From: Minisyncoccota bacterium
GTDB taxonomy: Bacteria; Patescibacteriota; Minisyncoccia; Phycocordibacterales; UBA2100
Direction: 5' to 3'
Assembly (NCBI GenBank): GCA_022842645.1
Contig: JALHPE010000001.1
Span: 329,462 to 393,461, forward strand
Length of the DNA stretch: 64,000 bases
Shown here: piece after piece, positions 1-64,000 of the stretch
How positions within the stretch are numbered: the stretch's first letter is position 1
Layout of the letters: the number at the start of each line of letters is the position of its first letter
Made by a program: the position numbers and the translations under genes
Notes under the pieces: generated by a model
Databases searched by the model: none
What the model was told of the DNA's origin: nothing
What the model saw: only the letters and a program-made list of their open reading frames with translations

Positions 1-2
1 CT

Positions 3-302
3 TCGGACGCCACAATCGCAGCGCTCAACGAACTTATTTCAAGCGTTTCAAACAGCGCATCCCAAGCAAACCAACAACAGGCACTCCTTCGTCTCGATAC
101 CCTCGTTGCAAACGGTCAACTCCGTACGGCACAAGACGCCACAAATGCGGCGCAACAGAGAGATAATGTACTCGGCGCACTTGATACCCTAGTTAAAGAT
201 ACTGTAAAAGCATGGGGTGACAGCACCGATCCTAATGTCGGCTGGTGCAACGTCAACAACACCGCAGTGGTCGAGCGATGGTTCAATGCGTGGAGACAAT
301 AA
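3..302 (+). CDS. 3' end (C-terminal ~99 aa) of an upstream gene truncated by the window edge; hypothetical protein
   Basis: Open frame from the window edge to TAA at 300-302 (…VKDTVKAWGDSTDPNVGWCNVNNTAVVERWFNAWRQ*). Ends 8 nt before the next gene. No recognisable family. Confidence 0.3.
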   Translation, partial: SDATIAALNELISSVSNSASQANQQQALLRLDTLVANGQLRTAQDATNAAQQRDNVLGALDTLVKDTVKAWGDSTDPNVGWCNVNNTAVVERWFNAWRQ

Positions 303-310
303 TATAAATT

Positions 311-2356
311 ATGCCTCTTTTACTCAGTTTCCTTCTCCCAACACTAACGTACGGTGCCGCTGCTGTTGCTGTCTATGCATTCGGAGCAACTATTGCGTCG
401 GGGATTATTTGGATTGGAGCAACTATTCTCGGCGTTGTTGCAATGCTTTTTGATACTCTAATTCTTTACACCGTGGTAAATTTTCACACATTCATATACC
501 CAGCGATTCAAGATGGAATAAATATTACCTGGACAGTGGGGCGCGATATTTCAAACATCGTCATTATAGGTGTATTCACATATGTTGGCATTTCAACAAT
601 ACTTGGCGGTCAGTCTTTTGGAGCAAAATCGCTCATGGCGCGAGTACTTATTATTGCAATGTTGATAAATTTTAGTCTTTTCTTCACACAAGCAATCATT
701 TTTACATCCAATTTTGTAGCTTCAAAGTTTTACTACGCGACAGTACCATCGACGACAGGTGCGGCCACTTCTAACACCTCCCTCCCCACAGAAGAAACAC
801 AGGCAGGTATCGCTGGTCGATTTATGGAACTGGCAGGACTACCATCTCTGTCACGGGCAGGAGAAACAACGCAGGCCATACGCGAACAGCATGATTATGG
901 TTTTTGGATGGCTCTCCTTTATGGGTTCTCGGTGTTTACTATGTGCATCGCTTTTGCGGGAGTATTGTTCTACGCCGTCATTTTATTATTAGGACGCACG
1001 GTGCTTTTCCTGATACTCCTTGCCACATCTTCCTTCGCATTTGGCACACACTTAATACCAAAAGTGTCTGACAACTACGGTTGGAGTATGTGGTGGAACA
1101 CGCTCTTTCGTAACGCGATTTTTGCACCAATACTCCTTATTATGTTATGGGGAACCTTTCAAATTGCAGAATCTTTTGTCAAAACCCAAGGGTCAACCAG
1201 GTCGTTTGATAAGCTATTTCTGGGACAAGGGGACGCGTCAGGAATACTCGCATTATTCTTTTATTTCATAGTATTAGGAATGCTTTATGCTTCAATCCGG
1301 CTTTCAAACATGGTTGCAATGCAACTGCCTGGTTTTAAGTGGGCACCAACTATTGCAGCACTCCCACTGACCCTATCCTCACAATATGGTATAGCCCCAG
1401 CAGGACGAAGGTTCTTGGGGCGCCCTGCCCTTGAACGACAAATGGCACTCGAAAAAGAAATAAAGGATGCGAAGGCTTCTGGTAATTGGAGTGCGGCAAT
1501 AAAAGCTCAAGAAAAATACAACGCACTCAACGCCAGAGCTAAAAGCGACTTCAATCCAATGAATGCGAAGTCATCGCAATGGCTTGCTAAACAACTTGGT
1601 GTCTCAGGCTTTACGGGAGCCCAGAAGATTGGGGGCGCGGCAGCTCAACAAAAAGCTGCAATAAAAGAGGCGGTTGAAAATGTCGGAAAACTTAAGCTTA
1701 GCAAGGATGATCTTGGTGATATAAAGAAAAAAGAGGTTGAAAAGGCGCGTCAGGCATCGGAAGTTACTCTAAAAAATGCAGAGAGCGATCGTAAGCTTGC
1801 CGATGAAAAAAGAAAGAATATCGAAGCAGAGCGTCGTCAAATAGAAGAAGATCACAAAAATGAAGAAAAACGTGTGAAGGACACTATGCATAGGGAAGTA
1901 CAAGAAGATCAGCAAATGAAGCAATTGAAGCAGCAGCTTGCCAACGAAACTGATCCAACTGCGCAAAAATCGATACAACAGAATATGAGGCAGAGGCAGA
2001 GTGCGATCGAACAAGAACATGTAGAGACTATGAGAGAGGTTCAGAACAAGATAGAGACAGCGCGTACTGCAGTAAATACGAGATTGGCCGAAGTCCAGGC
2101 CGAATGGGACGCTCATAACTTGGCAGTAAAAGATATAGAATCGAGCATAGAAACTAGCGGCAAGAAGGCAGTAGAAGCTGCAGAAGAAGGATTCAGAGGT
2201 GCCGTAAAAGAAATGTTGCCTTCTGGCTATCAATCCGAGAAAATGGTTAAAAAAGTCGAAGCTGAGATTGGCAGTGCCCGACTAAAAGAAAAGCTCAAAC
2301 TCATGGTTGATGATGTAAAAGGAGATGATGCCAACGAGGAAAAGAAAGCGAAATAA
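311..2356 (+). CDS. TrbL/VirB6-like polytopic membrane protein of a type IV secretion-like system, with a long C-terminal K/E/Q-rich coiled-coil extension
   Basis: 681-aa ORF whose first ~330 aa contain at least 6 hydrophobic helices (e.g. GAAAVAVYAFGATIASGIIWIGATILGVVAMLF, LIIAMLINFSLFFTQAIIFT, FAGVLFYAVILLLGRTVLFLILLATSSFAF). The C-terminal ~330 aa are low-complexity and charged with heptad-like periodicity (KEIKDAKAS…EEDHKNEEKRVKD…). It is the first gene of an operon containing a VirB4 ATPase and a VirB2-like pilin. Confidence 0.45.
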   Translation: MPLLLSFLLPTLTYGAAAVAVYAFGATIASGIIWIGATILGVVAMLFDTLILYTVVNFHTFIYPAIQDGINITWTVGRDISNIVIIGVFTYVGISTILGGQSFGAKSLMARVLIIAMLINFSLFFTQAIIFTSNFVASKFYYATVPSTTGAATSNTSLPTEETQAGIAGRFMELAGLPSLSRAGETTQAIREQHDYGFWMALLYGFSVFTMCIAFAGVLFYAVILLLGRTVLFLILLATSSFAFGTHLIPKVSDNYGWSMWWNTLFRNAIFAPILLIMLWGTFQIAESFVKTQGSTRSFDKLFLGQGDASGILALFFYFIVLGMLYASIRLSNMVAMQLPGFKWAPTIAALPLTLSSQYGIAPAGRRFLGRPALERQMALEKEIKDAKASGNWSAAIKAQEKYNALNARAKSDFNPMNAKSSQWLAKQLGVSGFTGAQKIGGAAAQQKAAIKEAVENVGKLKLSKDDLGDIKKKEVEKARQASEVTLKNAESDRKLADEKRKNIEAERRQIEEDHKNEEKRVKDTMHREVQEDQQMKQLKQQLANETDPTAQKSIQQNMRQRQSAIEQEHVETMREVQNKIETARTAVNTRLAEVQAEWDAHNLAVKDIESSIETSGKKAVEAAEEGFRGAVKEMLPSGYQSEKMVKKVEAEIGSARLKEKLKLMVDDVKGDDANEEKKAK

Positions 2357-2359
2357 TAT

Positions 2360-2911
2360 ATGGCAGAACTTACTCTTGATGAAGAACTACGTTCACGATT
2401 CGCACAGTTACCAAAAGTTGTACAGGCTGCCATAACCTCTGCGGAAGTCGAACAACATCTTCGAGTGCTGGCAACAACATATAAACTGCACCTTGACCAG
2501 TGGCAAGTTCTAGAAAATCAAGTAATTCTTGCTCTACTAGGAGCACTGCCGGTGCGCGAATTACCCGAAAGAATATCAAAAACTGTCGGCGTGGACAAAA
2601 AATTAGCATCTGTTCTTGCAAACGACATTTCGCAAACAGTGTTCGAACCCATCCGCCAAGAGCTCGAGCGACAGCTTGAACACCCAGACGCACAAGAGAA
2701 ACAACTCACTGGGACTGAAGCTGCACGCGAACAACTTATCGGGGCTGAAAAAAAAGACTCTGCTCCTGTCGCACCTCCTCCTACACCACCCACACCCACA
2801 GTCGAAGCGGCTATCGCGCGCGCGCCAGCTTCCGGTGCCTACAAGCCTGGCGAGGCATCGGCGGTGCGAAAATCGGTTGTTGACGACCCGTATCGTGAAT
2901 TGCCACAGTAA
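2360..2911 (+). CDS. hypothetical protein in the T4SS-like operon, with a proline-rich PPPTPPTPT linker
   Basis: 183-aa ORF starting 4 nt after the previous stop. No recognisable motif. Pro/Thr linker near the C-terminus. Confidence 0.4.
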   Translation: MAELTLDEELRSRFAQLPKVVQAAITSAEVEQHLRVLATTYKLHLDQWQVLENQVILALLGALPVRELPERISKTVGVDKKLASVLANDISQTVFEPIRQELERQLEHPDAQEKQLTGTEAAREQLIGAEKKDSAPVAPPPTPPTPTVEAAIARAPASGAYKPGEASAVRKSVVDDPYRELPQ

Positions 2912-2937
2912 GAGCCTAATTCGTTGCTATAATCGGA

Positions 2938-3444
2938 GTGATGCAATTCCAAGTACCTCAGTTCATCGAGGTCGAGGATAAAATCTTCGGACCCCTTACC
3001 TTCAAGCAATTCGTCTACGTTGCTGGAGGACTCGGCATTGCCTATATTCTCTGGCGTGCGCTCCCCACATTCCTAGCGGCACCACTTGGCCTTGCCTTCG
3101 CCGGGCTTGGGGTAGCGCTCGCTTTTGTGCAGTACAACGGGCAACCATTTATTGTTGCCGTAGAGCACGCTTTCTTCTATCTTCTGCGCGGGAAACTCTA
3201 CCTCTGGAACAATGAACAGGCAGTAGCACGTGCTAAAAAAACAACACAAGAAGTCAAACTTCCTGCAGAAGCTCCTTATATTCCACGACTTTCTGATAGT
3301 AAGCTCCACGAGCTTTCCTGGAGCCTCGACATCAATGAACGCATTGCTTCGGGTACCACAAGCGGGGAAGAAAGAGTCGCACGAAGTCCAATTGATGACC
3401 TCGTGGCCCCCGTACGCACGCCGCGCAATGCTATTCCTCGATAA
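2938..3444 (+). CDS. PrgI/VirB3-like small membrane protein of the T4SS
   Basis: The N-terminus EVEDKIFGPLTFKQFVYVAGGLGIAYILW followed by a second hydrophobic helix (LGLAFAGLGVALAFV) matches the PrgI-family pattern (K-I-x-G-x-L-T-x-R/K-Q plus two TM helices). The gene sits immediately upstream of VirB4, as PrgI does relative to PrgJ in Gram-positive conjugation systems. Confidence 0.5.
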   Translation: MMQFQVPQFIEVEDKIFGPLTFKQFVYVAGGLGIAYILWRALPTFLAAPLGLAFAGLGVALAFVQYNGQPFIVAVEHAFFYLLRGKLYLWNNEQAVARAKKTTQEVKLPAEAPYIPRLSDSKLHELSWSLDINERIASGTTSGEERVARSPIDDLVAPVRTPRNAIPR

Positions 3445-3447
3445 TCT

Positions 3448-4110
3448 ATGCCCGAAGCATCCACCATTCGTTCGCAAAACCGCTCCACCCAAGAGTTTGT
3501 TCCTATTTCCGAGGTGCGCGACGGTGTAATTGTGCTCAAGGATGGAAGCCTGCGCGCAATCCTTCTCGCCTCGTCTATCAACTTTGCCCTTAAGTCAGAG
3601 GATGAACAAACGGCGTTCATCGTGCAATTCCAAAACTTCCTGAATTCACTTGATTTCTCGACTCAGATTTTCATTGAATCCCGCATGCTTGATATTCGTC
3701 CCTATATTGCGACGCTTGAGGTGGCCTACAAAAGCCAAATGGACGATCTTATGCGCATACAGATTCGTGAATACATCGAATTCATCAAGAGTTTCACCGA
3801 AGCGGCAAACATCATGACGAAAAATTTCTTTGTGGTGGTTCCCTATAACCCCTCATCCCTACCTGCTCTCACCGGAAGTGGTGCAAGTAAATTGTTTGGG
3901 AAAAAGGGAACGGCTTCTGTGGCGGAGGCAAATCGCACTTTTGAAGAAAAAGTATCTCAGCTTGAACAACGTATTGCAATCGTCCAACAAGGCCTCGTGC
4001 GTTGTGGTGTGCGCACCGTGCAGCTCGGTACCGAGGAGGCGATTGAGCTCTTCTACAAACTCTTTAACCCTGGCGAGGAAGGGAAGCCGATGTCACTCAA
4101 CAATGAATAG
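3448..4110 (+). CDS. VirB4 N-terminal-domain-like protein (separate ORF; possible split VirB4)
   Basis: 220-aa ORF starting 3 nt after the PrgI-like gene and ending 56 nt before the VirB4 ATPase ORF, in a different frame. Its size plus the 660-aa ATPase ORF approximates a full-length VirB4/TrbE (~800-880 aa). No ATPase motifs of its own. Confidence 0.4.
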   Translation: MPEASTIRSQNRSTQEFVPISEVRDGVIVLKDGSLRAILLASSINFALKSEDEQTAFIVQFQNFLNSLDFSTQIFIESRMLDIRPYIATLEVAYKSQMDDLMRIQIREYIEFIKSFTEAANIMTKNFFVVVPYNPSSLPALTGSGASKLFGKKGTASVAEANRTFEEKVSQLEQRIAIVQQGLVRCGVRTVQLGTEEAIELFYKLFNPGEEGKPMSLNNE

Positions 4111-4166
4111 GAGTCAAGCTGCGAGCTTATAGGAAAAGCATAGTAGAATAAAGCTTACGGCGTTGG

Positions 4167-6149
4167 TTGTTACCATGTTGCCGCCTGACGCTTGAACCTA
4201 TGGGTATATTCGATCTTTTTTCAAAAAAAGGGGCGGAGCCGGCAGCGGTCTTGCCAGTCTTGCCAGAAGAGATCTATCGCACAGGGGTGCTTGGGCTTCA
4301 AGACGTGATTGCGCCGCACGCGCTTAAGATCAACTCACGCGAACTTGACCTCGGCGAGAAAATTGCACGCACCTTTTTTGTTATTTCGTATCCGCGCTTT
4401 CTCACGACGGGTTGGTTTGCTCCTATCATCAACCTCGACAAGGTTATTGATGTTTCGATTTTCGTCCACCCGATGGACACCAACGAAATGCTGCGTAAAT
4501 TCCAAAAGAAAGTAGCTGAGGTGCAATCTCAAATTTCAACACGAGAAGAAAAAGGTATGGTGCGCGACCCGGTTCTCGACACTGCGTATCAAGACCTTGA
4601 AAAACTCCGCGACTCTCTCCAGCAAGCACAAGAACGCATCTTCGAAGTGGGTCTCTACCTCACCATCTATGGCAATTCACGAGAGGAAATAGATAAAACA
4701 GAGAGCGAAATTCGCTCCATTCTCGAATCCCGCCTCGTTTACATTCGCCCAGCGCTTTTCCAGCAGGAACAAGGTTTTCGTTCGGTTATTCCACTTGCAA
4801 CGGATGAACTTGGTGTCCACACCAAACTCAATTCCGCACCACTCTCATCCATTTTCCCGTTCATTTCCTTCGACCTTACATCCGACCGCGGCATCCTTTA
4901 CGGCATCAATCGTCATAACTCCTCACTTATCCTCTTCGATCGTTTCTCGCTCGAAAACTACAATTCGGTCACGTTCGCAAAATCTGGTTCTGGTAAAAGC
5001 TACACAACGAAGCTCGAAATCCTGCGCTCGCTAATGTTCGATACGGAGGTTATCGTCATCGACCCCGAGCGTGAGTACGAATACCTTGCAGAAACCGTGG
5101 GTGGGCGGTACTTCAATATTTCTCTCTCATCTGAACACCACATCAATCCTTTTGACCTCCCAATTCCACGCGAAGACGAGTCGCCAGGCGATGTCTTGCG
5201 CAACAACATCATCACGCTCGTCGGCCTCTTCCGCATCATGCTCGGAGGACTTACTCCAGAGGAAGATGCGGTGATCGACAAAGCAATCACCGAAACCTAC
5301 GCTCTCAAGGACATCACGGCGGATGCAAATTTTGCCTCTATTGAGCCACCACTCCTTTCCGACTTCGAACTAGTGCTCTCCGGCATGGAGGGCTCGGAGT
5401 CTCTCGTCGCGCGCCTCTCGAAATACACCAAAGGCACGTGGTCGGGCTTCATGAACCGCCCGACAAACGTCGACATGAATAAAAAGCTTATTGTCTTTTC
5501 CGTCCGCGACATGGAAGACGATTTGAAGCCTGTCGCGATGTATATCATTACCCACCACATTTGGAATGCCGTACGCAAGGAACTTCGCAAGCGCCTCCTC
5601 GTCATCGACGAGGCATGGTGGATGATGAAATCTGAAGACACGGCATCCTTCCTCTTTGGAATAGCAAAACGTGGCCGTAAATACTACCTTGGACTCTCGA
5701 CGATTACCCAAGACGTAAACGACTTTCTCACCTCTCCCTATGGCGCAGCAATGATTACTAACTCGTCTATCCAACTCCTCCTGCGTCAATCACCTACATC
5801 CGTCGATCTCGTGCAAAGCACCTTTAAACTTTCTGACGAAGAAAAGTATCTCTTGCTCGAATCTGATGTGGGGGAGGGTATCTTCTTTGCAGGACTTAAA
5901 CATGTCGCGATTAAAGTCATTGCATCGTATACAGAAGACCAGATTATTACATCTGATCCATCACAAATTCTTGCGATAAAGAAAGCAAAACAGGAACTCG
6001 TTGCTTCACAGGAAGTGCCGAGCACTCCGGTGAGTCAAGAGGCGCGTGGTGCAGCGGCTGATATTCTGAAAAATGCAGAACTCAAGAGCGCAAGCGGAAC
6101 ACCGCAAGAGGCTCCAAGCGAACCCCCACTTCCGCCGGGTATAGTATGA
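4167..6149 (+). CDS. virB4: VirB4/TrbE/CagE-family type IV secretion ATPase (ATPase domain)
   Basis: Walker A FAKSGSGKSYTT, Walker B LLVIDEAWWMM, and the conserved downstream GRKYYLGLSTITQ typical of VirB4/TraC ATPases. The probable true start is MGIFDLFSKKG at 4200. Confidence 0.8.
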   Translation: MLPCCRLTLEPMGIFDLFSKKGAEPAAVLPVLPEEIYRTGVLGLQDVIAPHALKINSRELDLGEKIARTFFVISYPRFLTTGWFAPIINLDKVIDVSIFVHPMDTNEMLRKFQKKVAEVQSQISTREEKGMVRDPVLDTAYQDLEKLRDSLQQAQERIFEVGLYLTIYGNSREEIDKTESEIRSILESRLVYIRPALFQQEQGFRSVIPLATDELGVHTKLNSAPLSSIFPFISFDLTSDRGILYGINRHNSSLILFDRFSLENYNSVTFAKSGSGKSYTTKLEILRSLMFDTEVIVIDPEREYEYLAETVGGRYFNISLSSEHHINPFDLPIPREDESPGDVLRNNIITLVGLFRIMLGGLTPEEDAVIDKAITETYALKDITADANFASIEPPLLSDFELVLSGMEGSESLVARLSKYTKGTWSGFMNRPTNVDMNKKLIVFSVRDMEDDLKPVAMYIITHHIWNAVRKELRKRLLVIDEAWWMMKSEDTASFLFGIAKRGRKYYLGLSTITQDVNDFLTSPYGAAMITNSSIQLLLRQSPTSVDLVQSTFKLSDEEKYLLLESDVGEGIFFAGLKHVAIKVIASYTEDQIITSDPSQILAIKKAKQELVASQEVPSTPVSQEARGAAADILKNAELKSASGTPQEAPSEPPLPPGIV

Positions 6150-7150
6150 GACTTCTTATAGTACTCATACTTCTGTGTGCACTTCCTGTTCACGGGCAGT
6201 CATTCGTAACTGGCGTCGAACGCGAATTATCGCTTTCGATGAACCCCGAGCATCCAAGCGCAGGAGAGCGTGTGCGTTTTTCCCTCGAAGGATATGCGGT
6301 TGATGTCGATCGAAGCATGATTGTATGGTATGTGAATGGCAAAGAAGTGGCGCGTGGTGCGGGGCTCAAAGACTTTGAAAGAGACGCTCCTCGACTTGGT
6401 AGCGAAGAGACTATTCGCGCCGTGGCAGAGGAGGTTTCAGGAATTATTGGTGTTGGAACAGCACTACTTCGACCCGGTGAGGTAACACTGCTCTGGGAAG
6501 CGCAGTCTTATACTCATCCTTTTTATAGAGGTCGCGCGCTTCCAGGTTCACAGAGCACCATTCGCGCCCATGCATTCACTGACTTACGGCGCGGCACGGC
6601 CCGTATTGCAGAAAACGATATTATTTTTTCGTGGTATCGAGATGGTGCCCGATTCTCATCGGGTCGCGGCCTCTCCTCGGTCTCATTCCAGGGCCCCACA
6701 CTCTTCGATAGTGACCGAATTGGGGTTGTGGCAGAGTCGCTTGATGGCACAATCTCTGCACGATCTGAGACGTCTCTGCGTGGCGAAGACGCAAAACTCG
6801 AACTCTACGAACATCATCCTCTGTTTGGCACGCTCTATCATCGCGCGTTCGTAGGAACCGTACTAAACCTTGAGGAGGAGCAGAAAGTCGCTACAGTGCC
6901 ATTCTTCGCCCCCGTCACGCCGCGCGATCCTTCGCTTGTGTATGAGTGGGCAGCAGGAGGAGTAACTACATCTCCCGATCCTCAAACACCTGAGATACTC
7001 ACACTCCGTCGGGAAGGAGAGTTTAATGGGGTAATTACACTTGCACTAACACTCTCGAGTCTCTCCGACATATTCCTGAAAGCAACAAACACCTGGAGTA
7101 TTCAGTACGCCCCGGAGACGAACTTCTCAAATCCCTTCTTGTCACTATGA
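6146..7150 (+). CDS. secreted hypothetical protein (signal peptide) in the T4SS-like operon
   Basis: N-terminal MRLLIVLILLCALPVHGQS signal-like sequence. ATGA overlap with the virB4 stop. No family recognised. Confidence 0.5.
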   Translation: MRLLIVLILLCALPVHGQSFVTGVERELSLSMNPEHPSAGERVRFSLEGYAVDVDRSMIVWYVNGKEVARGAGLKDFERDAPRLGSEETIRAVAEEVSGIIGVGTALLRPGEVTLLWEAQSYTHPFYRGRALPGSQSTIRAHAFTDLRRGTARIAENDIIFSWYRDGARFSSGRGLSSVSFQGPTLFDSDRIGVVAESLDGTISARSETSLRGEDAKLELYEHHPLFGTLYHRAFVGTVLNLEEEQKVATVPFFAPVTPRDPSLVYEWAAGGVTTSPDPQTPEILTLRREGEFNGVITLALTLSSLSDIFLKATNTWSIQYAPETNFSNPFLSL

Positions 7151-8364
7151 ACCTCTCTGAGCATCAAGATACATTTCGCATTATTGGCATAACCGCCGCC
7201 GCCTTCCTTATCTTGGGACTGGGCGGTTGGTATATTTTTCTATCTCGCAGTGAGGCAAATCTTGAATCGATTGGAGAATCGCGTGGTTTTTCAGTGGGAA
7301 TTCCTTCGTTTTCTGGAAGTCGTGGCTCGACGATTGAAAATCTCGTACAAGGACTTGCGCCACGTGGCGCAGAACCTATAGGAACCTCAACGAATATACG
7401 CCCACCGCGCCTCTTTCAGGTCAGTCAAACACCTGTTGCGGGCGCGGCGTTTATTGTAAACGGAAGCACCACTCTGATTCGTTTTGTTGAACGCTCAAAT
7501 GGACATGTGTTTGATGCAAATCTTGAAACAGGAGAAGTGATCCGGCGCACGAACACTTCACTCGGCACCATATACGAAGCACATGTTGGTAGTGGAGAGG
7601 CGTTCTTGCTCCGCACACTTGATGACGAGGGGGATGTGCGCACACTGTTCGCAACTTTTGGTACTACAACTGAAAATGATCTGCGCGACCTCGAAACGCG
7701 TGATGTGGGCCCCACCCACGGAGTAGCGTTTCGGGGAGAGACACCGCTTTTCCTTTTCGGAAATGGTGGCAGTCGTCTCGTGGCCTCCTCAACTAACAAG
7801 GAGGAGTTGTTATTTTCATCATCGCTTCAGGGATGGCACATCGTGCGCACAAGCCCCCTTGTCGTTGCTGAGCGTCCCGCACATGGCATACTAGGCAGTG
7901 CATTCAGGGTCTTTTCGCCCTCGAGAATCGAAAGAATAGCAACTGAACGAGGACTTACTATTGCGGCGCATCCACAGAGCGAAGCCTATCTCATAGGGAC
8001 AGCGGGGGAGAGTATGGCACTTTTTGCACAAACATCAGCCACGACAACTCGCGCACTACTTGATATTAAAACGATTGCCGACAAATGTGCATGGGCTCCT
8101 GGCCGATCACTCACCGCCTATTGTGCGGTTCCGCAAGATGAGACTCCAGGAGGCTTCCTTGACCTCTGGTACCGAGGCGCGGTGCATACTAACGATCATT
8201 GGTTTACTGTTGAGTCGGGTTCAGGCACAACTGAGCGCTTATTTGCACCTGAAGGAGACCTTATACTTGATGTTGAAAATCCGCATATAGACGAGAGTGC
8301 ACGATACATTCTTTTTATGAACGCCCGCGATAAATCATTATGGACACTCCGTATTTATGAATAA
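7147..8364 (+). CDS. membrane-anchored hypothetical protein in the T4SS-like operon
   Basis: N-terminal TM anchor ITAAAFLILGLGGWYIFL. 4-nt overlap with the upstream gene. Predicted extracytoplasmic beta-rich body. Confidence 0.5.
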   Translation: MNLSEHQDTFRIIGITAAAFLILGLGGWYIFLSRSEANLESIGESRGFSVGIPSFSGSRGSTIENLVQGLAPRGAEPIGTSTNIRPPRLFQVSQTPVAGAAFIVNGSTTLIRFVERSNGHVFDANLETGEVIRRTNTSLGTIYEAHVGSGEAFLLRTLDDEGDVRTLFATFGTTTENDLRDLETRDVGPTHGVAFRGETPLFLFGNGGSRLVASSTNKEELLFSSSLQGWHIVRTSPLVVAERPAHGILGSAFRVFSPSRIERIATERGLTIAAHPQSEAYLIGTAGESMALFAQTSATTTRALLDIKTIADKCAWAPGRSLTAYCAVPQDETPGGFLDLWYRGAVHTNDHWFTVESGSGTTERLFAPEGDLILDVENPHIDESARYILFMNARDKSLWTLRIYE

Positions 8365-8749
8365 GATCGCTCAAGCCACCCCATTTGAAGGAGGTTTCGC
8401 AATCGGCAGACAGGGTGAGGCGCAACAAGTTCAACCCCTTGGACAATTGTTCGATCCCAACTCTTCACTGGCAGATTTCTTCCAAGCGCTTTTCTACACG
8501 GCGATCGCCGTCGGCGCGACCCTTGCGGTCTTACGCCTTGGCTATGCTGGGTTTCTCTACATGGGAGGTGATTCCTTTGGAAAAATCACGGAAGCAAAGA
8601 GAATTATGCAGGACGTTGTGCTCGGACTCCTCCTTCTCCTTGCGGTCTATGTAATCTTGAATCAAATCAACCCAGATATTCTGAATCTTGATATTCTGCG
8701 AAGTATCCCAACCCAGGAGGGGGCCCCAACAAACACGTTTACACAGTAG
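8357..8749 (+). CDS. VirB2/TrbC-like T4SS pilin candidate
   Basis: 130-aa protein with two hydrophobic helices (FFQALFYTAIAVGATLAVLRLGYAGFLYM and VVLGLLLLLAVYVILN) separated by a short loop, the classic VirB2/TrbC pilin architecture. It is the last gene of the T4SS-like operon and overlaps the previous gene by 8 nt. Confidence 0.45.
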   Translation: MNKIAQATPFEGGFAIGRQGEAQQVQPLGQLFDPNSSLADFFQALFYTAIAVGATLAVLRLGYAGFLYMGGDSFGKITEAKRIMQDVVLGLLLLLAVYVILNQINPDILNLDILRSIPTQEGAPTNTFTQ

Positions 8750-9212
8750 TCTCGCTGCTGTAGCGAATAACCACGCGGCGGGAACGACCCTCGCCGTGCG
8801 ATTCGGTCTTAACATTCGGCGCGTTTTGGAGCGTGGTGTGTACAATGAGACGCTCATACGCACTCATAGGGGAGAGTTCGACGTCATACTGAAACGAACG
8901 CGCACGCTCTGCCATCATAAGCGCCTTTGTTTGAAGGTCCCGAATTTGGCGTGCCCTATAGTCGTTTACATCTACGAGAAAATGGGGTTCCTCTCCTGTT
9001 TGCCCCGCCTTCATGCGAGCGTGCTCAACAATACGCTTGAGAAGAAAATCGAGCGCATGCACAGTGTCTCCGTGCGTACCAATAAGCGCCTTACCGTCGG
9101 GTACAGTGATAGAGAGCACCGTCTGTCCGACGATGTCCTGCTCTTTAACCTCAGTGTAGGTAACCCCGATAGTATCTAGGATCGTGCGGAGGATTTCTAG
9201 AGGGGGCTGCAT
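8739..9212 (-). CDS. jag: Jag/KhpB RNA-binding protein (KH + R3H domains)
   Basis: KH-like IVGQTVLSITVPDGKALIGTHGDTVHALDFLLKRIV and R3H-like SAYERLIVHTTLQNAPNVKTESHGEGRSRRVVIRY. Lies downstream of yidC as in the conserved rpmH-rnpA-yidC-jag cluster. Confidence 0.8.
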   Translation of the reverse strand: MQPPLEILRTILDTIGVTYTEVKEQDIVGQTVLSITVPDGKALIGTHGDTVHALDFLLKRIVEHARMKAGQTGEEPHFLVDVNDYRARQIRDLQTKALMMAERARSFQYDVELSPMSAYERLIVHTTLQNAPNVKTESHGEGRSRRVVIRYSSETTV

Positions 9213-9249
9213 ATCCTCCTTGTATCATAATTCGCCCTCCTTACCAAAT

Positions 9250-9993
9250 CTAGACTGATTTTTGAGCCTCTTTTGTGCGACCGCGACTCATAAGAAGCTC
9301 TTGACCTATCATGAATATGTTGCTGGTTGCCCAATAGAGGGGGAGCGCTGCCGAAAGGCTATATGAAATAGCAGTGAATAGCACAGGAAGGACATACCGA
9401 GCCTGGAGATCAAAACTACGCGCCATATCAGCAGAAAATGATACTTCTTCGGTATGAGGCTTTGGTTGACGCGGCCCCATAGAAAGGCGAGTGTAGATAT
9501 ATTGAGTTACCCCCGTAAGAAGCGCGAGGAGGAGACTTCGTTCTCCCATGTCTATGAAGCCTAAAAATGACATATCAACGAAGGGGGGTGCTGGCACAAA
9601 GCTATAGAGTATTTCAGTATTAATTGCTGGTAGGCCACCCTTCCAAAATACCCAGTAGAGCCCGAAAAGGATGGGGAGTTGGAGGAGTACAAGGAAAAAA
9701 GTTGAAAATGGGCGTATATTCCTCTCTTTGTAGAGCGCAAACATGGCTCGCGCCTGCTCTTCTTGGTTATCTTTGTGCTTTTTCTTAAGCTCTTCCATCT
9801 CCGGCGCAATTGCCCGCATAGCGGTCTGTGTCCGTATTGCCTGCCGCGAGAGAGGGATAAGAATGACTTTTACCGCAAGCGTGAGAATGATGACGGCAAT
9901 ACCCACATCGTGCCCAGGCACAATGTCGATGAGATAAATAAGGGCGTTATAGAGTGGCTCATAAATACCTTCACGAAACGCGGCGGTAAACAT
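9250..9993 (-). CDS. yidC: YidC/Oxa1-family membrane protein insertase (short form)
   Basis: Multi-TM 247-aa protein with the YidC core pattern (…LLQLPILFGLYWVF…LPLYWATSNIFMIGQ). Sits between rnpA and jag. Confidence 0.85.
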   Translation of the reverse strand: MFTAAFREGIYEPLYNALIYLIDIVPGHDVGIAVIILTLAVKVILIPLSRQAIRTQTAMRAIAPEMEELKKKHKDNQEEQARAMFALYKERNIRPFSTFFLVLLQLPILFGLYWVFWKGGLPAINTEILYSFVPAPPFVDMSFLGFIDMGERSLLLALLTGVTQYIYTRLSMGPRQPKPHTEEVSFSADMARSFDLQARYVLPVLFTAISYSLSAALPLYWATSNIFMIGQELLMSRGRTKEAQKSV

Positions 9994-10011
9994 CCGCGCA
10001 TTGTAACTCGG

Positions 10012-10362
10012 CTAGCTTTCACCGCCAGTGGGGATGACTCCCAAACGAGTAAGGAGTGGATATATATCTTTACGGAGGTCATCTATCTGAGCATTGGATG
10101 CTCCTGATTTTGCATACACAACCACCACTGTGGGGTGTGGTAACGATGGTATAATTTTTTGAAATATGGCTCGTATACGGCGTTTTATTCGGTTTCTATC
10201 AACCGCTTTTCTGGCGGCCTTTTTTGAGACAACACACGCAAACCCACGCACCTGGCGCCCGTGTACGCTACCAATCGCAAGCGTAAGGTAGGTGCCCCCC
10301 ACACGCCTCTCCACCTTCAGGTGGTTAAAATCATGGCGCGAGAGCCTCTGTGGAGCAGACAT
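10012..10362 (-). CDS. rnpA: ribonuclease P protein component
   Basis: RnpA motif VSKKAARKAVDRNRIKRRIRAIF. Start overlaps the rpmH stop (ATGA-type overlap), the classic arrangement. Confidence 0.85.
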   Translation of the reverse strand: MSAPQRLSRHDFNHLKVERRVGGTYLTLAIGSVHGRQVRGFACVVSKKAARKAVDRNRIKRRIRAIFQKIIPSLPHPTVVVVYAKSGASNAQIDDLRKDIYPLLTRLGVIPTGGES

Positions 10363-10496
10363 TATGCGGCAAGTCGTGTACGACCCTTGCGCATACGGCG
10401 CTGGAGTACACGACGCCCGGTTTTTGTAGCAAGACGCGCTCTAAACCCATGCGTTCGGGCGCGCTTTCGCTTTTTTGGCTGATAGTTTCGCTTCAT
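10362..10496 (-). CDS. rpmH: 50S ribosomal protein L34
   Basis: Not in the supplied ORF track (too short). Hand translation of the minus strand gives [44 protein letters not shown], a near-consensus L34. Confidence 0.9.
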
Positions 10497-10687
10497 GACG
10501 CGACTATACCGTATCTTGAGCTATTTTGGAAGGGTGGGTGGCTATCCACAGAGTTATACACAGCTTGTGAACAGTTTGAGTGTGTGACGCTGTCACTTCA
10601 CATGACTCTCTGACTGCGTATAATTACCCCCACTATGCGTGCGTGCATACGGTGTGTGCATCAATTCCATAGTGAATTTTCTTCACT
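10497..10687. promoter_or_regulatory. rpmH-dnaA divergent intergenic region with DnaA-box-like motifs (part of oriC/dnaA promoter region)
   Basis: CTATCCACA and GTTATACACA (TTATNCACA consensus) at about 10538-10562, between divergent rpmH and dnaA. Confidence 0.4.
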
Positions 10688-12031
10688 ATGATAACTAACA
10701 GGGAATTATGGCAGAATGCGCTCGTCCAGATAGAGCTCGGCACTTCTGAGGCGAGTTTTCGAACTTGGTTCCGTAATACCGACGTTGTCTCGCGTGATGG
10801 CAGCACTATTCATCTTGCCGTTCCTTCAAAAATTGTGAAGGAATGGCTTATGGAGAAGCACCATAAACTCATCCTTGGCACCCTTCGTTCGCTCGATAAT
10901 ACGATTAGGGTAGTTGAGTATGTGGTGAACCGATCGGTGGGAGAACCTCGCCGTGTTGAAAAAACACCCCCAGCAAACACCTCTCTCGACCTTGGACAGC
11001 TCTATATTGATAAACGAGACAACTTGAACCCCCGTTACACTTTTGAAACATTTGTAGTTGGTCCCTTTAATCAACTGGCTCACGCTGCGGCAAAGGCGGT
11101 TATAGAACGCCCCGGACTCGCGTACAACCCCTTCTTCGTCTATGGCGCAAGCGGGCATGGTAAAACCCACCTGATTCAAGCAATTGGTAACCATTTTAAG
11201 AAGACACATACCAATAAAAAGGTTTTTTATGTTTCCTCTGAGCGTTTTGCAGTTGATTTCATCAACGCGGTTTCACGAGGTCGCGCAAATGATTTTAAAG
11301 ATCAGTACCGACAGTACGACGTCCTTATTATGGATGATATTCAATTCATGGCTGAAAAGGAGCGTACACAAGAAGAACTGTTCCATCTTTTTAATGCAAT
11401 GCACGATAACAACAAGCAAATAATTTTCTCTTCGGATAAACATCCCATGCTTCTTCCGGGATTTGAGGATCGTGTCCGAGGCCGTCTCTCTGCAGGAGTC
11501 ATTATGGAAATTCCGGAGCCTGATGTTGAATCACGCATTGCAATTATAAAAGCAAAGATAGAACAACTTGGCTTTAGTCTTCCCGAGGACATCATCACTC
11601 ATATTGCCGAAACTGTGCGAGGCAACATTCGCGAACTTGAGGGAATCATTAATATGATTGTGTGCAAATCCCAACTGAAAGGGAAGGCGATTACTCTCCC
11701 GGACGTACGCACCCTCATAAAACATAATGTTCGTCCTTCAAAAGGTGTCTCTGTAGAAGAGGTGGTGCGCCGTATTGCGCAATATTATGAAGTTGCAGAG
11801 AAGAGTATTTACGAAAAAACCCGAAAGAAGGAGGTGGTGAAGCCACGTCAAATAATTATGTATATCTTACGAGAGGAATTTAATGTTTCGTACCCATCAA
11901 TTGGAGAAAAGCTTGGTGGAAGAGACCACACTACCGTGATTCACTCATGCGAAAAAATAAAAGATGAGGTTAAGCGCAGCACCTCCCTCGATCAAGAGCT
12001 TGAACATATTCGCACTTTAGTACACGCATAA
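10688..12031 (+). CDS. dnaA: chromosomal replication initiator protein DnaA
   Basis: AAA+ Walker A GASGHGKTHL, sensor motifs, and a C-terminal DnaA-box-binding domain (…VSYPSIGEKLGGRDHTTVIHSCEKI…). Confidence 0.95.
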   Translation: MITNRELWQNALVQIELGTSEASFRTWFRNTDVVSRDGSTIHLAVPSKIVKEWLMEKHHKLILGTLRSLDNTIRVVEYVVNRSVGEPRRVEKTPPANTSLDLGQLYIDKRDNLNPRYTFETFVVGPFNQLAHAAAKAVIERPGLAYNPFFVYGASGHGKTHLIQAIGNHFKKTHTNKKVFYVSSERFAVDFINAVSRGRANDFKDQYRQYDVLIMDDIQFMAEKERTQEELFHLFNAMHDNNKQIIFSSDKHPMLLPGFEDRVRGRLSAGVIMEIPEPDVESRIAIIKAKIEQLGFSLPEDIITHIAETVRGNIRELEGIINMIVCKSQLKGKAITLPDVRTLIKHNVRPSKGVSVEEVVRRIAQYYEVAEKSIYEKTRKKEVVKPRQIIMYILREEFNVSYPSIGEKLGGRDHTTVIHSCEKIKDEVKRSTSLDQELEHIRTLVHA

Positions 12032-12255
12032 CTATGTGGATAGTATTCGAACAACAAGAGATTTTGTGTGGAAAAAAAATATATATTACCTACCCAAATT
12101 TTATCCCCACACACCAACACGAGTTATTGATGTACTTTTCCCCAAACACACATACCCAAAATAGTAGTTAAAGACTCACTAAAAAAGACTTTTCCACCTA
12201 TACACATTACTAATAGTAATAATAAGTATTAATAAATAAATAATTATAAACACCT
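12032..12255. promoter_or_regulatory. candidate oriC (dnaA-dnaN intergenic): DnaA boxes plus AT-rich unwinding element
   Basis: DnaA-box-like 9-mers (TATCCACAT on minus at ~12034-12044, TTATCCCCACA, CTATACACA) followed by a >40-nt almost pure A/T stretch (ATTACTAATAGTAATAATAAGTATTAATAAATAAATAATTATAAA) just upstream of dnaN. Confidence 0.5.
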
Positions 12256-13353
12256 ATGCAATTCATCACCACACACGAATCTTTTCTTAAAGCGGTGCTT
12301 ATTGCAGAACGTGTTGTAGGAAAAAAAGAATCACTCCCCGTCCTTTCATGTGTAGTGCTTGATGTGGGTGGTAATGAGTGTGTGGTTAAAAGTACCAACC
12401 TTGAGGCTGGTGTTGAGATTCGGGTACATGCAGATGTAAAAGAGAAGGGTGTTATTGCTATTCCTGTTTCTGTGCTTTCTCAAACAATCAGATCATCTTC
12501 GGGAGATAAAATAGTTCTCCGTGCGGATCAAGGGAATCTACGAGTTGAATCAAAAGGTTTAAAAACGATTATAAAAGCTGTGCCGCATGAGGAATTTCCC
12601 ACTATCCCTCGCGATGTTTCGGAAAACAATATTTCTATCCCTCGCGAAAGTCTTCTTTCTTTATTTCATTCAGTTTCGTACGCAGCATCATCTTCGATGA
12701 TTCGTCCGGAACTGGGGAGTGTATATCTTTCTATTAACGATGGTGTGGTCACTGCTGTTGCAACGGATTCGTTTAGACTCGCGGAAAAAACTCACCCATT
12801 CAAGGGTGATGTATCTGGGGATGTGCTCATTCCACTTAAACATGTCCATGAAATAACACACATCCTCGAGCGCGTGTCAGATGCGGACATAACACTTTCC
12901 ACTAGTGATGCACAACTCTCTCTTTCAACGAGTATGGTGGCATTTGTTTCCCGTGTTATTGATGGAACATTTCCTAACTATAAAGAAATTTTACCCAAGA
13001 AATTTTCAACAGAAGCCACGCTTCTCAAAGCCGATTTTGCTGAGTCTCTCAGGAAAGCTCGTATTTTTTCTGGCGCGGATCAACATGTGGGATTCCATGT
13101 GTATCCAAAGAAAAAAATATTTGACGTTACAGCACAAAGTGCGGCGATTGGGGAGATGTCGGATTCACTTGAGGCAGCGGTTACCGGCGAGGATGTTGAT
13201 GTTAACTTTCATATAGGCTATGTAGCGGATGCGCTGCAATCTATTCCCTCAGATTCACTTATTCTCGGTTTTTCGGGGGCAGGGAAGCCGCTGGTTATGC
13301 GTGGGGTTGGGGATTCTACATTCACCTACCTTGCAATGCCCCTTAATCGCTAG
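12256..13353 (+). CDS. dnaN: DNA polymerase III beta sliding clamp
   Basis: 365 aa, three-domain beta-clamp pattern. Immediately downstream of dnaA. Confidence 0.9.
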   Translation: MQFITTHESFLKAVLIAERVVGKKESLPVLSCVVLDVGGNECVVKSTNLEAGVEIRVHADVKEKGVIAIPVSVLSQTIRSSSGDKIVLRADQGNLRVESKGLKTIIKAVPHEEFPTIPRDVSENNISIPRESLLSLFHSVSYAASSSMIRPELGSVYLSINDGVVTAVATDSFRLAEKTHPFKGDVSGDVLIPLKHVHEITHILERVSDADITLSTSDAQLSLSTSMVAFVSRVIDGTFPNYKEILPKKFSTEATLLKADFAESLRKARIFSGADQHVGFHVYPKKKIFDVTAQSAAIGEMSDSLEAAVTGEDVDVNFHIGYVADALQSIPSDSLILGFSGAGKPLVMRGVGDSTFTYLAMPLNR

Positions 13354-15738
13354 CTACTGCACATTAAAGGTGGTGGTGTGCTCAATGGGGCCAAGAAGAG
13401 TATCAGCAACAGCGCGCAACGACTGAATCCCAGGAATGCGTGGTTGGACTGCAATAATGTAGGGAGGTTGGGCTGAAATACCCACAAATTCACCGTTTAG
13501 GTAGTACGTCACACTTCGTATACCAATAAGGGGATCAAATGAAACAGAGGCGTCAAATGGCGCGGTAAATGGTAATTGTGCGGCAGGGTTTGGGGATGTG
13601 ATTCTAAACTGCAGGTTCTGTGGCGTGCTCGTTCCCGACCCAAGGCCGTTTGCCCAAGCGCTCACCGCATATTCCCAGTAAGAAAACTGTGCGTCGCTGA
13701 AGTTCGGAGATCCATTTCGAGGGTTATCTTTATTAACCCAATAGAGAATATCGTGTAGGCCCAGAGAGGGGTTGGTGTTCCATTCACCGCGAAGGACAGC
13801 GGGCAGGGAGGTATATTCAGGGTCTGGTGCAGGTGGGGTAAATTCATCCGCACTATAGTTCTCAATCGCAAGAGTCATAAATTCGTTCCAGAGAGGCGCA
13901 ATCACAAACGATGCGACACGGCGCTCAAGAGGAGTGTTGTCGTTGTTTCCTCCCCACGCGCCCACCGCAATGCTCGGCGTGTATCCTACAATCCATACAT
14001 CGCGGTAGTCGTTTGTGGTGCCAGTCTTTGCGGCGACATCAAATCCGGGGAAGTGGAGTGGGGAATTTGCGCCAAATGCAGGTGTCCGTGCGTTATTATC
14101 CGAAAGAACATCATTTACCAGTCGAGCAATCTGGGGATCTAGTGCGCGGATTTCTCGCTTCTCGTACGATTCAAGAACATGACCCTTACTATCTTCCACG
14201 CTCAAGACCCCTGTGTTTGCATTGCGAATACCATCATTCGCAAAAACACCATACGCACCCGTGATATCCAGCAGTGTTACCTCTCCACCACCAAGCACTA
14301 ATGTAAGGCCATAACGCCCCGCGTCTTCAAGTGTTGAGATGCCCATGTCACGCGCGGTTTCAATGGATTCAGGAATCCCTGCGAGATAGAGTGTTTTTAC
14401 CGCAGGAATGTTCTGTGATTGCGCAAGCGCATCGCGAAGCTTCATCGGACCCTTAAAGGAATCATCATAATTCCCTGGGCTATAACATGGCGGATTTGAA
14501 TTTAAAATATCAGAGACGGGGCAGGCTGTTGAGAATTGCGTAGGAACGTCGAATACAACCGTTTCGGGTGTATATCCTTTTTCGAATGCGGTGGCATATA
14601 CAAACGGTTTGAATGACGAGCCTGGTTGGCGCTTTGCAAGCGCAATATTTACTTTTCCGTCAATTGCCTCATCGAAGTAACCACGCGAACCCACCATTAC
14701 CAGTATCTGGCCTGTCTTTGGATCAACGGCGACGAGTCCGGCGTTCTCAGCATTAAAATTCTTTTCATTTTCAAGCGCGCGACGATTTACTATCTCTTCA
14801 GCCTTTAATTGCAGCTCCCAATCGAGCGACGTGATTACTTTGAGACCACCTTGCGCCACAAGATCGGCGCCATATTTTCCTTCGAGGTATTCAAGTATGT
14901 AGAACACAAAGTGAGGTGCTTTGATGCCCGAATCACTCTGGGGGCGAAACTCCACTTTTTCTGCACTTGCTGTTGTATATTCTTCTTCACTAATATACCC
15001 AAGGTCACGCATGCGCGAGAGTACAAGATTTTTTCTTCCTTCCAACTCGTCGCGACGATTGCCATAGGGAGAGTAGCGTGTTGGCGCCTGGGGAAGCGCT
15101 GCGATGTAGGCAGCTTCCGCTATGCTCACATCGCGTGCGGGCTTCCCAAAGAAATATTGAGTTGCTTCCTCGACACCATAAATAGTTCCACCGTAGGAAG
15201 TTTCGTTGAGGTAAATAGTAAGAATTTCGTCCTTTGTGGCTATATTTTCAAGTTTAATAGCAAGCACTATTTCCTTCGCCTTTCGAATGAGTGTTTTGTC
15301 CTGGGTAAGTAATGTGTTTTTTACCACCTGTTGGGTGATGGTTGACCCTCCTTGCCCGACGATACCAGGGATGAGGCGGAGATTTACAAGGACCGCGCGA
15401 AGAAATGAAAGGGGGCGAAATCCTTGATGTTGATAAAATGTGGCGTCTTCAATGGCTACCGTCGCATTTCTGATATACGGGGATATGTTCTCGAGAGGAA
15501 TTTCAGTGCGTCGCATAGTACCGTGGACATCATAGAGAAGCACCTCTCCGGTTCGGTCATAAATTTTTGTACTCTCACCCACAATTCTATTTTCAATAGT
15601 GTCCACAGCGGGAACTGACGCAAAGAAAGCCCATGCAACAAACACTCCTCCAGCAGCAATTGCAAGGAGGATACTGAAGCGCATCGTGTGGTGCGCATAG
15701 CGCCTATGTCTCGGGTGGGTGCTCATAGCAGTGCGCAC
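13354..15738 (-). CDS. mrcA: class A penicillin-binding protein (PBP1A-type transglycosylase/transpeptidase)
   Basis: N-terminal TM anchor. GT51 motifs (IEDATFYQHQGF, GGSTITQQ). Transpeptidase SxxK (SSFKPF), SxN and KTG (AAKTGTT) motifs. Confidence 0.85.
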   Translation of the reverse strand: MRTAMSTHPRHRRYAHHTMRFSILLAIAAGGVFVAWAFFASVPAVDTIENRIVGESTKIYDRTGEVLLYDVHGTMRRTEIPLENISPYIRNATVAIEDATFYQHQGFRPLSFLRAVLVNLRLIPGIVGQGGSTITQQVVKNTLLTQDKTLIRKAKEIVLAIKLENIATKDEILTIYLNETSYGGTIYGVEEATQYFFGKPARDVSIAEAAYIAALPQAPTRYSPYGNRRDELEGRKNLVLSRMRDLGYISEEEYTTASAEKVEFRPQSDSGIKAPHFVFYILEYLEGKYGADLVAQGGLKVITSLDWELQLKAEEIVNRRALENEKNFNAENAGLVAVDPKTGQILVMVGSRGYFDEAIDGKVNIALAKRQPGSSFKPFVYATAFEKGYTPETVVFDVPTQFSTACPVSDILNSNPPCYSPGNYDDSFKGPMKLRDALAQSQNIPAVKTLYLAGIPESIETARDMGISTLEDAGRYGLTLVLGGGEVTLLDITGAYGVFANDGIRNANTGVLSVEDSKGHVLESYEKREIRALDPQIARLVNDVLSDNNARTPAFGANSPLHFPGFDVAAKTGTTNDYRDVWIVGYTPSIAVGAWGGNNDNTPLERRVASFVIAPLWNEFMTLAIENYSADEFTPPAPDPEYTSLPAVLRGEWNTNPSLGLHDILYWVNKDNPRNGSPNFSDAQFSYWEYAVSAWANGLGSGTSTPQNLQFRITSPNPAAQLPFTAPFDASVSFDPLIGIRSVTYYLNGEFVGISAQPPYIIAVQPRIPGIQSLRAVADTLLGPIEHTTTFNVQ

Positions 15739-15808
15739 GTAGGAAAAAGTCTACCGCGCCCCAGGCGTCTTGCCCAGCTTTATCGTAGACGAACGCGTAC
15801 GTGCAGTA

Positions 15809-16279
15809 TTACCGCGCGTGTGCGAGGTGAGTAAGTCCCACCGCGATCGCGTCGTATTCGTCATCGTGGCGTATGGATTTGTCTATTGCAAGAAGCATGT
15901 GGAGCATTGTGGTCATCTGTTTCTTGTCAGCCTTGCCGTAGCCTGTTGTTGCGCTTTTTATCTGTGCGGGCGTGTATTCGAAAGAGGGGATGCTAAGTGA
16001 CACCGCCGCATGGAGTATTGCGCCACGCACCTCAGCGACCTGCATGGCAGTTTTTTGATTTGAGTTAAAAAAAAGTCGCTCCATTGCGAGCGCATCTGGC
16101 CTATGTGTCTTTATGAGGAGCTCGCACTCAGCAACGACCTGTGCGAGTCGTTCCACAAAACCGTCTTTCGCGAGGGTTTCAATGCAGTCGGAATAGATCC
16201 AGCGCTCTTTCCCGGCGTTTTTTTCAACAATAGCAACTCCGCAGCGGCCATAGCCTGGGTCGATGCCAATCACGCGCAT
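15809..16279 (-). CDS. ruvC: Holliday junction resolvase RuvC
   Basis: RuvC catalytic pattern MRVIGIDPGYGRCGVAIVE … YTPAQIKSATTGYGKADKKQ … DDEYDAIAVGLTH. Confidence 0.9.
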   Translation of the reverse strand: MRVIGIDPGYGRCGVAIVEKNAGKERWIYSDCIETLAKDGFVERLAQVVAECELLIKTHRPDALAMERLFFNSNQKTAMQVAEVRGAILHAAVSLSIPSFEYTPAQIKSATTGYGKADKKQMTTMLHMLLAIDKSIRHDDEYDAIAVGLTHLAHAR

Positions 16280-16295
16280 GGGTATATGGTATTTC

Positions 16296-16331
16296 GTATT
16301 TAGTATCTTGTATATACGAGATACTAAATAC
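16296..16331. promoter_or_regulatory. perfect 13-bp inverted repeat (GTATTTAGTATCT / AGATACTAAATAC) upstream of ruvC, candidate operator or terminator
   Basis: Seen directly in the AT-rich yebC-ruvC intergenic region. A GATACTA repeat continues downstream. Confidence 0.3.
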
Positions 16332-16356
16332 AGGATACTAGATACGTTTACATTAC

Positions 16357-16887
16357 TTATTCCGCGTTCGTATACACCTCTTGCACATCATCAAGCGCAT
16401 CGATAAGCTCCATTGCTTTCATGAGGAGTGTGTCATCTGTTTCAGAAAGAGGAATGGGTGCTGTGGGGGTGTAGCCGTCTTCGCCTTTGGAGAAGGCCCA
16501 AAGTGCAGCACCTGGCGCCGCCAGTGCAATCGCATGTTTTGCAAAAATTGCTTTTAGCTCTTGAAGTGTGCGGTTGGTGTTGTCGGTGACGGCTTCAATA
16601 ATGATTGCCGCCCCTCCCGGCCCATATGCTTCATAGACGACCTGTTCCATGGCGCTTGCGTCTCCCGAAGTTCCTTTAGCGATCGCGCGCTCGATCGTGT
16701 CTTTCGGCATATTCGTCTTTTTCGCCGTTTCGATAATTGCGCGCAAATTCGCTGAGTTTACGTCCCCATTTGCTTTTTTACTCTCGACTGCAATGCGTCG
16801 CCCGAGCTTCCCCCATAAATTACTCTTTGCTGCGTCTGCGGCACCTTTTTGCCTCTTTATCTGTGCCCATTTGTTGTGTCCGGCCAT
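16357..16887 (-). CDS. yebC: YebC/PmpR-family protein (shortened, 176 aa)
   Basis: N-terminal MAGHNKWAQIKRQKGAADAAKSNLWGKL and a C-terminal DDVQEVY motif are YebC hallmarks. It sits between ruvB and ruvC as in many bacteria. About 60 aa shorter than canonical YebC. Confidence 0.75.
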   Translation of the reverse strand: MAGHNKWAQIKRQKGAADAAKSNLWGKLGRRIAVESKKANGDVNSANLRAIIETAKKTNMPKDTIERAIAKGTSGDASAMEQVVYEAYGPGGAAIIIEAVTDNTNRTLQELKAIFAKHAIALAAPGAALWAFSKGEDGYTPTAPIPLSETDDTLLMKAMELIDALDDVQEVYTNAE

Positions 16888-16946
16888 AGGGATAGTGATT
16901 AGAAGTTAGCCACTAGGGTATAGGGAAAATGCGAAAAGGCAAAAAA

Positions 16947-17960
16947 CTAGATTAGTTTTGGCTGATCCGCTTTTGGTACTTCTTCACCAAGATGTGTGTA
17001 GCCCTTTTCGGTTACCATGCGGCCGCGGGGGGTTCTTTCGAGAAGTCCTAGCTGGAGGAGATAGGGCTCGTGCACCTCTTCAATAGTTGCCTCTTCTTCA
17101 GAGAGTGCGGCGGAGATAGTTTTGAGACCAACAGGACCCCCTTTAAATTTGTCGATGAGAACCCCGAGAATGTCGCGGTCGATCTGATTCAAACCAAGTT
17201 CATCAACTTCGAGAAGCGCGAGCGCTTTTTTTACTGTCTTTACATCTAGCACTTCTTCGCTCACTTGTGCGAAGTCGCGACAGCGCTTGAGAAGATAGTT
17301 TGCGGTGCGCGGCGTTGCGCGCGAACGCCGTGAGATCTCGCGGACTGATTCGGTATCGGCGGGTATGCCAAGGATCTGCGCTGAGCGATGAAGGATGGTC
17401 GCGATTTCGTCTTCAGTGTAGTAGGCAAGACGAAAGGTGCCGCCGGAGAAGCGTGAGCGAAGGGGAGAGGAGAGCATGGAGATGCGTGTGGTTGCGGCAA
17501 TGAGGGTGAATGCGGGCAGCTCAAGCTGAACGGTGCGCGCGGAGGGCCCTTTCCCAATCACAATGTCGAGTACCCCACTTTCCATCGCGGGGTATAAAAT
17601 TTCCTCAATCGTACGATTGAGGCGGTGGATCTCATCGATAAAGAGGACGTCTCCGGGAGAGAGGTTTGTGAGGATGGAAGCGAGGTCGCCCACGCGTTCA
17701 ATCGCAGGACCCGAGGTTGAGCGAAGCGATGAGCCAATCTCTTTTGTAATTAAATGCGCGAGAGTGGTCTTTCCAAGTCCCGGGGGACCATAAAGGAGGA
17801 TGTGTTCCGGCTGTTGGGAGCGGCCTTTGGCCGCAGAAAGGAGTATGCGCAGGTTTTCCTTGATGGTTGCCTGTCCCACATACTCATCCCAAAGCCCTGG
17901 GCGGAGCGCCTGGTCGAGAGAGCGAGCTGATTTTCCTGTTTGTTCCGGTTGTTGTGACAT
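16947..17960 (-). CDS. ruvB: Holliday junction branch-migration helicase RuvB
   Basis: AAA+ Walker A LYGPPGLGKTTLAHLI, Walker B LFIDEIHRL, and RuvB C-terminal winged helix. Confidence 0.95.
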   Translation of the reverse strand: MSQQPEQTGKSARSLDQALRPGLWDEYVGQATIKENLRILLSAAKGRSQQPEHILLYGPPGLGKTTLAHLITKEIGSSLRSTSGPAIERVGDLASILTNLSPGDVLFIDEIHRLNRTIEEILYPAMESGVLDIVIGKGPSARTVQLELPAFTLIAATTRISMLSSPLRSRFSGGTFRLAYYTEDEIATILHRSAQILGIPADTESVREISRRSRATPRTANYLLKRCRDFAQVSEEVLDVKTVKKALALLEVDELGLNQIDRDILGVLIDKFKGGPVGLKTISAALSEEEATIEEVHEPYLLQLGLLERTPRGRMVTEKGYTHLGEEVPKADQPKLI

Positions 17961-18272
17961 ATTGACAACAGCACCTCAACATGCTACACTAGCATTTAGA
18001 AGTGGCGTTACCGCGCCATTTTTTGTTTGCCTATTTAGGCATACAAAACCTTAGTCAGGGGCGCAGATCTCCGAGCATACCAGGACTCATTCAAGGTTGA
18101 AACGGTGCCCGCTTTATGCGGATCCACTACTTCTTTCCTCAGATTCTGTCCGACTTTCGATATCCATTGAAAGCATGCTCGGAGATGTGCGACTCTCACG
18201 AGATTTCTTTTGAAACGATAGCATCGAACAGCGAATACACAATATTATTTTCGTGTCGTGGTGTACACGATA

Positions 18273-18303
18273 CAAAAAACACCGGCGCAAGTCGGTGTTT
18301 TTG
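18273..18303. terminator. bidirectional intrinsic terminator hairpin (A-run, ACACCG-loop-CGGTGT, T-run) downstream of pilB
   Basis: AAAAAACACCGGCGCAAGTCGGTGTTTTT seen in sequence. Confidence 0.5.
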
Positions 18304-18418
18304 AGAGTATTCCGGAAAATATGTTTTTCGGGTCGCTGTCTGGCACTGCTGTGCCAGCGCTCACTCTCGCGCCGACGCGCTGCGAGAGACCCTCAAAACA
18401 TATTTTCCGGAATACTCT
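18303..18418. repeat. 116-bp element bounded by perfect 25-bp terminal inverted repeats with internal nested hairpins, abutting the pilB stop codon
   Basis: Left arm GAGAGTATTCCGGAAAATATGTTTT (18303-18327) and right arm AAAACATATTTTCCGGAATACTCTC (18394-18418) are exact reverse complements. The interior contains CTGGCAC…GTGCCAG and TCTCGC…GCGAGA stems. Confidence 0.5.
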
Positions 18419-18421
18419 CGG

Positions 18422-20134
18422 TCACGATATTGTTTCAAGCATTACTTCGTCGTGAAGATCCACTACGCGTCCAAGCTCGTCGAGTGATGTGATACCTTGA
18501 AGCACTTTTACTGCGCCGTCTTGTGCCATGCGACGAATTTGCTGCGGTTTTGCTGCTCTCCAAATCTCGCGCTCGCTTGTTGTTGTGCGGATGACTGTTT
18601 CCACCGCCTTATCCATCAAAATCACTTCGACGATGCCCATCCGACCTTTGTAACCAATCCCACCGCACTTCGCACATCCTTTTGCCATCCACGTGGAGTC
18701 TCGTTTTTCCGGAACGCCCTCGGGGTGTGGAATGTGCGCGAGGAGTGTTTGCATTGTCTTTGCATCCTCGGGAGAGAGTGGTGTTTCTGTGCGGCAGTCG
18801 GGGCAGAGTTTGCGCACAAGGCGCTGTGCCATGGAAACAGTGAGTGCGGCGCCGAGAATGTCGGCGTTCACTCCCATGTCGATGAGGCGGGGAAAGGTGC
18901 CCGCGGCGTCATTGGTGTGCAGCGTGGAGAACACTAGGTGACCGGTCAGTGATGCGTTTACTGCAGTTGAGGCAACTTCACTGTCGCGGATCTCGCCCAC
19001 CATGATGATGTCAGGGTCTTGGCGCAGTGTTGAGCGCAGCCCCGAGGCAAAGGTGTAGTCTTTCGAGACCTGTGTTTGAACGACGCCTGGGAGGTGATAT
19101 TCAATAGGGTCTTCGATGGTAACCACTTTTATTTCCGGATTCGATACTTGTTTGAGAAAGGCATACAACGTCGTTGTTTTTCCGCTTCCGGTGGGACCTG
19201 TATTGAGGATCATGCCGTTGGGCTTCGCAATTTCCTTATTGAAAATCTCCATGAGGTAGGAATCAAAGCCAAGCTTTTCCATGGGGAGTGCAATGGTCGA
19301 GGGGTCGAGAATACGCATCACAATAGTTTCGGCGTAAGCCCCGGGAAGAATGGAGGCGCGAATCTCAATTTCTTTTTCATTCACCTGAATAGAGAAGCGT
19401 CCGTCTTGTGCGGCGTTTTTGATATTGAGTTTGAGTCCTGAGAGAAGCTTGAGGCGCGAAGAGATGAGGTTATAGGTGGGGGCATCAAAGACAAGTACCT
19501 CGAGGAGAACGCCGTCAAGGCGGTAGCGCATGCGAACCCCTGTTTCTTCTGGTTCTAAGTGAACGTCTGAAGCGCCGAGTGCGAGCGCACCTGCCATGAT
19601 GACCTCCAGGACGCGCGAGATACGATGGCTGTCTTTGCTACCCGCGAGATTCTGAATTTCCACTTTTACATCCTCCAGTGTTTTAATCTCGGCGAGCATG
19701 CGTTGAATTGTCTCGTTTGAGAGCGTCAGAATCCCAGCCTCTGTTTCTGTGGCGAATGAGATGTCGTGATAGCGATCCCATGCGTGGTCAAGCGATGCGC
19801 GAGAGACGATAAAGCGACGCACTTCAAAACCGAGGCGTTCGACGTTTGCGATGGCGCGCATGGTGTCGTCGCGTTCCGGCGCGCGCGCTGCGATCCAAAT
19901 CTTCTTGTTGAGCTTATGGAACGCCGCCACCTCTGCTTCACGCGCTTCTTTTTCAGGGATCAGACGCAAAGCATCGGTATCAATCGACTTCTTAGTGAGA
20001 TCGACATATTCAACGCCGTATTTCCCGGCGAGCATTTCTGCAAGCTGCTCTTCTTCGCGGCGGCGTAATTCTTCCAAGCGCTCTTCTTGTTTATGCTCAT
20101 TGAATTGGGCGGACATACGTATATAGTAGCGCAC
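18422..20134 (-). CDS. pilB: type II/IV secretion system ATPase (PilB/GspE family; type IV pilus assembly ATPase)
   Basis: Walker A GPTGSGKTTTLYA, Asp box, His box, and the tetracysteine motif CPDC…CAKCGG typical of PilB/GspE. An alternative start is MSAQFNEHK at 20116. Confidence 0.85.
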   Translation of the reverse strand: MRYYIRMSAQFNEHKQEERLEELRRREEEQLAEMLAGKYGVEYVDLTKKSIDTDALRLIPEKEAREAEVAAFHKLNKKIWIAARAPERDDTMRAIANVERLGFEVRRFIVSRASLDHAWDRYHDISFATETEAGILTLSNETIQRMLAEIKTLEDVKVEIQNLAGSKDSHRISRVLEVIMAGALALGASDVHLEPEETGVRMRYRLDGVLLEVLVFDAPTYNLISSRLKLLSGLKLNIKNAAQDGRFSIQVNEKEIEIRASILPGAYAETIVMRILDPSTIALPMEKLGFDSYLMEIFNKEIAKPNGMILNTGPTGSGKTTTLYAFLKQVSNPEIKVVTIEDPIEYHLPGVVQTQVSKDYTFASGLRSTLRQDPDIIMVGEIRDSEVASTAVNASLTGHLVFSTLHTNDAAGTFPRLIDMGVNADILGAALTVSMAQRLVRKLCPDCRTETPLSPEDAKTMQTLLAHIPHPEGVPEKRDSTWMAKGCAKCGGIGYKGRMGIVEVILMDKAVETVIRTTTSEREIWRAAKPQQIRRMAQDGAVKVLQGITSLDELGRVVDLHDEVMLETIS

Positions 20135-20141
20135 GTACGGT

Positions 20142-20603
20142 ATGCATATTCAAACGAAAGAGGACATGCAGAAAGAGGCGGCACTTTTGGTGTTGAGGAT
20201 CGCTCCGGGCAAGGGGGCGACAGTGCTCGCGCTCTCGGGTGAGTTAGGTGCAGGGAAAACCACTTTTGTGCAGGGCATCGCGAAATCCCTCGGTATAGAG
20301 GAGTCTGTCACCAGCCCCACGTTCGTTATTATGAAGATCTACGACCTTCTGGATCAGAAATTTAAACGACTCGTGCACATGGACGCATATCGTCTTAAAG
20401 GGAAGGAGCACCTCCGTGTTTTGGGGTGGGATGCGCTTATCTCGGATCCTGGGAATCTCATTTGCATTGAGTGGCCAGAAAAAATACAAGACGCCATACC
20501 GTCGGATGCTATTCGCGTCACACTTCGGTATAGTGGTGAGGGAAGGGACATAACCTATGGCACAGACGAAAACAAAAAAACACGCACGACTTCTTCTGCT
20601 TGA
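20142..20603 (+). CDS. tsaE: tRNA threonylcarbamoyladenosine biosynthesis protein TsaE
   Basis: P-loop [23 protein letters not shown] and [10 protein letters not shown] motif of the YjeE/TsaE family. Confidence 0.8.
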
Positions 20604-22941
20604 TTCGCACGCAATCTTACACCGTGCGTTCCACGCAATTCCCGATTTTTCGACTGCGAAGGGCGAGCCGACAGGGGCTCTCTATGGGCTCATCACGATG
20701 CTTCTGAAATCCATCTATGATTTTAGTCCTGACTACATTGTTGCGGCGCGGGATCTGCCGGGGGGCACCTTTCGCGACAAGCTCTTCGAAGGCTATAAAG
20801 GCACGCGCGTAGAAATAGACGACGCACTTCTTTCTCAGCTCAAAAAAGCACCCGAGGTACTCGAGGCGTTTGGTATACCCGTCTACTCCGCCGAAGGGTT
20901 TGAGGCCGATGATGTGATTGGCACGATTGTAGAGAAGCTTAAGAAAAAAGATATTGAAATAATTATCGCGACAGGAGACGCCGATATGTTTCAGCTTGTG
21001 GATGGCAAAAAAGTGCAGGTTTTTCACTTACGACAAGGCATTAACGATCTTGTGCTTTATGACGACGAGCGTGTCCGGGAACGCTACGGTTTTGGTGCCG
21101 AACATGTGATTGATTACAAGGGTATTCGCGGAGATGCCTCTGACAACATTCCTGGAGTCCCCGGAGTGGGTGAGGGAAGTGCAACAAAACTTATTGGCAC
21201 CTTTGGTTCGCTTGAAGATCTGTATGCGGCGATTCAGAAAGAGGGTGTTGAGGATGTTGCAAAAGAAGCAGGGGTGCAGAAGAGGTATGTGCAGTTAGTG
21301 GCAGATAATAAAGAAAAAGCACTCTTTTCACGCATGCTTGCAACGATTAGTCGTGAGACGCCGATTGATTTTGAGCTCCCCAAGGAGGAATGGAAGGTGA
21401 GTGATCACATTACGTCGATTGACGCCGTGTGCGATGCGTACGAATTTCGTTCGATAAAAGAACGGCTCCATGCAAAGCTTAAAAAATTTGAGGACACCGA
21501 TGCGGTGCCCGAAGAGTTACGCGAAGACGTTGAGGCAGAGGATGTCCATGAAGTGGCTATCATGCTTTGGCTTTTGAATTCCGAGATGGGGAGCGCAGCG
21601 CTCCAAGAGATTCTTGATTATGCGGGAACCAAGAAATTTTCCGAGGCGAGAGCGCACATCGAGAAAAAGATGCGCGAGACGGGGCGTCTTGGGGATGTGT
21701 TCGAAACAATAGAGAAACCCCTCATTCCAGTAATAAAAGAAATGAATGCGCGAGGAGTCTATCTCGATAAGAAAGAACTTCAAAGGCTCGAGACAGAATA
21801 CCGAAAAACACTCGGTGAAATTGCGGGAAGGATTTTTCAGCACGCAGGGCATGAGTTCAATATCAATTCCCCGAGACAGCTTGCGGGAGTTATTTACGAT
21901 GAATTGAAGCTTGTTCCCGAAAAGCAGAAAAAGACCGCAACGGGACAGAGAACAACAAAAGAAGACGAGCTTGCTAAGATTTCCGACCAGCATCCGATTA
22001 TTGAAGAAATTCTCCAATTTAGGGAGCTGCAAAAACTGCTTTCCACCTATCTTGAGAAGATGCTTGAACTCATTTCTCCTGACGGGCGTCTGCGCGCAGA
22101 ATTTTTGCAGAACAGCACGGTGACGGGGCGCATGGGGTGTAAAGATCCGAACTTGCAAAACATTCCTATTCGCACCGAATATGGTCGCCGCATACGGAGT
22201 GCTTTTGTGGCGCCTAAGGGCAAGTGTCTTATCTCTCTCGACTATTCCCAGATTGAACTACGTATTGCCGCAGGGCTCTCTGCGGATACAAAATTGATTG
22301 CTGTATTTCAAGAGGGGGCCGATATTCATACTGCGGTTGCGGCTAATGTGTTTAATGTCTCGCCAGAGAAGGTGGATAAAGAAATGCGTCGTCGCGCAAA
22401 AGTGATTAACTTCGGCATTCTCTACGGCATGGGTGCGAATGCGCTTCGGCAGAATCTTGGGGGAAACGTGACGCGCGAGGAAGCGGCGCAGTATCTCGAA
22501 GCGTATTTTGCGCAATATCCCGATCTCTCGCGCTGGGTCGAGGAGACGAAGAGTGATGCAAAGCGAGACGGTTTCGTTGAGACATTTTTTGGTCGTCGTC
22601 GCTATCTTCCGGGCTTTAAATCCACACTCCCCATGCTGCGCGCGCAGGCCGAGCGCTTTGCGGTGAATGCGCCAATTCAAGGAACGCAAGCTGACATCAT
22701 CAAACTTGCGATGGTACATGCTGATGCACTGATCGAAAAGAAAAAGTGGCGCGATCAGGTAGGACTCGTTCTCCAGGTGCACGATGAATTAGTGTACGAA
22801 GTAGAAGGGGTGATTGCCGAGGAGGTGGGGGAGTCTATCAAAGAAGTAATGGAGTCAACCTTGCCTAGGGGAGCCCTGGGGGGCGTGCCGATAGTTGCTG
22901 AGGTGGCGATGGGGGAAGACTGGGGGAATCTCAAAAAATAA
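20557..22941 (+). CDS. polA: DNA polymerase I (5'-3' exonuclease + polymerase domains; no obvious 3'-5' proofreading motifs)
   Basis: N-terminal FEN-like [16 protein letters not shown]. Polymerase motif A (LISLDYSQIELRI), motif B (RRRAKVINFGILYGMGANAL) and motif C (QVHDELVYEV). Overlaps tsaE by 47 nt. Confidence 0.9.
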   Translation: MAQTKTKKHARLLLLDSHAILHRAFHAIPDFSTAKGEPTGALYGLITMLLKSIYDFSPDYIVAARDLPGGTFRDKLFEGYKGTRVEIDDALLSQLKKAPEVLEAFGIPVYSAEGFEADDVIGTIVEKLKKKDIEIIIATGDADMFQLVDGKKVQVFHLRQGINDLVLYDDERVRERYGFGAEHVIDYKGIRGDASDNIPGVPGVGEGSATKLIGTFGSLEDLYAAIQKEGVEDVAKEAGVQKRYVQLVADNKEKALFSRMLATISRETPIDFELPKEEWKVSDHITSIDAVCDAYEFRSIKERLHAKLKKFEDTDAVPEELREDVEAEDVHEVAIMLWLLNSEMGSAALQEILDYAGTKKFSEARAHIEKKMRETGRLGDVFETIEKPLIPVIKEMNARGVYLDKKELQRLETEYRKTLGEIAGRIFQHAGHEFNINSPRQLAGVIYDELKLVPEKQKKTATGQRTTKEDELAKISDQHPIIEEILQFRELQKLLSTYLEKMLELISPDGRLRAEFLQNSTVTGRMGCKDPNLQNIPIRTEYGRRIRSAFVAPKGKCLISLDYSQIELRIAAGLSADTKLIAVFQEGADIHTAVAANVFNVSPEKVDKEMRRRAKVINFGILYGMGANALRQNLGGNVTREEAAQYLEAYFAQYPDLSRWVEETKSDAKRDGFVETFFGRRRYLPGFKSTLPMLRAQAERFAVNAPIQGTQADIIKLAMVHADALIEKKKWRDQVGLVLQVHDELVYEVEGVIAEEVGESIKEVMESTLPRGALGGVPIVAEVAMGEDWGNLKK

Positions 22942-22942
22942 T

Positions 22943-23575
22943 ATGTTGTTTGTTTTCACTGGCACCGACAGAGACAAGGCGCGCGCGGCGCTTGAGAAAT
23001 ATATTGAAAAAGAGGGAAAGGGTGTGCGGGTAGTGAGGATTACCGATGTGCATACACTCGAGGATTTGAGAGCGGCACTTCAGGGCGGCGGAATGTTTGC
23101 TGAAAAGCGAGTCCTTGTTTTTGAAGGAGTATGCGAGAACGAAGAGATGGAGCCGATTTTTCTTGAGGCACTTGCGCGCGTTGCGGAAAGTGATGAGAAG
23201 GTATTTATCTACGAAGCAAAACCGCTTGCTGATTTGAAGAAGCGGTTACAAAAATATGCGGAACGTTTTGAAACATTCGACCTTCCGAAGCGCGGGCGCG
23301 AGAATGATATCTTTGCGCTTGCGAACGCACTTCGTGCACGAAACAAAAAACAACTTTGGGTGGGCTACATGCGCGAGGTTGGGAAAGGTTCTGCGCCTGA
23401 GGCGACGCACGGATTTCTTTTTTGGGCGGCAAAAGATATGTATTTGAAATCGGGCGGGAAAGATGCGTACGCAAAGAAACTGATTGGGGAGCTTACTGAA
23501 TTGCCGCATCTGGCGCGCAGGCGAGGAGAGGAGCTCGATTATGCACTTGAGCGGTTTGTGCTATCGCTGAAATGA
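22943..23575 (+). CDS. holA: short DNA polymerase III delta-subunit-like protein
   Basis: Starts 1 nt after the polA stop. Carries an N-terminal LFVF-G-D pattern, spaced conserved hydrophobic residues and an FxxxKxL helix resembling HolA, but at 210 aa it is much shorter than canonical delta. Weak call. Confidence 0.35.
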   Translation: MLFVFTGTDRDKARAALEKYIEKEGKGVRVVRITDVHTLEDLRAALQGGGMFAEKRVLVFEGVCENEEMEPIFLEALARVAESDEKVFIYEAKPLADLKKRLQKYAERFETFDLPKRGRENDIFALANALRARNKKQLWVGYMREVGKGSAPEATHGFLFWAAKDMYLKSGGKDAYAKKLIGELTELPHLARRRGEELDYALERFVLSLK

Positions 23576-23591
23576 TTGCATCATTAACAGT

Positions 23592-24830
23592 ATGCAAAGA
23601 ATTGTGCGGCCATACATTCTCACCGTCTTAATATTGTTTAGTTTTGTAATGCCCCACCACGCCACTGCCCTTGGAGGGGAGGCTAATGCAATGTGTAACC
23701 CATGGTTTGCCCAATGTCCGTGTAATCAAGTGCCATGTAAGAAAGGTTGTTGCGGTGGAAAAAATACAAATATGTGTCCACCAGGTGTATGTAAAGACAC
23801 TACAAATGGTCTGACCACTATCGGGATTTGTATAGCCGCAAACAAATGCGAGGGAGTTTCCGGGCAAGGTGCTGGCGGTGAGGGTTCACAAATGATCAAT
23901 CAACTCCTTGGCCAGGCAATGCAGCAAATTATGCAAGGACTTCAAGGGGGTGGAGGAGGCGGGGGTGGCTCCGGTGCGGCGCCGGGATCGGGTCTCGCTG
24001 GATGTACCGACTACTACCAAGTGTCCACCCCATCGACTGATCCGTGTGCAATCTATTCTCCCTCGGCTGTCTTAGACGCTGGTGGCGGTTCTTCGGGGAT
24101 CGCAAATGATCTTCTCGGTGCACTCGGGTCTCCTGCCCCATCTAATGTCAGTGGAGGACTTTTGGATACGATAAAAAATGTAACGGGCACTGATTCAAAT
24201 ACACAAACAAACACACCAACACCAACCGCGGGTAATCAGGGTCTCTCGGGCGATTTGCGTGTGGGGAATGCGGGAGCGACTATTTTTGCAAATCTTCGTG
24301 AAGGACTCAGTGAGGTGGCTGGATTCTTTGGCGGCTCGACCGGCGGCGCTTCGCAGGCGCTTTCCGCGGCGGGGCGTCTGTGTTCCGCGCGTCCGTGGCA
24401 AGGAGGAGTTGTGAGCAATGTGATTTCTCCCACCTTCTTTGATGGTATTTGTAAATTAAGCGGCTACCAAGTGGGTGCTATTGCGCCAACGCAGTCGGGG
24501 CGAACAGGTGGTACTGGACAACCAAACTCTCCAGGCATGGGGGCAGCTGCGCCTCGACCAATTATGCCTGGAGCCGTCAGCGATGTACCACCAGAAGCAG
24601 ATATTTGGGCTGAACCTTCTTCAGTGCGTCTTGGTACGCGCACCTATGTTTTCTGGCGCGCGCAGGGCGTTGTGTCGTGCGCTGCGACAGGACCTAACTT
24701 CTCGCAGAACTCACTTTCTGGAGGTGCTTCGACCGTACCCATTTCAGGACCAACAACCTTTTCCATCGAATGTCTCACTGGTGCAAGTACAACAATTAGT
24801 GACAGTGTGACCGTGCAGATTGCGATTTAA
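23592..24830 (+). CDS. secreted Cys-rich / poly-Gly / Thr-Ser-rich protein (paralogue of 33976..34869)
   Basis: Signal peptide MQRIVRPYILTVLILFSFVMPHHATALG, a Cys-rich N-terminal module (CNPWFAQCPCNQVPCKKGCCGGKNTNMCPPGVCKD), a GGGGGGGSG run, and a low-complexity G/S/T body. Confidence 0.5.
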   Translation: MQRIVRPYILTVLILFSFVMPHHATALGGEANAMCNPWFAQCPCNQVPCKKGCCGGKNTNMCPPGVCKDTTNGLTTIGICIAANKCEGVSGQGAGGEGSQMINQLLGQAMQQIMQGLQGGGGGGGGSGAAPGSGLAGCTDYYQVSTPSTDPCAIYSPSAVLDAGGGSSGIANDLLGALGSPAPSNVSGGLLDTIKNVTGTDSNTQTNTPTPTAGNQGLSGDLRVGNAGATIFANLREGLSEVAGFFGGSTGGASQALSAAGRLCSARPWQGGVVSNVISPTFFDGICKLSGYQVGAIAPTQSGRTGGTGQPNSPGMGAAAPRPIMPGAVSDVPPEADIWAEPSSVRLGTRTYVFWRAQGVVSCAATGPNFSQNSLSGGASTVPISGPTTFSIECLTGASTTISDSVTVQIAI

Positions 24831-24865
24831 TGCCTTCAAGCGAGGGGCTTTGAGCCTACTAAAGA

Positions 24866-24894
24866 TTCACGTTTACGCGAGGGCGTGGTATAAG
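24866..24894 (+). promoter_or_regulatory. sigma70-like promoter (TTCACG-17-TATAAG) for tRNA-Lys
   Basis: The hexamers, with 17-nt spacing, end about 10 nt before the tRNA 5' end. Confidence 0.35.
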
Positions 24895-24903
24895 TTTTGT
24901 AAT

Positions 24904-24976
24904 CCGCCTATAGCTCAGATGGTAGAGCAGCTCCCTTTTAAGGAGACGGTCCCAGGTTCGATCCCTGGTGGGCGGA
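24904..24976 (+). tRNA. tRNA-Lys (anticodon TTT)
   Basis: Hand-folded cloverleaf: acceptor CCGCCTA/TGGGCGG (one G-U), D-arm GCTC-AGATGGTA-GAGC, anticodon loop CTTTTAA, T-arm CCAGG-TTCGATC-CCTGG, discriminator A. No encoded CCA. Confidence 0.85.
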
Positions 24977-25123
24977 AATGAAAGAAAAATAGGGTCTGCA
25001 CGCTATTTTTCGTTACATTTCCGAGACGGAGGCATGTTTCGCGAGTACGCGAAACAGCCGAGTCGGGGTCGAAGAATTCTTGTCGCGACGGCGACAAGAA
25101 TATCTGTGACGACTGAAGACTGT
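24977..25123 (+). other. conserved tRNA 3'-trailer element (family member 1 of 4)
   Basis: Contains GACGGAGGC, GCCGAGTCGGGGTCG and AATATCTGTGAC motifs shared with the trailers at 29241-29405, 37908-38075 and 39382-39500, plus internal hairpins (TTTCGCG-AGTA-CGCGAAA; TTCTTGTCGC-GACG-GCGACAAGAA). Confidence 0.5.
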
Positions 25124-25462
25124 TTACAGCGGCAAATCAAACGCAAACGGCCCAGGGCCTGTGATGAGGAGTGTGATACTCATTACGAGTGTGAGCCAAA
25201 GGGTACTTTTCGGGGTTGAGCTGCCACGAGCAAGAGATTCGATAAGAGTGAGGATGGCAATGAGTGCCATAGGTTGCGTGAGTGCGCCCACAAAAAGGAA
25301 TAGTGCTGCGAGTCCAGTTACGACGCCGGAGGCGCGCGTCCAGATGTCTTCTTTGCGAAGATTCTCAAGCGCGATCTTGCCGAGTATGACCGCAACTGCA
25401 ATGCGAATGAGAAGGCCCGCGAATGGTGCGAGGTAGAGCAGTTCGGGGAAGTACGAAAGCAT
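25124..25462 (-). CDS. DoxX-like small integral membrane protein
   Basis: Three or four TM helices (LAPFAGLLIRIAVAVILG, GVVTGLAALFLFVGAL, IAILTLIESLA, LTLVMSITLLITG). The start is chosen at MLSYFPELL (25462) to avoid overlap with the convergent trmH-like gene. Confidence 0.45.
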   Translation of the reverse strand: MLSYFPELLYLAPFAGLLIRIAVAVILGKIALENLRKEDIWTRASGVVTGLAALFLFVGALTQPMALIAILTLIESLARGSSTPKSTLWLTLVMSITLLITGPGPFAFDLPL

Positions 25463-25514
25463 GGGGGCAGTGTACCGCCTTGTCTTCGGCGCGACAAGAA
25501 TATAGGGTGCTTCT

Positions 25515-25988
25515 ATGGAGCGATACATTATCTTGCACAACCTTCGTAGTGCCCACAATGTGGGCGCAATTTTCCGCACCGCGGACGCCTCCGCTATTTC
25601 CCATATGTATCTCACCGGCTATACGCCGGCACCGCTTGATAGGTTTAAGCGTCCGCAGGGTGAGATTGCAAAGACGGCGCTTGGCGCAGAAAAAGCAATT
25701 TCTTGGACGAGTGCACGCTCTCTTTCTCGTGTTATGAGAAGTCTTCGTGCAAACGGTGTGCGTATTGTTGGTGTCGAGCAAGATGCACGGGCGCGTGACT
25801 ATCGTCTTTTTAAACCCGAAGGAGCGACAGCATTTCTTTTTGGGAACGAAGTGACGGGACTCGCCCCCTCAATCCGCACATCGTGCGACGATCTTGTGGA
25901 AATTCCCATGCTCGGCATGAAAGAGTCGCTCAATGTTGCAACAACCGCGGGAATTATTTTGTTCTCAACGCTTCCGTTTAATACGTAA
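25515..25988 (+). CDS. SpoU/TrmH-family RNA 2'-O-methyltransferase
   Basis: SPOUT motifs NVGAIFRTADA, GNEVTGL and IPMLGMKESLNVATTAGIILF. Confidence 0.8.
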   Translation: MERYIILHNLRSAHNVGAIFRTADASAISHMYLTGYTPAPLDRFKRPQGEIAKTALGAEKAISWTSARSLSRVMRSLRANGVRIVGVEQDARARDYRLFKPEGATAFLFGNEVTGLAPSIRTSCDDLVEIPMLGMKESLNVATTAGIILFSTLPFNT

Positions 25989-26982
25989 ATACATCAACAG
26001 TGCGACCTTGCGCATCTAAGAGACGGATTACATCGTGCGAGGCTCTCCATATCTCGCCGGGTGCTCCAAGATACAAGCGCCAGACATTGTCGTGAAAATC
26101 GGCACGATAACTTTGTGTGCGCACGCAGCCGTTATACGAAAGTGTGTCGGCTAACTGTGTGCGGCATGTCGCAGTGAGTGTCTGGGGAAGTTCTTGTGGA
26201 AACTGACATGATTGGATTCCTTGGAGTGCGTCAAAGCACTCGGCGCCATAGCGCATAAGATTTTGTTCGGAAAGTGGCATGAGCGAAGAGGGGGAGGGGC
26301 AACGTTCAGCGAGTGGTGGAGTAAATGATTGGAATTGTTGGAGGTATCCGGTGCAGGTGTTTTCTCGGAAGGAGACACCGACGGGTGAAGAACCGCTTGT
26401 GAGAATTGCGACGCCACCGGGCGCGAGTGCCACTGCGCCTAGTGTATTAGGTATTCCTTGCGAGAATGGTGCAGCTGCTCCCGGAATCACAACACGCACT
26501 CCCGTGAGCGCGCTTTCAAGCGACCATCCCTGGATGTTGATGGGGGAGTTATTTCGATATTCGGCTTGCAGTTGCACATACTCAGTGTTTGCATCGGTCG
26601 CGTGAATACCTCCTTCGTCTCGGGCAATAAAGACCGCGCCGACGTAGGTGGAGGGCGTGCCGAAATTGCGCATCTCCGCCGCTTCTCGGTTGAGGCGCTC
26701 GTATTCTTCCGTCAAAGCGAGGAGTTCTGCTTGTGCATTTCCAGGGTCATTTGCATAGGGGTCAGAAATCTGTAAAGCCTTAGTTATGTCGATGGGGACA
26801 AAGAGCTGAGTTGGCTGCCACGGGAGGCGAAAGCCAACGCCTTCGTCTGGAGTGATGGGTTCGAGAAAGTCTATAGACGTAATATCATTAAATACGCTTC
26901 GTGGTCCGCCGCCGATCACCCAGAGCGTTAGTGCGGCGAGCACAATAAAAATCAAAAGCCAAATCACCACCTGTCGGAGCAT
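25978..26982 (-). CDS. membrane-anchored protein with a lamin-tail-domain (LTD)-like region
   Basis: N-terminal TM anchor VIWLLIFIVLAALTLWVI. The EYVQLQAEYRNNSPINIQGWSLESALTGVRVVIPG … DVIRLLDAQGRTVDVFTY segment matches the LTD pattern (E-x-V-E-L-x-N…L-x-G-W-x-L…V-D-x-x-x-Y). Confidence 0.4.
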   Translation of the reverse strand: MLRQVVIWLLIFIVLAALTLWVIGGGPRSVFNDITSIDFLEPITPDEGVGFRLPWQPTQLFVPIDITKALQISDPYANDPGNAQAELLALTEEYERLNREAAEMRNFGTPSTYVGAVFIARDEGGIHATDANTEYVQLQAEYRNNSPINIQGWSLESALTGVRVVIPGAAAPFSQGIPNTLGAVALAPGGVAILTSGSSPVGVSFRENTCTGYLQQFQSFTPPLAERCPSPSSLMPLSEQNLMRYGAECFDALQGIQSCQFPQELPQTLTATCRTQLADTLSYNGCVRTQSYRADFHDNVWRLYLGAPGEIWRASHDVIRLLDAQGRTVDVFTY

Positions 26983-26999
26983 GCCACTAGTATATCCTT

Positions 27000-28244
27000 C
27001 TATGAATGCATCTTCCGCAATTCTTCACGTACCACCTGTGCATCACTCCATGGCATAGCACTTCCGCGCGCGCCTTGTATAGTTGGATCGGTTCCTTTGC
27101 CGGTCACAATAACGCAATCACCTGAGCGCGCGAGAGAAAGTGCGCGTGCAATGGCCGAGCGGCGATCCATGATGATTTCGGGAGTTTTTTTCTCAATACC
27201 GCGTGCGAGTGTATCAATGATGCCGCGCGGATCTTCGTCGTACGGATCCTCGTTGGTGAGGATAATCGTATCGCAATACGTTTCAGCAACGCTTCCCATG
27301 ACAGGACGTTTCCACATATCTCGCCCACCCCCCGTCGAACCAAGTACACAAATTTTTCGTCGCTCAGGATATGCTTCATAGATCGCGCGCAGCGAATCGG
27401 GCGTATGAGCATAATCAACAACAGCAGTAAACGATTGTCCTTCGTCAATCTCTTCGGCACGCCCTGGAATGCGCTTGAGACTTGCAATGCCGCGCGCGAT
27501 TGTGTGCTCTCGAATACCGAATGCACGCGCAAACGTTGCAGCCGCAAGTGCGTTTATAAGTGAAAACGTACCTGGTAGCGCAACACTGATGCGTGTTTCC
27601 CCCAAGGTAAAAAATCCATCATGTTCTCGTGCCTCATACGGCGTGGCACCGAGAAGGGAAAATGGAATCGGGTATTCAATCGGTAGTGAGAGATACCTAC
27701 CGCTTTGTGTGTCATCGGCGTTTGCCACCATGTACCGTGGACGTTTCGATGAGCGCGTGAGTTGTCGGCCAATTTCAAACTTGGCATCAGCGTATGCCTG
27801 AAGCGACCCGTGCGACTCTATGTGTTCGGGGGCAAGATTAATGAATAGAAGTGCGTCGAGTGCGAGGAATCTGTGTCGAAATTGGCGCGCGCCTTCGGAG
27901 GTGAGCTCGATAAATACAATACCGCATCCTGCTCGCACCGCATCAGCAATAAAGTTTTGTACAAAAAAACGCCCCGGAATGGTCATTCTCTTTGTGTTTG
28001 GTTCACTGTCGGTATCTATCTTAAATCTAATACTACTTGAAAGCGCCGTTTTCCAGCCAGCTGTTTCAAAAATAGCATTTAGATATTCAATAGTGGACGA
28101 TTTTCCTTTTGTGCCGGTTACTCCTACGACGACAATATGACGCGAGGGAAACCTACAAAAAAACGCCGCAAGAAATGCAAGTACAAAATGATAGGCAGAG
28201 AGAATCGGTGCAGGAAGTACGGAAGCGACTTTTTTCTTTAACAT
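27000..28244 (-). CDS. Mur ligase family protein (MurE-like middle and C-terminal domains)
   Basis: P-loop VVGVTGTKGKSST, DYAHTPDSL (MurE-type) and a C-terminal ICVLGSTGGGRD Mur-ligase motif. At 414 aa it lacks the usual N-terminal domain. Confidence 0.7.
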   Translation of the reverse strand: MLKKKVASVLPAPILSAYHFVLAFLAAFFCRFPSRHIVVVGVTGTKGKSSTIEYLNAIFETAGWKTALSSSIRFKIDTDSEPNTKRMTIPGRFFVQNFIADAVRAGCGIVFIELTSEGARQFRHRFLALDALLFINLAPEHIESHGSLQAYADAKFEIGRQLTRSSKRPRYMVANADDTQSGRYLSLPIEYPIPFSLLGATPYEAREHDGFFTLGETRISVALPGTFSLINALAAATFARAFGIREHTIARGIASLKRIPGRAEEIDEGQSFTAVVDYAHTPDSLRAIYEAYPERRKICVLGSTGGGRDMWKRPVMGSVAETYCDTIILTNEDPYDEDPRGIIDTLARGIEKKTPEIIMDRRSAIARALSLARSGDCVIVTGKGTDPTIQGARGSAMPWSDAQVVREELRKMHS

Positions 28245-28245
28245 A

Positions 28246-28815
28246 CTAGCGGCCGAGGAGTTTCAGTGCGGCGCGTAAGCGCTCGCTACTTGTTGCAATG
28301 GATGCAGGAACTTTCCGCAGCGTATCGCGCGCTTCGGCGTGCGAGTAACCAAGGGAGCGCATGGCTTCAAGCGCTTCTTCGTCTCCGCGCATGGCACCGT
28401 GCGCCTCTTCGGATCCCGCGCCCACTTTGTCGCGCAGTTCGATCACTATTTTTTCTGCCGTTTTGCGGCCAATTCCGGAAACCTTGGTGAGATACTCCGC
28501 CTCACCCTTTGCAATTGCGGTCCGCAGAGTTTCAGTTGAGGCGATGTCTAGAATGGCGAGTGCTGAGCGGGGGCCGACGCCGGAAACGGTGAGAAGCATC
28601 TCGAAGAATCGAAGTTCTTCCTCAAGGGCGAATCCAAAAAGAGAGAATGCATCTTCGCGTACGTGCGTGTGTATCCAGAGCCCAGCGGACTCTCCTCCCC
28701 GAAGGGAAAGCAAGAGCTGTTTTGTGCATGAGAGCTCATAGCCAACCCCCCCGACAAGGAGGATGAGGTGAGCCGCTCGCGTGCCTTTTACGACGCCTTC
28801 AAGGTAGCCGATCAT
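28246..28815 (-). CDS. ruvA: Holliday junction DNA helicase subunit RuvA
   Basis: MIGYLEGVVK … LFGF … ERELFEML-like LRFFEMLLTVSGVGPRSALAIL helix-hairpin-helix motifs. Confidence 0.9.
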   Translation of the reverse strand: MIGYLEGVVKGTRAAHLILLVGGVGYELSCTKQLLLSLRGGESAGLWIHTHVREDAFSLFGFALEEELRFFEMLLTVSGVGPRSALAILDIASTETLRTAIAKGEAEYLTKVSGIGRKTAEKIVIELRDKVGAGSEEAHGAMRGDEEALEAMRSLGYSHAEARDTLRKVPASIATSSERLRAALKLLGR

Positions 28816-28905
28816 AGGGGAAGTATACCGTATGCCGTATTCGGTATACCGGGGGAATGCCGCAGAAACCCTTGTTTTTTGAGGGGAATAATGTAGTATC
28901 GCCGA

Positions 28906-29145
28906 ATGGCAAAAACAAAGTCTGCTAAGAAAGCATATCGCGTCGAGCTCCGCCGCCGCGTATTTAACGCGCGCCGCGCAAAGGCAATGAAAGACGGCGT
29001 GAAGGCAGTGGTAAAGTCACAGGATGCAAAAGATCTTCCTGCGGCGCAGAAAGCGATTGATAAGGCAGTGAAGCGCGGGCTCATCAAGAAGAACACCGCG
29101 GCCCGCATGAAGTCGCGCCTCGCGAAGAAGGTGGCGGCAAAGTAG
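28906..29145 (+). CDS. rpsT: 30S ribosomal protein S20
   Basis: MAKTKSAKKAYRVELRRRVFNARRAKAMK… is near-consensus S20. Confidence 0.9.
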   Translation: MAKTKSAKKAYRVELRRRVFNARRAKAMKDGVKAVVKSQDAKDLPAAQKAIDKAVKRGLIKKNTAARMKSRLAKKVAAK

Positions 29146-29168
29146 GTTTTCAAGTATTCTGAGCGCAC

Positions 29169-29240
29169 GCTCTCGTCGTTCAACGGATAGGACACATCCT
29201 TGCGGAGGATGTAATGTAGGTTCGATTCCTGCCGAGAGCA
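29169..29240 (+). tRNA. tRNA-Arg (anticodon GCG)
   Basis: Acceptor GCTCTCG/CGAGAGC, D-arm GTTC-AACGGATA-GGAC, anticodon stem CATCC/GGATG with loop TTGCGGA, T-arm GTAGG-TTCGATT-CCTGC, discriminator A. Confidence 0.75.
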
Positions 29241-29405
29241 ATTGAAGCGGAGCAAAATTGCTCCGGAGGACAGTGCCTTCGCACTGTCCGTCAGGAATCG
29301 AAAGGCGGAGCGTTACCGAGCCACTAGGCGAGGTCGCGAGCCGGGGTCGCGAAATTTCTGAGTGACGACGAAGAAATATTTGTGACCGATTCCTGCCGAG
29401 AGCAC
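29241..29405 (+). other. conserved tRNA 3'-trailer element (family member 2 of 4), ending in a direct copy of the tRNA-Arg 3' end
   Basis: Hairpins GGAGCAAAATTGCTCC and GGACAGTGCCTTCGCACTGTCC. CAGGAATCGAA is antisense to the tRNA T-loop TTCGATTCCTG. Motifs GGCGGAGCG, GAGCCGGGGTCGCG and ATATTTGTGAC. The terminal GACCGATTCCTGCCGAGAGCA duplicates tRNA positions 29221-29240. Confidence 0.5.
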
Positions 29406-29467
29406 AAACTATTTTCTTTCCCCACGCTCGCATTGCAGAGAGGGGTAGAAGGTCGCATCATAAGGAC

Positions 29468-31582
29468 ATGTCATTTCCCGCACATTCGCGCGGAGCTTCG
29501 CTCTTTGGAGTTTTGATGTTGGTGGGGATTTTGAGTTCGGTGGCGGTTGGATTGGAATCAAGTTACGCGTCTGTTAATAGCAGTGCACTTTTGGCCCAGG
29601 GAGCTATGGTTAGTCCTCGAGGCGCACCTTCTGGGATTGGCTCATCGCAGTTGAGTAGAGGGTTCGCAACCCTCGAAATGGGGGTGAATAGTGGTGTGTA
29701 TGGCATTAAATATGATAGTGACGCTTTCAAAAATCTTACCTGTGGCGTGGGGAACGATTTCATTGCAAAACTTGATCGGGTTGAAGACCAGAATCCTTCC
29801 GCGATTTATTACTCTGACAGTAAAGGAAATCCAACATCAATAAAAGCACAGTGCGTGTACAGTCCTCGAGGTGGCCAATTTTCCGGGAGGTCAGAGTGGG
29901 GAGCCACCATACCATCTCGATCTTGTGGTGCTAACGGCGCAAATCCATGGAGATGTTACGTAAAAGTCTGTTGGCCGTCGAGTAAGACAGGTGGCGGCGA
30001 AGTGTGTCGTGTCGGCAAAAGTCCACTTGATGTTGGACAGTCCGTATCAGAGGGTGTTGATTCAAATCAGAGAGGTGTTGCGCAGGGGCGCGCCGAGACG
30101 ATACTAAACGATCCGACATTAAATCCTGAAGAAAAAAAAGCCGCGCTCGAAAGCATTAAGACCCCATTAGATCAGGGGCAACAAAATGCATTACTCCAGT
30201 CGTTTCAAGCAGAAAAAAAACAAGTTGAAACTGAATTGATTGCGAGTAAAAAAGAAGAACAAGAACTAAGATCTCTCGCTGAAGGGTGCGATGGTTTCGG
30301 GGTTGTAAGTTGTGATGTTTATACCGAAGGCGCGGATCGCGCAAAGCAGAAAAACGAAGAATTGCAGGAAAAACTTGAAGCACTTTCGCAGGCTGAAAAA
30401 TTTTTCCTTTCTCCAGCTGATTCCCCAAAAGATGTAAATGAAAAGAAAAAGGAGTCGCAACCAGAAGTGCCCCGTAATGAACACGATCAAACTTTCATTA
30501 TTTACCGCGAGCGGCCGAGTGATCCATATAGAGATTTTTTTGGCAAAAACGCAAACCAAGATGAAGATCGGTATTTATGTGAAAGATATAACGACCGCGA
30601 TGCATGCATGCGTATTTCGACTGGAGGTTATGGGAGTGCAGGAGCTCGTGGCGGCTACCCAGGAGGCGGGCAATCATCACGTTGCGGAGGACAGCAGCCG
30701 AATTTTGGGGGCGGACTCGGGGGAATTATCACAGGTGTCATCTCACTATTTAGTAGGAATAATAACAGTGGAGACTGCACCGCTGACGGTGTTCCTAAGC
30801 CACGATGTACACTCACCGCGAGTCCCAAAAATATTTCGAAGCCTGGAGAACAGGTTACGCTCTCGTGGCAATCAGATGATGCTTTTGCCGCAACGCTTTC
30901 GAACCGTGGCAGTGTTGGCGTAAATGGCAGTGAGGTTGTGCAGCCGCAACAAACCACCACCTACATGCTTTCTCTTCAGGGATATAAGAATACGCAAACA
31001 GGTCAGGTGCTCTCGGGGCAATGTTCGACACAGGTGACTGTGGGAGGTACAACAACGCCGACCGGCAACGATCCAAAGGCGCAGATTTCATGTTCGCCAC
31101 AAAGTGCGGATGTTGGTATGTCGGTCGCGGTCTCGTTCTCGTGCCTCAACTCGAACACAAGTTCTGGTTCGGGATTTTCGACTAACAATCAACTGAGTGG
31201 TTCCGCGACGCCGGTGGTGACTGCTCCTACGATTGGTTCGAACTCGGTGACCTATGGAGTGACGTGCTCAAAAGAAGGCAAGACCGACAGCGCGCAGTGT
31301 ACAGTTGAGGTGAACAAAACTTCGATAGTACTCGTGGCAAATCCGAAGAATGTTGAGAGGCGCGAAGAATCAAACATTGGTTGGGTGACGGCCGGCATGC
31401 AATCGTGCACCATCTCATCACCACAGCTCTCCGACTTTACGAACAATAATACTGGAAATACCAGCACTTCAGGCGTTGTGCGCACGCCGCCACTCACTAA
31501 TGATGCGACATTCGTACTCACCTGTACCTCACGCTCGGGTGCGACAAAGACGGCCGAAACGAAAGTGGAAGTAGAAAACTAG
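29468..31582 (+). CDS. large secreted/surface protein (704 aa) with a coiled-coil segment and a Thr/Ser-rich beta-rich C-terminal half
   Basis: Signal peptide MSFPAHSRGASLFGVLMLVGILSSVAVG. An internal charged coiled-coil (…KKEEQELRSLAEG…KQKNEELQEKLEALSQAEK…). The C-terminal ~250 aa carry repeated …SCS…TVTV… beta-strand-like segments. Confidence 0.5.
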   Translation: MSFPAHSRGASLFGVLMLVGILSSVAVGLESSYASVNSSALLAQGAMVSPRGAPSGIGSSQLSRGFATLEMGVNSGVYGIKYDSDAFKNLTCGVGNDFIAKLDRVEDQNPSAIYYSDSKGNPTSIKAQCVYSPRGGQFSGRSEWGATIPSRSCGANGANPWRCYVKVCWPSSKTGGGEVCRVGKSPLDVGQSVSEGVDSNQRGVAQGRAETILNDPTLNPEEKKAALESIKTPLDQGQQNALLQSFQAEKKQVETELIASKKEEQELRSLAEGCDGFGVVSCDVYTEGADRAKQKNEELQEKLEALSQAEKFFLSPADSPKDVNEKKKESQPEVPRNEHDQTFIIYRERPSDPYRDFFGKNANQDEDRYLCERYNDRDACMRISTGGYGSAGARGGYPGGGQSSRCGGQQPNFGGGLGGIITGVISLFSRNNNSGDCTADGVPKPRCTLTASPKNISKPGEQVTLSWQSDDAFAATLSNRGSVGVNGSEVVQPQQTTTYMLSLQGYKNTQTGQVLSGQCSTQVTVGGTTTPTGNDPKAQISCSPQSADVGMSVAVSFSCLNSNTSSGSGFSTNNQLSGSATPVVTAPTIGSNSVTYGVTCSKEGKTDSAQCTVEVNKTSIVLVANPKNVERREESNIGWVTAGMQSCTISSPQLSDFTNNNTGNTSTSGVVRTPPLTNDATFVLTCTSRSGATKTAETKVEVEN

Positions 31583-31585
31583 TCG

Positions 31586-32179
31586 CTAAAAACCAAAGAT
31601 CTCAAGTATCTTATGTGCAAGTGGTTCCTGCATCGGCACTTCTTCCACGCGTTCGCGTAAGTAGGCGCGCACTTCGTCGGGATTAGTGTCGCCGAGCGGA
31701 ATGACAAGATTGGGCGCCATGAATGCGATGGTGTCGATGAGGAGGGTGGGTTCACCAACTTCGGTTTCAACCCAGAACGAAATAATATTCTCAAAGGGGT
31801 GAAGTGTGGGGCCGGTGCGAATGCCGCGCTCGGATATTTCAAATTCGTGAAGCTCCGGTGGGTGTTGCGCGATGAGGGCAATAGTCACTGCGGCGATGAT
31901 AATGACGAGTGCAAAGAGCACGTTGGAAAAAAGAATGCTTGTGAGTGCGGCGCAGACGGCAATAATGCCGAGCGCCCAAAACCAATCCGAGCCGCGCTCG
32001 ATGTGCTCGTGTTCAAATGCAGACCAACGCAAAGAAACCTGTGAGGCTTCAGAAAAAGGCGACCTGCGTTGTTGCGGAGCCTCTGCGTCATCTTCATCGT
32101 ATGCCCGATACGCCTCAGACGACGCTTTCTCCGCGCCTAGCATCTCATCCTTTTTCTGAAGCCTCACACCATCCGACAT
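31586..32179 (-). CDS. hypothetical membrane protein (acidic N-terminus, two TM helices)
   Basis: TM helices WFWALGIIAVCAALTSILFSNVLFALVIIIAAVTIALIA. No known motif. Confidence 0.4.
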   Translation of the reverse strand: MSDGVRLQKKDEMLGAEKASSEAYRAYDEDDAEAPQQRRSPFSEASQVSLRWSAFEHEHIERGSDWFWALGIIAVCAALTSILFSNVLFALVIIIAAVTIALIAQHPPELHEFEISERGIRTGPTLHPFENIISFWVETEVGEPTLLIDTIAFMAPNLVIPLGDTNPDEVRAYLRERVEEVPMQEPLAHKILEIFGF

Positions 32180-32237
32180 GGTGCTATTTTACTATGCTTT
32201 GCATGCACGAATCGGTGCAATGTGGTACAACAACCTC

Positions 32238-32322
32238 GGAAGGGTGGCTGAGAGGTCTAAAGCATCGCACTTGAAATGCGACGTGGGGCAACCCACCGTG
32301 GGTTCGAATCCCACCCCTTCCG
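32238..32322 (+). tRNA. tRNA-Ser (anticodon TGA), long variable arm
   Basis: Acceptor GGAAGGG/CCCTTCC, anticodon stem TCGCA/TGCGA with loop CTTGAAA, variable arm GTGGGGCAACCCACC, T-arm GTGGG-TTCGAAT-CCCAC, discriminator G. Confidence 0.85.
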
Positions 32323-32378
32323 CAAAGCGAACAGGATCACTTTTAAATCAAGTCTTCTTTTGTAATGTCCCCAAGTAG

Positions 32379-33002
32379 TTAGCGGAGTTCGAACCATCCA
32401 GACAATCCACTAACATTTGTGCAGAGAAGCGAGTATGTTGCACCACTCGGTACAATGAAAGAGCCTGTCATATTTGTGTTGCTACTGTAACCACTCGCTA
32501 TGCGTACATCCACACCATTGATTCTTGCAAGAATACCAGTTCCATGTCCGTTTACACTTATCGCTACTTGGATTGGTTTGCCGGTATTGTTTGTGTAATT
32601 TGTACCGCAAGTGTGCACCCCTGGTCGGCCAGGAGACAAATCAGACCAATTTTGATTTTCGCCAAGACCTGCGCTCGTTGTAACCGGCGGCGTCCAAGTA
32701 CCGTTATCATTCTTTATTTCTATGACGCCAGCGTTGTCGCGAACGCCGTAGCCCGCCGCTCCTGTCGTAGTCCCGAAATTTAAATAGCGGGATGCTCCGG
32801 ACAAAATGGTATTTCCAAACACCGCTAAAGCATTCACCCCAACCCCACCGTTTTTAACCTGATCAACCGATCCCACATTGAGTGGGGATGAGACGTTGTT
32901 ATTTGGGGGCGCGCCAGTCGGGCCGACCCACGCTATTGCAGTAATGGAGGCAAAAATCGTTCCAAGTATTCCGCCTATGAAGGCAAACATGAACGAGCGC
33001 AT
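32379..33002 (-). CDS. secreted/anchored hypothetical protein (Gly/Asn/Thr-rich)
   Basis: N-terminal hydrophobic segment FAFIGGILGTIFASITAIAWV followed by a G/N/T-rich beta-type sequence. Confidence 0.45.
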   Translation of the reverse strand: MRSFMFAFIGGILGTIFASITAIAWVGPTGAPPNNNVSSPLNVGSVDQVKNGGVGVNALAVFGNTILSGASRYLNFGTTTGAAGYGVRDNAGVIEIKNDNGTWTPPVTTSAGLGENQNWSDLSPGRPGVHTCGTNYTNNTGKPIQVAISVNGHGTGILARINGVDVRIASGYSSNTNMTGSFIVPSGATYSLLCTNVSGLSGWFELR

Positions 33003-33134
33003 ATCTTAGTATAAGTGGTTTTATGTATTGCTGACGCGGGTTTGGGGATACCGTAGGATGATGTACGGTATGCATACGCGCTTTATGTATCGTTGACTGC
33101 CGCTAACAGCTCTTCCAATCTACGTAGAACACTT

Positions 33135-33563
33135 ATGATTAAAATAATGATTTTCGGCACATTCGACATGATTCATAAGGGTCATGAGGATATGTTTCGG
33201 CAGGCGCGCTCTCTTGCGGACGAGTCACGCTTAATCGTTTCGGTTGCGCGAGATTCTGCCGCGAAGCGCCATCGTGGATTCGCACCACAGAATGTTGAGG
33301 AGAAACGGCGAGCCGCACTTGCAGCGCATCCGCTTGTTGATGAGGCGATTCTGGGTGACGAAGAAGGATATATTGCACACATCACTGCGGCGCAGCCAGA
33401 CATTATTGCGCTTGGGTACGATCAAGGTGGAGAATACGTTGAACGTTTAGAAGAAGAGCTAAAGGAAGCAGGTCTTACTCCCACGATTGTCCGTCTCAAG
33501 CCATTTCAGCCGGAGATTTATAAAACATCAAAGCTGCGAGACTCTGGTACACTCCCCTCATGA
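33135..33563 (+). CDS. cytidylyltransferase-fold nucleotidyltransferase, RibL-like (archaeal-type FAD synthetase / FMN adenylyltransferase-like)
   Basis: [12 protein letters not shown] (HxGH nucleotidyltransferase motif), then VSVARD and a [10 protein letters not shown] pattern closely resembling RibL. The upstream in-frame ATG at 33093 is also possible. Confidence 0.6.
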
Positions 33564-33946
33564 GATATTTAGGAATTGATTATGGCGCGAAGCGCATAGG
33601 GCTTGCGATCTCAGATCCTGCTGCGCAGTTTGCGTTTCCGCACGAAACCATTCCGAACGACACAACCACACTCGATCGAATCCGACAGGTGATAAAGCGG
33701 GAAGAAATAGGAGGAATTATTATTGGCGATGCGCGCGCCTCGAATGGCGAAGTAAATCCTATTACACAAGAGGTTGAAACATTCACCGACTCACTCAAGG
33801 CGCTTCATGTGCCAGTTCATTCCGTTTCTGAGGCATGGAGTTCAGTTGAAGCAGCTCGTTTTGCGCCCAAAGGTAGTGAGCATAACGACGCCTCTGCTGC
33901 TGCTATCATTTTGCAGAGGTTTCTTGATGCACAGGTGGGCGGTTGA
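33560..33946 (+). CDS. ruvX: putative pre-16S rRNA nuclease / Holliday-junction-resolvase-like protein YqgF (RuvX)
   Basis: [19 protein letters not shown]…IGGIIIGDA…[16 protein letters not shown] is the RNase H-fold YqgF pattern. Confidence 0.8.
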
Positions 33947-33975
33947 TGGCGGCAGAATGCTGTTAGGATATACAT

Positions 33976-34869
33976 ATGAGCAACAGTCTCTCTCGTGTTT
34001 TTCTATACGTACTTCTTGTTTTCATGTGTATTCCTTTTCTCGTAGCCGCAGAGGGTGGTAGCGGTCAGTGTGATAGTCAGTACAACAGTTGCCTCAAGGC
34101 AAAGCGCTCAGGTTGTGAACAGCAGTGGCAATCGTGTATGTCGAAATGCAATGTTGGTGGTGGGGCGGTTGGTTCTTGCAATAAGGATCCCGAGTGTCAG
34201 CTCCATTGTACTGAATCTGCAACGTCACAGGGCGGGCGCATTAGCTGTTGCGAAGGTGGGCCGAAACATCAGAACTCATGTCCCAATAAAGTAGATGGTA
34301 ATTGCGAGCCGAAGAAAACAGAAGGTGGAGAAGGAGGAAAGCCACCTGAATTTCCCAAGCCGCCACAAGGTGGCGGTGGGGGAGGGGGAAGCCCTGCGGC
34401 AACTAGTACAGCGGAATGTGATGAGACGGCAACAACAACAAAAAATATGCCGTGTGTAAGAAGTACCAGTGGAGTCAGTGGTTATTTTAATAATATCTTT
34501 TCTACCGACAAAGGTAGCGTCACGGAAAATGTACAATCAACACTTTCTTCAGCCGCTGATAAGCTCTCATCGTTTTTGTTTGGTACGGACTCGGGCACAA
34601 AGGAGACTTCCGGCAGGGGTGCGGAAACTCCCGCGAACACAAACAATCCTGTCGTTCCGACGGGGGGCACACAGCTTACTCCGCAGGTGGTACAAGCAAC
34701 ACCGATTGGATCTAGGACGGACACAGGAGCGCCCTCTGCGGCGGTCACTGGTTTTGGAAATCAAAACACGCCCTCCACCGAACAATCAGGTGTCATGAAG
34801 GCGATTGGAGAAACTCTTAGCGGCATTGGGGTGACGCTCCGCAATCTTCTCTCTTCGTTCGCTTTCTGA
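33976..34869 (+). CDS. secreted Cys-rich / poly-Gly / Thr-Ser-rich protein (paralogue of 23592..24830)
   Basis: Signal peptide MSNSLSRVFLYVLLVFMCIPFLVAA, a Cys-rich module (CDSQYNSCLKAKRSGCEQQWQSCMSKCN…CQLHC…CCEGG…C), a GGGGGGGS run, and a T/S/G-rich tail. Confidence 0.5.
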   Translation: MSNSLSRVFLYVLLVFMCIPFLVAAEGGSGQCDSQYNSCLKAKRSGCEQQWQSCMSKCNVGGGAVGSCNKDPECQLHCTESATSQGGRISCCEGGPKHQNSCPNKVDGNCEPKKTEGGEGGKPPEFPKPPQGGGGGGGSPAATSTAECDETATTTKNMPCVRSTSGVSGYFNNIFSTDKGSVTENVQSTLSSAADKLSSFLFGTDSGTKETSGRGAETPANTNNPVVPTGGTQLTPQVVQATPIGSRTDTGAPSAAVTGFGNQNTPSTEQSGVMKAIGETLSGIGVTLRNLLSSFAF

Positions 34870-34881
34870 TAGAGTCGGGAG

Positions 34882-35214
34882 ATGGACACCATAACCTACG
34901 ACGATTTTGCGAAGCTTGATATTCGTATTGGGACGGTGCGTGCAGCAGAGCGTGTGCCAGAAACAGATAAGCTCATAAAGTGTACGATCGATTTTGGTGA
35001 ACTCGGCGAGCGCACGATTGTTTCTGGCATTGCGCTGTTTCGAAACCCCGAGGATCTTATTGGGAAGCAGTTGCCGTATATCGTGAATCTTGAGCCGCGA
35101 CTACTCAAGGGCATTGAAAGTCAAGGCATGTTACTCGCTGCTTCACCTGGAGGTGAAGGTCTCGCCCTTTTGCTTCCTGATACAGAGGTACCAAACGGTA
35201 CTCGCCTCAAGTAA
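34882..35214 (+). CDS. stand-alone tRNA-binding domain protein (CsaA/Trbp111-like, OB fold)
   Basis: …FAKLDIRIGTVRAAERVPETDKLIKCTIDFGE…RTIVSGI… matches the tRNA-binding domain found at the MetRS/PheT C-terminus and in CsaA. Confidence 0.75.
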   Translation: MDTITYDDFAKLDIRIGTVRAAERVPETDKLIKCTIDFGELGERTIVSGIALFRNPEDLIGKQLPYIVNLEPRLLKGIESQGMLLAASPGGEGLALLLPDTEVPNGTRLK

Positions 35215-35264
35215 TTTTGCTTTTTGTACGTTAGACCCTATACGAAATACGGTATACTTGCGGT

Positions 35265-36347
35265 ATGCAGTTCTCGCGCATGCTCGCGCGGTGGTTTCCC
35301 GTACCGCACATGATCGCACCACATGCGGCTGGTATTGATATTACTGACACCTCTATTAAATGGCTCTTATTTTCTGAAAGTCGCGAAGGTCTTCGTGTTG
35401 TCTCGTGGGGATCTGAACCCCTTACAGCAGGCATCGTTGAACGCGGTGCGGTTAAGGACACTGCGGCACTCGGAACAGCTCTTCGTACTCTCAGAAAAAA
35501 ACACGGTATACGCGCAGCACACGCTGCGCTTCCCGAAGAGGATGCCTACATCTTTAGTATGCACGTGCCCGCGCGAAGTACGCGCCATGAGATTATGAGC
35601 ATGGTTGAGTTTGAGCTTGAAGCACGCGTGCCCATTCCTGTTGCGCAGACCGTGTATGACTTTGATACGGTGTTTGCCCGAGATGACAGTGGGGAGGAAA
35701 TTGCCGTCTCTGCGTTTCCGCTCGATCTTGCAAATGGGTATGCACAAGCGTTTGAAATCTCAGGAATTGAGCTACTCTCGCTTGAGCTTGAGGCGCGTTC
35801 TGTAGGACGAGCAACATCCGCTCGTGGGCACGATGCAACAACACTCCTTGTTGATTGTGGGTATGCACGTACGGGGGTCGCTATCCTCAGAAATGGTATC
35901 CCGCTTTTTACTTCTACACTTGATATCGGCGGGCTCCATTTGAGTAAAGCGGTTATGGAAGCCCTTTCTATTTCAGAAGAAGAAGCGCGCACATTTAAGA
36001 ACGAACATGGGATCGTCGGTGCGCCCGATGATAAGGCGCGACTTGCGCTTGAGCGTGCGGCGCACGATCTCGCGAATGAAATCGTAAAACACTATCGTTT
36101 TTGGGATACGCGCAAAGACGAGCATGGCGGGCAGTCCGCTCCGGTGGAGCGAGTGCATCTACTTGGGGGGAGTGCCAACCTCAAAGGATTTCCCGAATAC
36201 ATTGCGAGTATGGTGCACGTGCCTACGGAGCGTCCGAATGTGTGGAAAAATACGTTTTCATTTGATGATGTTATTCCACCTATTGATCGACGCGCATCGC
36301 TGCAGTATGCAACTGCAATCGGCCTCGCGCTCCGGTCTGTCTCATAG
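35265..36347 (+). CDS. pilM: type IV pilus assembly protein PilM (actin-like ATPase fold)
   Basis: GIDITDTSIKWLLF N-terminal phosphate-1-like motif and a C-terminal LLGGSANLKGFPEYI. Followed by two single-TM genes in PilN/PilO positions. Confidence 0.65.
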   Translation: MQFSRMLARWFPVPHMIAPHAAGIDITDTSIKWLLFSESREGLRVVSWGSEPLTAGIVERGAVKDTAALGTALRTLRKKHGIRAAHAALPEEDAYIFSMHVPARSTRHEIMSMVEFELEARVPIPVAQTVYDFDTVFARDDSGEEIAVSAFPLDLANGYAQAFEISGIELLSLELEARSVGRATSARGHDATTLLVDCGYARTGVAILRNGIPLFTSTLDIGGLHLSKAVMEALSISEEEARTFKNEHGIVGAPDDKARLALERAAHDLANEIVKHYRFWDTRKDEHGGQSAPVERVHLLGGSANLKGFPEYIASMVHVPTERPNVWKNTFSFDDVIPPIDRRASLQYATAIGLALRSVS

Positions 36348-36349
36348 GT

Positions 36350-36853
36350 ATGGCAAACGTACTTCCCATCGCTCGCACCACTCTCGTACGTCGTATGCGT
36401 GCACGCCTCCTCATCGTCGTGAGTCTCACTCTTTCGGCAGCTGCCCTCATTGCAATACTTGCTCTCCTTCCTGCATTTATTTCAATCTCAATTGCGCGCG
36501 CCGGACTTGTGTCCGAAGCCCCTGCTGAAGCTTCCCTGGAGCAGGGAGAGGCTGCACGCACGCTCGCGCTTATTCAAACACTCAATACATTTGTTGGCAC
36601 AACATCACCTTCAGTGAAGCTCCTTGAGGCTCTTACACTTCGTCCGCAGGGTGTCTCGATAAGTTCTGTGCGCTATACAGCGGGTGCTCCGGCCTCTCTT
36701 GTGCTCTCTGGGGCCTCCGCGAGACGCGAGGGTGTGAGCGGCTATCGAGATGTACTGCTTTCCGACGGTCGTTTTGGCAAGGTTTCTGTGCCAGTTGCGG
36801 CTTTGGTGGGGACACAAGAGGGGCGTTTTTCCATAACACTTTCGGGTATCTAA
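36350..36853 (+). CDS. PilN-like protein (N-terminal TM, periplasmic domain)
   Basis: Single TM LLIVVSLTLSAAALIAILALLPAFISISI immediately after pilM. Call is by position and topology only. Confidence 0.4.
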   Translation: MANVLPIARTTLVRRMRARLLIVVSLTLSAAALIAILALLPAFISISIARAGLVSEAPAEASLEQGEAARTLALIQTLNTFVGTTSPSVKLLEALTLRPQGVSISSVRYTAGAPASLVLSGASARREGVSGYRDVLLSDGRFGKVSVPVAALVGTQEGRFSITLSGI

Positions 36854-36854
36854 T

Positions 36855-37376
36855 ATGCGCACTACATTACTATCAATCGCATCGCTTCTACTCGCGGTTA
36901 CACTGTGGGGTGCGTTTGGATATTTATTTTTCATACTTCCGCGCGAGCGTGCGCAGTATGCTGAGGCCCTGGCTACGAGCGCGCAGGAGGCAGTGCGCAC
37001 AGAGTCTTCTGCGCGCGTAAAGGCGATTATTCAGGATACCGAAATTGAACGCGCGGCACTGGTTTCGCTTCTTCAGGTTCCACTCATTGATGCTATTAAG
37101 ATTGTTGAAGACGCCGCGCGTGCGGGTGGTGCTCGCACCGTTGCGATAGGAGAAGCAACGCCGCTGTCAACTAAAAACCCATCACCAGTCGCGCCGGCCA
37201 CGACACGCGTCGCGGTCGTGGTGCAAGCGGAAGGAACATTTGCCGCGCTCGTGCGCGTTGTGTCGCTCTTTGAGGTTCTAACAATTCCTTCGACGTTAGA
37301 TAGTTTTGACCTTGAGGAAACCGAAAAGGGATGGCGCCTCACCGCACGCCTCACGATTGCCGTTGCGCAGATATAG
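36855..37376 (+). CDS. PilO-like protein (N-terminal TM, periplasmic domain)
   Basis: Single TM LLSIASLLLAVTLWGAFGYLFFIL. 2-nt gap after the PilN-like gene. Call is by position and topology only. Confidence 0.35.
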   Translation: MRTTLLSIASLLLAVTLWGAFGYLFFILPRERAQYAEALATSAQEAVRTESSARVKAIIQDTEIERAALVSLLQVPLIDAIKIVEDAARAGGARTVAIGEATPLSTKNPSPVAPATTRVAVVVQAEGTFAALVRVVSLFEVLTIPSTLDSFDLEETEKGWRLTARLTIAVAQI

Positions 37377-37381
37377 TACGT

Positions 37382-37696
37382 ATGCAATTCAATACAAAAC
37401 TACCAATGCGTTTACGAGATGCCTATGCCTCGCGACACGAGCCAGAGGCGCAGCGTGTGATTGCGCGTGCGACGTGGGCGCTGTGCGCAGTTATCTTTTT
37501 TATCGCGCTTGTTGCGAGTGTCGTGTATGGTGCATGGGAATTTACCCGCATTCCACGGGGCAGTGATGAGGGCACAGTTCGCGCGCAAACTGGATTTACG
37601 CGTGCTCAGATCGAGACATTACTCAACACGTTTGATGTGCGCGCCGAACAGTTTGAGGCGCGTTTACGCACACCGCCGGCACAGGATCCGTCGTGA
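37382..37696 (+). CDS. small hypothetical membrane protein
   Basis: TM WALCAVIFFIALVASVVYGAW. ATG at 37382 begins MQFNTKLPMRL. Confidence 0.3.
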   Translation: MQFNTKLPMRLRDAYASRHEPEAQRVIARATWALCAVIFFIALVASVVYGAWEFTRIPRGSDEGTVRAQTGFTRAQIETLLNTFDVRAEQFEARLRTPPAQDPS

Positions 37697-37740
37697 GCCA
37701 ACTTGTAGCCCCTAGCGTGTAGCTGGTAGGATAACTCTGA

Positions 37741-37812
37741 CCCCTTGTAGCTCAATGGACAGAGCAGCGGACTTCTAAGCCGTTGATGTTGGTTCGATTC
37801 CAGCCGAGGGGA
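37741..37812 (+). tRNA. tRNA-Arg (anticodon TCT)
   Basis: Acceptor CCCCTTG/CGAGGGG, D-arm GCTC-AATGGACA-GAGC, anticodon loop CTTCTAA (imperfect anticodon stem GCGGA/GCCGT), T-arm GTTGG-TTCGATT-CCAGC, discriminator A. Confidence 0.7.
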
Positions 37813-37834
37813 ATTAAGGGTATAGTAGCCCTGC

Positions 37835-37907
37835 GGGCGATTAGCTCAGTTGGTAGAGCAATCCGTTTACACCGGAAAGGTCACAGGTTCGAGTCCTGTA
37901 TCGCCCA
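37835..37907 (+). tRNA. tRNA-Val (anticodon TAC)
   Basis: Acceptor GGGCGAT/ATCGCCC, D-arm GCTC-AGTTGGTA-GAGC, anticodon loop TTTACAC, T-arm ACAGG-TTCGAGT-CCTGT, discriminator A. 22 nt after tRNA-Arg(TCT). Confidence 0.85.
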
Positions 37908-38075
37908 CAAAATCAATGAGCGCAATCCGCAGGATTGCGCGACTATGATTTTGTAGGAGCGATACAGGACTCGAAAGACGGAGGCGGGGAACCCGTCAGA
38001 AGACGGGTCGCCGAGTCGGGGTCGTGAAATTGTGCGAGCGACTGGTGAGCAAAATATCTGTGACCGAGCCCACTG
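37908..38075 (+). other. conserved tRNA 3'-trailer element (family member 3 of 4)
   Basis: Hairpin GCGCAATCC-GCA-GGATTGCGC. GCGATACAGGACTCGAA is exactly antisense to the tRNA-Val 3' T-arm/acceptor TTCGAGTCCTGTATCGC. Motifs GACGGAGGCGGGG, hairpin ACCCGTC-AGAAG-ACGGGT, GCCGAGTCGGGGTCG and AATATCTGTGACCGAGCCCAC. Confidence 0.5.
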
Positions 38076-38142
38076 TTTGATCGTGAGAGGAATATGTGAA
38101 AAGTACTTTGACCTCTGGCGCTTTCTCCGTTAGCGTAGTGGG

Positions 38143-38823
38143 ATGTCTGAAAAATCAGTGCAGTGCATCGGCGTCATTCTCGACGGGAATCGCCGGTGGG
38201 CTAAGGCAAAAGGGCTCCCCACGCTTGAAGGCCATCGGCGCGGATTTGAGAATTTAAAATCGTGCGCGCGGTGGGTGCGCGACCGAAATATTCCGCATCT
38301 CGTTGTGTTTGCGTTTTCAACTGAAAATTGGAATCGTTCAGAAGAGGAAGTTGCGTATTTGATGGATATTTTTCGCACCGCAATTCACGATAGCGCAGAA
38401 GAGTTAGGGAGAGAAAACATTCGCATCCGATTTATCGGGCAGCGCGAGCGCTTCGTTGAAGATATTAAAGAGGAGATGCGGGACGCAGAAGAGAAAACGA
38501 GCACGAACACCGGCATGACGCTCTGGATGTGCCTTTCATATGGCGCGCGTGCGGAGATTGTGGCGGCCGCAGAAACGCTCCGAGCTTCGAATACTCTAAT
38601 TTCTGAAGAGACACTCCGCTCGCATTTTTGGAGCGCTGAGATGCCCGACCCTGACATCATCATTCGCACCGGCGGCGCACAGCGTCTCTCCAACTTCCTC
38701 CTCTGGCAGGCGGCGTATAGCGAGCTTTTCTTTCTTGAGCCTCACTGGCCGGATTTCGATGAGAAACTGCTCGATAGCGTACTCTTCGAATACGCGGAGC
38801 GAGAGCGGCGGATGGGCAAATAG
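38143..38823 (+). CDS. uppS: undecaprenyl-diphosphate synthase (cis-prenyltransferase)
   Basis: GVILDGNRRWAKAKGLP, HLVVFAFSTENWNR, and C-terminal RTGGAQRLSNFLLWQAAYSELFF motifs. Confidence 0.9.
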   Translation: MSEKSVQCIGVILDGNRRWAKAKGLPTLEGHRRGFENLKSCARWVRDRNIPHLVVFAFSTENWNRSEEEVAYLMDIFRTAIHDSAEELGRENIRIRFIGQRERFVEDIKEEMRDAEEKTSTNTGMTLWMCLSYGARAEIVAAAETLRASNTLISEETLRSHFWSAEMPDPDIIIRTGGAQRLSNFLLWQAAYSELFFLEPHWPDFDEKLLDSVLFEYAERERRMGK

Positions 38824-38869
38824 TCCATAGGTTGCCTCTCATTTTCAGCTGTGGTACAGTGCCGCAACT

Positions 38870-39283
38870 ATGGTCGCTGCAAAAGCAAAAGCGGGCACAC
38901 CTATCTCGGCACTTCGCCCGGGGGATACTGTGCGTGTATGGCAAAAAATTGAGGAAAAGGGGAAGACGCGCCTCCAGGCGTTTGAGGGACTTGTCCTCGC
39001 CCGTAAGCATGGCAGCGAAGCCGGCGGCACCTTTACCGTCCGCAAAGTTGCTTCTGGCGTGGGCGTTGAGAAGATTTTCCCCGTGCACTCTCCTATGATC
39101 GATCGTGTTGAGCTTGTCAAAACGGCTCGTATGCGCCGCGCGAAGCTCTACTTCATTCGTGATAAGGTTGCGCGCGAAGCGCGCCGCCAACTTCGTCGTT
39201 CGCGCCTTGTGCGCGATGATGCACAGGTGGCTGAGGTTGCTGAAGAAGTGGTAGAAACTGGAACTTCAGAGGAAAGTAAGTAG
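38870..39283 (+). CDS. rplS: 50S ribosomal protein L19
   Basis: RPGDTVRVWQKIEEKGKTRLQAFEGLVLARKH…FTVRKVASGVGVEKIFPVHSPMIDRVELV is near-consensus L19. Confidence 0.9.
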   Translation: MVAAKAKAGTPISALRPGDTVRVWQKIEEKGKTRLQAFEGLVLARKHGSEAGGTFTVRKVASGVGVEKIFPVHSPMIDRVELVKTARMRRAKLYFIRDKVAREARRQLRRSRLVRDDAQVAEVAEEVVETGTSEESK

Positions 39284-39297
39284 TATTATCCCTGTGC

Positions 39298-39381
39298 GCG
39301 CAGGTGGCGAAATTGGTAGACGTACTACCTTGAGGTGGTAGCGCCCGCAAGGGCATGGAGGTTCGAGTCCTCTCCTGCGCA
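39298..39381 (+). tRNA. tRNA-Leu (anticodon GAG), long variable arm
   Basis: Acceptor GCGCAGG/CCTGCGC, anticodon stem CTACC/GGTAG with loop TTGAGGT, variable arm CGCCCGCAAGGGCAT, T-arm GGAGG-TTCGAGT-CCTCT, discriminator A. Confidence 0.85.
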
Positions 39382-39500
39382 CAAAAATTCAAAACCGAGG
39401 CATGCCTCGGTTTTGTTTATTTTTGCAGCGGGAGAGGACTCAGACTGCGAGCCGGGGTTGCACACACGTTTATCCGACGGGATCAAAATTATGTGTGACC
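39382..39500 (+). other. conserved tRNA 3'-trailer element (family member 4 of 4)
   Basis: Terminator-like hairpin CCGAGGCATGCCTCGG plus a T-run. GGAGAGGACTC is antisense to the tRNA-Leu T-arm GAGTCCTCTCC. Motifs GCGAGCCGGGGTTGC and AAATTATGTGTGACC. Confidence 0.45.
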
Positions 39501-39504
39501 ACCA

Positions 39505-40641
39505 ATGACCTTTCCCAAACCGCGCTATCATATCCCCATGCGCCGGTACTTGGGGAAGTTACCGAAATCAACGGAAGAGCTCTTGCATTGGTATGAGCGG
39601 TATATTTCGCCGCTTACACTTATTATCGCGTTTACAATCGATACATTCGCGTTTCGGAGTATTGATCTACGGTGGAGCAGTATTCTTCTCCTCATATATC
39701 TTTCGATAGTCGCGACGGCGATCGTGCTCTATCACCTCATTCAGTCAGGGAGACTGCGAGGAAAATTTTTCCTCACCATACTGCCGTTTGTGCCGGTTGC
39801 GATGCAATTCGGTTTTGGCGGACTCTTTAGCGCGTTTGTGATTCTCTACAGCCAGAGCGCGGCGTACGCCGCAAGTTGGATTTTCGTCGTGGGACTTGCA
39901 CTCCTGCTTATTGGAAACGAGCGTTTCCGTAGGCTTTACACCGGCTTCGTATTTCAGGCGAGCATGTTTTTTGTCGTTCTCCTCTCGTTTCTCATTTTCT
40001 TTTTGCCGGTCGTGCTGGGGCGCATTGGACTCGAGATTTTTCTTGCGAGCGAACTTCTGGGGCTCATCGTTATGGGTGGGTTTGTATATATTTTTGCACT
40101 TCTGGTGCCCGCAGTTTTTCGCGCAGCGCGTTTTGAACTATTCCGTACCGTCGGATCCATTTTTCTTGTGTTTAACCTTTTGTATTTTACGAACGCCATC
40201 CCACCACTTCCGCTTGCTATCAAAGACGCGGGAGTCTATCACGGTGTAAAGAAAGTGGGTGAGGGCTATGTTTTAAAATCACAACCTCTCGAATGGTACC
40301 AGCGCTATTTGCGCTATAACACCGTTTTCTATAAAGCTCCGGGCGAGCGTGCTTATGTATTCACCTCTATTTTTGCGCCCACCAAGCTCGCAACGACTAT
40401 TACGCACGAATGGCAGTTCTATGACACTTTGCGCAAGGAGTGGCGCACGGTGAGTCGAGTGAGTTATCCGATACAGGGTGGGCGCGATGGAGGGTATCGC
40501 GGCTACACGGTACAGGACGCTCTCACGCCTGGTGACTGGCGGGTGAACGTGCGTATCGCAGACGGGCGCCTTGTCGGGCGTGTCGCGTTTGAGGTGCAAA
40601 ATGTACCGAGCCCGGTCGAGGCTGAGGAGGTGGTTCGCTAA
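39505..40641 (+). CDS. polytopic membrane protein with a C-terminal soluble beta-rich domain (hypothetical)
   Basis: About 8 TM helices in the first 230 aa. C-terminal …WRVNVRIADGRLVGRVAFEV… domain. No catalytic motif seen. Confidence 0.45.
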   Translation: MTFPKPRYHIPMRRYLGKLPKSTEELLHWYERYISPLTLIIAFTIDTFAFRSIDLRWSSILLLIYLSIVATAIVLYHLIQSGRLRGKFFLTILPFVPVAMQFGFGGLFSAFVILYSQSAAYAASWIFVVGLALLLIGNERFRRLYTGFVFQASMFFVVLLSFLIFFLPVVLGRIGLEIFLASELLGLIVMGGFVYIFALLVPAVFRAARFELFRTVGSIFLVFNLLYFTNAIPPLPLAIKDAGVYHGVKKVGEGYVLKSQPLEWYQRYLRYNTVFYKAPGERAYVFTSIFAPTKLATTITHEWQFYDTLRKEWRTVSRVSYPIQGGRDGGYRGYTVQDALTPGDWRVNVRIADGRLVGRVAFEVQNVPSPVEAEEVVR

Positions 40642-40702
40642 TCTTACGTTTTCTCTCATATCCACAAAACGGTCATTAGCCGCACGGTGTATAATTTAAG
40701 CC

Positions 40703-41191
40703 ATGGTGTACGTAGTATGTGGTCATTGTGGAGTAGATTTTCGTGCGAAGCCATCTCATATTGCCCTGGGGTACGCGAAATTTTGCTCGAGAAAGTGCAG
40801 TTTTGAGAACATGCGAAACGGGGAATGGGTTGAGTGTGATGGATGTGGAACGAAAGTATATCGGAGCTTAAAGTCCATTAACGCATCTAAAAGTCATAAG
40901 TATTTTTGTAGCAAGTCATGTCAGACAAAGTGGAGAAATAACGATTTCAGTGGTAAGCGGCATGCAAATTGGCAACACGGACGCGGCTCATATAGGAATA
41001 TTATGAAAAGAGCCGGTGTAGAAGCTGTGTGTGATTTATGTCGCATAACTGATGAGAGGGTGCTGATTGTTCATCACAAAGATCAGGATAGGAAAAATAA
41101 TAGTATTAAAAATCTCGCGTGGCTTTGTCGGAATTGTCACTATCTTGCGCATCAATACGCGATTGGACGGGACCGGGGTCTGATTGTATAG
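40703..41191 (+). CDS. HNH endonuclease with N-terminal Cys4 zinc-ribbon motifs
   Basis: CGHCG…C…C and CDGCG…C…C pairs, then the HNH core LIVHHKDQDRKNNSIKNLAWLCRNCH (H-H…N…N…C…C-H). Confidence 0.7.
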   Translation: MVYVVCGHCGVDFRAKPSHIALGYAKFCSRKCSFENMRNGEWVECDGCGTKVYRSLKSINASKSHKYFCSKSCQTKWRNNDFSGKRHANWQHGRGSYRNIMKRAGVEAVCDLCRITDERVLIVHHKDQDRKNNSIKNLAWLCRNCHYLAHQYAIGRDRGLIV

Positions 41192-41201
41192 TCGTTTTGT
41201 T

Positions 41202-41276
41202 GGTGGACGTAGCTCAATTGGTAGAGCTCTGGTTTGTGGTACCAGCGGCTGTGGGTTCAAGTCCCATCGTTCACCC
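41202..41276 (+). tRNA. tRNA-His (anticodon GTG) with encoded G-1
   Basis: Extra 5' G (41202) opposite discriminator C. Acceptor GTGGACG/CGTTCAC, anticodon stem CTGGT/ACCAG with loop TTGTGGT, T-arm GTGGG-TTCAAGT-CCCAT. Confidence 0.85.
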
Positions 41277-41363
41277 AAGAAAAAGTTATGCACCCCATCC
41301 TCTTCACAGAGGGGTGGTGGGTGTAGACTGGAGTAAAGGTCGGCTTAGCTTTTAGGCACAATC

Positions 41364-41573
41364 GTGACTATGGGCTCACTCAATACCATTACGTTCGTGC
41401 TTCTCATTGTGGGAGGTTTGAACTGGCTCCTCTTTGCCCTCACGGGCATGGATGTGGGCGGCATTCTCGGCGGCATGGATTCGATGATCGCAAAGATCGT
41501 CTACATCCTCGTCGGTCTCTCAGCCGTATACCAGCTATTCACTCACAACTGGGGTAGATCTGGCGGGATGTAA
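41364..41573 (+). CDS. DUF378-family small membrane protein
   Basis: ITFVLLIVGGLNWLLFALTGMDVGGILGG… two-helix pattern with the conserved G-x-N-W. Confidence 0.6.
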   Translation: MTMGSLNTITFVLLIVGGLNWLLFALTGMDVGGILGGMDSMIAKIVYILVGLSAVYQLFTHNWGRSGGM

Positions 41574-41699
41574 TCGCGTTTTTACACAGGCGGCTCCCTG
41601 AGGAGCCGCCTGTGAGGTGTCTGTAAGCCAATCAGCACTCAGTCGTCTACTCGTGCAACGTGCTATTATTAACAGGGCTATAAGCATTTTTTATATTGT

Positions 41700-42530
41700 A
41701 TGGACGAATCAGTACAAAAGCGCGAACTTCACATTGTTCCGCCGGAGATTATTGTTAAAGCTGCCGCAGCAGCACTCGCTGTTTTGGCACTCTTTTTGTT
41801 GGTAGAGACGGTCAAAGCATTTAAAGAGTATCGTTTTGTAGGCAGTGGCGTAACCGCAACGAATACAATTACCGTGAGCGGTATGGGAGAGGTATTTGCG
41901 GTGCCTGATCGTGCCACTTTCACCGTTACGGTACGTGAGGAAGCCGCCGATGTTGCCGGTGCGCAGGATAAGGCGACGGAAAAGGCAAATGCCATCATTA
42001 GCTATCTCAAGAGCTCTGGCGTTGAGGAGAAGGACATAAAAACCATTAACTACAACGTCAATCCAAAATACGAATGGGAGCAGAAGGCGTGTGTAGCTGG
42101 TACCTACTGCGAACCAGGAAACCAAGTACTTATTGGGTTTGAGGTGTGGCAAACCATTGAGGTAAAAGTGCAGGATCCGAAGAAGGCAGGAGATCTTCTC
42201 ACGGGCGTTGGTTCGCGCGGGGCGTCTGAAGTGAGCGGTCTTTCATTCACGATTGAGGATGAGGATGCGCTGAAGTCAGAGGCGCGCGAAATGGCCATCG
42301 AAGAAGCTGAAGAAAAAGCCGAAGCGCTTGCTAAACAACTGGGCGTCTCTCTTGTGCGCGTTGTGGGGTTCAACGAGGATTCCTATGGATATCCAATGCC
42401 GTATTACGCAAAGGGGGGTATGGCGATGGATGCGATGAATACCGAAGCGGTGCGCGCAGTTGCTCCGGAATTACCTGCCGGTGAGAACAAGATTACGTCG
42501 AACGTGAACGTGACCTACGAGATTAGGTAA
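41700..42530 (+). CDS. SIMPL/DUF541-family protein (YggE-like periplasmic protein), membrane-anchored
   Basis: N-terminal TM, then ITVSGMGEVFAVPDRATFTVTV…KATEKANAIISYLKSSGVEEKDIKTINYNVNPKYEW and C-terminal repeats of the same fold. Confidence 0.6.
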   Translation: MDESVQKRELHIVPPEIIVKAAAAALAVLALFLLVETVKAFKEYRFVGSGVTATNTITVSGMGEVFAVPDRATFTVTVREEAADVAGAQDKATEKANAIISYLKSSGVEEKDIKTINYNVNPKYEWEQKACVAGTYCEPGNQVLIGFEVWQTIEVKVQDPKKAGDLLTGVGSRGASEVSGLSFTIEDEDALKSEAREMAIEEAEEKAEALAKQLGVSLVRVVGFNEDSYGYPMPYYAKGGMAMDAMNTEAVRAVAPELPAGENKITSNVNVTYEIR

Positions 42531-42533
42531 AGC

Positions 42534-42567
42534 AAAGAGCGGCGCGACCTTTGGTCGCGCCGCTCTT
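42534..42567 (+). terminator. intrinsic terminator (13-bp GC-rich stem GAGCGGCGCGACC/GGTCGCGCCGCTC, then TT) after the SIMPL-family gene
   Basis: Seen in sequence 4 nt after the stop codon. Confidence 0.55.
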
Positions 42568-42593
42568 GACGATGCCCCTCGAAGGGTCTACAA
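42565..42593 (+). promoter_or_regulatory. sigma70-like promoter TTGACG-17-TACAAT upstream of secE-nusG-rplK
   Basis: Near-consensus -35/-10 hexamers with 17-nt spacing, 48 nt upstream of the secE ATG. A GC hairpin with a T-run (CCCCC-GCA-GGGGG-TTTTAATTT, 42611-42632) lies between the promoter and the secE start. Confidence 0.5.
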
Positions 42594-42640
42594 TACGTCC
42601 GTTAGTTAAGCCCCCGCAGGGGGTTTTAATTTAGGCAGAT

Positions 42641-42904
42641 ATGGGACTCATTCAATACATTAAAGATACACAGGGCGAATTGAACCATGTTGCATGGCCA
42701 ACGCGCGTGCAAACCATCATTTTCACCGTGCTTGTCATTATACTCTCCGCGTTTATCTCGCTCTATCTTGGCCTCTTTGACTACCTTTTCACGACTGGGC
42801 TCGGCGAAGTGGTTGAGCGTCTTCCACAAGCAGCTCAAGAAATCCCGTTCGATCAGAGTATTGAGATTTCAACGACGACCATCTCTACCACCACAGAGCA
42901 ATAG
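42641..42904 (+). CDS. secE: preprotein translocase subunit SecE
   Basis: Small protein with a single C-terminal TM (TIIFTVLVIILSAFISLYLGLFDYLF) and an N-terminal …ELNHVAWPTR… motif. Immediately upstream of nusG as in the conserved secE-nusG cluster. Confidence 0.7.
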   Translation: MGLIQYIKDTQGELNHVAWPTRVQTIIFTVLVIILSAFISLYLGLFDYLFTTGLGEVVERLPQAAQEIPFDQSIEISTTTISTTTEQ

Positions 42905-42946
42905 TTTTTATTTCACACCTCCCATTTCTCATATCTCACCTCTCTT

Positions 42947-43489
42947 ATGAAACAAACTTACGGCACCGACAGACAGTGGTACGCAGTGCACACCTATTCT
43001 GGATATGAAGATGCGGTTGCGCGCAATCTGAAGCAGCGCATCGAATCTTTTGGCATGACCGAAAAGATTTTTGATGTGGTCGTCCCTACAGAAAAAAAGA
43101 TCAAAATCAAAAACGGCAAAAAGACCGAAGTGAAAGAGAAAACATTCCCTGGCTACGTCTTGGTAGACATGATTGCGACAGACGAAGCGTGGTCAGTCGT
43201 GCGCAACACGCCACAGGTAACCGGCTTCGTTGGTACTGCAAACCAGGCAGTGCCGCTCTCTCCGGAGGAAGTCGAAAAAATCTTGAAGCGCACGGCAGGT
43301 GAGCAGGTTCGTCACGCCATCGATCTCTCTGAAGGTGATGCGGTCGCGATCATCGACGGTCCTTTCAAAGATTTGGAAGGAAAAGTGGGCGAGATTGACG
43401 AAGAGCGTGGAAAGGTTAAAGTGCTGGTTCCTATGTTCGGTCGCGAAACTCCGGTGGAGCTCGAAGCCGACCAGGTTCAGCGCATCTAA
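42947..43489 (+). CDS. nusG: transcription termination/antitermination factor NusG
   Basis: NGN domain [14 protein letters not shown]… and KOW motif [32 protein letters not shown]. Confidence 0.9.
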
Positions 43490-43496
43490 ATACTAT

Positions 43497-43919
43497 ATGG
43501 CAAAAGAAATCACCAAAATCATCAAATTGCAGATTCAGGCGGGCGCGGCAACGCCAGCTCCTCCTGTGGGTACCGCGCTTGGTCCTGCGGGCGTAAACAT
43601 TGGCGAGTTCGTCAATCAATTCAACACGTTGACCCGCCCTATGATGGGGAACGTCGTCCCGGTCGTGCTCACCGTCTACAAAGACCGCTCGTTTACCTTC
43701 ATCGTCAAAAAGCCACCAGCATCGCGTCTTGTTTTGAAGAAGCTTGGTATTGAGAAGGGTTCCCAGAAGGCGCAGAACAAAGTTGCAAAGCTTACGAAGC
43801 AGCAGCTTACTGAAATTGCAGAGGAGAAGATGGAAGACTTGAATGCGTACGACGTAGAGCGGGCGAAGAAGATTATTGCCGGCACCGCACGCTCGATGGG
43901 GATTGATTCGGAAATCTAA
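43497..43919 (+). CDS. rplK: 50S ribosomal protein L11
   Basis: [43 protein letters not shown] is near-consensus L11. Internal ATG at 43497 of the longer track ORF. Confidence 0.9.
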
Positions 43920-43934
43920 AATTCATCACCCAAG

Positions 43935-43962
43935 AAAAAGGCTCCTTACGGAGCCTTTTTCT
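43935..43962 (+). terminator. intrinsic terminator after rplK (GGCTCC-TTAC-GGAGCC + TTTTTCT)
   Basis: Seen in sequence 16 nt after the rplK stop. Confidence 0.65.
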
Positions 43963-43989
43963 ATTGATGAAGCCGTGTACAATTCGCAC

Positions 43990-45657
43990 ATGCAGCAAAT
44001 TAAGGACGCCCTTGCCGAGGCTCTCAAGAAAGAGGGTATCTCCGGCATGGAAATTCCGCTTGAACACACGGCCGATTTTGGGCATGGCGATTATGCGTCG
44101 AGCGTTGCTTTGGTATATGCAAAACAATTAAACGTCAGTCCTCGTGAATTAGCGAAACGAATCTACCTCTCACTTCCCGAGCTCGAGAGCGTTTCCCAAA
44201 CGGATATTGCGGGACCGGGGTTTATCAATTTCACACTTTCTCCCAAATATCTCCATGCGTTTCTCGAAGAGGGGCGCAGGCACGGCTCACAATGGGGGAG
44301 TGGTGTTGTGCTTGAGGGCGAAGAAATCTTACTTGAATACACGAGCCCGAATCTTTTCAAGCCGCTCCACATCGGAAATCTTGTGGGGAACGTGATTGGC
44401 GAAAGTATCTCGCGGCTTTTTGAATTTGCGGGGGCAGATGTGCGTCGCATCAACTATCCCTCTGACATCGGACTCACCGTCGCAAAAGGCGTGTGGGGAC
44501 TCCAGAAAACAAGAGGCGACCCGAAAGATATTCGCGATCTTGGTGAGGCATATCGCGTGGGAAGTTCTGCGTATGAAGACGATTCTCTAGCAAAGGACGA
44601 CATTGATGCGATAAACAAAAAGCTTTATGAAGGTTCGGATGAAGAGCTTAATAAGATTCGCGAGGCGGGGAAGAAAACGTCGAAAAAACATCTTGATGAG
44701 CTTTGTCGCATGCTCGGCACAAAATTTGATGCAGAGATTTTTGAGAGCGAAGCGGGTCCCATTGGAAAAAAACTCGTAGAGGAACATCTGGGAGATGTGT
44801 TTGAAAAAAGTGATGGTGCGGTGGTTTTTCTTGGCGAAAAATATAGGCTTCACACTCGCGTCTTTTTGAACTCGATGGGACTTCCGACCTACGAGGCGAA
44901 AGATCTTGGGAACTTCGCCTTGAAGCACAAGGCGTATCCAGACTTCAAGCGCTCATATGTGGTGACAGGTGTGGAACAACAAGAGTATTTCAAAGTTATC
45001 ATTCAAGCGATAAAAAAAGTGTTTCCAGAGGAGGCACCAAAGGAATTGGGACATATTGCGACGGGATTCCTCTCGCTCACGACCGGCAAGATGTCATCTC
45101 GCAAGGGAAACGTGCTCACCGGGGAGGAGCTCCTCGACGACCTCCAGGCGGAAGCCAAGGTGCGTGCCGCGGAGAGTCGCTCGGAAGATGTGGATGCGCT
45201 TGCAGAAGATATTGCCGTTGCCGCACTCAAGTTCCAGATTTTGAAAGGTGGCGCGAGTAAAAACATCGTCTTTGACCGCGAGCGCGCACTCTCGCTTGAA
45301 GGGGATTCGGGACCATATCTCCAGTACACGCATGCGCGTACGCATGCCATCCTGGAAAAGGCAAAAGAGGCGGGTGTGCATGCTAAGCTCGACGAGCACG
45401 CTCCCGCAAGCGAGCTTGCGCGGCTCATCTTCCGCTTCTACGAGACCGTCCGGCGCTCACAAGAAGAACTGGAGCCGCACCACGTCGCAAACTACCTAAT
45501 ACAAGTCGCCGCGGCGTTTAACAGCTGGTACGCGCAGGAGCATATCCTCGACGGCACCGATACAGTCGCCCACAAAGTCGCTCTCACCGACATCACGCGT
45601 CTTACGCTCAAAAATGGACTCTGGCTCCTCGGTATTCCTGCGCCCGAGAAAGTGTAG
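43990..45657 (+). CDS. argS: arginyl-tRNA synthetase
   Basis: Class I motifs PNLFKPLHIGNLVGN (HIGH-like) and GKMSSRKGNV (KMSK). ArgRS N-terminal add-on domain. Internal start MQQIKDAL at 43990. Confidence 0.9.
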   Translation: MQQIKDALAEALKKEGISGMEIPLEHTADFGHGDYASSVALVYAKQLNVSPRELAKRIYLSLPELESVSQTDIAGPGFINFTLSPKYLHAFLEEGRRHGSQWGSGVVLEGEEILLEYTSPNLFKPLHIGNLVGNVIGESISRLFEFAGADVRRINYPSDIGLTVAKGVWGLQKTRGDPKDIRDLGEAYRVGSSAYEDDSLAKDDIDAINKKLYEGSDEELNKIREAGKKTSKKHLDELCRMLGTKFDAEIFESEAGPIGKKLVEEHLGDVFEKSDGAVVFLGEKYRLHTRVFLNSMGLPTYEAKDLGNFALKHKAYPDFKRSYVVTGVEQQEYFKVIIQAIKKVFPEEAPKELGHIATGFLSLTTGKMSSRKGNVLTGEELLDDLQAEAKVRAAESRSEDVDALAEDIAVAALKFQILKGGASKNIVFDRERALSLEGDSGPYLQYTHARTHAILEKAKEAGVHAKLDEHAPASELARLIFRFYETVRRSQEELEPHHVANYLIQVAAAFNSWYAQEHILDGTDTVAHKVALTDITRLTLKNGLWLLGIPAPEKV

Positions 45658-45660
45658 ATT

Positions 45661-46599
45661 ATGGCAAATCAGGCAGAAATTGAAGATCATTACGACACCA
45701 TCGGCACGTTGCACGCACTCCGCCTCAAAGATGTTCATGACGGTTTTCCTGATTATACGTGTGCATTCTTTGATGGTGATTTTACAAAGACCCTGAAGCA
45801 GGCTCAAGAAAATAAACACGAGTGGATTTTTAATGGACTCGGACTCGGGCAGGATCTCAAGGGGAAACGAATTCTTGATATTGGTTGTGGGTGGGGTCCT
45901 ATACTTAATGCCGTGAGAAAACGGGGAGGAGAGGCGGTAGGTCTTACGCTTTCCCCCGGACAAGTTGCATATTGTGTCGAACAGGGGCTTGATGTGCGTC
46001 TGCTTGATTACAAAGCAATTCAAAAGGGCGAGCTCGGGGAATTTGATGCTGTTATATCGATCGGCGCTTTCGAACATTTTTGTTCCCCCGAAGAATGTAT
46101 GCGCGGAGAACGGGAGTCAATATATACACGTTTTTTTGAGTGTTGTTCCGAATTGCTAAAGTGCAAGAGTCGATTATATCTACAGACTATGACGTGGGGT
46201 AAAGCTGATCCGGACTATACGAAACTGTCTTTAAATGCACCACCTAATTCCCAAGAAGCAATCCTTGCACGCCTTGTGAAGTTTTATCCAGGCTCGTGGT
46301 TGCCATCGGGACTTTCTCAAATTAAGGAAACATCAAAAACCAACTTTGACTTTATTAGTTCGAGCAATGGACGCCTCGATTATATAGAGACACTCCAACG
46401 ATGGGGCGAATCGACAAGATATCTATTCAAACCATCAGTTTTCCCACAGGCGTTTGTTGCCGGGCTCCGTCTTCTTTTGAGCGCGGCGGTAGATCCTGAT
46501 ACCCGGGTGCAGCTCATCTCTATGTATTACGCTGATCAAACAGAGTGTTTTAAGCGAGAGATCATGAGTCATGAACGAATGTTCTTTCAAAAGAAGTAA
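45661..46599 (+). CDS. class I SAM-dependent methyltransferase, cyclopropane-fatty-acyl-phospholipid-synthase-like
   Basis: SAM motif I ILDIGCGWGPI, motif post-I LTLSPGQ, and CFA-synthase-like C-terminal region. Confidence 0.7.
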   Translation: MANQAEIEDHYDTIGTLHALRLKDVHDGFPDYTCAFFDGDFTKTLKQAQENKHEWIFNGLGLGQDLKGKRILDIGCGWGPILNAVRKRGGEAVGLTLSPGQVAYCVEQGLDVRLLDYKAIQKGELGEFDAVISIGAFEHFCSPEECMRGERESIYTRFFECCSELLKCKSRLYLQTMTWGKADPDYTKLSLNAPPNSQEAILARLVKFYPGSWLPSGLSQIKETSKTNFDFISSSNGRLDYIETLQRWGESTRYLFKPSVFPQAFVAGLRLLLSAAVDPDTRVQLISMYYADQTECFKREIMSHERMFFQKK

Positions 46600-46623
46600 A
46601 TAGGAATTTGTTACACTGGCTCG

Positions 46624-48219
46624 ATGACCCAGGAAGAAGCGCTCTCAATTCTCAAACTTGGCGTGAATGTGTTTCTCACGGGAGAGCCCGGAAGCGGGAA
46701 GACACATACCATCAATCGCTATGTTGAGTGGCTTCGCGAGCGCGGGGTTGAGCCGGCAGTGACGGCTTCGACGGGGATTGCGGCGACACACGTGGGTGGG
46801 ATGACGATTCACTCGTGGAGCGGGATTGGGGTGAAGAAGCGTTTGAATGATTGGGACATTGAACAAATTGCCTCGCGCGAGAAGACGGCGCGGCGGATTA
46901 TTGAGGCGAAGGTTTTGATACTCGATGAGGTTTCTATGTTGGACGCGGAAACTTTGGAGAGTGTGGATCGCGTGCTCCGCACACTTCGTCAGCCGGTGTT
47001 GAGTGAGAGTCGTCCTTTTGGTGGGCTCCAGGTGGTGTTTGTGGGTGACTTTTTTCAACTTCCGCCGGTTTCCCGTGGTGAGCCATCTCGATTTGCGTTC
47101 GCCTCAGAGGCATGGAAAGAGGCGAACCCGGTTGTGTGCTATCTCTCAGAACAACATCGTCAGGATGATGGTGCGTTTCTCGATCTCTTGGGGGCAGTGC
47201 GACGTGGAGAAGTGCAAGAGCGGCATCATGAAATTTTGCGCGGGCGTATGAAGGGCGAGCGAAAAGTGAAAGCGACGAAACTTCAGACACATAACGCGAA
47301 AGCAGATGCCCTTAACGATGAGTCTCTCGCTAAGGTGGAGGGCAAATCTCATGTCTTTCATATGACGACGCGCGGCGCTCGTACGCTTGTGGAGGCCTTG
47401 AAGCAGAATTGTCTTTCACCCGAAACTCTGACTTTGAAAATCGGCGCGTCGGTTATGTTTACCCGCAACAACTTTGAGGAAGGATACGTGAACGGCACCT
47501 TGGGGGAGGTGGTTGATTTTGCGGTGAACGGCTCGCCTATTGTGAAGACGCGCGGAGGAATGCGCATCGAAGTGGGCTTAGGTGAGTGGAGCATTGTGGA
47601 CGGCGCGAAAATTTTGGCGCAGATAAAGCAAGTGCCCCTGCGTCTTGCGTGGGCGATTACGATTCATAAAAGCCAGGGTATGTCCTTGGACGCGGCGGTC
47701 ATTGATCTCTCGCATGCGTTCGAATTCGGGCAGGGGTATGTGGCGCTCTCGCGCGTGCGCACGCTTGAAGGGCTTTTTCTCGAAGGATTCAATGAGCGCG
47801 CGCTTCTGCTTCACCCGGAAGTGGCGCGGCAAGACGAGGTCTTTCGCGCAAAGTCCGAAGCGGCACGAAAGCGTATTGCGACGATTCCAGAAGGCGAGCG
47901 CGAGACTTTGGAGAAGAATTTTTTGCGCGCCATCGGCGCCCGCGAACCAAAAAAGATTGAAAAGAAGGAATTCGCTGAAGGCGTCAAAGGAGTCGGCGGC
48001 ACGGGCAAACTCGCGGCTATTCGCGAAAAATTCCCCAACGCTGGGCGTGCGTGGACAAAAGATGATGACGACCAGCTCACCGAGATGTTCGGGGCAGATA
48101 CGCCCATGAAAATAATGGCAAAAGAATTCGGTCGCAAAAGCGGGGCGATAACAGCCCGCCTCGCAAAGCTGGGGCTCATTGAGGATGACTATTGGGCGCG
48201 GAAGAATAAGCAAACTTAG
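46624..48219 (+). CDS. PIF1/RecD-family 5'-3' DNA helicase with a C-terminal extension
   Basis: Walker A FLTGEPGSGKTHTI, motif II LILDEVSM, motif III VFVGDFFQLPPV, and motif V ITIHKSQGMSLD. The C-terminal ~130 aa (…AWTKDDDDQLTEMFGADTPMKIMAKEFGRKSGAITARLAKLGLI) resemble a helix-turn-helix module. Confidence 0.7.
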   Translation: MTQEEALSILKLGVNVFLTGEPGSGKTHTINRYVEWLRERGVEPAVTASTGIAATHVGGMTIHSWSGIGVKKRLNDWDIEQIASREKTARRIIEAKVLILDEVSMLDAETLESVDRVLRTLRQPVLSESRPFGGLQVVFVGDFFQLPPVSRGEPSRFAFASEAWKEANPVVCYLSEQHRQDDGAFLDLLGAVRRGEVQERHHEILRGRMKGERKVKATKLQTHNAKADALNDESLAKVEGKSHVFHMTTRGARTLVEALKQNCLSPETLTLKIGASVMFTRNNFEEGYVNGTLGEVVDFAVNGSPIVKTRGGMRIEVGLGEWSIVDGAKILAQIKQVPLRLAWAITIHKSQGMSLDAAVIDLSHAFEFGQGYVALSRVRTLEGLFLEGFNERALLLHPEVARQDEVFRAKSEAARKRIATIPEGERETLEKNFLRAIGAREPKKIEKKEFAEGVKGVGGTGKLAAIREKFPNAGRAWTKDDDDQLTEMFGADTPMKIMAKEFGRKSGAITARLAKLGLIEDDYWARKNKQT

Positions 48220-48230
48220 TTTGCTATATT

Positions 48231-48752
48231 TTGTCTATGACCGACGAGGGAAGTGTGTCTCCTGAGAATACTGTAGTGCCCGAGTCACCGACGGCAGAGG
48301 TGGTGCTCGCGCCCGAAGTCGAGAGTGTTTCTACGTCCGAGTCGCAAGCGGTAGAGCCCGTGCAATCCGAGCCTGTGTCAGAGGTTGCGGTTGAACCATC
48401 TTCGCCCGTCGCTCAACCTACACCAACATCAGAATCGCCTGCGCCTGAAATCCCTCCTGAGTCGCCAAAGTCAGTGCCGGTTCCTCCTCCTGTGCCGACC
48501 CAGGCACCATCAAGAACACTGAGAGCGTCATCAAAGAATCGCATGCTCGAAGTCGTGCGTGCGCGGAAAGCCGAGCGGCTCGAAAAGATAGTCGTGCTCG
48601 CGCGGGAGAAGCAGGTTATCAGAAATGATGATGTCGAGAAGCTTTTGAAAGTCACCGACACGACGGTGACAAACTATCTAAACGCTCTTGTGCTTTCAGC
48701 TCGCCTGCGCCGTTCAGGGCACGGACGAGCTGCCACATACGAGCCTGTTTGA
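48231..48752 (+). CDS. hypothetical protein: Pro/Ser/Glu-rich N-terminal half and a C-terminal winged-helix-like domain
   Basis: Low-complexity PVxSEP repeats, then …VVLAREKQVIRNDDVEKLLKVTDTTVTNYLNALV…. Confidence 0.4.
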   Translation: MSMTDEGSVSPENTVVPESPTAEVVLAPEVESVSTSESQAVEPVQSEPVSEVAVEPSSPVAQPTPTSESPAPEIPPESPKSVPVPPPVPTQAPSRTLRASSKNRMLEVVRARKAERLEKIVVLAREKQVIRNDDVEKLLKVTDTTVTNYLNALVLSARLRRSGHGRAATYEPV

Positions 48753-48845
48753 GTCGGATCGGCAAAAATAGCGCTATTTTTGCCGATAGCCATTTAGGGC
48801 AAAAAGAATCCGGCCAACACTTTTCAAAGAGTTGGCCGGCTGTAG

Positions 48846-49178
48846 CTACCACCGGGGTGGCACGTTGGAAATAACGGGTTTTGCATTGTGCGGCACGCGA
48901 CCAGTTTTCAGTGCTTCTTCGCCGGCGGGTGTCATGAGGAAACACATTCCGAAGATACTAAGCCCGTCCGGGCGTCTGATGAGACCCTTACTTTCGAGAA
49001 AGTTATACTGATCTTCAATCGTGGCTTCGCTAATGTCTATACGACGCTGTCGTGCATGTCGCCAGAGCTTGTAGGGAATGCTGTCTGGGTGTTGCTGTAC
49101 AAGTCGGAGAACGGTCATGCTTATCTCCGACAACTTTTGCACCCTGCGCTTCTTCCCATTTTTCTTCGCTTCAGGCAT
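48846..49178 (-). CDS. small basic hypothetical protein, possible winged-helix DNA-binding protein
   Basis: …ISMTVLRLVQQHPDSIPYKLWRHARQRRIDISEATIEDQYNFLESKGLIRR… Convergent with the previous gene. A shared bidirectional terminator (perfect 30-nt palindrome ATCGGCAAAAATAGCGCTATTTTTGCCGAT plus a CCGGCCAAC hairpin) lies at 48758-48840. Confidence 0.35.
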   Translation of the reverse strand: MPEAKKNGKKRRVQKLSEISMTVLRLVQQHPDSIPYKLWRHARQRRIDISEATIEDQYNFLESKGLIRRPDGLSIFGMCFLMTPAGEEALKTGRVPHNAKPVISNVPPRW

Positions 49179-49256
49179 TACACAATACTCCTCTCTGCCT
49201 CAACTAGGATGGTTATAGGTGATTTTGCTTCGAATAGCAACTGAGTCTCGCGCAGA

Positions 49257-52200
49257 GTGAGCGACTTTGCTACGATACGCATCATGGCTGAAAATCAGGG
49301 GAAATCGGATGCCGCTCAGCGGGAAGAGGAGATACTCGAATTCTGGCGGGAGAATAAGACGTTTGAGCGCTCGCTTGAAAAGCACGCCCCAAAGGGCGAG
49401 TTTGTGTTTTATGACGGCCCGCCGTTTGCGACAGGGCTTCCGCACCACGGCTCGCTTCTTTCTTCGATCATCAAAGACGTGATTCCGCGCTACAAGACGA
49501 TGCGCGGCTACAGAGTGCGCCGCCGGTGGGGATGGGATACGCACGGACTTCCTATTGAGAACCTTGTTGAGAAGGAGTTGGGGCTCAAGACCAAGAAAGA
49601 GATTCTCGATATTGGTATCGCGAAGTTCAACGAAACTGCACGCGGCATGGTTTTGAAATACGTGCACGATTGGAAACACTACATCGAGCGCGTCGGACGT
49701 TGGGTGGACTACGAGAATTCCTACAAGACGATGGACAACTCCTACATCGAGAGCGTGTGGTGGGCGCTGAAGCGCATTCATGAGAAAGGACTTCTTTATG
49801 AAGGGCGGAAAGTGCTCATGTACTGCACACACTGCGAAACGCCTCTCGCAAAAGCAGAAATCGCGGCGGACAATACGTATAAAGATGTTACTGAAGAGGC
49901 GGTAACGGTGAAGTTTGAGATTGTAGATCAGCCGAAGACCTACTTTCTCGCGTGGACAACAACGCCGTGGACGTTACCGGGGAACGTTGCGCTCGCCGTT
50001 GGAGCGGAGATCGACTATGTGAAAGCGAGTGTCGGGGATATCACGTATATCCTTGCTAAAGAGCGCGTGAGCACCGTCTTGAAGGATGTTACGCACGTCA
50101 TCGTCGGCACTATGCGGGGGAGTGACCTTGTCGGGAAACGCTACGCGCCGGTTGTTTCAGTTTCTGCACTTACCTCTGAAAGCTCGCATCGCGTGCAGAC
50201 GGCGGATTTTGTTACAACAGAAGATGGCACCGGCATCGTGCACATTGCGCCGATGTATGGCGAGGACGACTACCAACTCGGCGTGCGCGAGAAGCTCCCC
50301 ATGGTGCAGCTCCTTAATCCGAACGGAACATATAACGATGCCGCGCCCGAGCTTATCCGCGGCAAATACCTAAAAGAGGGAGCAAAAGACATTAAGCGCG
50401 ATTTGGAATCGCGCGGACTTCTCTTTGCGCGCGAGAACCATACACACTCATATCCGCATTGCTGGCGTTGTGGCACTCCACTTATCTACAACGCCGTTTC
50501 TTCGTGGTTCATCAATATTCAGGACGTAAAGCAGAAGATCATTTCCGAAAACCAGAAGATTAACTGGGTGCCGGAGCACTTGAAAAATGGGCGTTTTGGA
50601 AAGATTCTCGAGAGCGCCCCCGATTGGACGATCTCACGTAACCGTTTCTGGGCGTCCCCGCTTCCATTCTGGAAGTCTAAAGAGGGGAAGGTGATGGTGG
50701 TTGGCTCACTTGCGGAACTGAAAGAAAAGATGAAAAAGAGCGGGAACACCTATTTCACGATGCGACATGGTGAGGCCGAGACAAATGTGCAAGGGATTTT
50801 GAATTGTGACCCCGATGCACCATATGCGCTGACTCAACTTGGGCGCACAGGCGTGCTCGAAGCGGCGCGTGCATTCAAGGATGCTGGGCATCATGTCGAC
50901 CTTGTGGTGGCATCGCCCTTTGTGCGGACGAAAGAATCTGTCGCGATCTTCGCAGAGGTACTTGGACTCTCAGAAGAGCAGATTCGATACGAGCCCCGGC
51001 TGGGGGAATATAACTTTGGGGTACTCAATGGGGCTTCTGTCTTGGCGTGGCATGAAAAGTTTGCACCGAGCGTCGATAGATTTAATCAGGGTCCTCAGGG
51101 AGGAGAAAATGATGCACAAGTGCGGGCGCGAATGCTCGCGGTTGTGCAAGAGCTAGAACGCACCGAAAAAGGAAAAACTATTTTAATCGTATCGCATGGC
51201 ACACCGCTCTGGCTTCTTCAGGCAACGGTTAATGGGCTTTCGCGGGAAGACATTGCACAACGCTTTGTGCGCGAATATCCAAATAATGCAGCCGTACAAC
51301 CGTTGAGATACGTTCCACTTCCCTTAAACCATGATAACGAGTTGGATCTCCATCGGCCCTACATTGATGACATCGTGCTTCTTGATGAAGACGGCACCGA
51401 ATATCACCGCATTCCGGAGGTTGTTGACTGTTGGGTGGAGAGCGGCTCTATGCCGTTTGCGGAGTATCACTATCCGTTTGAAAATAAGGACGAATTTGAA
51501 AAGCGCGCGCCCGGCGACTTTATCGCCGAATATATCGCACAGACGCGCACGTGGTTTTACTACATGCATGCGCTCGGAGTCGTGCTCTTCGACAGAATCG
51601 CGTTTAAGAATGTGGTGACGACAGGCACCATCGTTGCCGCAGATGGCGAGAAAATTTCGAAATCGAAGAAAAATTATACTGACCCGCTTGAACTCATTGA
51701 GCGCTACGGCGCAGATGCGGTGCGCCTCTATCTCATGGGCTCTCCCGTGATGCAGGCTGAGGATTTGCGTTTCCGCGACGACGACGTGCGCGAGGCGCAT
51801 AACCGCACGATTGGGATTCTCTGGAACAGTTTCAAATTCTTCGATCTCTATCAGAAAGACTTCGACGGAAGTGCCGTGGCACGTAAGAGTGCGCACGTCT
51901 TGGATCGTTGGATTCTCGCGCTTCTTGATCAGACGACGACCGAAATCAGTGAGGCGTTTGATGCCTACGACACCCCGCGCGCGTGCCGTGCGGTGCGCGC
52001 ATTTGTAGACGAATATTCAACGTGGTACGTGCGCAGAAGTCGTGAGCGCGTGAAGAGCGAGTGGCACGATCGGCAGTTTGCGCTCGCAACACAGCAAGAA
52101 GTGTTGCTCACATTCTCAAAGCTCATTGCGCCCGTGATGCCGTTTCTCGCTGAGGGTATCTATCGCGGCATTGCGGATGGAGGAAGCGTGCACCTGGAAA

Positions 52201-52709
52201 GCTGGCCCGAGGTGCAGAAGGGATTCTTCGCACGCCTCTTTGGGGCAAAGGACACCGTCCTTGAAGACATGAAAGAAGTGCGCGCAACCGTGACGAAAGC
52301 ACTTGAGGCGCGTGACAGAGCAGGAATGAAAGTGCGCCAGCCGCTCACCAAGCTTGAGATTGGTTCACATATCTCAAAAGAATTGCGCGAGATTATTCGC
52401 GATGAAGTGAATGTGAAGGAGGTTACCATTGCCTCAGATCTAAAAGCGGGTGAAGTGCGGCTCGACACCATGATTACACCAGAACTTGCGCGCGAAGGTT
52501 TGGTGCGCGAGATTATTCGCATGGGGCAGGATGAGCGCAAGAAAGCTGGGTGCGCTCCAGGAGACCATCTTGCACACGTACTCGTTGGGGGATCTGATGA
52601 GGTGCTGAGTGCTGTGCGCGAGCATGTGCTTGCAATTCAGGAGGCGCTCAAGACGGAGCGCGTTGAGGCCCAAGCGGGAGAGGTGCTCCATGTCGTAATC
52701 AGAAGGTAG
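49257..52709 (+). CDS. ileS: isoleucyl-tRNA synthetase (type 2-like) carrying an inserted histidine-phosphatase (PGAM-like) domain
   Basis: HIGH-region PPFATGLPHHGS. Editing domain TTPWTLPGNVALAV. IleRS-specific DWTISRNRFWASPLPFW. KMSKS as GEKISKSKKN. Between the W-x-x-S-R-x-R-x-W block and the …DCWVESGS block sits an extra domain of about 190 aa with RHG (FTMRHGEAETN) and SHG (ILIVSHGTPLW) histidine-phosphatase signatures. Confidence 0.9.
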   Translation: MSDFATIRIMAENQGKSDAAQREEEILEFWRENKTFERSLEKHAPKGEFVFYDGPPFATGLPHHGSLLSSIIKDVIPRYKTMRGYRVRRRWGWDTHGLPIENLVEKELGLKTKKEILDIGIAKFNETARGMVLKYVHDWKHYIERVGRWVDYENSYKTMDNSYIESVWWALKRIHEKGLLYEGRKVLMYCTHCETPLAKAEIAADNTYKDVTEEAVTVKFEIVDQPKTYFLAWTTTPWTLPGNVALAVGAEIDYVKASVGDITYILAKERVSTVLKDVTHVIVGTMRGSDLVGKRYAPVVSVSALTSESSHRVQTADFVTTEDGTGIVHIAPMYGEDDYQLGVREKLPMVQLLNPNGTYNDAAPELIRGKYLKEGAKDIKRDLESRGLLFARENHTHSYPHCWRCGTPLIYNAVSSWFINIQDVKQKIISENQKINWVPEHLKNGRFGKILESAPDWTISRNRFWASPLPFWKSKEGKVMVVGSLAELKEKMKKSGNTYFTMRHGEAETNVQGILNCDPDAPYALTQLGRTGVLEAARAFKDAGHHVDLVVASPFVRTKESVAIFAEVLGLSEEQIRYEPRLGEYNFGVLNGASVLAWHEKFAPSVDRFNQGPQGGENDAQVRARMLAVVQELERTEKGKTILIVSHGTPLWLLQATVNGLSREDIAQRFVREYPNNAAVQPLRYVPLPLNHDNELDLHRPYIDDIVLLDEDGTEYHRIPEVVDCWVESGSMPFAEYHYPFENKDEFEKRAPGDFIAEYIAQTRTWFYYMHALGVVLFDRIAFKNVVTTGTIVAADGEKISKSKKNYTDPLELIERYGADAVRLYLMGSPVMQAEDLRFRDDDVREAHNRTIGILWNSFKFFDLYQKDFDGSAVARKSAHVLDRWILALLDQTTTEISEAFDAYDTPRACRAVRAFVDEYSTWYVRRSRERVKSEWHDRQFALATQQEVLLTFSKLIAPVMPFLAEGIYRGIADGGSVHLESWPEVQKGFFARLFGAKDTVLEDMKEVRATVTKALEARDRAGMKVRQPLTKLEIGSHISKELREIIRDEVNVKEVTIASDLKAGEVRLDTMITPELAREGLVREIIRMGQDERKKAGCAPGDHLAHVLVGGSDEVLSAVREHVLAIQEALKTERVEAQAGEVLHVVIRR

Positions 52710-52710
52710 C

Positions 52711-53283
52711 ATGTACCAGAAATATCACACTGATGCACTAGTACTTCGCTCCTACGAGCACGGCGAGGCGGATCGCGTGTTCACACTTCTTACAGAAGAT
52801 TTTGGCTTGGTGCGTGCGCGCGCGAGTGCTGTGCGGCGAGAAAATTCGCGTATGCGTTATGCGCTGCAAGTGGGCGCACGTGCACGTCTCTCTCTGATTC
52901 GCGGAAGTCGGGGGTGGCGCATTGCGGGCGCAGAAGCGAAAGATCGTATTTCCCCCGAGAACGTGAGCGGACTCGGTGTGTTTGCGCGGCTCTCGGCGTT
53001 ACTCGAGCGCTTGGTGCAGGGCGAGGACACGAATCCCTACCTCTTTTCGTCTTGTGCCGAAGCACATGCGGCGTGCGCCACGCTCTCGCGCGAACATCAT
53101 CACCTGATTGAGCTTCTTGCGGTTGCGCGCGTACTCTACGCACTTGGCTATCTTTCTGAAGAGGCACTTGGTTCTGCAGCGGTTTCCACCGCGTACGAAA
53201 GCGCGTCACTTCAGGTGGTTGCAGAGTCGGGGCGAGAGCTTCTGTCTTCAGTTAACAAAGCGCTTCAAGCGACGCAGTTATAA
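52711..53283 (+). CDS. recO: DNA repair protein RecO (short form)
   Basis: N-terminal OB-fold pattern DALVLRSYEHGEADRVFTLLTEDFGLVRARA…G…RYAL. Confidence 0.75.
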   Translation: MYQKYHTDALVLRSYEHGEADRVFTLLTEDFGLVRARASAVRRENSRMRYALQVGARARLSLIRGSRGWRIAGAEAKDRISPENVSGLGVFARLSALLERLVQGEDTNPYLFSSCAEAHAACATLSREHHHLIELLAVARVLYALGYLSEEALGSAAVSTAYESASLQVVAESGRELLSSVNKALQATQL

Positions 53284-53308
53284 TCTCGCTGCGTGGTAAA
53301 ATGAGAGG

Positions 53309-55282
53309 ATGGCGGGAAGGGACCAGAGAGAGCGCAACGAAAACGAAGAACGTATTCGACAGCTACGCGAAGCGATGTATTCGCGCAAACTTGAGCCTCT
53401 CATAAAAGAAAAACCGCGGCGCGAGCTTGAGCTTACGCGTCCGCCCGTGGGTGAAGAGTTTTTGCACGAGGAGCGCGGTGTTCAAAGTGGGGTTGTTGCG
53501 CCAAGCCGCGTGCGTTTTATGCGAGCGCTCATCAACTGGACGCTCGCTGCAGGCGTCGCATTTTTTGTCGGCGCAGCAGGATTCTTTGGGTACTATTTTT
53601 TCATTGGCGGCGGCTCGAGCACCGTCTCGCCGGGGAATATTGATATCTCCGTGTCAGGTCCGCTCCAAGTTTCAAGTGGTTCACCAACCGAGCTCCAGGT
53701 TGCAGTGGTAAATAGAAATCGCACACCACTTGAGCGCGCGGATCTGGTCATCAAATATCCAGACGGCACGCGCTCACCCGTCGATCTCTCAACGGCACTT
53801 AAAGATCAACGCATTCCCCTCGGAAATATTGAACCCGGTGGGCGTCGGCAGGGAACTGTTTCCGCTGTGTTTGCGGGTGTTGAGGGCGACCGTGGTGCGA
53901 TTGTTATAGAACTCGAGTATCGCCTGGAGAACTCGAGCGCAATTTTTGTTGCCTCAACGAACTACCAGATCGTATTTGCTTCTTCGCCACTTTCTTTAAG
54001 TGTTACTGCAAATAACGAAACAGTCTCGGGGCAGCCTGTCGAGTTCAAAATTAATATCGCATCAAACGCGGAATCGGCAGTCAAGGATGCGCTCCTCTCG
54101 ATTGCAACACCGTTTGGATTCTCAATGGAATACGCTGATCCGACGCCGCAAAAAACCAAAGAAGGAAACCTGTGGGTTTTGGGAGATATTCCGCCGGGCG
54201 GAAGAAAAGAAATCACGGTGCGTGGGGCGCTCTCGGGCGAGCAAGGTGATGAGCGCGTCTTTCGCTTTACTGCCGGAACACGCTCGGATCCGAAGGCAAC
54301 AGCCGTGAGCGCGACACTTGCCGATTATGCACACCGCATTACCGTATCGCGTCCGTTCTTGGGGCTTGATGTGACACTTAACAAACCTATTGTTGGGGGG
54401 AGTGCGGTTGTTTCTCCGGGTGAGACGGTCAATGTGGCGATTGCGTATGAGAACAACCTTTCGACCGAAGTGAACGATGCGGTGATTGTGGCGCGACTCT
54501 CTGGCATTGGCATTGATGGCTCGACAGTACAATCGACCGACGGTTTCTACCGCTCAACAGACAAGACGATACTTTGGGACAAAACAACAACACGTGGCGC
54601 GCTCGCCCGGCTTCCTGCTGGAGCAAAAGGCACGTTGAATTTTTCGTTCCAGATGCCTCAGAGCGATGCGCTCGCAAGCGAGCAGAATCCTAAGCTCTCA
54701 CTGAGTGTGCACGCGGCGGGGAGACGCATTTCTGAGAATAATGTGCCAGAAACACTGCAATCGACTGCGACGCAAGACATTCGTCTTGCAAGCGACGTGC
54801 AGCTCATTGCACAGGGCCTTTATTATGCAAATCCATTTGGTTCAACTGGTCCGTTACCACCAAAGGCAGAGCAAGAGACAACCTATGCGTTGGTCTTTAG
54901 CATCACCAACACCACCAATCGTATTAAAGATGCAGAAATGCGCGCGATACTCCCGCCCTATGTGCGCTGGGTAGGAATTTACAGTCCTTCCAACGAGAAA
55001 ATTGTCTTCAATCAAGCCGACAGCTCTGTCACGTGGAAGGTGGGAGCCGTCGAGCCTGGCGTGGGAGTTGATGGTGCTTCGCCGAAGCAAGCAGCAATTG
55101 CGATTGGGTTCACGCCTTCCACCTCACAGATTGGCCAGCAACCGGTTCTTATTCGTGATGTGCGGCTCACGGGGACAGACGAGGCAACGGGAGCCCCGAT
55201 AACGCGAACTTCAGATGATGTGACAACCAACATTCAGGGTGATCCTGGTTTTAGCCCCAACAGCGCAAACGTCGTGCGCTAG
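53309..55282 (+). CDS. large membrane-anchored surface protein (657 aa) with repeated beta-sandwich-like modules
   Basis: Charged N-terminus, TM LAAGVAFFVGAAGFFGYYFFI, then about 500 aa of beta-rich sequence with recurring V-x-V-x-N and GTV/GTL patterns. No catalytic motifs. Confidence 0.45.
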   Translation: MAGRDQRERNENEERIRQLREAMYSRKLEPLIKEKPRRELELTRPPVGEEFLHEERGVQSGVVAPSRVRFMRALINWTLAAGVAFFVGAAGFFGYYFFIGGGSSTVSPGNIDISVSGPLQVSSGSPTELQVAVVNRNRTPLERADLVIKYPDGTRSPVDLSTALKDQRIPLGNIEPGGRRQGTVSAVFAGVEGDRGAIVIELEYRLENSSAIFVASTNYQIVFASSPLSLSVTANNETVSGQPVEFKINIASNAESAVKDALLSIATPFGFSMEYADPTPQKTKEGNLWVLGDIPPGGRKEITVRGALSGEQGDERVFRFTAGTRSDPKATAVSATLADYAHRITVSRPFLGLDVTLNKPIVGGSAVVSPGETVNVAIAYENNLSTEVNDAVIVARLSGIGIDGSTVQSTDGFYRSTDKTILWDKTTTRGALARLPAGAKGTLNFSFQMPQSDALASEQNPKLSLSVHAAGRRISENNVPETLQSTATQDIRLASDVQLIAQGLYYANPFGSTGPLPPKAEQETTYALVFSITNTTNRIKDAEMRAILPPYVRWVGIYSPSNEKIVFNQADSSVTWKVGAVEPGVGVDGASPKQAAIAIGFTPSTSQIGQQPVLIRDVRLTGTDEATGAPITRTSDDVTTNIQGDPGFSPNSANVVR

Positions 55283-55316
55283 CAAATTAAGGCTAAATGC
55301 GCTATACAGAGCCGAT

Positions 55317-56708
55317 ATGACCGAAGTTACGATGGAGAAAATAGTGTCGCTCTGTAAGCGTCGCGGATTCGTATTTCAGGGCTCTGAGATTTATGGCGGC
55401 CTGGCGGGCACGTGGGATTACGGCCATCTCGGTCTCGAGCTCAAGAAGAACATTGAACGCCTTTGGTGGCGTCAGTTTGTGAGCGGGCGCGAGGATATGT
55501 ATGGCGTTGATTCGGCGATCCTCATGAATTCGCGCGTGTGGGAGGCTTCGGGACACGTTGGTGGGTTCAATGACCCTCTCGTCGAGGATAAAAAAACAAA
55601 AAAGAGATATCGTGCCGACCATCTACTCGAGGAGGTGGGTATTGACCCGACCGGCATGACGCTCGCGCAGATGGGGCAGGCTATCGCTGAGAAGAAGATC
55701 ATGAGCCCAGATGGCAATCCGCTCTCTGAGCCGCAGCAGTTCAACATGATGTTCAAGACATCGACCGGCTCTGTTGATGGTGCCGACATTCCTGTCTACC
55801 TCCGTCCGGAAACGGCGCAAGGCATGTTCGTGAATTTCAAGAATACACTTGATGCGTATCACCCGAAGCTCCCGTTTGGCATCGGGCAGATTGGGCGCGC
55901 ATTCCGCAATGAGATCGCCCCGCGCGATTTCATCTTTCGCGTACGCGAGCTCGAGATCATGGAGCTCGAATATTTCGTCAAAGAGGCTGAATGGGAGAAT
56001 GCCTTTGACCACTGGCTCGGAGAGATGCGTGCGTGGTTCGCTTCACTCGGTTTCGCGTCGGAGGATATTAAGGAGGTGGAAATTCCTGATGGCGAGCGCG
56101 CACACTATTCGAAACGCACCGTCGATTTCCACTTCAAGTATCCGCACAAGTTCGACGAGATCGGCGGCCTTGCGTATCGAACTGATTTCGATCTGAAGAA
56201 CCATATCGAGCACTCCGGCGTCGATCTCTCGTATCTTGATCAGGAAAGCAACACGAAACTGGTGCCTCACGTGATCGAGCCAACCTTCGGTCTTGGGCGG
56301 CATGTGATGGCTGTCCTAGCAAAGGCCTACACTGAAGACGACCTTGGAGGTGGTGAGCGCGTGTACCTCAAGTTGCCGAAGCATCTCGCGCCCGTCCGCG
56401 CGGCGGTCTTCCCGCTCCTCAAAAATAAGCCCGAGCTCGTTGCAAAGGCGCGCGAAGTCTACATGGCTCTGAAAAAAGAATCCGCCAACTGGCGGACCGG
56501 AAACATCATGTGGGACGACAACGGAAACGTGGGGAAGCGCTACCGCCGCCAAGACGAGATCGGCACGCCACACACCATCACGATCGATTTCGACACTCTC
56601 GGCGAGAGTGGGGAGGAGAAGAAAGACACCGTCACCGTACGCGACCGCGATACGGGGGAGCAGACGCGAATGAAAATCTCTGAACTCGGCGTTTTTCTTA
56701 GTGAATAG
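55317..56708 (+). CDS. glyQS: glycyl-tRNA synthetase (dimeric alpha2, archaeal/eukaryote-like type)
   Basis: RRGFVFQGSEIYGGLAGTWDYGHLGLELKKNI, class II motif 2/3 (FRNEIAPRDFIFRVRE), and an anticodon-binding C-terminal domain. Confidence 0.9.
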   Translation: MTEVTMEKIVSLCKRRGFVFQGSEIYGGLAGTWDYGHLGLELKKNIERLWWRQFVSGREDMYGVDSAILMNSRVWEASGHVGGFNDPLVEDKKTKKRYRADHLLEEVGIDPTGMTLAQMGQAIAEKKIMSPDGNPLSEPQQFNMMFKTSTGSVDGADIPVYLRPETAQGMFVNFKNTLDAYHPKLPFGIGQIGRAFRNEIAPRDFIFRVRELEIMELEYFVKEAEWENAFDHWLGEMRAWFASLGFASEDIKEVEIPDGERAHYSKRTVDFHFKYPHKFDEIGGLAYRTDFDLKNHIEHSGVDLSYLDQESNTKLVPHVIEPTFGLGRHVMAVLAKAYTEDDLGGGERVYLKLPKHLAPVRAAVFPLLKNKPELVAKAREVYMALKKESANWRTGNIMWDDNGNVGKRYRRQDEIGTPHTITIDFDTLGESGEEKKDTVTVRDRDTGEQTRMKISELGVFLSE

Positions 56709-56726
56709 GGGTGGTATCATGACCCC

Positions 56727-57785
56727 ATGAAAGAAGGGTTCACCATCTCCATCACAACTGGCACCATTCTAAAAACCGCCCTTATCGGGATCGGGCTGTT
56801 TCTTCTCTATTATCTGCGTGAAATCGTACTCGTCGTTCTTACGGCAGTCGTGATTTCCTCTGCGTGCGAGCCGGCGGTGCGCCTATTTATGCGAGCGAAA
56901 ATTCCGCGCCTCATCGCCGTCATCATTCTGTATGTCATTCTCTTCACCTTCCTCTTCGGGATGTTCTACTTCTTCCTCCCCACGGTTCTCAATGATATTA
57001 AAGGGTTTATCGCATCTCTTCCTGCCTATCTTGAGGCGGTAAGTCTCCTCGTAGCTCTTGAGGACTTTGGTTTTCTCTTTGGACTCCCTCCCGAGGCAAC
57101 CTCCAGCGATGTGATCGCCCAGATCAATCAGAATTTAAATCTCGCGAATGTATTTGGAAACTCATTTAGCGCCGCCGCAACTGTGCTCGGAAGCGTTTTC
57201 TCACTCATCCTCATCCTCGTATTCTCGTTTTATTTCACTGTTGCAGAAACCGGTGTCGACGATTTCCTCCGTGTCATTGCGCCGAATAAATATAAACCCT
57301 ATCTCTTAAATCTTTGGTTCCGCGCACGCCATAAAATTGGTCTTTGGATGCAGGGACAGGTGCTTTTGGGGGTGATTGTGGGCGTACTCGTCTATCTTTC
57401 GCTCACCATCATCGGCGTGAAGCACGCACTCCTTTTGGCAGTTTTGGCGGCAGTTCTCGAACTCATTCCTGTCTTCGGTCCGACTATTTCCGCGGTACCT
57501 GCGGTTTTGATTGCGTTCGCTGACGGCGGGGCTACTCTCGGACTCATCGTGATCGCGCTCTATGTAATTATCCAGCAATTTGAAAACCATCTGATTTACC
57601 CATTGGTCGTAACAAAAGTGGTGGGCGTCCCGCCACTTCTTGTGATTCTCGGACTTATCGTGGGGTGGAATGTAGCCGGATTTTTAGGCATCTTGCTTTC
57701 CGTTCCCGTTTCGGCGGCACTCCAGGAATTTGTAAGCGATTGGAGTCGGGGCAAGATATTTGTGAAAGAGGGCGCGGAGGCGTAG
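56727..57785 (+). CDS. AI-2E family transporter (PerM/YdiK-like, UPF0118)
   Basis: 8-TM protein with the …GLWMQGQVLLGVIVGVLVYLSLTIIGV…LELIPVFGPTISAVPAVLIAF… family pattern. Confidence 0.8.
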   Translation: MKEGFTISITTGTILKTALIGIGLFLLYYLREIVLVVLTAVVISSACEPAVRLFMRAKIPRLIAVIILYVILFTFLFGMFYFFLPTVLNDIKGFIASLPAYLEAVSLLVALEDFGFLFGLPPEATSSDVIAQINQNLNLANVFGNSFSAAATVLGSVFSLILILVFSFYFTVAETGVDDFLRVIAPNKYKPYLLNLWFRARHKIGLWMQGQVLLGVIVGVLVYLSLTIIGVKHALLLAVLAAVLELIPVFGPTISAVPAVLIAFADGGATLGLIVIALYVIIQQFENHLIYPLVVTKVVGVPPLLVILGLIVGWNVAGFLGILLSVPVSAALQEFVSDWSRGKIFVKEGAEA

Positions 57786-57795
57786 GGTACTCACT

Positions 57796-59250
57796 ATGGG
57801 TAAGTCATTCTACATAACCACAACGCTTCCGTATGTGAATGCGCCTCCGCATATTGGGTTTGCGCTCGAGATTGTGCAGGCGGATTCTATCGCGCGCTAT
57901 CGCGCGCTCCTTGGCGACGAAGTCTTTTTCAACACCGGCACCGACGAGCATGGCATTAAAATTTATCGTAAGGCGCAAGAAGAAGGGAAAGACACGCAAA
58001 GTTATGTGGATGCCTATGCTGAGCGCTTCAAGCTCTTACAAGAGAGACTGAATCTTTTTCCGGAGCTTCATTTTGTTCGCACCACCGATACACATCATAA
58101 AGCCGCGGCACAGGCGTTTTGGAATCTATGCCTCGCCTCGGGAGACATCTACAAAAAGAACTACAGTGTGAAGTATTGCGTCGGGTGTGAGCTTGAGAAA
58201 ACCGACAGCGAGCTCGAGAACGGCAAGTGCCCAATTCATCCTACTCTCGACATTGAGCTCATAAACGAAGAAAATTACTTTTTTCGTTTCTCGCGCTATC
58301 AAGTCTCGCTTCTCGATCTCTATGCACGCCGCCCTGATTTTGTCGTGCCGGATTTTCGCTTCAACGAGATTCGAGCATTCGTTGCGCGTGGGCTTGAGGA
58401 TTTTTCCATCTCGCGCAGGCGCGAGAAAATGCCGTGGGGCGTGCCTGTGCCGGGAGACGAAGCACAGGTCATGTACGTCTGGTTTGACGCTCTTATCAAC
58501 TACATCTCAACGCTAGGTTGGCCGGAAGACGAAGCGGCGCTCGAGAAATTTTGGGGCATTATCGATTCACCAAAAGCGCTCCAGATTGCGGGGAAGGATA
58601 ACGTGCGTCAGCAAGCAGCGATGTGGCAGGCGATGCTCATTTCTGCGAATCTTCCCTCGACGCGCCAAATTGTGATCCATGGGTTCATCACTTCCGGCGG
58701 GCAGAAGATGTCCAAATCAGTGGGGAACGTAATCGATCCTTACGCGATTATTGATGAGTACGGCACGGACGCCCTTCGTCTTTTCCTTCTGCGGCATATA
58801 CATCCGTTTGAGGACTCAGACTTTACGATGGAAAAATTTAAGGAGAGCTACAATGCCGACCTTGCGAACGGGCTTGGCAATCTCTCTGCGCGAATCCTCA
58901 CGTTGGCTCAGGCGAATCTTGAAAAGCCGATCGAGAAGCCACAGCCGGTTCCCGAGGATTTTCCAGCAGTCTACACCAGCGCTTTTGATCGCTACGACTA
59001 CAACGCCGCGTGCGATTACGTATGGAAACTCATTGGAGAATTGGACAAAGAACTCACCGCCGAGAAGCCATTTTCGGTGGTAAAAGAAGATCCTGAGAAG
59101 GGGAAGGCAATGATTGCCGCGATGACGGCTCGCCTCTACGTAATTGCGCGCCTCTTGCAGCCCATTATTCCTACGACAAGCAACGCTCTCAAAGCTGCAA
59201 TCCTTGCCAACAAAAAGCCAGAAAATTTGTTTCCGAGGAAGGAAAAGTAA
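57796..59250 (+). CDS. metG: methionyl-tRNA synthetase (core enzyme without C-terminal tRNA-binding domain)
   Basis: TTTLPYVNAPPHIGF (HIGH), zinc knuckle CVGCE…C, KMSKSVGNVI. 484 aa, ending after the anticodon-binding domain. Confidence 0.9.
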   Translation: MGKSFYITTTLPYVNAPPHIGFALEIVQADSIARYRALLGDEVFFNTGTDEHGIKIYRKAQEEGKDTQSYVDAYAERFKLLQERLNLFPELHFVRTTDTHHKAAAQAFWNLCLASGDIYKKNYSVKYCVGCELEKTDSELENGKCPIHPTLDIELINEENYFFRFSRYQVSLLDLYARRPDFVVPDFRFNEIRAFVARGLEDFSISRRREKMPWGVPVPGDEAQVMYVWFDALINYISTLGWPEDEAALEKFWGIIDSPKALQIAGKDNVRQQAAMWQAMLISANLPSTRQIVIHGFITSGGQKMSKSVGNVIDPYAIIDEYGTDALRLFLLRHIHPFEDSDFTMEKFKESYNADLANGLGNLSARILTLAQANLEKPIEKPQPVPEDFPAVYTSAFDRYDYNAACDYVWKLIGELDKELTAEKPFSVVKEDPEKGKAMIAAMTARLYVIARLLQPIIPTTSNALKAAILANKKPENLFPRKEK

Positions 59251-59287
59251 AAGGCGAGCCGCGCATTGCAGCTCGCCTTTGTATTAT
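59250..59287 (+). terminator. intrinsic terminator after metG (AAGGCGAGC-loop-GCTCGCCTT + T-run)
   Basis: Seen in sequence directly after the metG stop. Confidence 0.6.
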
Positions 59288-59655
59288 ATAGGCTGTGGAA
59301 CTTTCCACCCGATTCTTTCGATGGGTACGCTACGGCGCCGACGGCGTGTGCGTAACGAAAGACAATATTCACGTTCGCAATAGCATCTTCCATTACTCTC
59401 GCGTCCAACAAATAGATTATACCCCTCTCCTCTTTCAAGGACATCTTGGATTAGTTCGTGCAAAAGTTCGTGGGAGAACAGGAAGCCGTTCTCGTTTTTA
59501 TATTGGATTGCAATTTCACACGGAGTGCGGAATTGAGAATAACTGAGTAGACCTATCACTCTTGCAATTAATCGCCATATCCATCTGATTATTCCGATGA
59601 AGACGATAGTTCCGCCTGCAAAGGTCCAAAGAAGAATCTCTATCCAACTCTGCAT
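59284..59655 (-). CDS. hypothetical small membrane protein (doubtful)
   Basis: Minus-strand ORF with one TM (WIEILLWTFAGGTIVFIGIIRWIWRLIARVIGLL) in a 500-bp gap between metG and tatD. No support beyond ORF length. Confidence 0.3.
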   Translation of the reverse strand: MQSWIEILLWTFAGGTIVFIGIIRWIWRLIARVIGLLSYSQFRTPCEIAIQYKNENGFLFSHELLHELIQDVLERGEGYNLFVGRESNGRCYCEREYCLSLRTRRRRRSVPIERIGWKVPQPI

Positions 59656-59745
59656 CTTTTTTCTCCACGCGGTTGTTGATCTATTGATACTATGCCGTCT
59701 CAAGATCAAATGTCAAATCATACAAGAGCGTGATACTATTTTTCG

Positions 59746-60558
59746 ATGAATTACTACGACTGCCACACCCACGTAAACTTTGTTGCGTTTAAAGATGATG
59801 CGGAGGCAACGATTACGCGTGCCCAAGAGGCAGGTGTGGGCATGATTATGGTCGGCACGCAGTTTGATACCTCAGAGGATGCCGTGCGGGTGGCGGAAGC
59901 GCATGAAGATGTATATGCCGCAATTGGACTCCACCCTATCCACAGCACCAAGTCCTATCATGACGAGAAAGAATTGGGCGAGGGAGGAAAAGAATTTACC
60001 TCGCGAGGTGAGATTTTTGACGCTGCACAATACGAGACTCTCGCCGCTTCGCCGAAGGTGGTTGCAATAGGGGAGTGTGGACTTGATTACTACCGTCTTG
60101 AAGAGGGAACCAAAAAGACGCAGGAAGAGACGTTCGTTCAGCAGATTGAGCTTGCGAATAAGTTGAATAAGCCCCTCATGCTTCATATTCGCAATGCGTA
60201 CGAAGACTCGCTCGCGATCTTGAAAGCGCACGCCAAAGTGAAAGGCGACGTGCATTTCTTTGCGGGGGATTGGCATATCGCGAAGCAATTTCTTGATTTT
60301 GGATTCACACTTTCTTTTACCGGCGTTCTCACCTTTGCGCGCGAATATGACGAGGTGGTGCGTAACGCGCCTTTGAGCATGCTTCTTTCAGAAACAGACG
60401 CGCCCTACGTCGCCCCGAAGCCGTATCGGGGAAAGCGGAACGAGCCAGCGTATGTGGTCGAAGTGGTAAGGGCAATCGCTGAAATCCGAGGAGAGTCGAT
60501 CGAGACCGTGCGCGAGACCTTGGCACAGAATGCGCGGCGGGTGTTTGGACTGAAATAG
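59746..60558 (+). CDS. tatD: TatD-family metal-dependent hydrolase/DNase
   Basis: DCHTHVNF, IGECGLDYYR, and LHIRNAYED…HFFAG motifs of the TatD amidohydrolase fold. Confidence 0.85.
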   Translation: MNYYDCHTHVNFVAFKDDAEATITRAQEAGVGMIMVGTQFDTSEDAVRVAEAHEDVYAAIGLHPIHSTKSYHDEKELGEGGKEFTSRGEIFDAAQYETLAASPKVVAIGECGLDYYRLEEGTKKTQEETFVQQIELANKLNKPLMLHIRNAYEDSLAILKAHAKVKGDVHFFAGDWHIAKQFLDFGFTLSFTGVLTFAREYDEVVRNAPLSMLLSETDAPYVAPKPYRGKRNEPAYVVEVVRAIAEIRGESIETVRETLAQNARRVFGLK

Positions 60559-60644
60559 GATTTAGGCACTTCTGAAGCCAGAAATGGCTTAAACCCTCGG
60601 ATTCTTGCGCTCTCAGGCACCTCGTGCTACAGTGCGCCCCACAT

Positions 60645-61142
60645 ATGACAGAAAAGCACAGCGAAGAAATAATCTCCCGCGTCTATGAGGCGGGCTATCA
60701 CATCGTTCCTTCGGTTAAGGAAGAGGATGTCGATCAGATTGTTGCGAGCATTCGTGCTGAAATTGAGAAACAGGGCGGTTCTCTCATTGCAGAAGGTGCG
60801 CCAAGCCTCATGAAGCTCTCCTACGACATGGAGCAGCGCGTGGGTGAGAAGCTTGTCGGTTACGACCGAGGATACTTCGGCTGGATCAAGTTTGAGGCGG
60901 GTACGCACGCGGCAAAGGCGCTGACTGATGCTCTTAACGCTCACAAGCAGATCTTCCGCTCAATCGTCTTTAAGACTATTCGAGAAGACACGCGCGCAAA
61001 GTACAAGGCGCCGCAACTCCGCGAAGTGAAGCGCACAGACACCCTCAAGGCTGCGCCCCGCAAGGTTGAATCCACTGACGCCGGAGCTCCTGTTTCCGAA
61101 GCCGACCTTGAAAAGGCACTCGAAACACTTACGGCTGAGTAG
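60645..61142 (+). CDS. rpsF: 30S ribosomal protein S6 (with C-terminal extension)
   Basis: YEAGYHIVPSV…GYFGWIKFEAG…IFRSIVFKT matches the S6 fold pattern. Followed by ssb and rpsR (conserved rpsF-ssb-rpsR operon). Confidence 0.75.
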   Translation: MTEKHSEEIISRVYEAGYHIVPSVKEEDVDQIVASIRAEIEKQGGSLIAEGAPSLMKLSYDMEQRVGEKLVGYDRGYFGWIKFEAGTHAAKALTDALNAHKQIFRSIVFKTIREDTRAKYKAPQLREVKRTDTLKAAPRKVESTDAGAPVSEADLEKALETLTAE

Positions 61143-61154
61143 TACAATCTATCT

Positions 61155-61592
61155 ATGTATTTAAATAAGGTTTTGCTGTATGGGAACCTCACGCGCGATC
61201 CTGAGTTGAAAGCGCTTCCTTCAGGTATGAATGTGGTCAATTTCTCCATTGCCACGAACCGCACCTACACAGGAAAAGACGGCAAAAAGCAGGATCAGGC
61301 GGACTATCATAATATCGTCGTCTTCGGTCGCCAGGCAGACATTGTGAATCAGTATTTGAAGAAGGGTCGGGGCGTTTTCATTGAAGGCAGAATCCAGACC
61401 CGAAGCTGGGAAAAAGACGGGCAGAAACAGTACCGCACTGAAGTTGTCGCTGAGCGTGTCCAGTTTGGTCCTGGGCGTGGCGAAGGCGGGGGAGGCGGAG
61501 CGCCTCGTGCCGATGCTCAAGAAGAGGATACGGCACCGAGCGGCATCGACTACCCGAAAGAAGACATTAACCCCGACGACATTCCTTTTTAG
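61155..61592 (+). CDS. ssb: single-stranded DNA-binding protein
   Basis: OB-fold MYLNKVLLYGNLTRDPELKALPSGMNVVNFSIATNR…YHNIVVFGRQAD… and an acidic tail ending …DIPF. Confidence 0.9.
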   Translation: MYLNKVLLYGNLTRDPELKALPSGMNVVNFSIATNRTYTGKDGKKQDQADYHNIVVFGRQADIVNQYLKKGRGVFIEGRIQTRSWEKDGQKQYRTEVVAERVQFGPGRGEGGGGGAPRADAQEEDTAPSGIDYPKEDINPDDIPF

Positions 61593-61626
61593 GATTTAGA
61601 AATTAACGCTTAGAATTTTCAAGACT

Positions 61627-61830
61627 ATGGCACAAAACAACATTCTTACCCAAAATGATATCCGCGTCGTTGATTACAAAGACGTCGATCTTCTCAAGAA
61701 CTTCTTGAATCCACATGGTCGCGTGTTGGATCGTCGGAAGTCTGGTCTCACCGCAAAGCAGCAGCGCGCCATCGAAGAGGCAGTAAAGCGTGCGCGGTTT
61801 ATGGGGCTTTTGCCGTATATCCAAAAATAG
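61627..61830 (+). CDS. rpsR: 30S ribosomal protein S18
   Basis: …[50 protein letters not shown] is near-consensus S18. Confidence 0.9.
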
Positions 61831-61912
61831 TCTGTAGTGTGTAGACTGTAGTTTGTAGTCAAAATTCCGGCGAAGAGCCGGTATTTTGCATTACTACAGA
61901 CTACAAACTATT
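61829..61912. terminator. bidirectional terminator: GC hairpin CCGGC-GAAGA-GCCGG plus T-run nested in a larger TGTAGT-repeat inverted repeat, between convergent rpsR and efp
   Basis: TAGTCTGTAGTGTGTAGACTGTAGTTTGTAGTC … ACTACAGACTACAAACTA flank the GC hairpin. Confidence 0.55.
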
Positions 61913-61929
61913 TTCTACAAACTTCCCAC

Positions 61930-62496
61930 CTACACCCGCTCCACGTACTCACCCGTCTCGGTATTGATGCGCAGCACGTCACCTTCCTTGATAAACATGG
62001 GGACGTTCATCGTGGTGCCTGTTTCAAGCGTCACAATTTTCGAGCCACCTTGTGCGGTGTTGCCACGAACATCCGGCGGAGCTTCTATAACTTTCAAATC
62101 AATCTTAATAGGGAGCTTTACGCTAAAAATTTTGTCGTCGAATGCATTGGTTTCCACCTCGGTATTTGGCTTCAAAAACTTCCCGCCATCACCCACCATT
62201 TCGTCGGTAAGTATGAAGCGCGCCGATTTGTTGGCTGCTTCGTGGAAGACCCATTCACCCTTGCGTTCGTCATGAAAGACAAAAACCGCTGGCTTCTTCT
62301 CGATTTCGGCCTCGTTTAACTTATCGGACTGCTGGAAGGAGTACTCGATTGAGTTGCCTTTGATGAGGTGGCGGAGCTTGGTCTGGTTAACCGGACGGCG
62401 TTGCTGCTTCTGCATGATGTTATTCCATGTGCAGACGTATGGCTCGCCCTCAACGAGGACGGCGACGCCAGGTTTTATTTCGTTGTAGTTCAACAT
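61930..62496 (-). CDS. efp: elongation factor P
   Basis: Three-domain EF-P pattern. N-terminal KPGVAVLVEGEPYVC… and the conserved loop region. Confidence 0.9.
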   Translation of the reverse strand: MLNYNEIKPGVAVLVEGEPYVCTWNNIMQKQQRRPVNQTKLRHLIKGNSIEYSFQQSDKLNEAEIEKKPAVFVFHDERKGEWVFHEAANKSARFILTDEMVGDGGKFLKPNTEVETNAFDDKIFSVKLPIKIDLKVIEAPPDVRGNTAQGGSKIVTLETGTTMNVPMFIKEGDVLRINTETGEYVERV

Positions 62497-62532
62497 ATCG
62501 GCGTATTCTATGCAGAATTGCCGATTTGTCCA

Positions 62533-62862
62533 CTACTTTTTTCTTTGCTCAAAAGGAAGAATGTCCGCAGTCCCAGCGTACCGCGTATCGACAAGAATGC
62601 GTGCCGCGTCGTGCAGGAATTGAATTGCAGCGTCCTCTTTGAAATCTTGTTCATTCGCACGTAAGTTCTCGAGTATCTGCGCAATTTTTGAAATTTCTTC
62701 ATCAATGAGAGCTCTGCGATCAGAAGAAGGTGTGTTCTGTTGCTCGCGAATAAGCCATGCTCGCCTTCTTTCGAGTTGCTGTTTTAATTGTAGACCGTCT
62801 TTTCCTAGTTGCTCAGCACGTTCTCGACTAAGATCGGGTTTGGGCACATCTTCAGGATTCAT
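62533..62862 (-). CDS. hypothetical helical protein immediately downstream of recA (RecX-like position)
   Basis: 109-aa all-helical charged protein starting 4 nt after the recA stop. Placement resembles recA-recX, but no RecX motif is recognised. Confidence 0.35.
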   Translation of the reverse strand: MNPEDVPKPDLSRERAEQLGKDGLQLKQQLERRRAWLIREQQNTPSSDRRALIDEEISKIAQILENLRANEQDFKEDAAIQFLHDAARILVDTRYAGTADILPFEQRKK

Positions 62863-62865
62863 ACG

Positions 62866-63924
62866 TTATTCTTCTTCGCTTGATACTCCGCGGGGCACGC
62901 CACCGCCCTCAAGTCCTTTACGGATGTCTTTCAAAAGCGCATTCAAGACCGGCTTGTTTTCACGAAGAAAAGTGCGCGCCGCATCATAGCCGCGACCAAG
63001 CTTGTGTTCACCATATTGGTACGAGCCGCCGGACGACTTCTCCAAGAGACCAAGTTTCTCTCCAAGGGCGAGCGATTCGCCTTCTTTGGAAATGCCTTCG
63101 CCGTACATCATATCGAATTCGGTCTGACGAAACGGCGCTGCCACCTTGTTCTTCACAATCTTCACACGATGTCTGCCGCCCATCACCTCGTCGCCCTTTT
63201 TAATTTGTGCGATGCGGCGGATGTCGATGCGGACTGATGTGTAGAACTTCAATGCCTTACCGCCCGGAGTCGTTTCTGGATTTCCAAACATCACTCCAAT
63301 CTGCATGCGGATTTGGTTGATGAAGATAACGACTGTTTTTGTGCGTGAGACGATCGCGGTAAGTTTGCGAAGTGCCTGCGACATAAGACGCGCTTGCTTA
63401 CCGACGTGCTGCGCACCCATATCACCCTCAATTTCATCTTTTGGGGTGAGCGCTGCAACAGAATCGATAACAATGACATCAATTTTTCCGGAGCGTACGA
63501 GAGACTCAGTGATCTCAAGTGCTTGTTCACCGGTGTCTGGCTGCGAGACAAGGAGGGAGTTAATGTCCACACCAAGCTTTTTTGCATATTCTGGATCAAG
63601 CGCGTGTTCGGCATCGATGAATGCGCAGATACCACCTTTTTTCTGAGCTTCTGCGATGCAGTGGAGGGAGAGCGTTGTCTTTCCGCTCGATTCCGGACCA
63701 AAGACCTCAATGATGCGTCCGCGGGGAAGTCCACCAATACCGAGTGCCCAGTCAACACCGATAGAGCCGGTGGGAATCGCGTTCACGTCCACCTTCGGTG
63801 TGTCGCCGAGCTTCATGATAGCCTCATCACCGAACTTTGTTTTTATTTCTGAGAGCGCGCGATCAATGTCTTTATCGGTGCCAGTTCCTACTTCTTTCGG
63901 TGGAGCTTTCGGTTTCTTTTTCAT
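62866..63924 (-). CDS. recA: recombinase RecA
   Basis: Walker [17 protein letters not shown], loops L1/L2, and a near-consensus RecA core throughout. Confidence 0.95.
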
Positions 63925-64000
63925 GCGGAATCTTGTAAACGGGTAAGTCTCATAAGTATACAGCGCGCTATGAAGTTTCAGGTGTTGACGTTCCGCTCTC

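Follow-up and report, generated by a model that had tools for sequence, protein, structure and literature searches.

The closest described relatives of the locus reported here are the type IV secretion systems (T4SSs) of other Patescibacteria, whose VirB4 proteins form a clade nested in MPF_FATA, with TrsD, PrgI, VirB6 and VirB2 genes near virB4 and the system close to dnaA/dnaN/rnpA/rpmH/ksgA in genomes where relaxases are rare (PMC12102498). Ca. Southlakia epibionticum requires its T4SS genes and pilins for epibiotic growth (PMC10633639), and Bordetella Ptl, Brucella VirB, Helicobacter pylori ComB and archaeal Ced are systems repurposed from conjugation (PMC12857230). When the present locus is set against these, it is the chromosomal, relaxase-less T4SS that nearly all ultra-small Patescibacteria carry beside dnaA, here in a Paceibacteria/Kaiserbacteria-like member of that group. 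This identification is correct but not new, because the locus matches the T4SS of Wang et al. 2023 (PMC10633639), surveyed by Quinonero-Coronel et al. 2025 (PMC12102498); relaxase absence and the position near dnaA have already been published for the phylum (PMC12102498; PMC10633639; PMC12857230). Our analysis adds further upstream genes, predicted Ig and propeller folds, a PrgI-TrsD fusion in five relatives, a signal-less pilin and conservation of VirB4 above that of DnaA.

An ORF scan of the window (the whole 64-kb stretch of DNA analysed) recovered all eight plus-strand genes that an earlier note, made from the letters alone, had described as an eight-gene operon at 311-8749. The eight genes are real, but the cluster is longer, because the window edge cuts it: the window starts inside a ninth gene, which two further conserved genes precede. 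Successive genes of the eight are separated by 3, 26, 3 and 89 nt and then overlap by 4, 4 and 8 nt, and the last, the pilin gene, shares 11 nt with the 3' end of jag, which is convergent with it; in GC content the operon (0.45-0.52) does not differ from the remaining window. Positions 1-302 (plus strand, stop TAA at 300-302) hold the 3' end, the last ~100 codons, of the gene for a 574-aa signal-peptide protein, which spans L081:8268-9992 in the identical Logan contig L081 (window position 1 is L081:9691). It is the third of three conserved genes ahead of the VirB6 gene and also precedes VirB6 in 35 related loci; Pfam and PDB sequence searches with this secreted protein gave no match. The other two upstream genes encode paralogous, membrane-anchored helical proteins, and the genes upstream of VirB6 are likewise syntenic in relatives.

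On its other side the cluster meets jag (8739-9212, Pfam R3H), yidC (9250-9993, 60KD_IMP), rnpA (10012-10362, Ribonuclease_P) and rpmH (10362-10496, Ribosomal_L34), all on the minus strand and convergent with the T4SS operon, followed on the plus strand by dnaA (10688-12031, DnaA) and dnaN (12256-13353, DnaN); PBP1A is also among the flanking genes by Pfam. These matches bear out the core flanks named earlier, and the proposed position beside the chromosomal origin is supported by a cluster of DnaA boxes and a minimum of cumulative GC skew at ~7-13 kb. The origin region (10497-13353, plus strand) comprises the rpmH-dnaA spacer, dnaA, the dnaA-dnaN spacer and dnaN, with DnaA boxes in both spacers, and six of the 15 one-mismatch boxes in the window lie within 10542-12389 (at 10542, 10554, 12035, 12067, 12101 and 12381). 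A promoter-like site with 11/12 matches occurs at 10597-10624. Proximity to oriC might give the genes a high dosage; the operon, however, runs head-on to replication, which is a poor fit with a simple argument from origin placement for high expression.

Synteny with relatives, a comparison that the earlier note had proposed, extends over the whole layout: the 80 best-matching species-level genomes, our comparison set, have the genes in this order, jag-yidC-rnpA-dnaA-dnaN-pbp1a included, and those of them that are named all belong to the Paceibacteria/Parcubacteria (Kaiser-, Nomura-, Campbell-, Taylor- and Adlerbacteria). We therefore regard the cluster as part of the core genome, inherited vertically, rather than as an integrated element; in every related species examined its position is fixed between ksgA and jag-yidC-rnpA-rpmH-dnaA. 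VirB4 is more conserved than DnaA (median identity 79% versus 54%; 57/57 loci) in a comparison biased by the retrieval of loci with VirB4 peptide patterns and their ranking by VirB4 similarity, and the difference is consistent with strong purifying selection, given that bias towards VirB4.

As the earlier note had stated, the window holds no relaxase, VirD4 or integrase: none was found among its about 40 other ORFs, nor did the 74 kb made up of the window and the 10 kb upstream (which carries comM, a LysM-M23 peptidase, uvrD and ksgA) contain a relaxase, VirD4/T4CP, integrase or repeat-bounded element. The locus differs from an ordinary integrated conjugative element with an adjacent relaxase and integrase, and its description as a chromosomal, relaxase-less and VirD4-less T4SS of a small-genome episymbiont holds on every testable point. 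A conjugative or mobilising T4SS, moving chromosomal or plasmid DNA from one patescibacterium to another or to hosts with a relaxase and coupling protein that are encoded elsewhere or too divergent for recognition, is very unlikely given these absences, a chromosomal position strictly kept across orders, unlike that of mobile elements, the count of only 109 relaxases in 3,035 genomes, and the finding that t4cp is non-essential in Southlakia, where the T4SS is essential (PMC12102498). In its favour are an ancestry in Gram-positive conjugation machinery (PMC12102498) and a PIF1/RecD-like helicase encoded at 46624-48219; the genome may also encode a VirD4-like T4CP or a relaxase at another place, VirD4 homologues being present in most Patescibacteria genomes, though usually distant from virB4 (PMC12102498).

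Profile searches agree with the VirB6, PrgI/VirB3, VirB4 N-domain, VirB4 ATPase and VirB2 identities first proposed, for VirB6 and VirB2 through orthologues, whose profiles point to these families and not to unrelated ones. The first gene of the eight (311-2356, 681 aa) gave no direct Pfam match, and its product has ~7 hydrophobic segments within residues 1-330 by hydropathy scan, ahead of a coiled-coil tail of ~350 aa, rich in Lys and Glu, that matches coiled-coil proteins only. Three homologues (P0084, P0078 and P0086) carry PF04610 or PF19590, TrbL/VirB6 matches occur in 9/61 orthologues, and in a PDB search the family profile finds TrwI, the R388 VirB6, as its best match (E 0.0054); through these last two weak links it may tentatively be assigned as an extended VirB6/TrbL-like protein. 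The small membrane protein at 2938-3444 (168 aa) matches PF12666 (PrgI; 40.3 bits, cut-off 27) and is present in 76/80 loci, and in five relatives PrgI and the following TrsD-like gene are fused in frame as one ORF.

That TrsD-like gene (3448-4110, 220 aa; 78/80 loci, 53-82% identity) encodes a protein whose alignment to VirB4 models is confined to their N-terminal ~120-180 positions and which also matches TrsD (E 1e-9 to 1e-7; NF041427 TrsD, E 1.4e-9), and precomputed annotation gives it a PF26593 TraC-like match. It covers positions 2-118 of the CD1110 model and 2-181 of TIGR00929 VirB4, and the next ORF covers the complementary CD1110 positions 186-733 (NF045971, 360.9 bits, cut-off 325). 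By this alignment VirB4 is split into two ORFs, a TrsD-like N-domain and a motor domain. The motor-domain ORF (4167/4200-6149, 660/649 aa) encodes a VirB4 ATPase of MPF_FATA/CD1110 type with 73-92% identity across 80 species, Walker A AKSGSGKS, Walker B LLVIDE and a PF19044 TraG P-loop match (E 2.6e-25); its closest solved structure is 4AG5, the Thermoanaerobacter VirB4 (E 6e-43), ahead of TrwK (E 5e-7). ATG 4200 is the likely start, rather than TTG 4167, because orthologues align from its Met.

The match to a conjugative VirB4 model bears on DNA uptake, one of the two roles that the earlier note had offered and now the less favoured of them, given the roles of comEC and the T4SS in Southlakia (PMC12857230; PMC10633639). 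Such a machine, like H. pylori ComB or Sulfolobales Ced, would import environmental or host DNA through VirB4, VirB6 and the pilin, and the imported DNA would be a nucleotide source for an organism unable to make nucleotides. We consider this unlikely: the CedB match (E 3.7e-10) is weak (39 bits, cut-off 700), compared with 361 bits for CD1110; the type IV pilus genes PilB and PilM are already in the genome; natural transformation of Saccharibacteria depends on ComEC; and loss of comEC in Southlakia ends competence but not viability (as reviewed in PMC12857230), whereas the T4SS is essential. It would nevertheless fit the lack of a nearby relaxase or T4CP, as in ComB and Ced, the presence of comM, uvrD, recA, recO and ruvABC in or near the window, and the T4SS of class ABY1, which adjoins comF, recG and radA (PMC12102498).

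The pilin gene (8357-8749, 130 aa) encodes a VirB2/TrbC-like protein with two hydrophobic helices. The window copy scores 21.7 bits against PF18895, under the cut-off of 26.6, but 27/28 orthologues match this model and five match TrbC/VirB2. By alignment it lacks the hydrophobic signal peptide found in most orthologues, and there is no room for one because of an upstream stop at 8318-8320.

Three further proteins have no such family assignment. The conserved soluble protein at 2360-2911 (183 aa; same position in 48/80 loci) has no hydrophobic segment by hydropathy scan and no match in Pfam or PDB searches; its alignment shows a domain of ~100 aa at the N-terminus, then a Pro-rich linker and, at the C-terminus, a nearly invariant DPYRE motif. 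The secreted 334-aa protein (6146-7150), encoded directly 3' of VirB4 in 78/80 loci, belongs to a family of 4179 representatives at 50% identity that no Pfam model matched. Its AlphaFold2 model (mean pLDDT 86) has a signal-peptide helix at residues 2-11 and three predicted tandem Ig/FN3-like beta-sandwich domains, with Foldseek matches to Hoc, SiiE, GhpA and other multi-Ig adhesins, making it a candidate wall-spanning or adhesive subunit. The 405-aa protein (7147-8364; 69/80 loci) is predicted to comprise an N-terminal TM helix, a disordered linker (~40-85) and a seven-bladed beta-propeller (88-405; mean pLDDT 87, 28 strands), with invariant C314 and C326; Foldseek returned only generic WD40-type and other beta-propellers at TM about 0.5. 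Both predicted folds are confident and extracytoplasmic in character, and neither is of the VirB8 type (NTF2-like). The two proteins are conserved in the cluster, have no known counterpart among T4SSs and stand as the novel subunit candidates that they had been suggested to be.

These proteins also invite a reading as a pilus or adhesion organelle only, in which VirB4, VirB6 and VirB3 would only assemble a VirB2 filament bearing the Ig and propeller adhesins that tether the cell to its host, and no substrate would pass. The conserved extracellular parts (pilin, adhesin-resembling three-Ig protein, propeller), the absence of an adjoining T4CP and the T4SS pilins, which rank with the most strongly expressed unknown genes of Paceibacterales co-cultured with methanogens (PMC10936435), would suit it. 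Sequence data fit both this reading and the one we prefer, but the long tail of the extended VirB6 and an ATPase as strongly conserved as this one hint at a task beyond building a filament, and type IV pili already mediate host adhesion, as shown in Saccharibacteria (PMC10633639; see also PMC11623550); we consider it highly improbable.

Judged by its profile matches, the cluster provides a translocon of the cytoplasmic membrane (extended VirB6, PrgI/VirB3, split VirB4 ATPase), together with one VirB2-like pilin and a class-specific extracytoplasmic protein set, made up of the three-Ig and propeller proteins and, just beyond the window edge, the two paralogous anchored proteins and the 574-aa protein. 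We suggest, with a probability of about 0.72, that it is a machine for contact, protein export or host exchange in episymbiosis, and not for conjugative DNA transfer. In this machine a VirB4 hexamer would dock onto VirB3 and VirB6 and supply the power to pull pilin out of the membrane, a short pilus or conduit built of this pilin would cross the thin wall, and the Ig-domain and propeller proteins would form the wall-spanning or host-contact part, serving an obligate cell-to-cell lifestyle.

Like Ptl, Brucella VirB, ComB and Ced, the system has no adjacent coupling protein or relaxase (PMC12857230), but the first three are diderm MPF_T machines with VirB7-10, and Ced has its own CedA and CedB. 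With Gram-positive MPF_FATA/CD1110 systems it shares a VirB4 whose score exceeds the CD1110-family cut-off, homologues of PrgI and TrsD, and the lack of an outer-membrane core (VirB7, VirB9, VirB10), as expected for a monoderm. It differs from them in lacking a relaxase, T4CP (PcfC/VirD4), in-operon VirB1-type hydrolase, PrgB-type adhesin and recognisable VirB8-like protein, in having a VirB2-like pilin, which they lack, and in its fixed chromosomal locus, in contrast to a plasmid or ICE. The Southlakia T4SS (SEML1_0004-0019; Wang et al. 2023, PMC10633639) is likewise chromosomal, beside dnaA and without an adjacent relaxase or T4CP, and shares the VirB6-like, PrgI, TrsD-like, VirB4 and VirB2-like components and an Ig-like exported protein downstream of VirB4 (PEGA/Ig domains in SEML1_0005). 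It has a six-gene pilin array and two VirB6-like proteins, against a single pilin and one VirB6-like protein here, and lysozyme/peptidase genes after VirB4 that are missing here, where the nearest cell-wall hydrolase is the LysM-M23 peptidase, encoded on the opposite strand 7 kb upstream; unlike it, our cluster showed no NTF2/VirB8-like protein among those tested (the 334-aa and 405-aa proteins by predicted fold, a 282-aa family by sequence only). What the present cluster has in addition to the Southlakia T4SS is the seven-bladed propeller, the three-Ig protein, the two paralogous anchored helical proteins and the 574-aa secreted protein.

Between positions 311 and 8749 of the window, eight closely packed ORFs lie on the plus strand, separated by gaps of 3, 26, 3 and 89 nt and then by overlaps of 4, 4 and 8 nt, and the 3' end of the last of them overlaps that of a convergent gene by 11 nt. 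Judged by Pfam, the flanking genes encode R3H/Jag, YidC, RnpA, L34 (10362-10496), DnaA, DnaN and a class A PBP. An earlier note on this DNA had described an eight-gene, relaxase-less type IV secretion system (T4SS) operon beside the chromosomal origin, and the eight-gene set is indeed present. Six of the 15 one-mismatch DnaA boxes of the 64-kb window fall within 10542-12389, in the spacers flanking dnaA on either side or just within dnaN, and the minimum of the cumulative GC skew lies at ~7-13 kb; the placement beside the origin therefore holds as well, as far as sequence features can locate an origin. The locus also matches the origin-near pattern of Paceibacteria (dnaA/dnaN/rnpA/rpmH/ksgA). 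Since the operon lies to the left of the origin on the plus strand, and the GC skew is negative, it would be transcribed towards the origin, head-on to replication. Such an orientation (311-8749 relative to the inferred origin at 10497-12255) is odd for a conserved cluster said to profit from origin proximity. Promoter and terminator scans of the operon returned nothing exceeding shuffled expectation, and a search with Rfam found tRNAs only.

When the window is placed on the identical Logan metagenomic contig L081 (window position 1 = L081:9691), it becomes apparent that its edge cuts the cluster. Position 1 falls inside the gene for a 574-aa signal-peptide protein, which ends at window position 302, 8 nt ahead of ORF1 (VirB6-like); ahead of it, in the same orientation, lie genes for membrane-anchored proteins of 282 and 317 aa (the trio spans L081:6482-9992). 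The 317-aa and 282-aa proteins are paralogous (hhalign probability 93.6%), and the three upstream genes are kept at the same position in 18-37 relatives. With these three additional conserved genes, the cluster therefore comprises ~11 genes between ksgA and jag rather than the eight that had been counted within the window. None of the 317-aa, 282-aa and 574-aa proteins has a sequence match in Pfam or the PDB, and assignment of the 574-aa protein to VirB5 or VirB1 was rejected as having no support from either database; one of 30 orthologues of this protein matches DUF4141 at 1.3e-5, which we treat as only a lead. Farther upstream, the next gene (L081:6123-6434, minus strand) lies between ksgA and the cluster on the opposite strand and encodes a small secreted protein of 103 aa, with a signal peptide and 38-64% identity in 20 relatives. 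Beyond it come ksgA, uvrD, the gene for a LysM-LysM-Peptidase_M23 protein (L081:1705-2727, minus strand) and comM. This LysM-M23 peptidase, encoded 7 kb upstream of ORF1, is the closest candidate for a VirB1-type wall hydrolase, which the cluster itself lacks, with uvrD and ksgA in between.

The core components of the secretion apparatus can be recognized with graded confidence. ORF3 (2938-3444) is PrgI/VirB3 (PF12666, 40.3 bits against a cut-off of 27). ORF5 (4200-6149), the likely start of which is the ATG at 4200, scores 360.9 bits with the VirB4 model NF045971 of the Gram-positive CD1110 family (cut-off 325), which places it in the MPF_FATA lineage; it carries both Walker A (AKSGSGKS) and Walker B (LLVIDE) motifs, and among solved structures the Thermoanaerobacter VirB4 (4AG5) is its best match (E 6e-43), with TrwK of R388 at E 5e-7. 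The TrsD-like ORF4 (3448-4110), which adjoins virB4, matches NF041427 at E 1.4e-9, under the full-length cut-off. Its matches to four VirB4 models and to TrsD are confined to the N-terminal 120-180 positions, and ORF5 spans positions 186-733, so VirB4 is split into two ORFs; this split, kept in 78 of 80 relatives, does not stem from a frameshift. The identities that had been proposed for the PrgI/VirB3 protein, the VirB4 N-domain and the VirB4 ATPase are thus borne out by profile matches.

The PrgI (VirB3) and TrsD (VirB4 N-domain) proteins are fused as one ORF of 357-369 aa in five related species (L023:8887-9996, L031:1275-2348, L032:8889-9995, L039:8894-9985 and L060:8911-9999, on their respective contigs); no VirB3-VirB4 fusions in Patescibacteria were reported in the 2025 survey (PMC12102498). 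The fusion supports the view that TrsD acts as the VirB3-binding N-domain of VirB4. In the window, the PrgI and TrsD ORFs are in frame, with one stop and one codon between them. Stop-codon read-through or recent fission was considered and rejected: among the 71 unfused pairs of relatives, 25 are in frame, as many as chance would give, and hence there is no sign of read-through.

For ORF8 (8357-8749), the pilin model PF18895 scores 21.7 bits (E 2e-4), under its GA of 26.6. Nevertheless, 27 of 28 orthologues match PF18895 (best 2.4e-10) and five also match TrbC/VirB2, so the VirB2/TrbC-like pilin assignment, sub-threshold for the window copy, holds at the level of the family. The N-terminus of this pilin is hydrophilic over ~40 residues; most orthologues have a hydrophobic signal peptide. 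The same signal-peptide-less pilin is found in the loci of the closest relatives (L001, L004 and L020), and in the window ORF8 cannot extend farther upstream because of an in-frame stop at 8318-8320, which leaves no room for a signal peptide. In this lineage, insertion of the pilin might be Sec-independent.

ORF1 (311-2356) has ~7 hydrophobic segments followed by a charged tail of 350 aa. The window copy has no direct family match; TrbL or TrbL_3 is present in some homologues, and of 61 orthologues nine match TrbL. As the profile of the whole protein was swamped in PDB searches by the coiled-coil tail, the search was rerun with the membrane domain alone, and the top match was then TrwI, the VirB6 of R388, with a weak E-value of 0.0054. 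This modest evidence is consistent with ORF1 being a divergent 'extended VirB6', and the VirB6/TrbL-like label given in the earlier note can be kept for the family, weakly, though not from any match of the window copy itself. The soluble 183-aa ORF2 (2360-2911) has no Pfam or PDB match. In its orthologues, a variable Pro-rich linker leads to a C-terminal DPYRE motif that is nearly invariant and could be a docking or recognition peptide.

The structures of the two proteins encoded between VirB4 and the pilin were predicted from alignments of database homologues. ORF6 (6146-7150; 334 aa, pLDDT 86) is predicted to consist of a signal peptide and three tandem Ig/FN3-like sandwiches, and Foldseek places it nearest to multi-Ig adhesins or phage decoration proteins, among them Hoc, SiiE and GhpA. 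At 50% identity the family is represented by 4179 proteins, nearly all of 330-360 aa, and it has no Pfam model. Two giant proteins (P0153 and P0233, 2010 and 2486 aa) contain 21-23 copies of the ORF6 middle domain. ORF7 (7147-8364; 405 aa, pLDDT 87) is predicted to have an N-terminal transmembrane helix, a disordered linker and a seven-bladed beta-propeller; it contains two invariant cysteines, and Foldseek returned generic propellers only. The two genes come after VirB4 in 69-78 of 80 loci and the proteins share 22-43% identity, a fast evolution that is as expected for surface proteins. A VirB8-like identity (NTF2 fold) was rejected for both, the predicted folds being Ig sandwiches and a beta-propeller, and the profile of the 282-aa family retrieved no VirB8, TraM, TcpC or PrgL chain from the PDB. 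As conserved partners of VirB4, the 334-aa and 405-aa proteins retain their proposed standing as candidate novel subunits.

A VirB4 search of GTDB species genomes yielded at least 572 relatives, the best 80 of which are all Patescibacteria MAGs (73-92% identity), including named Kaiser-, Nomura-, Campbell-, Taylor- and Adlerbacteria. In a tblastn map of the eight proteins and their flanks, the synteny comparison that had been recommended, essentially all of these best 80 loci have the same gene order, through dnaA-dnaN-pbp1a; we therefore consider the locus a vertically inherited core feature of the class Paceibacteria. VirB4 is more conserved than DnaA (10688-12031) in 57 of 57 loci (medians 79% vs 54%), a gap that is overstated because the loci were retrieved and ranked by VirB4.

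The ~40 further ORFs of the window are housekeeping genes (among them PilB, PolA, Mur ligase, PilM, ArgRS, IleRS, MetRS, RecA, RuvABC, RecO, EF-P, L11 and UppS) and a few without a match. In keeping with the earlier note, Pfam identified no relaxase or VirD4/TraG-D coupling protein (T4CP) among these ORFs or in the 10 kb upstream, and no integrase among the ~40 scanned ORFs of the window. The GC content of the operon is the same as that of its surroundings. An ICE or plasmid conjugative element was therefore rejected, with no relaxase, T4CP or integrase in the DNA scanned, a fixed site and a GC content like that of the host. A conjugative role of the apparatus is likewise unlikely, given its fixed chromosomal site and the lack of a relaxase or T4CP gene in that DNA. 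The PIF1/RecD-like helicase at 46624-48219 (PIF1, AAA_30 and UvrD_C_2) was considered as a hidden relaxase and rejected: it lacks a relaxase domain, and 38 kb separate it from the T4SS. The IleRS (49257-52709, 1150 aa) carries a histidine-phosphatase domain (His_Phos_1, residues 502-671) between the two parts of its catalytic domain, and four sizeable ORFs have no significant Pfam match (29468-31582, 704 aa; 23592-24830, 412 aa; 53309-55282, 657 aa; 33976-34869, 297 aa).

DNA import by an apparatus of the ComB or Ced type, one of the roles offered in the earlier note, is possible and not favoured. The match to CedB reaches 39 bits against a cut-off of 700 and that to CedD 14 bits, and no VirB8, VirB9 or VirB10 families were found in the cluster. 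Moreover, competence in Saccharibacteria needs ComEC, and in Southlakia epibionticum cells survive without comEC but not without the T4SS (PMC12857230). T4P genes at 18422-20134 (minus strand) and 35265-37376 (plus strand) encode PilB (T2SSE and MshEN) and PilM, followed by two small ORFs without a Pfam match; the genome therefore has a separate T4P apparatus. The other role that had been offered, cell-cell attachment, is the more favoured of the two. By analogy with the R388 structure and Gram-positive systems, VirB4 (TrsD and the motor ORF) would dock on membrane VirB3 and VirB6, and would drive the VirB2-like pilin out of the membrane and into a polymer. On similar grounds, the proteins with Ig and propeller folds may build an extracytoplasmic structure spanning the wall and making contact with the host, of which the three upstream proteins are probably also members. 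The parts list and its conserved context are observed directly. It is possible, if rather unlikely, that the Paceibacteria T4SS carries an undescribed class-specific extracellular module (the three-Ig protein, the propeller, the anchored paralogue pair and the 574-aa protein) that replaces the Gram-positive VirB8, VirB1 and adhesin parts as a new wall-spanning host-contact structure. If true, this locus would be a parts list for the host-interaction organelle of the largest class of Patescibacteria. Patescibacteria as a whole make up a very large share of bacterial diversity.

To our knowledge, the T4SS of Patescibacteria is the first T4SS whose essentiality to its own bacterium has been demonstrated. 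In Southlakia epibionticum, Wang et al. (2023, PMC10633639) described an unusual T4SS adjoining dnaA. It is similar to the conjugation systems of Gram-positive bacteria and includes pilins, no relaxase or T4CP could be recognised in it, and Tn-seq showed, in that species only, that epibiotic growth requires it. Quinonero-Coronel et al. (2025, PMC12102498) surveyed 3,035 genomes and found VirB4 in 2,417, as a Patescibacteria clade nested in MPF_FATA, with TrsD, PrgI/VirB3, VirB6 and VirB2-like pilins near virB4 and with relaxases rare; they located the cluster of Paceibacteria and Microgenomatia close to dnaA, dnaN, rnpA, rpmH and ksgA, which they read as a gene-dosage effect. A 2025 review counts these systems as a new T4SS subgroup (PMC12857230). 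As the system is described in these three papers, the observation and interpretation of the earlier note reproduce published work: the finding is real, correctly read and already known. The window adds no new kind of system; it is a clean, complete example of the Paceibacteria layout, and its residual value is as an annotated parts list of that variant, in which the uncharacterised genes that always accompany VirB4 (the three-Ig protein, the propeller and the three upstream proteins) are useful targets for structural work and for genetics in the small number of Paceibacteria co-cultures that exist. In comparison with the Saccharibacteria prototype, this locus has one pilin rather than six and one VirB6-like protein rather than two, VirB4 is not followed by lysozyme or peptidase genes, and none of the proteins tested proved to be NTF2-like; the propeller, the three-Ig protein and the upstream trio are present instead. 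These differences are class-level variations within a known kind of system.

Follow-up and report, generated by a model that had tools for sequence, protein, structure and literature searches.

A large inverted repeat at the 3' end of pilB in a Patescibacteria genome, possibly shaped by template switching

The pilB locus and its surroundings

The DNA analysed here, referred to below as the window, is a stretch of 64,000 nt from a bacterium whose PilB homologues place it in Patescibacteria, near Paceibacteria/Kaiserbacteria. PBP1, ruvC, yebC, ruvB and pilB lie in this order on the minus strand and are followed by the plus-strand genes tsaE and polA. The product of the pilB-like gene contains T2SSE and MshEN domains and therefore belongs to the PilB/GspE family of ATPases. 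Its stop codon (TGA, 18424-18422) is separated by 2 nt from a long inverted repeat, which does not alter the C-terminus of the protein (...TIS). The far side of the repeat abuts an intrinsic terminator composed of an A5 tract, 10-bp arms that include A-T pairs, an 8-nt loop and T5-6. This terminator is orthologous to those of all close relatives, and the canonical bidirectional terminator that a first-pass annotation had placed here is confirmed. A simple terminator scanner made no call at this position, because the A and T tracts pair together. The window also includes dnaA (10688-12031), dnaN and the minimum of the cumulative GC skew, which locates the pilB element about 7 kb from the replication origin.

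Several other features were observed in this DNA (Table 1). Between the pilB terminator and ruvB lies a structured RNA of about 150-250 nt, conserved in all relatives (L006, L008, L009, L010, L015, L016, L018, L019), with compensatory changes such as CCGAGC/GCTCGG vs CCAAGC/GCTTGG and no Rfam match. Its region holds a near-consensus promoter on the plus strand, a candidate extended -10 element on the minus strand (TGn-TATCGT) and a variable hairpin slot. A conjugation/T4SS-like cluster (PrgI-like, VirB4/TraG-like ATPase) adjoins yidC, dnaA and dnaN. Further away, an isoleucyl-tRNA-synthetase-like protein carries an inserted histidine-phosphatase domain, and the segment directly upstream of tRNA-His holds a small ORF with a motif of HNH endonucleases.

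Table 1. Coordinates of the pilB element, its neighbours and other features of the window
Feature	Position	Strand	Remarks
PilB/GspE-family ATPase gene	18422..20116	-	564 aa from ATG at 20116; ORF open to GTG at 20134
pilB-proximal arm, 25 nt, perfect	18395..18419	-	starts 2 nt past pilB stop codon
67-nt core	18328..18394	.	three-way junction closed by GGGTC/GACCC (18330-18334/18388-18392)
Core hairpin 2, CTCTCGC...GCGAGAG	18364..18388	.	variable tip; stems 18364-18370/18382-18388
Core hairpin 1, CTGGCAC-TGCT-GTGCCAG	18340..18357	.	stems 18340-18346/18351-18357
pilB-distal arm, 25 nt, perfect	18303..18327	-	outer 13 nt + inner 12 nt
Bidirectional intrinsic terminator	18275..18302	.	AAAAACACCG-GCGCAAGT-CGGTGTTTTT; abuts element
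Structured RNA	18030-18270		variable hairpin slot near 18066-18090
Promoter, TTGACA-17-TACACT	17962-17990	+	near-consensus
yebC-ruvC palindrome, 64-65 nt	16282-16345		AT-rich
Conjugation/T4SS-like cluster and yidC, dnaA, dnaN	2938-6149, 10688-13353
Three-hairpin block, 127 nt	24977-25103		directly after tRNA-Lys
tRNA 3'-end palindromes	37888-37975 (Val), 29221-29302 (Arg-gcg), 39365-39441 (Leu)
Inverted arms, 20 nt, 89 nt apart	32040-32168		between tRNA-Ser and 5' end of ORF 31586-32179
Small ORF with HNH motif	40703-41191		upstream of tRNA-His
Isoleucyl-tRNA-synthetase-like protein	49257-52709		1150 aa; His_Phos_1 at residues 502-671
Long imperfect hairpin	61836-61923		directly past efp stop

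Architecture of the inverted repeat

The two arms of the repeat consist of GAGAGTATTCCGGAAAATATGTTTT, read on the plus strand at the pilB-distal end, and its exact reverse complement at the pilB-proximal end; no such match was expected from 100 dinucleotide shuffles. The perfect 25-bp inverted repeats seen at first pass are therefore real, with small corrections to their frame: the element measures 117 bp (18303-18419) around a core of 67 nt, rather than 116 bp around 66 nt, and begins just past the stop codon as proposed, at a distance of 2 nt instead of 3. At 91% complementarity, the inverted repeat can be followed over 35 nt. The element as a whole folds into a three-way junction on the 25-bp stem. 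Both core stems described initially (CTGGCAC/GTGCCAG and TCTCGC…GCGAGA) were recovered, whereas GCGCCGACGCGC, then taken for a palindrome, is not a perfect one: it forms a GCGC/GCGC stem with a CGAC loop.

The predicted folding energy is -73.8 kcal/mol in the pilB sense vs -71.0 kcal/mol on the other strand (z about -11), and -44.4 kcal/mol when the element is folded as DNA. The feature expected of an intrinsic terminator, a U tract directly after a G+C-rich stem, is absent from the big hairpin, which runs into AAAAAC when read in the pilB sense and into GGTCAC when read on the opposite strand; the adjacent hairpin of the terminator has one. An assembly artefact is ruled out, since the identical sequence occurs in two independent Logan assemblies (L004, L005).

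Distribution and divergence in related lineages

The pilB-ruvB spacer was retrieved from nine further lineages, among which only L006/L007/L022 (PilB 94% identical in amino acids, pilB 80% in nucleotides) has a homologue of the element at the same site. In L015 (PilB 94%) and L008 (93%), the stop codon is followed by a spacer of 14-15 nt and a plain terminator; a plain terminator is also found in L010-14, L018 and L019-21 (PilB 86-87%), while L009 (88%) has neither the element nor a recognisable terminator past the stop. In L016/17, an extra gene takes the place of the element. This ORF (292-295 aa, 4199-5086 in L016/L017, between pilB and terminator) contains no Pfam domain, and the pilB-to-terminator slot thus varies by species, being empty or occupied by a hairpin or an extra ORF. 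The first-pass annotation had named, as evidence against its reading, a single copy in the genome together with a normal hairpin terminator in relatives; the plain terminators of close relatives agree in part with this and speak against a MITE.

By nucleotide identity of pilB, the window is an outgroup to L006, L008, L015 and L016 (80% vs 82-85%), so that the element is common to species that are not sisters. Vertical descent requires several losses in the L006 clade. Since sister species live without it, the element is dispensable.

Comparison of the two homologues reveals a change in orientation. The plus strand of the window aligns with the pilB sense of L006 (blastn, 90.1% identity over 91 nt), yet pilB lies on the minus strand of the window: the core is inverted relative to pilB. 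The orientation is fixed in each species across 2-3 independent assemblies, and both orientations are seen between species only. This inversion bears on the proposal that the element is a structured 3'-UTR RNA. The element does form part of the pilB transcription unit, ahead of its terminator, and its structure is kept in a second species; a sequence-specific RNA, on the other hand, is ruled out by a core that is inverted between the two species. The 3'-UTR reading is therefore supported in an orientation-independent sense only.

Over the inner 91 nt the two species share 90% identity, compared with 42% at the four-fold degenerate sites of five flanking genes (P about 7e-22), which implies that the element is either under constraint or of much more recent origin than the split between the species. 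The divergence of about 10% is located in the stems and the hairpin tip and spares the unpaired junction bases; the unpaired core positions are identical in 14 of 14 cases. All stem differences between the window and L006 are compensated, with 5-7 pairs changed on both sides (the range depends on the register chosen for the outer arm) and none broken. The closing pair of hairpin 1, for instance, is C-G in the window and G-C in L006. All 33 inner pairs are Watson-Crick in both species, and G-U pairs are confined to the degenerate outer arm of L006.

The arms themselves are heterogeneous. Their inner part, AAAATATGTT(T/C)T, is common to the window and L006, whereas identity drops to 46-69% over the outer 13 nt, which pair perfectly in the window and imperfectly in L006. 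As read from the alignment, the distal outer arms agree between species at 9/13 positions and the proximal ones at only 6/13. In the distal arm of the window, the inner 12 nt (AAAACATATTTT) are those conserved in the L006 homologue, and the outer 13 nt (CCGGAATACTCTC in the pilB sense) resemble the stop-to-terminator spacer of outgroup species. A 9-mer, CGGAATACT, is common to the distal outer arm and the outgroup spacer (TCGGAATACTTCTTC in L018; p about 0.003), a match that is short and was picked out post hoc. The 7-bp stem of hairpin 2 is also that of the outgroup pilB terminator (AAAACTCTCGC-TTGC-GCGAGAGTTTT; L010, L018, L019); across the window and the loci, CTCTCGC/GCGAGAG recurs in that terminator only, again a short, post hoc match. 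Together, the spacer 9-mer, the hairpin-2 stem and the likeness of the distal arm lead us to suggest, from sequence comparison, that the element may have arisen in place and that its proximal arm may have been overwritten by a reverse-complement copy of the distal one.

Some of these properties would also suit a site acting at the DNA level, whether a cruciform, paired sites bound by a protein dimer (the inner arms AAAATATGTTYT, separated by 67 bp, and the core, both of them conserved) or a small invertible switch. Folding is strand-symmetric with inner pairs that are all Watson-Crick, the unpaired bases are conserved despite the inversion, the core is inverted between species, and the element lies close to dnaA/dnaN and the skew minimum; such a site would work whatever its orientation relative to neighbouring genes. 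Such a site is nevertheless very unlikely in our view: a scan of 18303-18419 found no sigma-70-like promoter, no recombinase or invertase gene was recognized among the ORFs of at least 150 aa in the 64 kb, the orientation does not vary within species, a spacer of 67 bp would leave very little room for recombinase synapsis, and the absence of the element from close relatives argues against an essential chromosomal site. Compared by eye, the element bears no resemblance to parS, dif or DnaA boxes. The protein-binding cruciform suggested at first pass would be compatible with the strand symmetry and the conserved unpaired bases.

Searches for further copies and mobility functions

The 25-bp terminal repeats had initially raised the possibility of a MITE-like element. 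A non-autonomous mobile palindrome of the MITE or REP type, strongly preferring the gap between the stop codon of pilB and its terminator, could have inserted independently and in opposite orientations in the window and L006 lineages. Besides the perfect 25-nt terminal repeats, the patchy presence of the element in non-sister species, an identity far above the neutral level and the opposite orientations agree with this scenario. At the boundary of the inner arm, the window alone has a palindromic CCGG/TTCCGGAA repeat that could be taken for a duplication, and small palindromic insertions are real in the L006 lineage.

The latter are two small perfect hairpins that have CCCGCACAC...GTGTGCGGG in common (L022 11830-11869 and 3224-3266; = L006 4830-4869). 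One of them (38-42 nt) interrupts the loop of the pilB terminator and is bordered by a TTGC duplication, and the other lies 8.6 kb away, after a Mur-ligase gene. They look like a REP-like repeat family of the L006 lineage, and they are absent from the window.

The searches, however, tell against mobility of the pilB element. By blastn-short, the 64-kb window and about 135 kb of related loci, among them a 21.7-kb stretch of L022, yielded no second copy. A covariance model derived from both homologues returned only the two known sites over the same window and loci. The conserved 18- and 19-mers of the core are absent from viral contigs, and blastn against phages and plasmids gave nothing meaningful. 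A concatenated six-frame translation of the element, meant to catch spurious ORFs annotated over other copies, had no match among 5.8 billion proteins. An exact search with a 21-mer of the arm, taken from the variable outer arm and not from the conserved core, returned only chance matches (a Saprospiraceae pyrH-like coding region and an unrelated AT-rich contig) from genome and metagenome collections that lack the source locus and are silent on copy number in the source genome. Neither transposase, integrase, invertase nor RAYT was recognized by Pfam among 50 ORFs of the window, these being the plausible non-overlapping genes of at least 150 aa.

The structure of the site argues in the same direction. 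No target-site duplication, a check proposed at first pass, surrounds the 117 bp (flanks CC/AAAAAC) or the L006 homologue (flanks A/AAAAAAC). The outermost 13 nt, which a transposase would be expected to target, are the least conserved part of the element. The empty sites of L008 and L015 hold a different spacer of 14-15 nt, so that their boundaries relative to the filled site are not those of a clean insertion, and two independent insertions at one site would need exceptional target specificity. The MITE reading is thus not supported, and a mobile palindrome of the MITE or REP type appears improbable.

No Rfam family, which the first-pass annotation had suggested looking for, was found at the gathering score in the whole window, and only chance-level matches appeared in 18000-18700 at E up to 10. 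Hammerhead and other small ribozymes, Y RNAs and retron msr/msd (there being no RT) were rejected by eye.

Other palindromes in the genome

Long palindromes are not limited to the pilB locus (Table 1). Downstream of tRNA-Val, tRNA-Arg(gcg) and tRNA-Leu, at a distance of about 50 nt, lies a reverse-complement copy of the T-arm/acceptor 3' end of the tRNA itself, and the resulting palindromes are centred on the downstream terminator hairpins. In these cases the direction of copying can be told: the tRNA sequence must be the original, and the distal arm is therefore the copy. The inverted copy of tRNA-Arg is absent from L022. A global alignment of the window (8.4-29.3 kb) with L022 showed that nearly all intergenic indels of at least 30 nt are strong hairpins, including two of 42 nt and 36 nt on the L022 side and, in the window, a 65-nt palindrome between yebC and ruvC and the block after tRNA-Lys, which contains three strong hairpins (-54 kcal/mol) and is absent from L022.

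The yebC-ruvC spacer, 77 nt long in the window vs 12 nt in L006 and L009, contains a palindrome with GTATC-like repeats of roughly 7 nt, possibly an array of protein-binding sites or a further hairpin insertion. The hairpin past efp, whose 25-nt arms are 84% complementary, is likewise rich in GTAG/GTAT repeats. The palindrome next to tRNA-Ser, with perfect arms (-68 kcal/mol), resembles the pilB element in architecture (a long closing stem and a branched core) and is unrelated to it in sequence. A process of arm copying and hairpin formation seems to be general in this genome.

Such a process could in principle be sufficient. The pilB element would then be a functionless by-product of template switching, a palindrome formed around old terminator hairpins, whose likeness between the two species reflects recent lateral exchange through natural transformation and homologous recombination. 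Its dispensability in sister species, the predominance of hairpin gain and loss among intergenic length changes, and the other lineage-specific long palindromes of the window are consistent with this. The 115 nt that follow the element are also slightly closer to L006 (90%) than to L015 (87%), although no excess identity to L006 was seen at the 3' end of pilB and the locus shows no clear recombination tract there; sequence evidence for such a tract is weak. A distribution of changes that spares the unpaired junction bases looks like constraint, and a hairpin of -74 kcal/mol located 2 nt past a stop codon is hardly expected to leave the mRNA unaffected. We therefore regard a wholly neutral by-product as unlikely.

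A template-switching model

The reading we favour, though only tentatively, combines the two aspects: the element would be a lineage-restricted quasi-palindrome that evolved in place within the 3' UTR of pilB and was shaped by template switching, and it would serve there as an RNA barrier irrespective of its orientation. Template switching between the arms of inverted repeats is known to homogenise and expand these arms and to invert their spacers, and a single event can create perfect stems as well as multi-base compensatory changes (PMC8604942, PMC13100816, PMC8794818, PMC5941160). The corresponding features are present here: a spacer inverted between relatives with the arms in place, homogenisation and extension of the arms, and double-sided changes. 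In this model, template switching during replication would both create and keep complementarity at the DNA level. The perfect 25-bp arms would result from recent homogenisation and extension, in which the distal arm, similar to the ancestral spacer, was copied over the proximal one, and the flipped core would result from inversion of the spacer. Template switching thus accounts for the perfect arms, for outer arms that are divergent yet complementary, for the inverted core and for the strand symmetry. The high identity between the window and L006 most likely stems from a recent exchange of the intergenic allele, from constraint or from both, an attribution that we make with low certainty.

The second part of the model concerns the transcript. 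The element would be transcribed as the end of the pilB mRNA, where a hairpin of about -74 kcal/mol located 2 nt past the stop codon could form a physical barrier in either orientation. This barrier might block 3'->5' exonucleases, present RNase III with 25 bp of double-stranded RNA to cleave, or impede ribosomes at the stop codon, and each option would result in a tuning of PilB output. We infer this function at the RNA level from the position of the element and by analogy with REP elements (PMC3479197, PMC2777011).

Template switching keeps the arms complementary and cannot explain why unpaired bases are conserved. This would be accounted for if the 91-nt inner unit (the 12-nt arms AAAATATGTTYT and the two-hairpin core) were an undescribed Patescibacteria element, constrained in sequence and independent of orientation, such as a site-specific mobile hairpin of the stop-terminator gap or a DNA-level site near the origin that is recognized by a protein or forms a cruciform: unpaired bases would then be conserved far above the neutral level while orientation and presence vary between species. 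We consider this new kind of element doubtful.

Comparison with known systems

The flip-flop loops of plastids and the quasi-palindromes of yeast and bacteria provide the closest parallels (PMC6342102, PMC8604942, PMC8794818, PMC13100816 and PMC5941160): there, as in the pilB element, inverted-repeat arms enclose a spacer that occurs in either orientation among related taxa. The plastid case, in which the loop of a hairpin flip-flops, is the classical one (PMC6342102). Repeats produced by template switching further resemble the element in that their arms match perfectly in one lineage but not in another, carry compensated multi-base changes and reach into the flanking sequence. Unlike the plastid examples, whose loops measure a few to tens of nucleotides, the pilB element has a 67-nt spacer, which in turn forms a junction of two hairpins and exceeds neutral sites by far in conservation.

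REP/BIME elements of enterobacteria and pseudomonads, like the pilB element, are stable stem-loops located just 3' of coding regions and inside transcripts, and REP stem-loops have been linked to mRNA turnover (PMC3479197, PMC2777011). REPs, however, are 20-40 nt long, occur in hundreds of copies with a common consensus and are associated with a RAYT transposase, whereas the pilB element is 117 nt long, single-copy in the window and loci examined, and without a RAYT in the window. Liang, Rudd and Deutscher (2015) reportedly found that REPs located within about 15 nt of a stop codon lower translation through ribosome stalling.

The Correia elements of Neisseria have a comparable size (about 100-150 bp), terminal inverted repeats of roughly 25 bp and long double-stranded RNA stems, and are often co-transcribed in UTRs. 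They differ from the pilB element by being highly repeated, with a TA target duplication and conserved termini; the latter has no second copy in the window and loci, no flanking duplication and divergent termini. In phage lambda, the sib retroregulator is an RNase III hairpin located 3' of int. What the pilB element may have in common with sib is that RNase III could cleave a long, perfectly paired stem located beyond a coding region and thereby control decay of the mRNA upstream; the analogy is functional only, and there is no sequence relationship.

Conclusions

The pilB element adds one more case to a known type of feature and is fairly ordinary save for its flipped core. That this core is strongly conserved and yet inverted is the remaining puzzle, and could point to something new. 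A word of caution also follows for annotation: perfect terminal inverted repeats and compensatory changes, taken alone, demonstrate neither a MITE nor a selected RNA.

If the favoured reading is true, the locus would be a clear bacterial case in which template switching has built, perfected and flipped a large RNA/DNA hairpin. The example would come from a reduced Patescibacteria genome whose intergenic changes seem to be dominated by the gain and loss of hairpins. The pilus-assembly ATPase is thought to be needed by these episymbionts for DNA uptake or attachment, and a hairpin at its stop codon could tune the dosage of PilB in some species.

Follow-up and report, generated by a model that had tools for sequence, protein, structure and literature searches.

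We find that a 164-nt insert behind an intact tRNA-Arg(GCG) gene is one copy of R1, an uncatalogued, CPR-wide (Patescibacteria) family of small protein-less elements. With moderate confidence, we read R1 as a small non-coding insertion element that is aimed at tRNA 3′ ends and leaves behind a duplication derived from its target. The insert lies in a 64-kb stretch of bacterial DNA, analyzed here as a whole and referred to as the window, which has 50.5% G+C and seven tRNA genes, four of which (Lys, Arg(GCG), Val, and Leu) carry R1.

A direct repeat of a tRNA 3′ end

The tRNA-Arg(GCG) gene stands immediately 3′ of the gene for ribosomal protein S20, and the insert that follows it (29241–29404) contains no ORF. 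The locus is made up of the following parts:

29169–29240, plus strand: tRNA-Arg(GCG) without an encoded CCA, host gene of the insert (ARAGORN; Rfam tRNA, 57.9 bits)
29223–29240, plus strand: D1, the proximal 18-nt repeat copy, from T-loop C56 to discriminator A73 (repeat search)
29241–29267, plus strand: spacer and first hairpin (29248–29265) (fold; stretch missing from the empty site L126)
29268–29289, plus strand: H0 hairpin, GGACAGTGC-CTTC-GCACTGTCC (fold; comparison of copies)
29289–29302, plus strand: X′, CGTCAGGAATCGAA, a reverse-complement copy covering the tRNA T-loop and the 3′ strand of the T-stem (repeat search)
29303–29386, plus strand: R1 core (covariance-model match 29297–29389, 84.2 bits, E 2e-20; covariation)
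29304–29306 with 29340–29342, plus strand: helix Pa of the core, enclosing an asymmetric loop and P2
29310–29337, plus strand: hairpin P2 of the core (covariation)
29346–29386, plus strand: hairpin P3 of the core, containing the invariant G·U and ending in UGUGAC (covariation)
29387–29404, plus strand: D2, the tail, the distal 18-nt repeat copy (repeat search)

The direct repeat, CGATTCCTGCCGAGAGCA, is exact over 18 nt and occurs twice, at 29223–29240 and 29387–29404, with a start-to-start distance of 164 nt; when the three preceding bases are included (GTT for D1, GAC for D2), the two copies match at 19 of 21 positions. A preliminary description of this DNA had reported a 19/20-nt duplicate of the tRNA 3′ end at a spacing of 165 nt. 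The duplicate is real, its length count was close to, if not the same as, the values given here, and its spacing is corrected by one nucleotide. That the similarity arose by chance, or that the region was misassembled, has a negligible probability: within 400 nt, ~1e-6 exact 18-mer repeats are expected, and the same architecture is found in dozens of genomes. The Arg region is moreover identical across four independent contigs from different sequencing runs and is therefore no assembly artefact.

Between the two repeat copies lies the segment that the same description had recognized as antisense to the T-loop, and this identification holds: X′ (29289–29302) is complementary to 29221–29234 at 13 of 14 positions and to D2 at 11 of 12, and it terminates at the complement of T54. 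It has two near-equivalent pairings, one with the tRNA 3′ half and one with the tail. The 3′ arm of the first hairpin, AATTGCTCCGG, is imperfectly complementary to the acceptor 3′ strand and the first spacer bases, and in the core, Pa and P3 are joined by a GGG linker.

Four copies in the window

The DNA after tRNA-Lys, -Arg(GCG), -Val, and -Leu shares the motifs AGRCGGAG, CGAGYCGGGGTYG, and AUNUGUGAC, and GAGYCGGGGTYG occurs four times on the plus strand, each time 3′ of a tRNA, against 0.93 occurrences expected. Within the window, the R1 covariance model has exactly four matches, in agreement with the family motifs noted earlier. Besides the Arg copy, these are:

25018–25113, plus strand: R1 copy of tRNA-Lys(UUU) (24903–24977); covariance model, 74.6 bits
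37970–38067, plus strand: R1 copy of tRNA-Val(UAC) (37835–37908); covariance model, 65 bits
39392–39502, plus strand: degenerate R1 copy of tRNA-Leu(GAG) (39298–39382); covariance model, 27.6 bits, E 1e-5

The Lys copy contains an inverted repeat of the tRNA end plus trailer (25007–25023 against 24973–24989). At the Val copy, the inverted repeat is perfect (17/17; 37888–37904 against 37959–37975), and the tail, CGAGCCCAC, reads CGAG plus CCCAC and corresponds to a tRNA 3′ end from which 10 internal nt are deleted. The Val trailer had been described as a degenerate version of the Arg duplication, which is right for the internally deleted tail but not for the inverted copy. The Leu copy lies 3′ of a terminator-like palindrome whose arms reach into the tRNA (39365–39402 against 39403–39441), with zero bases between the arms at 39379–39402 and 39403–39426.

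Two other readings of such trailers draw on these copies. At Arg, Val, and Lys, no terminator separates the tRNA from the core, and the downstream genes are on the same strand, which favors a host cis-acting RNA, with the trailer transcribed together with the tRNA and serving as a conserved module for processing, punctuation, or switching. The X′:tail helix would then imitate the acceptor/T-stem minihelix for RNase P, RNase Z, or RNase III, separating tRNA, element, and downstream mRNA; X′ would pair with either the tRNA 3′ half or the tail, as a decoy; and filled and empty sites would result from deletion between the repeats. The tRNA-Arg plus its trailer folds far better than shuffled sequences (z −7.3), and this, along with the two near-equivalent pairings of X′, also speaks for a host RNA. 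Weighing these points against the comparisons below, we consider a host function unlikely, though it is the foremost rival of the insertion reading. The Leu palindrome is a fold-back of the DNA type, as would suit a single-stranded DNA hairpin element (resembling a PATE, a REPIN, or an IS200/IS605 derivative, or having rolling-hairpin ends) mobilized in trans by an HUH-type or other nuclease from another part of the genome, in which the helices would be DNA hairpins and RNA would be irrelevant. This is a variant of the mobile reading.

Filled and empty sites in related genomes

Orthologous loci were reached through homologues of S20. In L126, whose S20 is 91% identical, the order is RuvA, S20, tRNA-Arg, and a gene of 702 aa, as in the window, where this last gene encodes 704 aa. 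The L126 tRNA-Arg, which differs by one substitution, has a single 3′ end and is followed directly by CAAAAGACAGTTTCTTTCCCCAC, which is homologous to the window sequence 3′ of the tail (CAAAC..TTTCTTTCCCCAC). Alignment of L126 with the window leaves one clean 164-nt gap between homologous flanks, and on this alignment we take L126 to be an empty site at the same tRNA-Arg, the kind of locus for which the preliminary description had proposed to look.

Six other related lineages are without R1 at the Arg site. What is found at this site differs among relatives: L127–L130, L212/213, and L216 have a 0.4–0.8-kb insert with a minus-strand ORF, L214/215 have an inverted tRNA, and in L076 another tRNA adjoins. 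The closest relatives, L124 and L125 (S20 96% identical), were left out because both contigs end inside the tRNA. Since none of the other relatives has R1 at the Arg site, a gain in the window lineage is the parsimonious reading, and L126 and the six lineages together support the earlier proposal of an insertion behind the tRNA.

A second site, tRNA-Val upstream of uppS, is filled in L143 and L140, with a perfect 19-nt repeat followed by TTGAAACC, and empty in L136, L137, L149, L151, and L156, where the tRNA is followed directly by TTGAAACC or TGAAACC. These comparisons show the site to be polymorphic, filled or empty, among close relatives. The direction of each single polymorphism is ambiguous, as deletion between the 18-nt repeats can also yield an empty site. 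That most related genomes are without the element at the same tRNA weighs against a host RNA.

Distribution of R1

A pattern scan of one genome per species yielded 119 loci; those in actinobacteria, proteobacteria, and comparable groups are chance matches. Twenty-seven matches lie 40–180 nt 3′ of a tRNA on the same strand, and these come from Saccharibacteria, Paceibacterota, Nomura-, Kaiser-, Zambryskii-, and Taylorbacteria. We built the R1 covariance model from an alignment of 29 cores, using RNAalifold. The model has 62 matches, all in CPR loci, and none among the actinobacterial and proteobacterial chance loci. For a viral source, 50 IMG/VR stretches fit the core pattern, and 0 of the 50 fit the covariance model.

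Most copies (44 of 62) lie 3′ of an ARAGORN tRNA on the same strand, representing at least 12 amino-acid identities, and R1 is also found after tmRNA, which has a tRNA-like 3′ end (L119, L074). The recurrence of trailer elements suspected from the window alone therefore extends to many different tRNAs and to tmRNA. A few copies stand behind a protein gene or near 5S rRNA; the position behind a protein gene is conserved in two genomes (L040, L083), a point in favor of a host RNA. Tandem copies occur in L026, L074, L076, L022, and L058, the next copy starting in or after the preceding tail, and such arrays of diverged cores argue against a host function. Many copies lie 3′ of a terminator-like hairpin, so transcription of the core is not assured; this position, and the presence of many copies per genome with no protein encoded, would be in keeping with a single-stranded DNA element.

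R1 has no counterpart in the collections that we searched. With Rfam 15, only tRNAs in the window score above the gathering threshold, and at E values up to 10 the best non-tRNA matches in 29100–29500 reach 12.9–19.5 bits against thresholds of 50–69. This comparison took in hammerhead, hairpin, twister, pistol, hatchet, and HDV-like ribozymes, group I and II introns, T-box, and Y RNA-like families. No description of the R1 element was found in the searchable full-text literature, in which the nearest topics are the group I introns in tRNA anticodon loops of Patescibacteria, which are unrelated, and TIGR-Tas.

A conserved fold on the tRNA strand

R1 folds into a Y-shaped three-way junction, the closing helix of which is made by the flanks. 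The first arm is built from a 3-bp helix, an asymmetric purine loop, and the variable hairpin P2; the second is the hairpin P3, with UGUGAC at the end of its 3′ strand, precisely where it joins the tail. The conserved core measures 70–110 nt across the family and 84 nt at Arg. From the 29-core alignment, RNAalifold predicts 21 pairs, and compensatory changes are seen in 12 of these. In the 55-sequence model alignment, 96.7% of cells are paired, compared with 36–49% when the partner is slid, and compensatory (double-change) cells number 214, compared with 10–32 in the slid controls; the covariation score was reached by 0 of 500 shuffles. All four Watson-Crick combinations occur between the R of AGRC and the Y of GAGYC, and one core pair is G·U in 54 of 54 distinct sequences. 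These results show that the core is a conserved single-strand structure, and the G·U pairs identify the strand on which it is read as that of the tRNA. By eye, GAAA, UGUGAC, GUC, and GA motifs had suggested hammerhead, hairpin-ribozyme, and k-turn readings, which we rejected because the bases concerned are paired or variable.

Strong covariation and a strand-specific invariant G·U would both fit a host RNA, as would the Lys copies of the window and L076 (S20 57% identical), which share the same junction and have compensatory differences in all three helices. Retention of the Lys copy in these two genomes looks like long selection on an RNA useful to the host, and we count it against the insertion reading.

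The same fold bears on the single-stranded DNA reading. A three-way junction closed by an inverted repeat resembles the hairpin ends used by HUH enzymes, and the structure is strand-specific, as that reading would have it, but an invariant G·T in 54 of 54 sequences, with further frequent G·T, is unusual for DNA hairpins, and R1 is always oriented as the RNA gene upstream of it. Transposition of the IS200/IS605 type leaves the target unduplicated, whereas the duplication at R1 runs from 18 to at least 55 nt. Nor is an enzyme of this kind seen in the window, where the 30 largest ORFs include no TnpA or RAYT. Taken together, we find a single-stranded DNA hairpin element improbable.

The flanking layout is shared by a second, unrelated core. 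In L174, L177, L059, L162, L021, L075, and L058, the order H0, X′, core, and tail recurs behind other tRNAs with a different core: TCGAA comes first, then a long hairpin, GUAC, and a second hairpin whose UGUAA loop is invariant, and the tail follows; at permissive Rfam thresholds, three of these loci returned tRNAs only. Because two cores have it in common, the layout belongs to a shared process or constraint rather than to a single RNA, and the occurrence of a second core between the same flanks is a further argument against a host RNA.

Origin of the direct copy

We compared near-identical units behind different tRNAs. The units of L015 (Nomurabacteria, tRNA-Lys-CUU) and L058 (tRNA-Arg-UCU) are 143 nt long and 93.7% identical, spacer included, and their tRNAs are 66% identical; each unit is then followed by its own tRNA's C56-to-end. 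The same subfamily stands behind two further tRNAs (L109 and the tRNA-Trp of L019). Because each of these near-identical units is flanked by the 3′ end of the tRNA behind which it lies, the comparison shows that the element does not bring the direct copy with it and that this copy originates in the local target. That units so alike occur behind different tRNAs in different genomes also counts against a host RNA. The left border of the repeat is fixed and the right border varies, giving lengths of 18 nt (window Arg), 19 nt (L143, L046), 29 nt (L019), and at least 55 nt (L162, terminator included).

These observations bear on the preliminary description's comparison of the repeat with the classic scar of site-specific integration into a tRNA gene. 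The textbook picture of attL/attR is a direct repeat that reaches from the T-loop to the 3′ end of the tRNA, and both a repeat running from inside the tRNA to its 3′ end and empty sites are found at R1 loci. A scar of a tyrosine or serine integrase, subsequently deleted to ~150 nt, with D1 borne by the element and D2 the displaced original, is nonetheless very improbable. Pfam searches of the 30 largest ORFs of the window revealed no integrase or recombinase, transposase, or reverse transcriptase; these ORFs encode DnaA, DnaN, PolA, RuvB, RecA, a Pif1-like helicase, type-IV-pilus/competence-like proteins, and several aminoacyl-tRNA synthetases. What lies between the repeats is a family with conserved structure, not random leftovers. 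In the Lys/Arg unit, the proximal copy matches each host tRNA and is not supplied by the element, whereas an attP copy would have produced chimeric tRNAs. Variation of the border, with repeats of up to at least 55 nt, together with the tandem copies, tmRNA sites, and matched tails, rules out an attP-borne copy and argues for repeated insertion.

Two flanks copied from the tRNA

In all four window copies and most others, the parts follow in the order D1 plus trailer, apex or hairpin, X′, core, and D2. Twenty-four copies, which we call type A, have an X′ that ends at the T54 complement (..NTCGAA) and a D2 with C56 as its first base. In the 20 copies of type B, X′ extends over no more than the last 5–11 nt of the tRNA, plus trailer, and CAC... 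opens D2; in those inspected by eye, D2 starts two bases inside the X′-complementary region. A hairpin with a CUGC- or CUUC-type loop occupies the place of H0 in many copies of both R1 and the second core family, and X′ is often split by H0 (CUGC-type loop) at the boundary between acceptor and T-stem, an example being 29268–29289 at Arg.

G·U positions in the tRNA stems distinguish between the two strands as templates. At these positions, X′ carries the Watson-Crick partner of the 3′ base in 15 cases and the tRNA's own 5′ base in 0, which shows Watson-Crick templating of X′ on the 3′ strand and makes X′ no copy of the tRNA 5′ strand; the same test led us to reject a degenerate tandem copy of the tRNA, in which X′ would repeat the 5′ strands of the tRNA itself. 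A host RNA that mimics the tRNA would here have exchanged its G·U pairs, including the G3·U70 of tRNA-Ala, for Watson-Crick pairs, which is a point against such a function.

Where the tail differs from the tRNA, X′ agrees with the tRNA at 10 positions, with the tail at 0, and with neither at 2. Private differences from the tRNA are found at 18 positions in X′ only and at 10 in the tail only, and with these counts we discarded the idea that the antisense segment is the better conserved of the two. We likewise discarded two insertion modes in which a long antisense segment would go with a short tail, as the correlation is absent (rho 0.07). Only the inner 5–9 bp beside the core are general among the outer-helix pairs. 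The long outer helix is a historical copy and not a maintained pairing, as follows from the drift of both X′ and the tail, with X′ never following the tail. The co-adaptation to the target suggested earlier is thus not borne out, both segments being decaying copies of the tRNA 3′ strand without mutual compensation, and an outer pairing that is left unmaintained while the tail decays or is internally deleted counts against a host RNA.

A proposed model of insertion

For R1 as an insertion element, we propose that the anti-T-loop end of X′ (..NNTCGAA) would pair with the T-loop of a tRNA-like gene or transcript and that the 3′ end of the core (..UGUGAC) would be joined to C56. Synthesis from the freed T55 end would rebuild the tRNA 3′ end up to a variable point, producing the direct repeat and keeping the tRNA intact, and turn-around (fold-back) copying at a hairpin could generate the inverted copy X′. 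By an equivalent route, the intermediate might be a hairpin or a circle, composed of tRNA end–apex–X′–core, that recombines with a tRNA end; the genomic layout is that of a terminally redundant copy of such a circle. The extreme tRNA 3′ end, instead of the T-loop, may be the recognition target. After insertion, both tRNA-derived flanks would decay while the core is conserved. Candidate catalysts are a host repair or recombination enzyme, a trans-encoded nuclease, and the RNA itself. We count against this insertion reading that the long perfect X′ (17–21 nt) is accounted for by no demonstrated step. Also against it are the terminator-like hairpins ahead of many copies and the outcome of the Pfam search, which revealed no transposase, integrase, or reverse transcriptase among the 30 largest window ORFs.

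A more radical form of the model, which we regard as quite unlikely, would make R1 and the second core a protein-independent mobile RNA (or single-stranded) element, with a catalytic Y-core attacking the T-loop at 55/56 and capturing the tRNA 3′ end. Its hairpin or circle, viroid-like with a DNA stage, would re-enter tRNA genes by recombination, as a CPR-specific tRNA-parasitic replicon. The hints of such a ribozyme or circle are the invariant G·U beside the 3′ junction and the terminally redundant layout.

Genomes of CPR/Patescibacteria are tiny, yet more than half of the tRNA genes in 64 kb carry a structured passenger of 120–170 nt, which recurs in Saccharibacteria and many Parcubacteria lineages, behind tRNAs and tmRNA. 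If mobile, R1 would be a compact element that finds its target through base pairs with the universally conserved T-loop and spares an essential gene, and it would account for part of the assembly breaks and annotation noise at CPR tRNA genes. If a host module, it would point to a new tRNA/tmRNA 3′-processing step or to operon punctuation, in organisms with reduced RNase sets. With a core of ~85 nt, base-exact junctions, and filled and empty alleles that coexist in public metagenomes, R1 is a compact subject for either possibility.

Comparison with known systems

Retrozymes, viroid-like circular RNAs, and Y- or T-shaped rolling-hairpin ends are, like R1, small, non-coding, and rod-plus-branched, and the genomic copy of R1 resembles a more-than-unit-length copy of a circle, as in retrozyme/viroid-type systems. 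R1 differs from these in being chromosomal and tRNA-linked, and it has neither an Rfam ribozyme motif nor an IMG/VR match to its covariance model.

Group I introns occur in tRNA genes of Patescibacteria, in the anticodon loop (PMC13011429). These introns, along with the terminator-targeting group II introns, share with R1 a structured RNA that mostly is without a homing-endonuclease gene, an association with CPR tRNA loci, and a guide-like segment complementary to flanking host RNA. R1, by contrast, stands behind a complete tRNA and needs no splicing, is far smaller (core 84 nt), matches no Rfam intron model, and has its complementarity to the sequence 3′ of the junction.

The X′:tail helix of R1 reproduces the stack of acceptor and T-stem, as do mascRNA of MALAT1, plant mitochondrial t-elements, and engineered tRNA scaffolds. 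Its geometry is compatible with such a role, and the helix could recruit RNase P, RNase Z, or the CCA enzyme. Unlike these tRNA-like handles, it is a perfect Watson-Crick copy without T-loop or identity elements, left to decay.

MITEs, REPINs (mobilized by RAYT), and IS200/IS605 PATEs are likewise small, protein-less, multicopy, and hairpin-dependent, and lie between genes at gene 3′ ends. In place of shared terminal inverted repeats and a fixed short duplication, as in MITEs, R1 has inverted repeats that are copies of the neighboring tRNA, different at each locus and not specific to the element, and a long variable duplication. It has hairpins together with a target duplication, which argues against the IS200/IS605 family, as well as a strand-specific multi-helix fold with an invariant G·U, and targets at tRNA and tmRNA 3′ ends.

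Integrative elements that target tRNAs share with R1 the T-loop-to-3′-end repeat, the intact tRNA, and the polymorphic site. R1 differs from them in its insert of ~150 nt, for which no adjacent recombinase was seen among the 30 largest window ORFs, and in a repeat that is copied from the target with variable length, and its loci contain, beyond their pattern, a target copy in inverted orientation and a structured core that is conserved.

R1 behind tmRNA genes and in tandem

We found that R1, the family of small, protein-less structured elements that stand behind tRNA genes, also follows tmRNA genes, either as one copy or in tandem. In these tmRNA-linked copies the antisense segment matches the tRNA-like 3' end of the tmRNA. 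Loci from other genomes carry L-numbers, with coordinates counted within each locus.

R1 behind tmRNA
L119:3948-4493, R1 behind tmRNA
L074, minus strand, tmRNA 1567-1967, R1 at 1382-1483 and 1213-1309

We also observed duplication of the whole R1 unit in tandem behind tRNA-Asp (L017:3039-3463), where two identical copies, separated by an N run, lie 329 nt apart and each is followed by a repeat of the tRNA-Asp 3' end (from the T-loop base C56 to the end) and of its trailer.

Across the alignment, the apical hairpins P2 and P3 of the R1 core often have, in many copies, A/U-rich stems capped by CAGCAG, CACCAG or CAGUAG loops, and an alternative form carries an extension, GAGCGACGGCGAG, in which GA stands on either side of a short G-C helix. 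These apical loops and the extension may be protein-binding modules.

A second core family with R1-type flanks

Flanks of the R1 type also surround a second core family, unrelated to R1, in the order hairpin H0, antisense segment ending in TCGAA, core, and the tRNA 3' end repeated in direct orientation. Its core consists of a long covarying hairpin, GUAC and a 5-bp hairpin whose UGUAA loop is invariant; three loci searched against Rfam 15 matched no family.

Loci of the second core family
L174, minus strand, 3' of tRNA-Val
L177, 1335-1500
L162, 2196-2400
L059, behind tRNA-Ser-ACU
L021, behind tRNA-Leu-GAG
L075, behind tRNA-Arg-CCG
L058, two copies in tandem, after an R1 copy

R1 copies away from upstream tRNAs

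At L053:6262-6643, an R1 copy is found just 5' of a group I intron that scores 58 bits in Rfam, and at L069:404-582 an R1 copy lies immediately 5' of a tRNA; neither copy has a tRNA upstream, and the closing helix uses distant flanking bases. Elsewhere R1 adjoins the 3' end of 5S rRNA on the opposite strand (L030:3268-3892 and L071:3590-3967), with two copies back-to-back in L030. In one Nomurabacteria and one Paceibacterota genome, an R1 copy sits immediately behind the stop codon of a zinc-finger-like protein gene, the same gene in both (L040 and L083, 214-308 as oriented), a position conserved without linkage to a tRNA.

tRNA genes and inserts in the window and its relatives

The window genes for tRNA-Lys, Arg(GCG), Arg(UCU), Val and Leu (24903-41276) visibly lack an encoded CCA. 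The arginine anticodon is GCG rather than the usual ACG, and tRNA-Arg(UCU) and tRNA-Val, 22 nt apart, share the single R1 copy behind Val. A 1150-aa class I synthetase of the isoleucyl/valyl type (49257-52709) carries a histidine-phosphatase domain (His_Phos_1, residues 502-671) as an insertion within its catalytic domain. Because a TraG-like P-loop ATPase lies within a few kb of dnaA-dnaN (4167-6149 and 10688-13353), the window probably adjoins the replication origin; all four window R1 copies match the strand of dnaA/dnaN.

The two contigs of the closest relative (L124 and L125; ribosomal protein S20 96% identical) both break off at the same base within tRNA-Arg(GCG), which suggests a repeat-induced assembly break. 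Several relatives (L213, L212, L216, L127, L128 and L130) carry a 0.4-0.8-kb insert on the 3' side of this same tRNA, making its end a hot spot for differing inserts.

Inserts behind tRNA-Arg(GCG)
L213:1795-2535, minus strand
L127:3160-3537

The protein encoded by the insert is 246 aa long. It has an HTH at its N-terminus, which gives weak Pfam matches to the HTH domains of transposases, and a motif resembling LAGLIDADG (LYWAEGKK) was spotted by eye. This protein may be a free-standing homing endonuclease.
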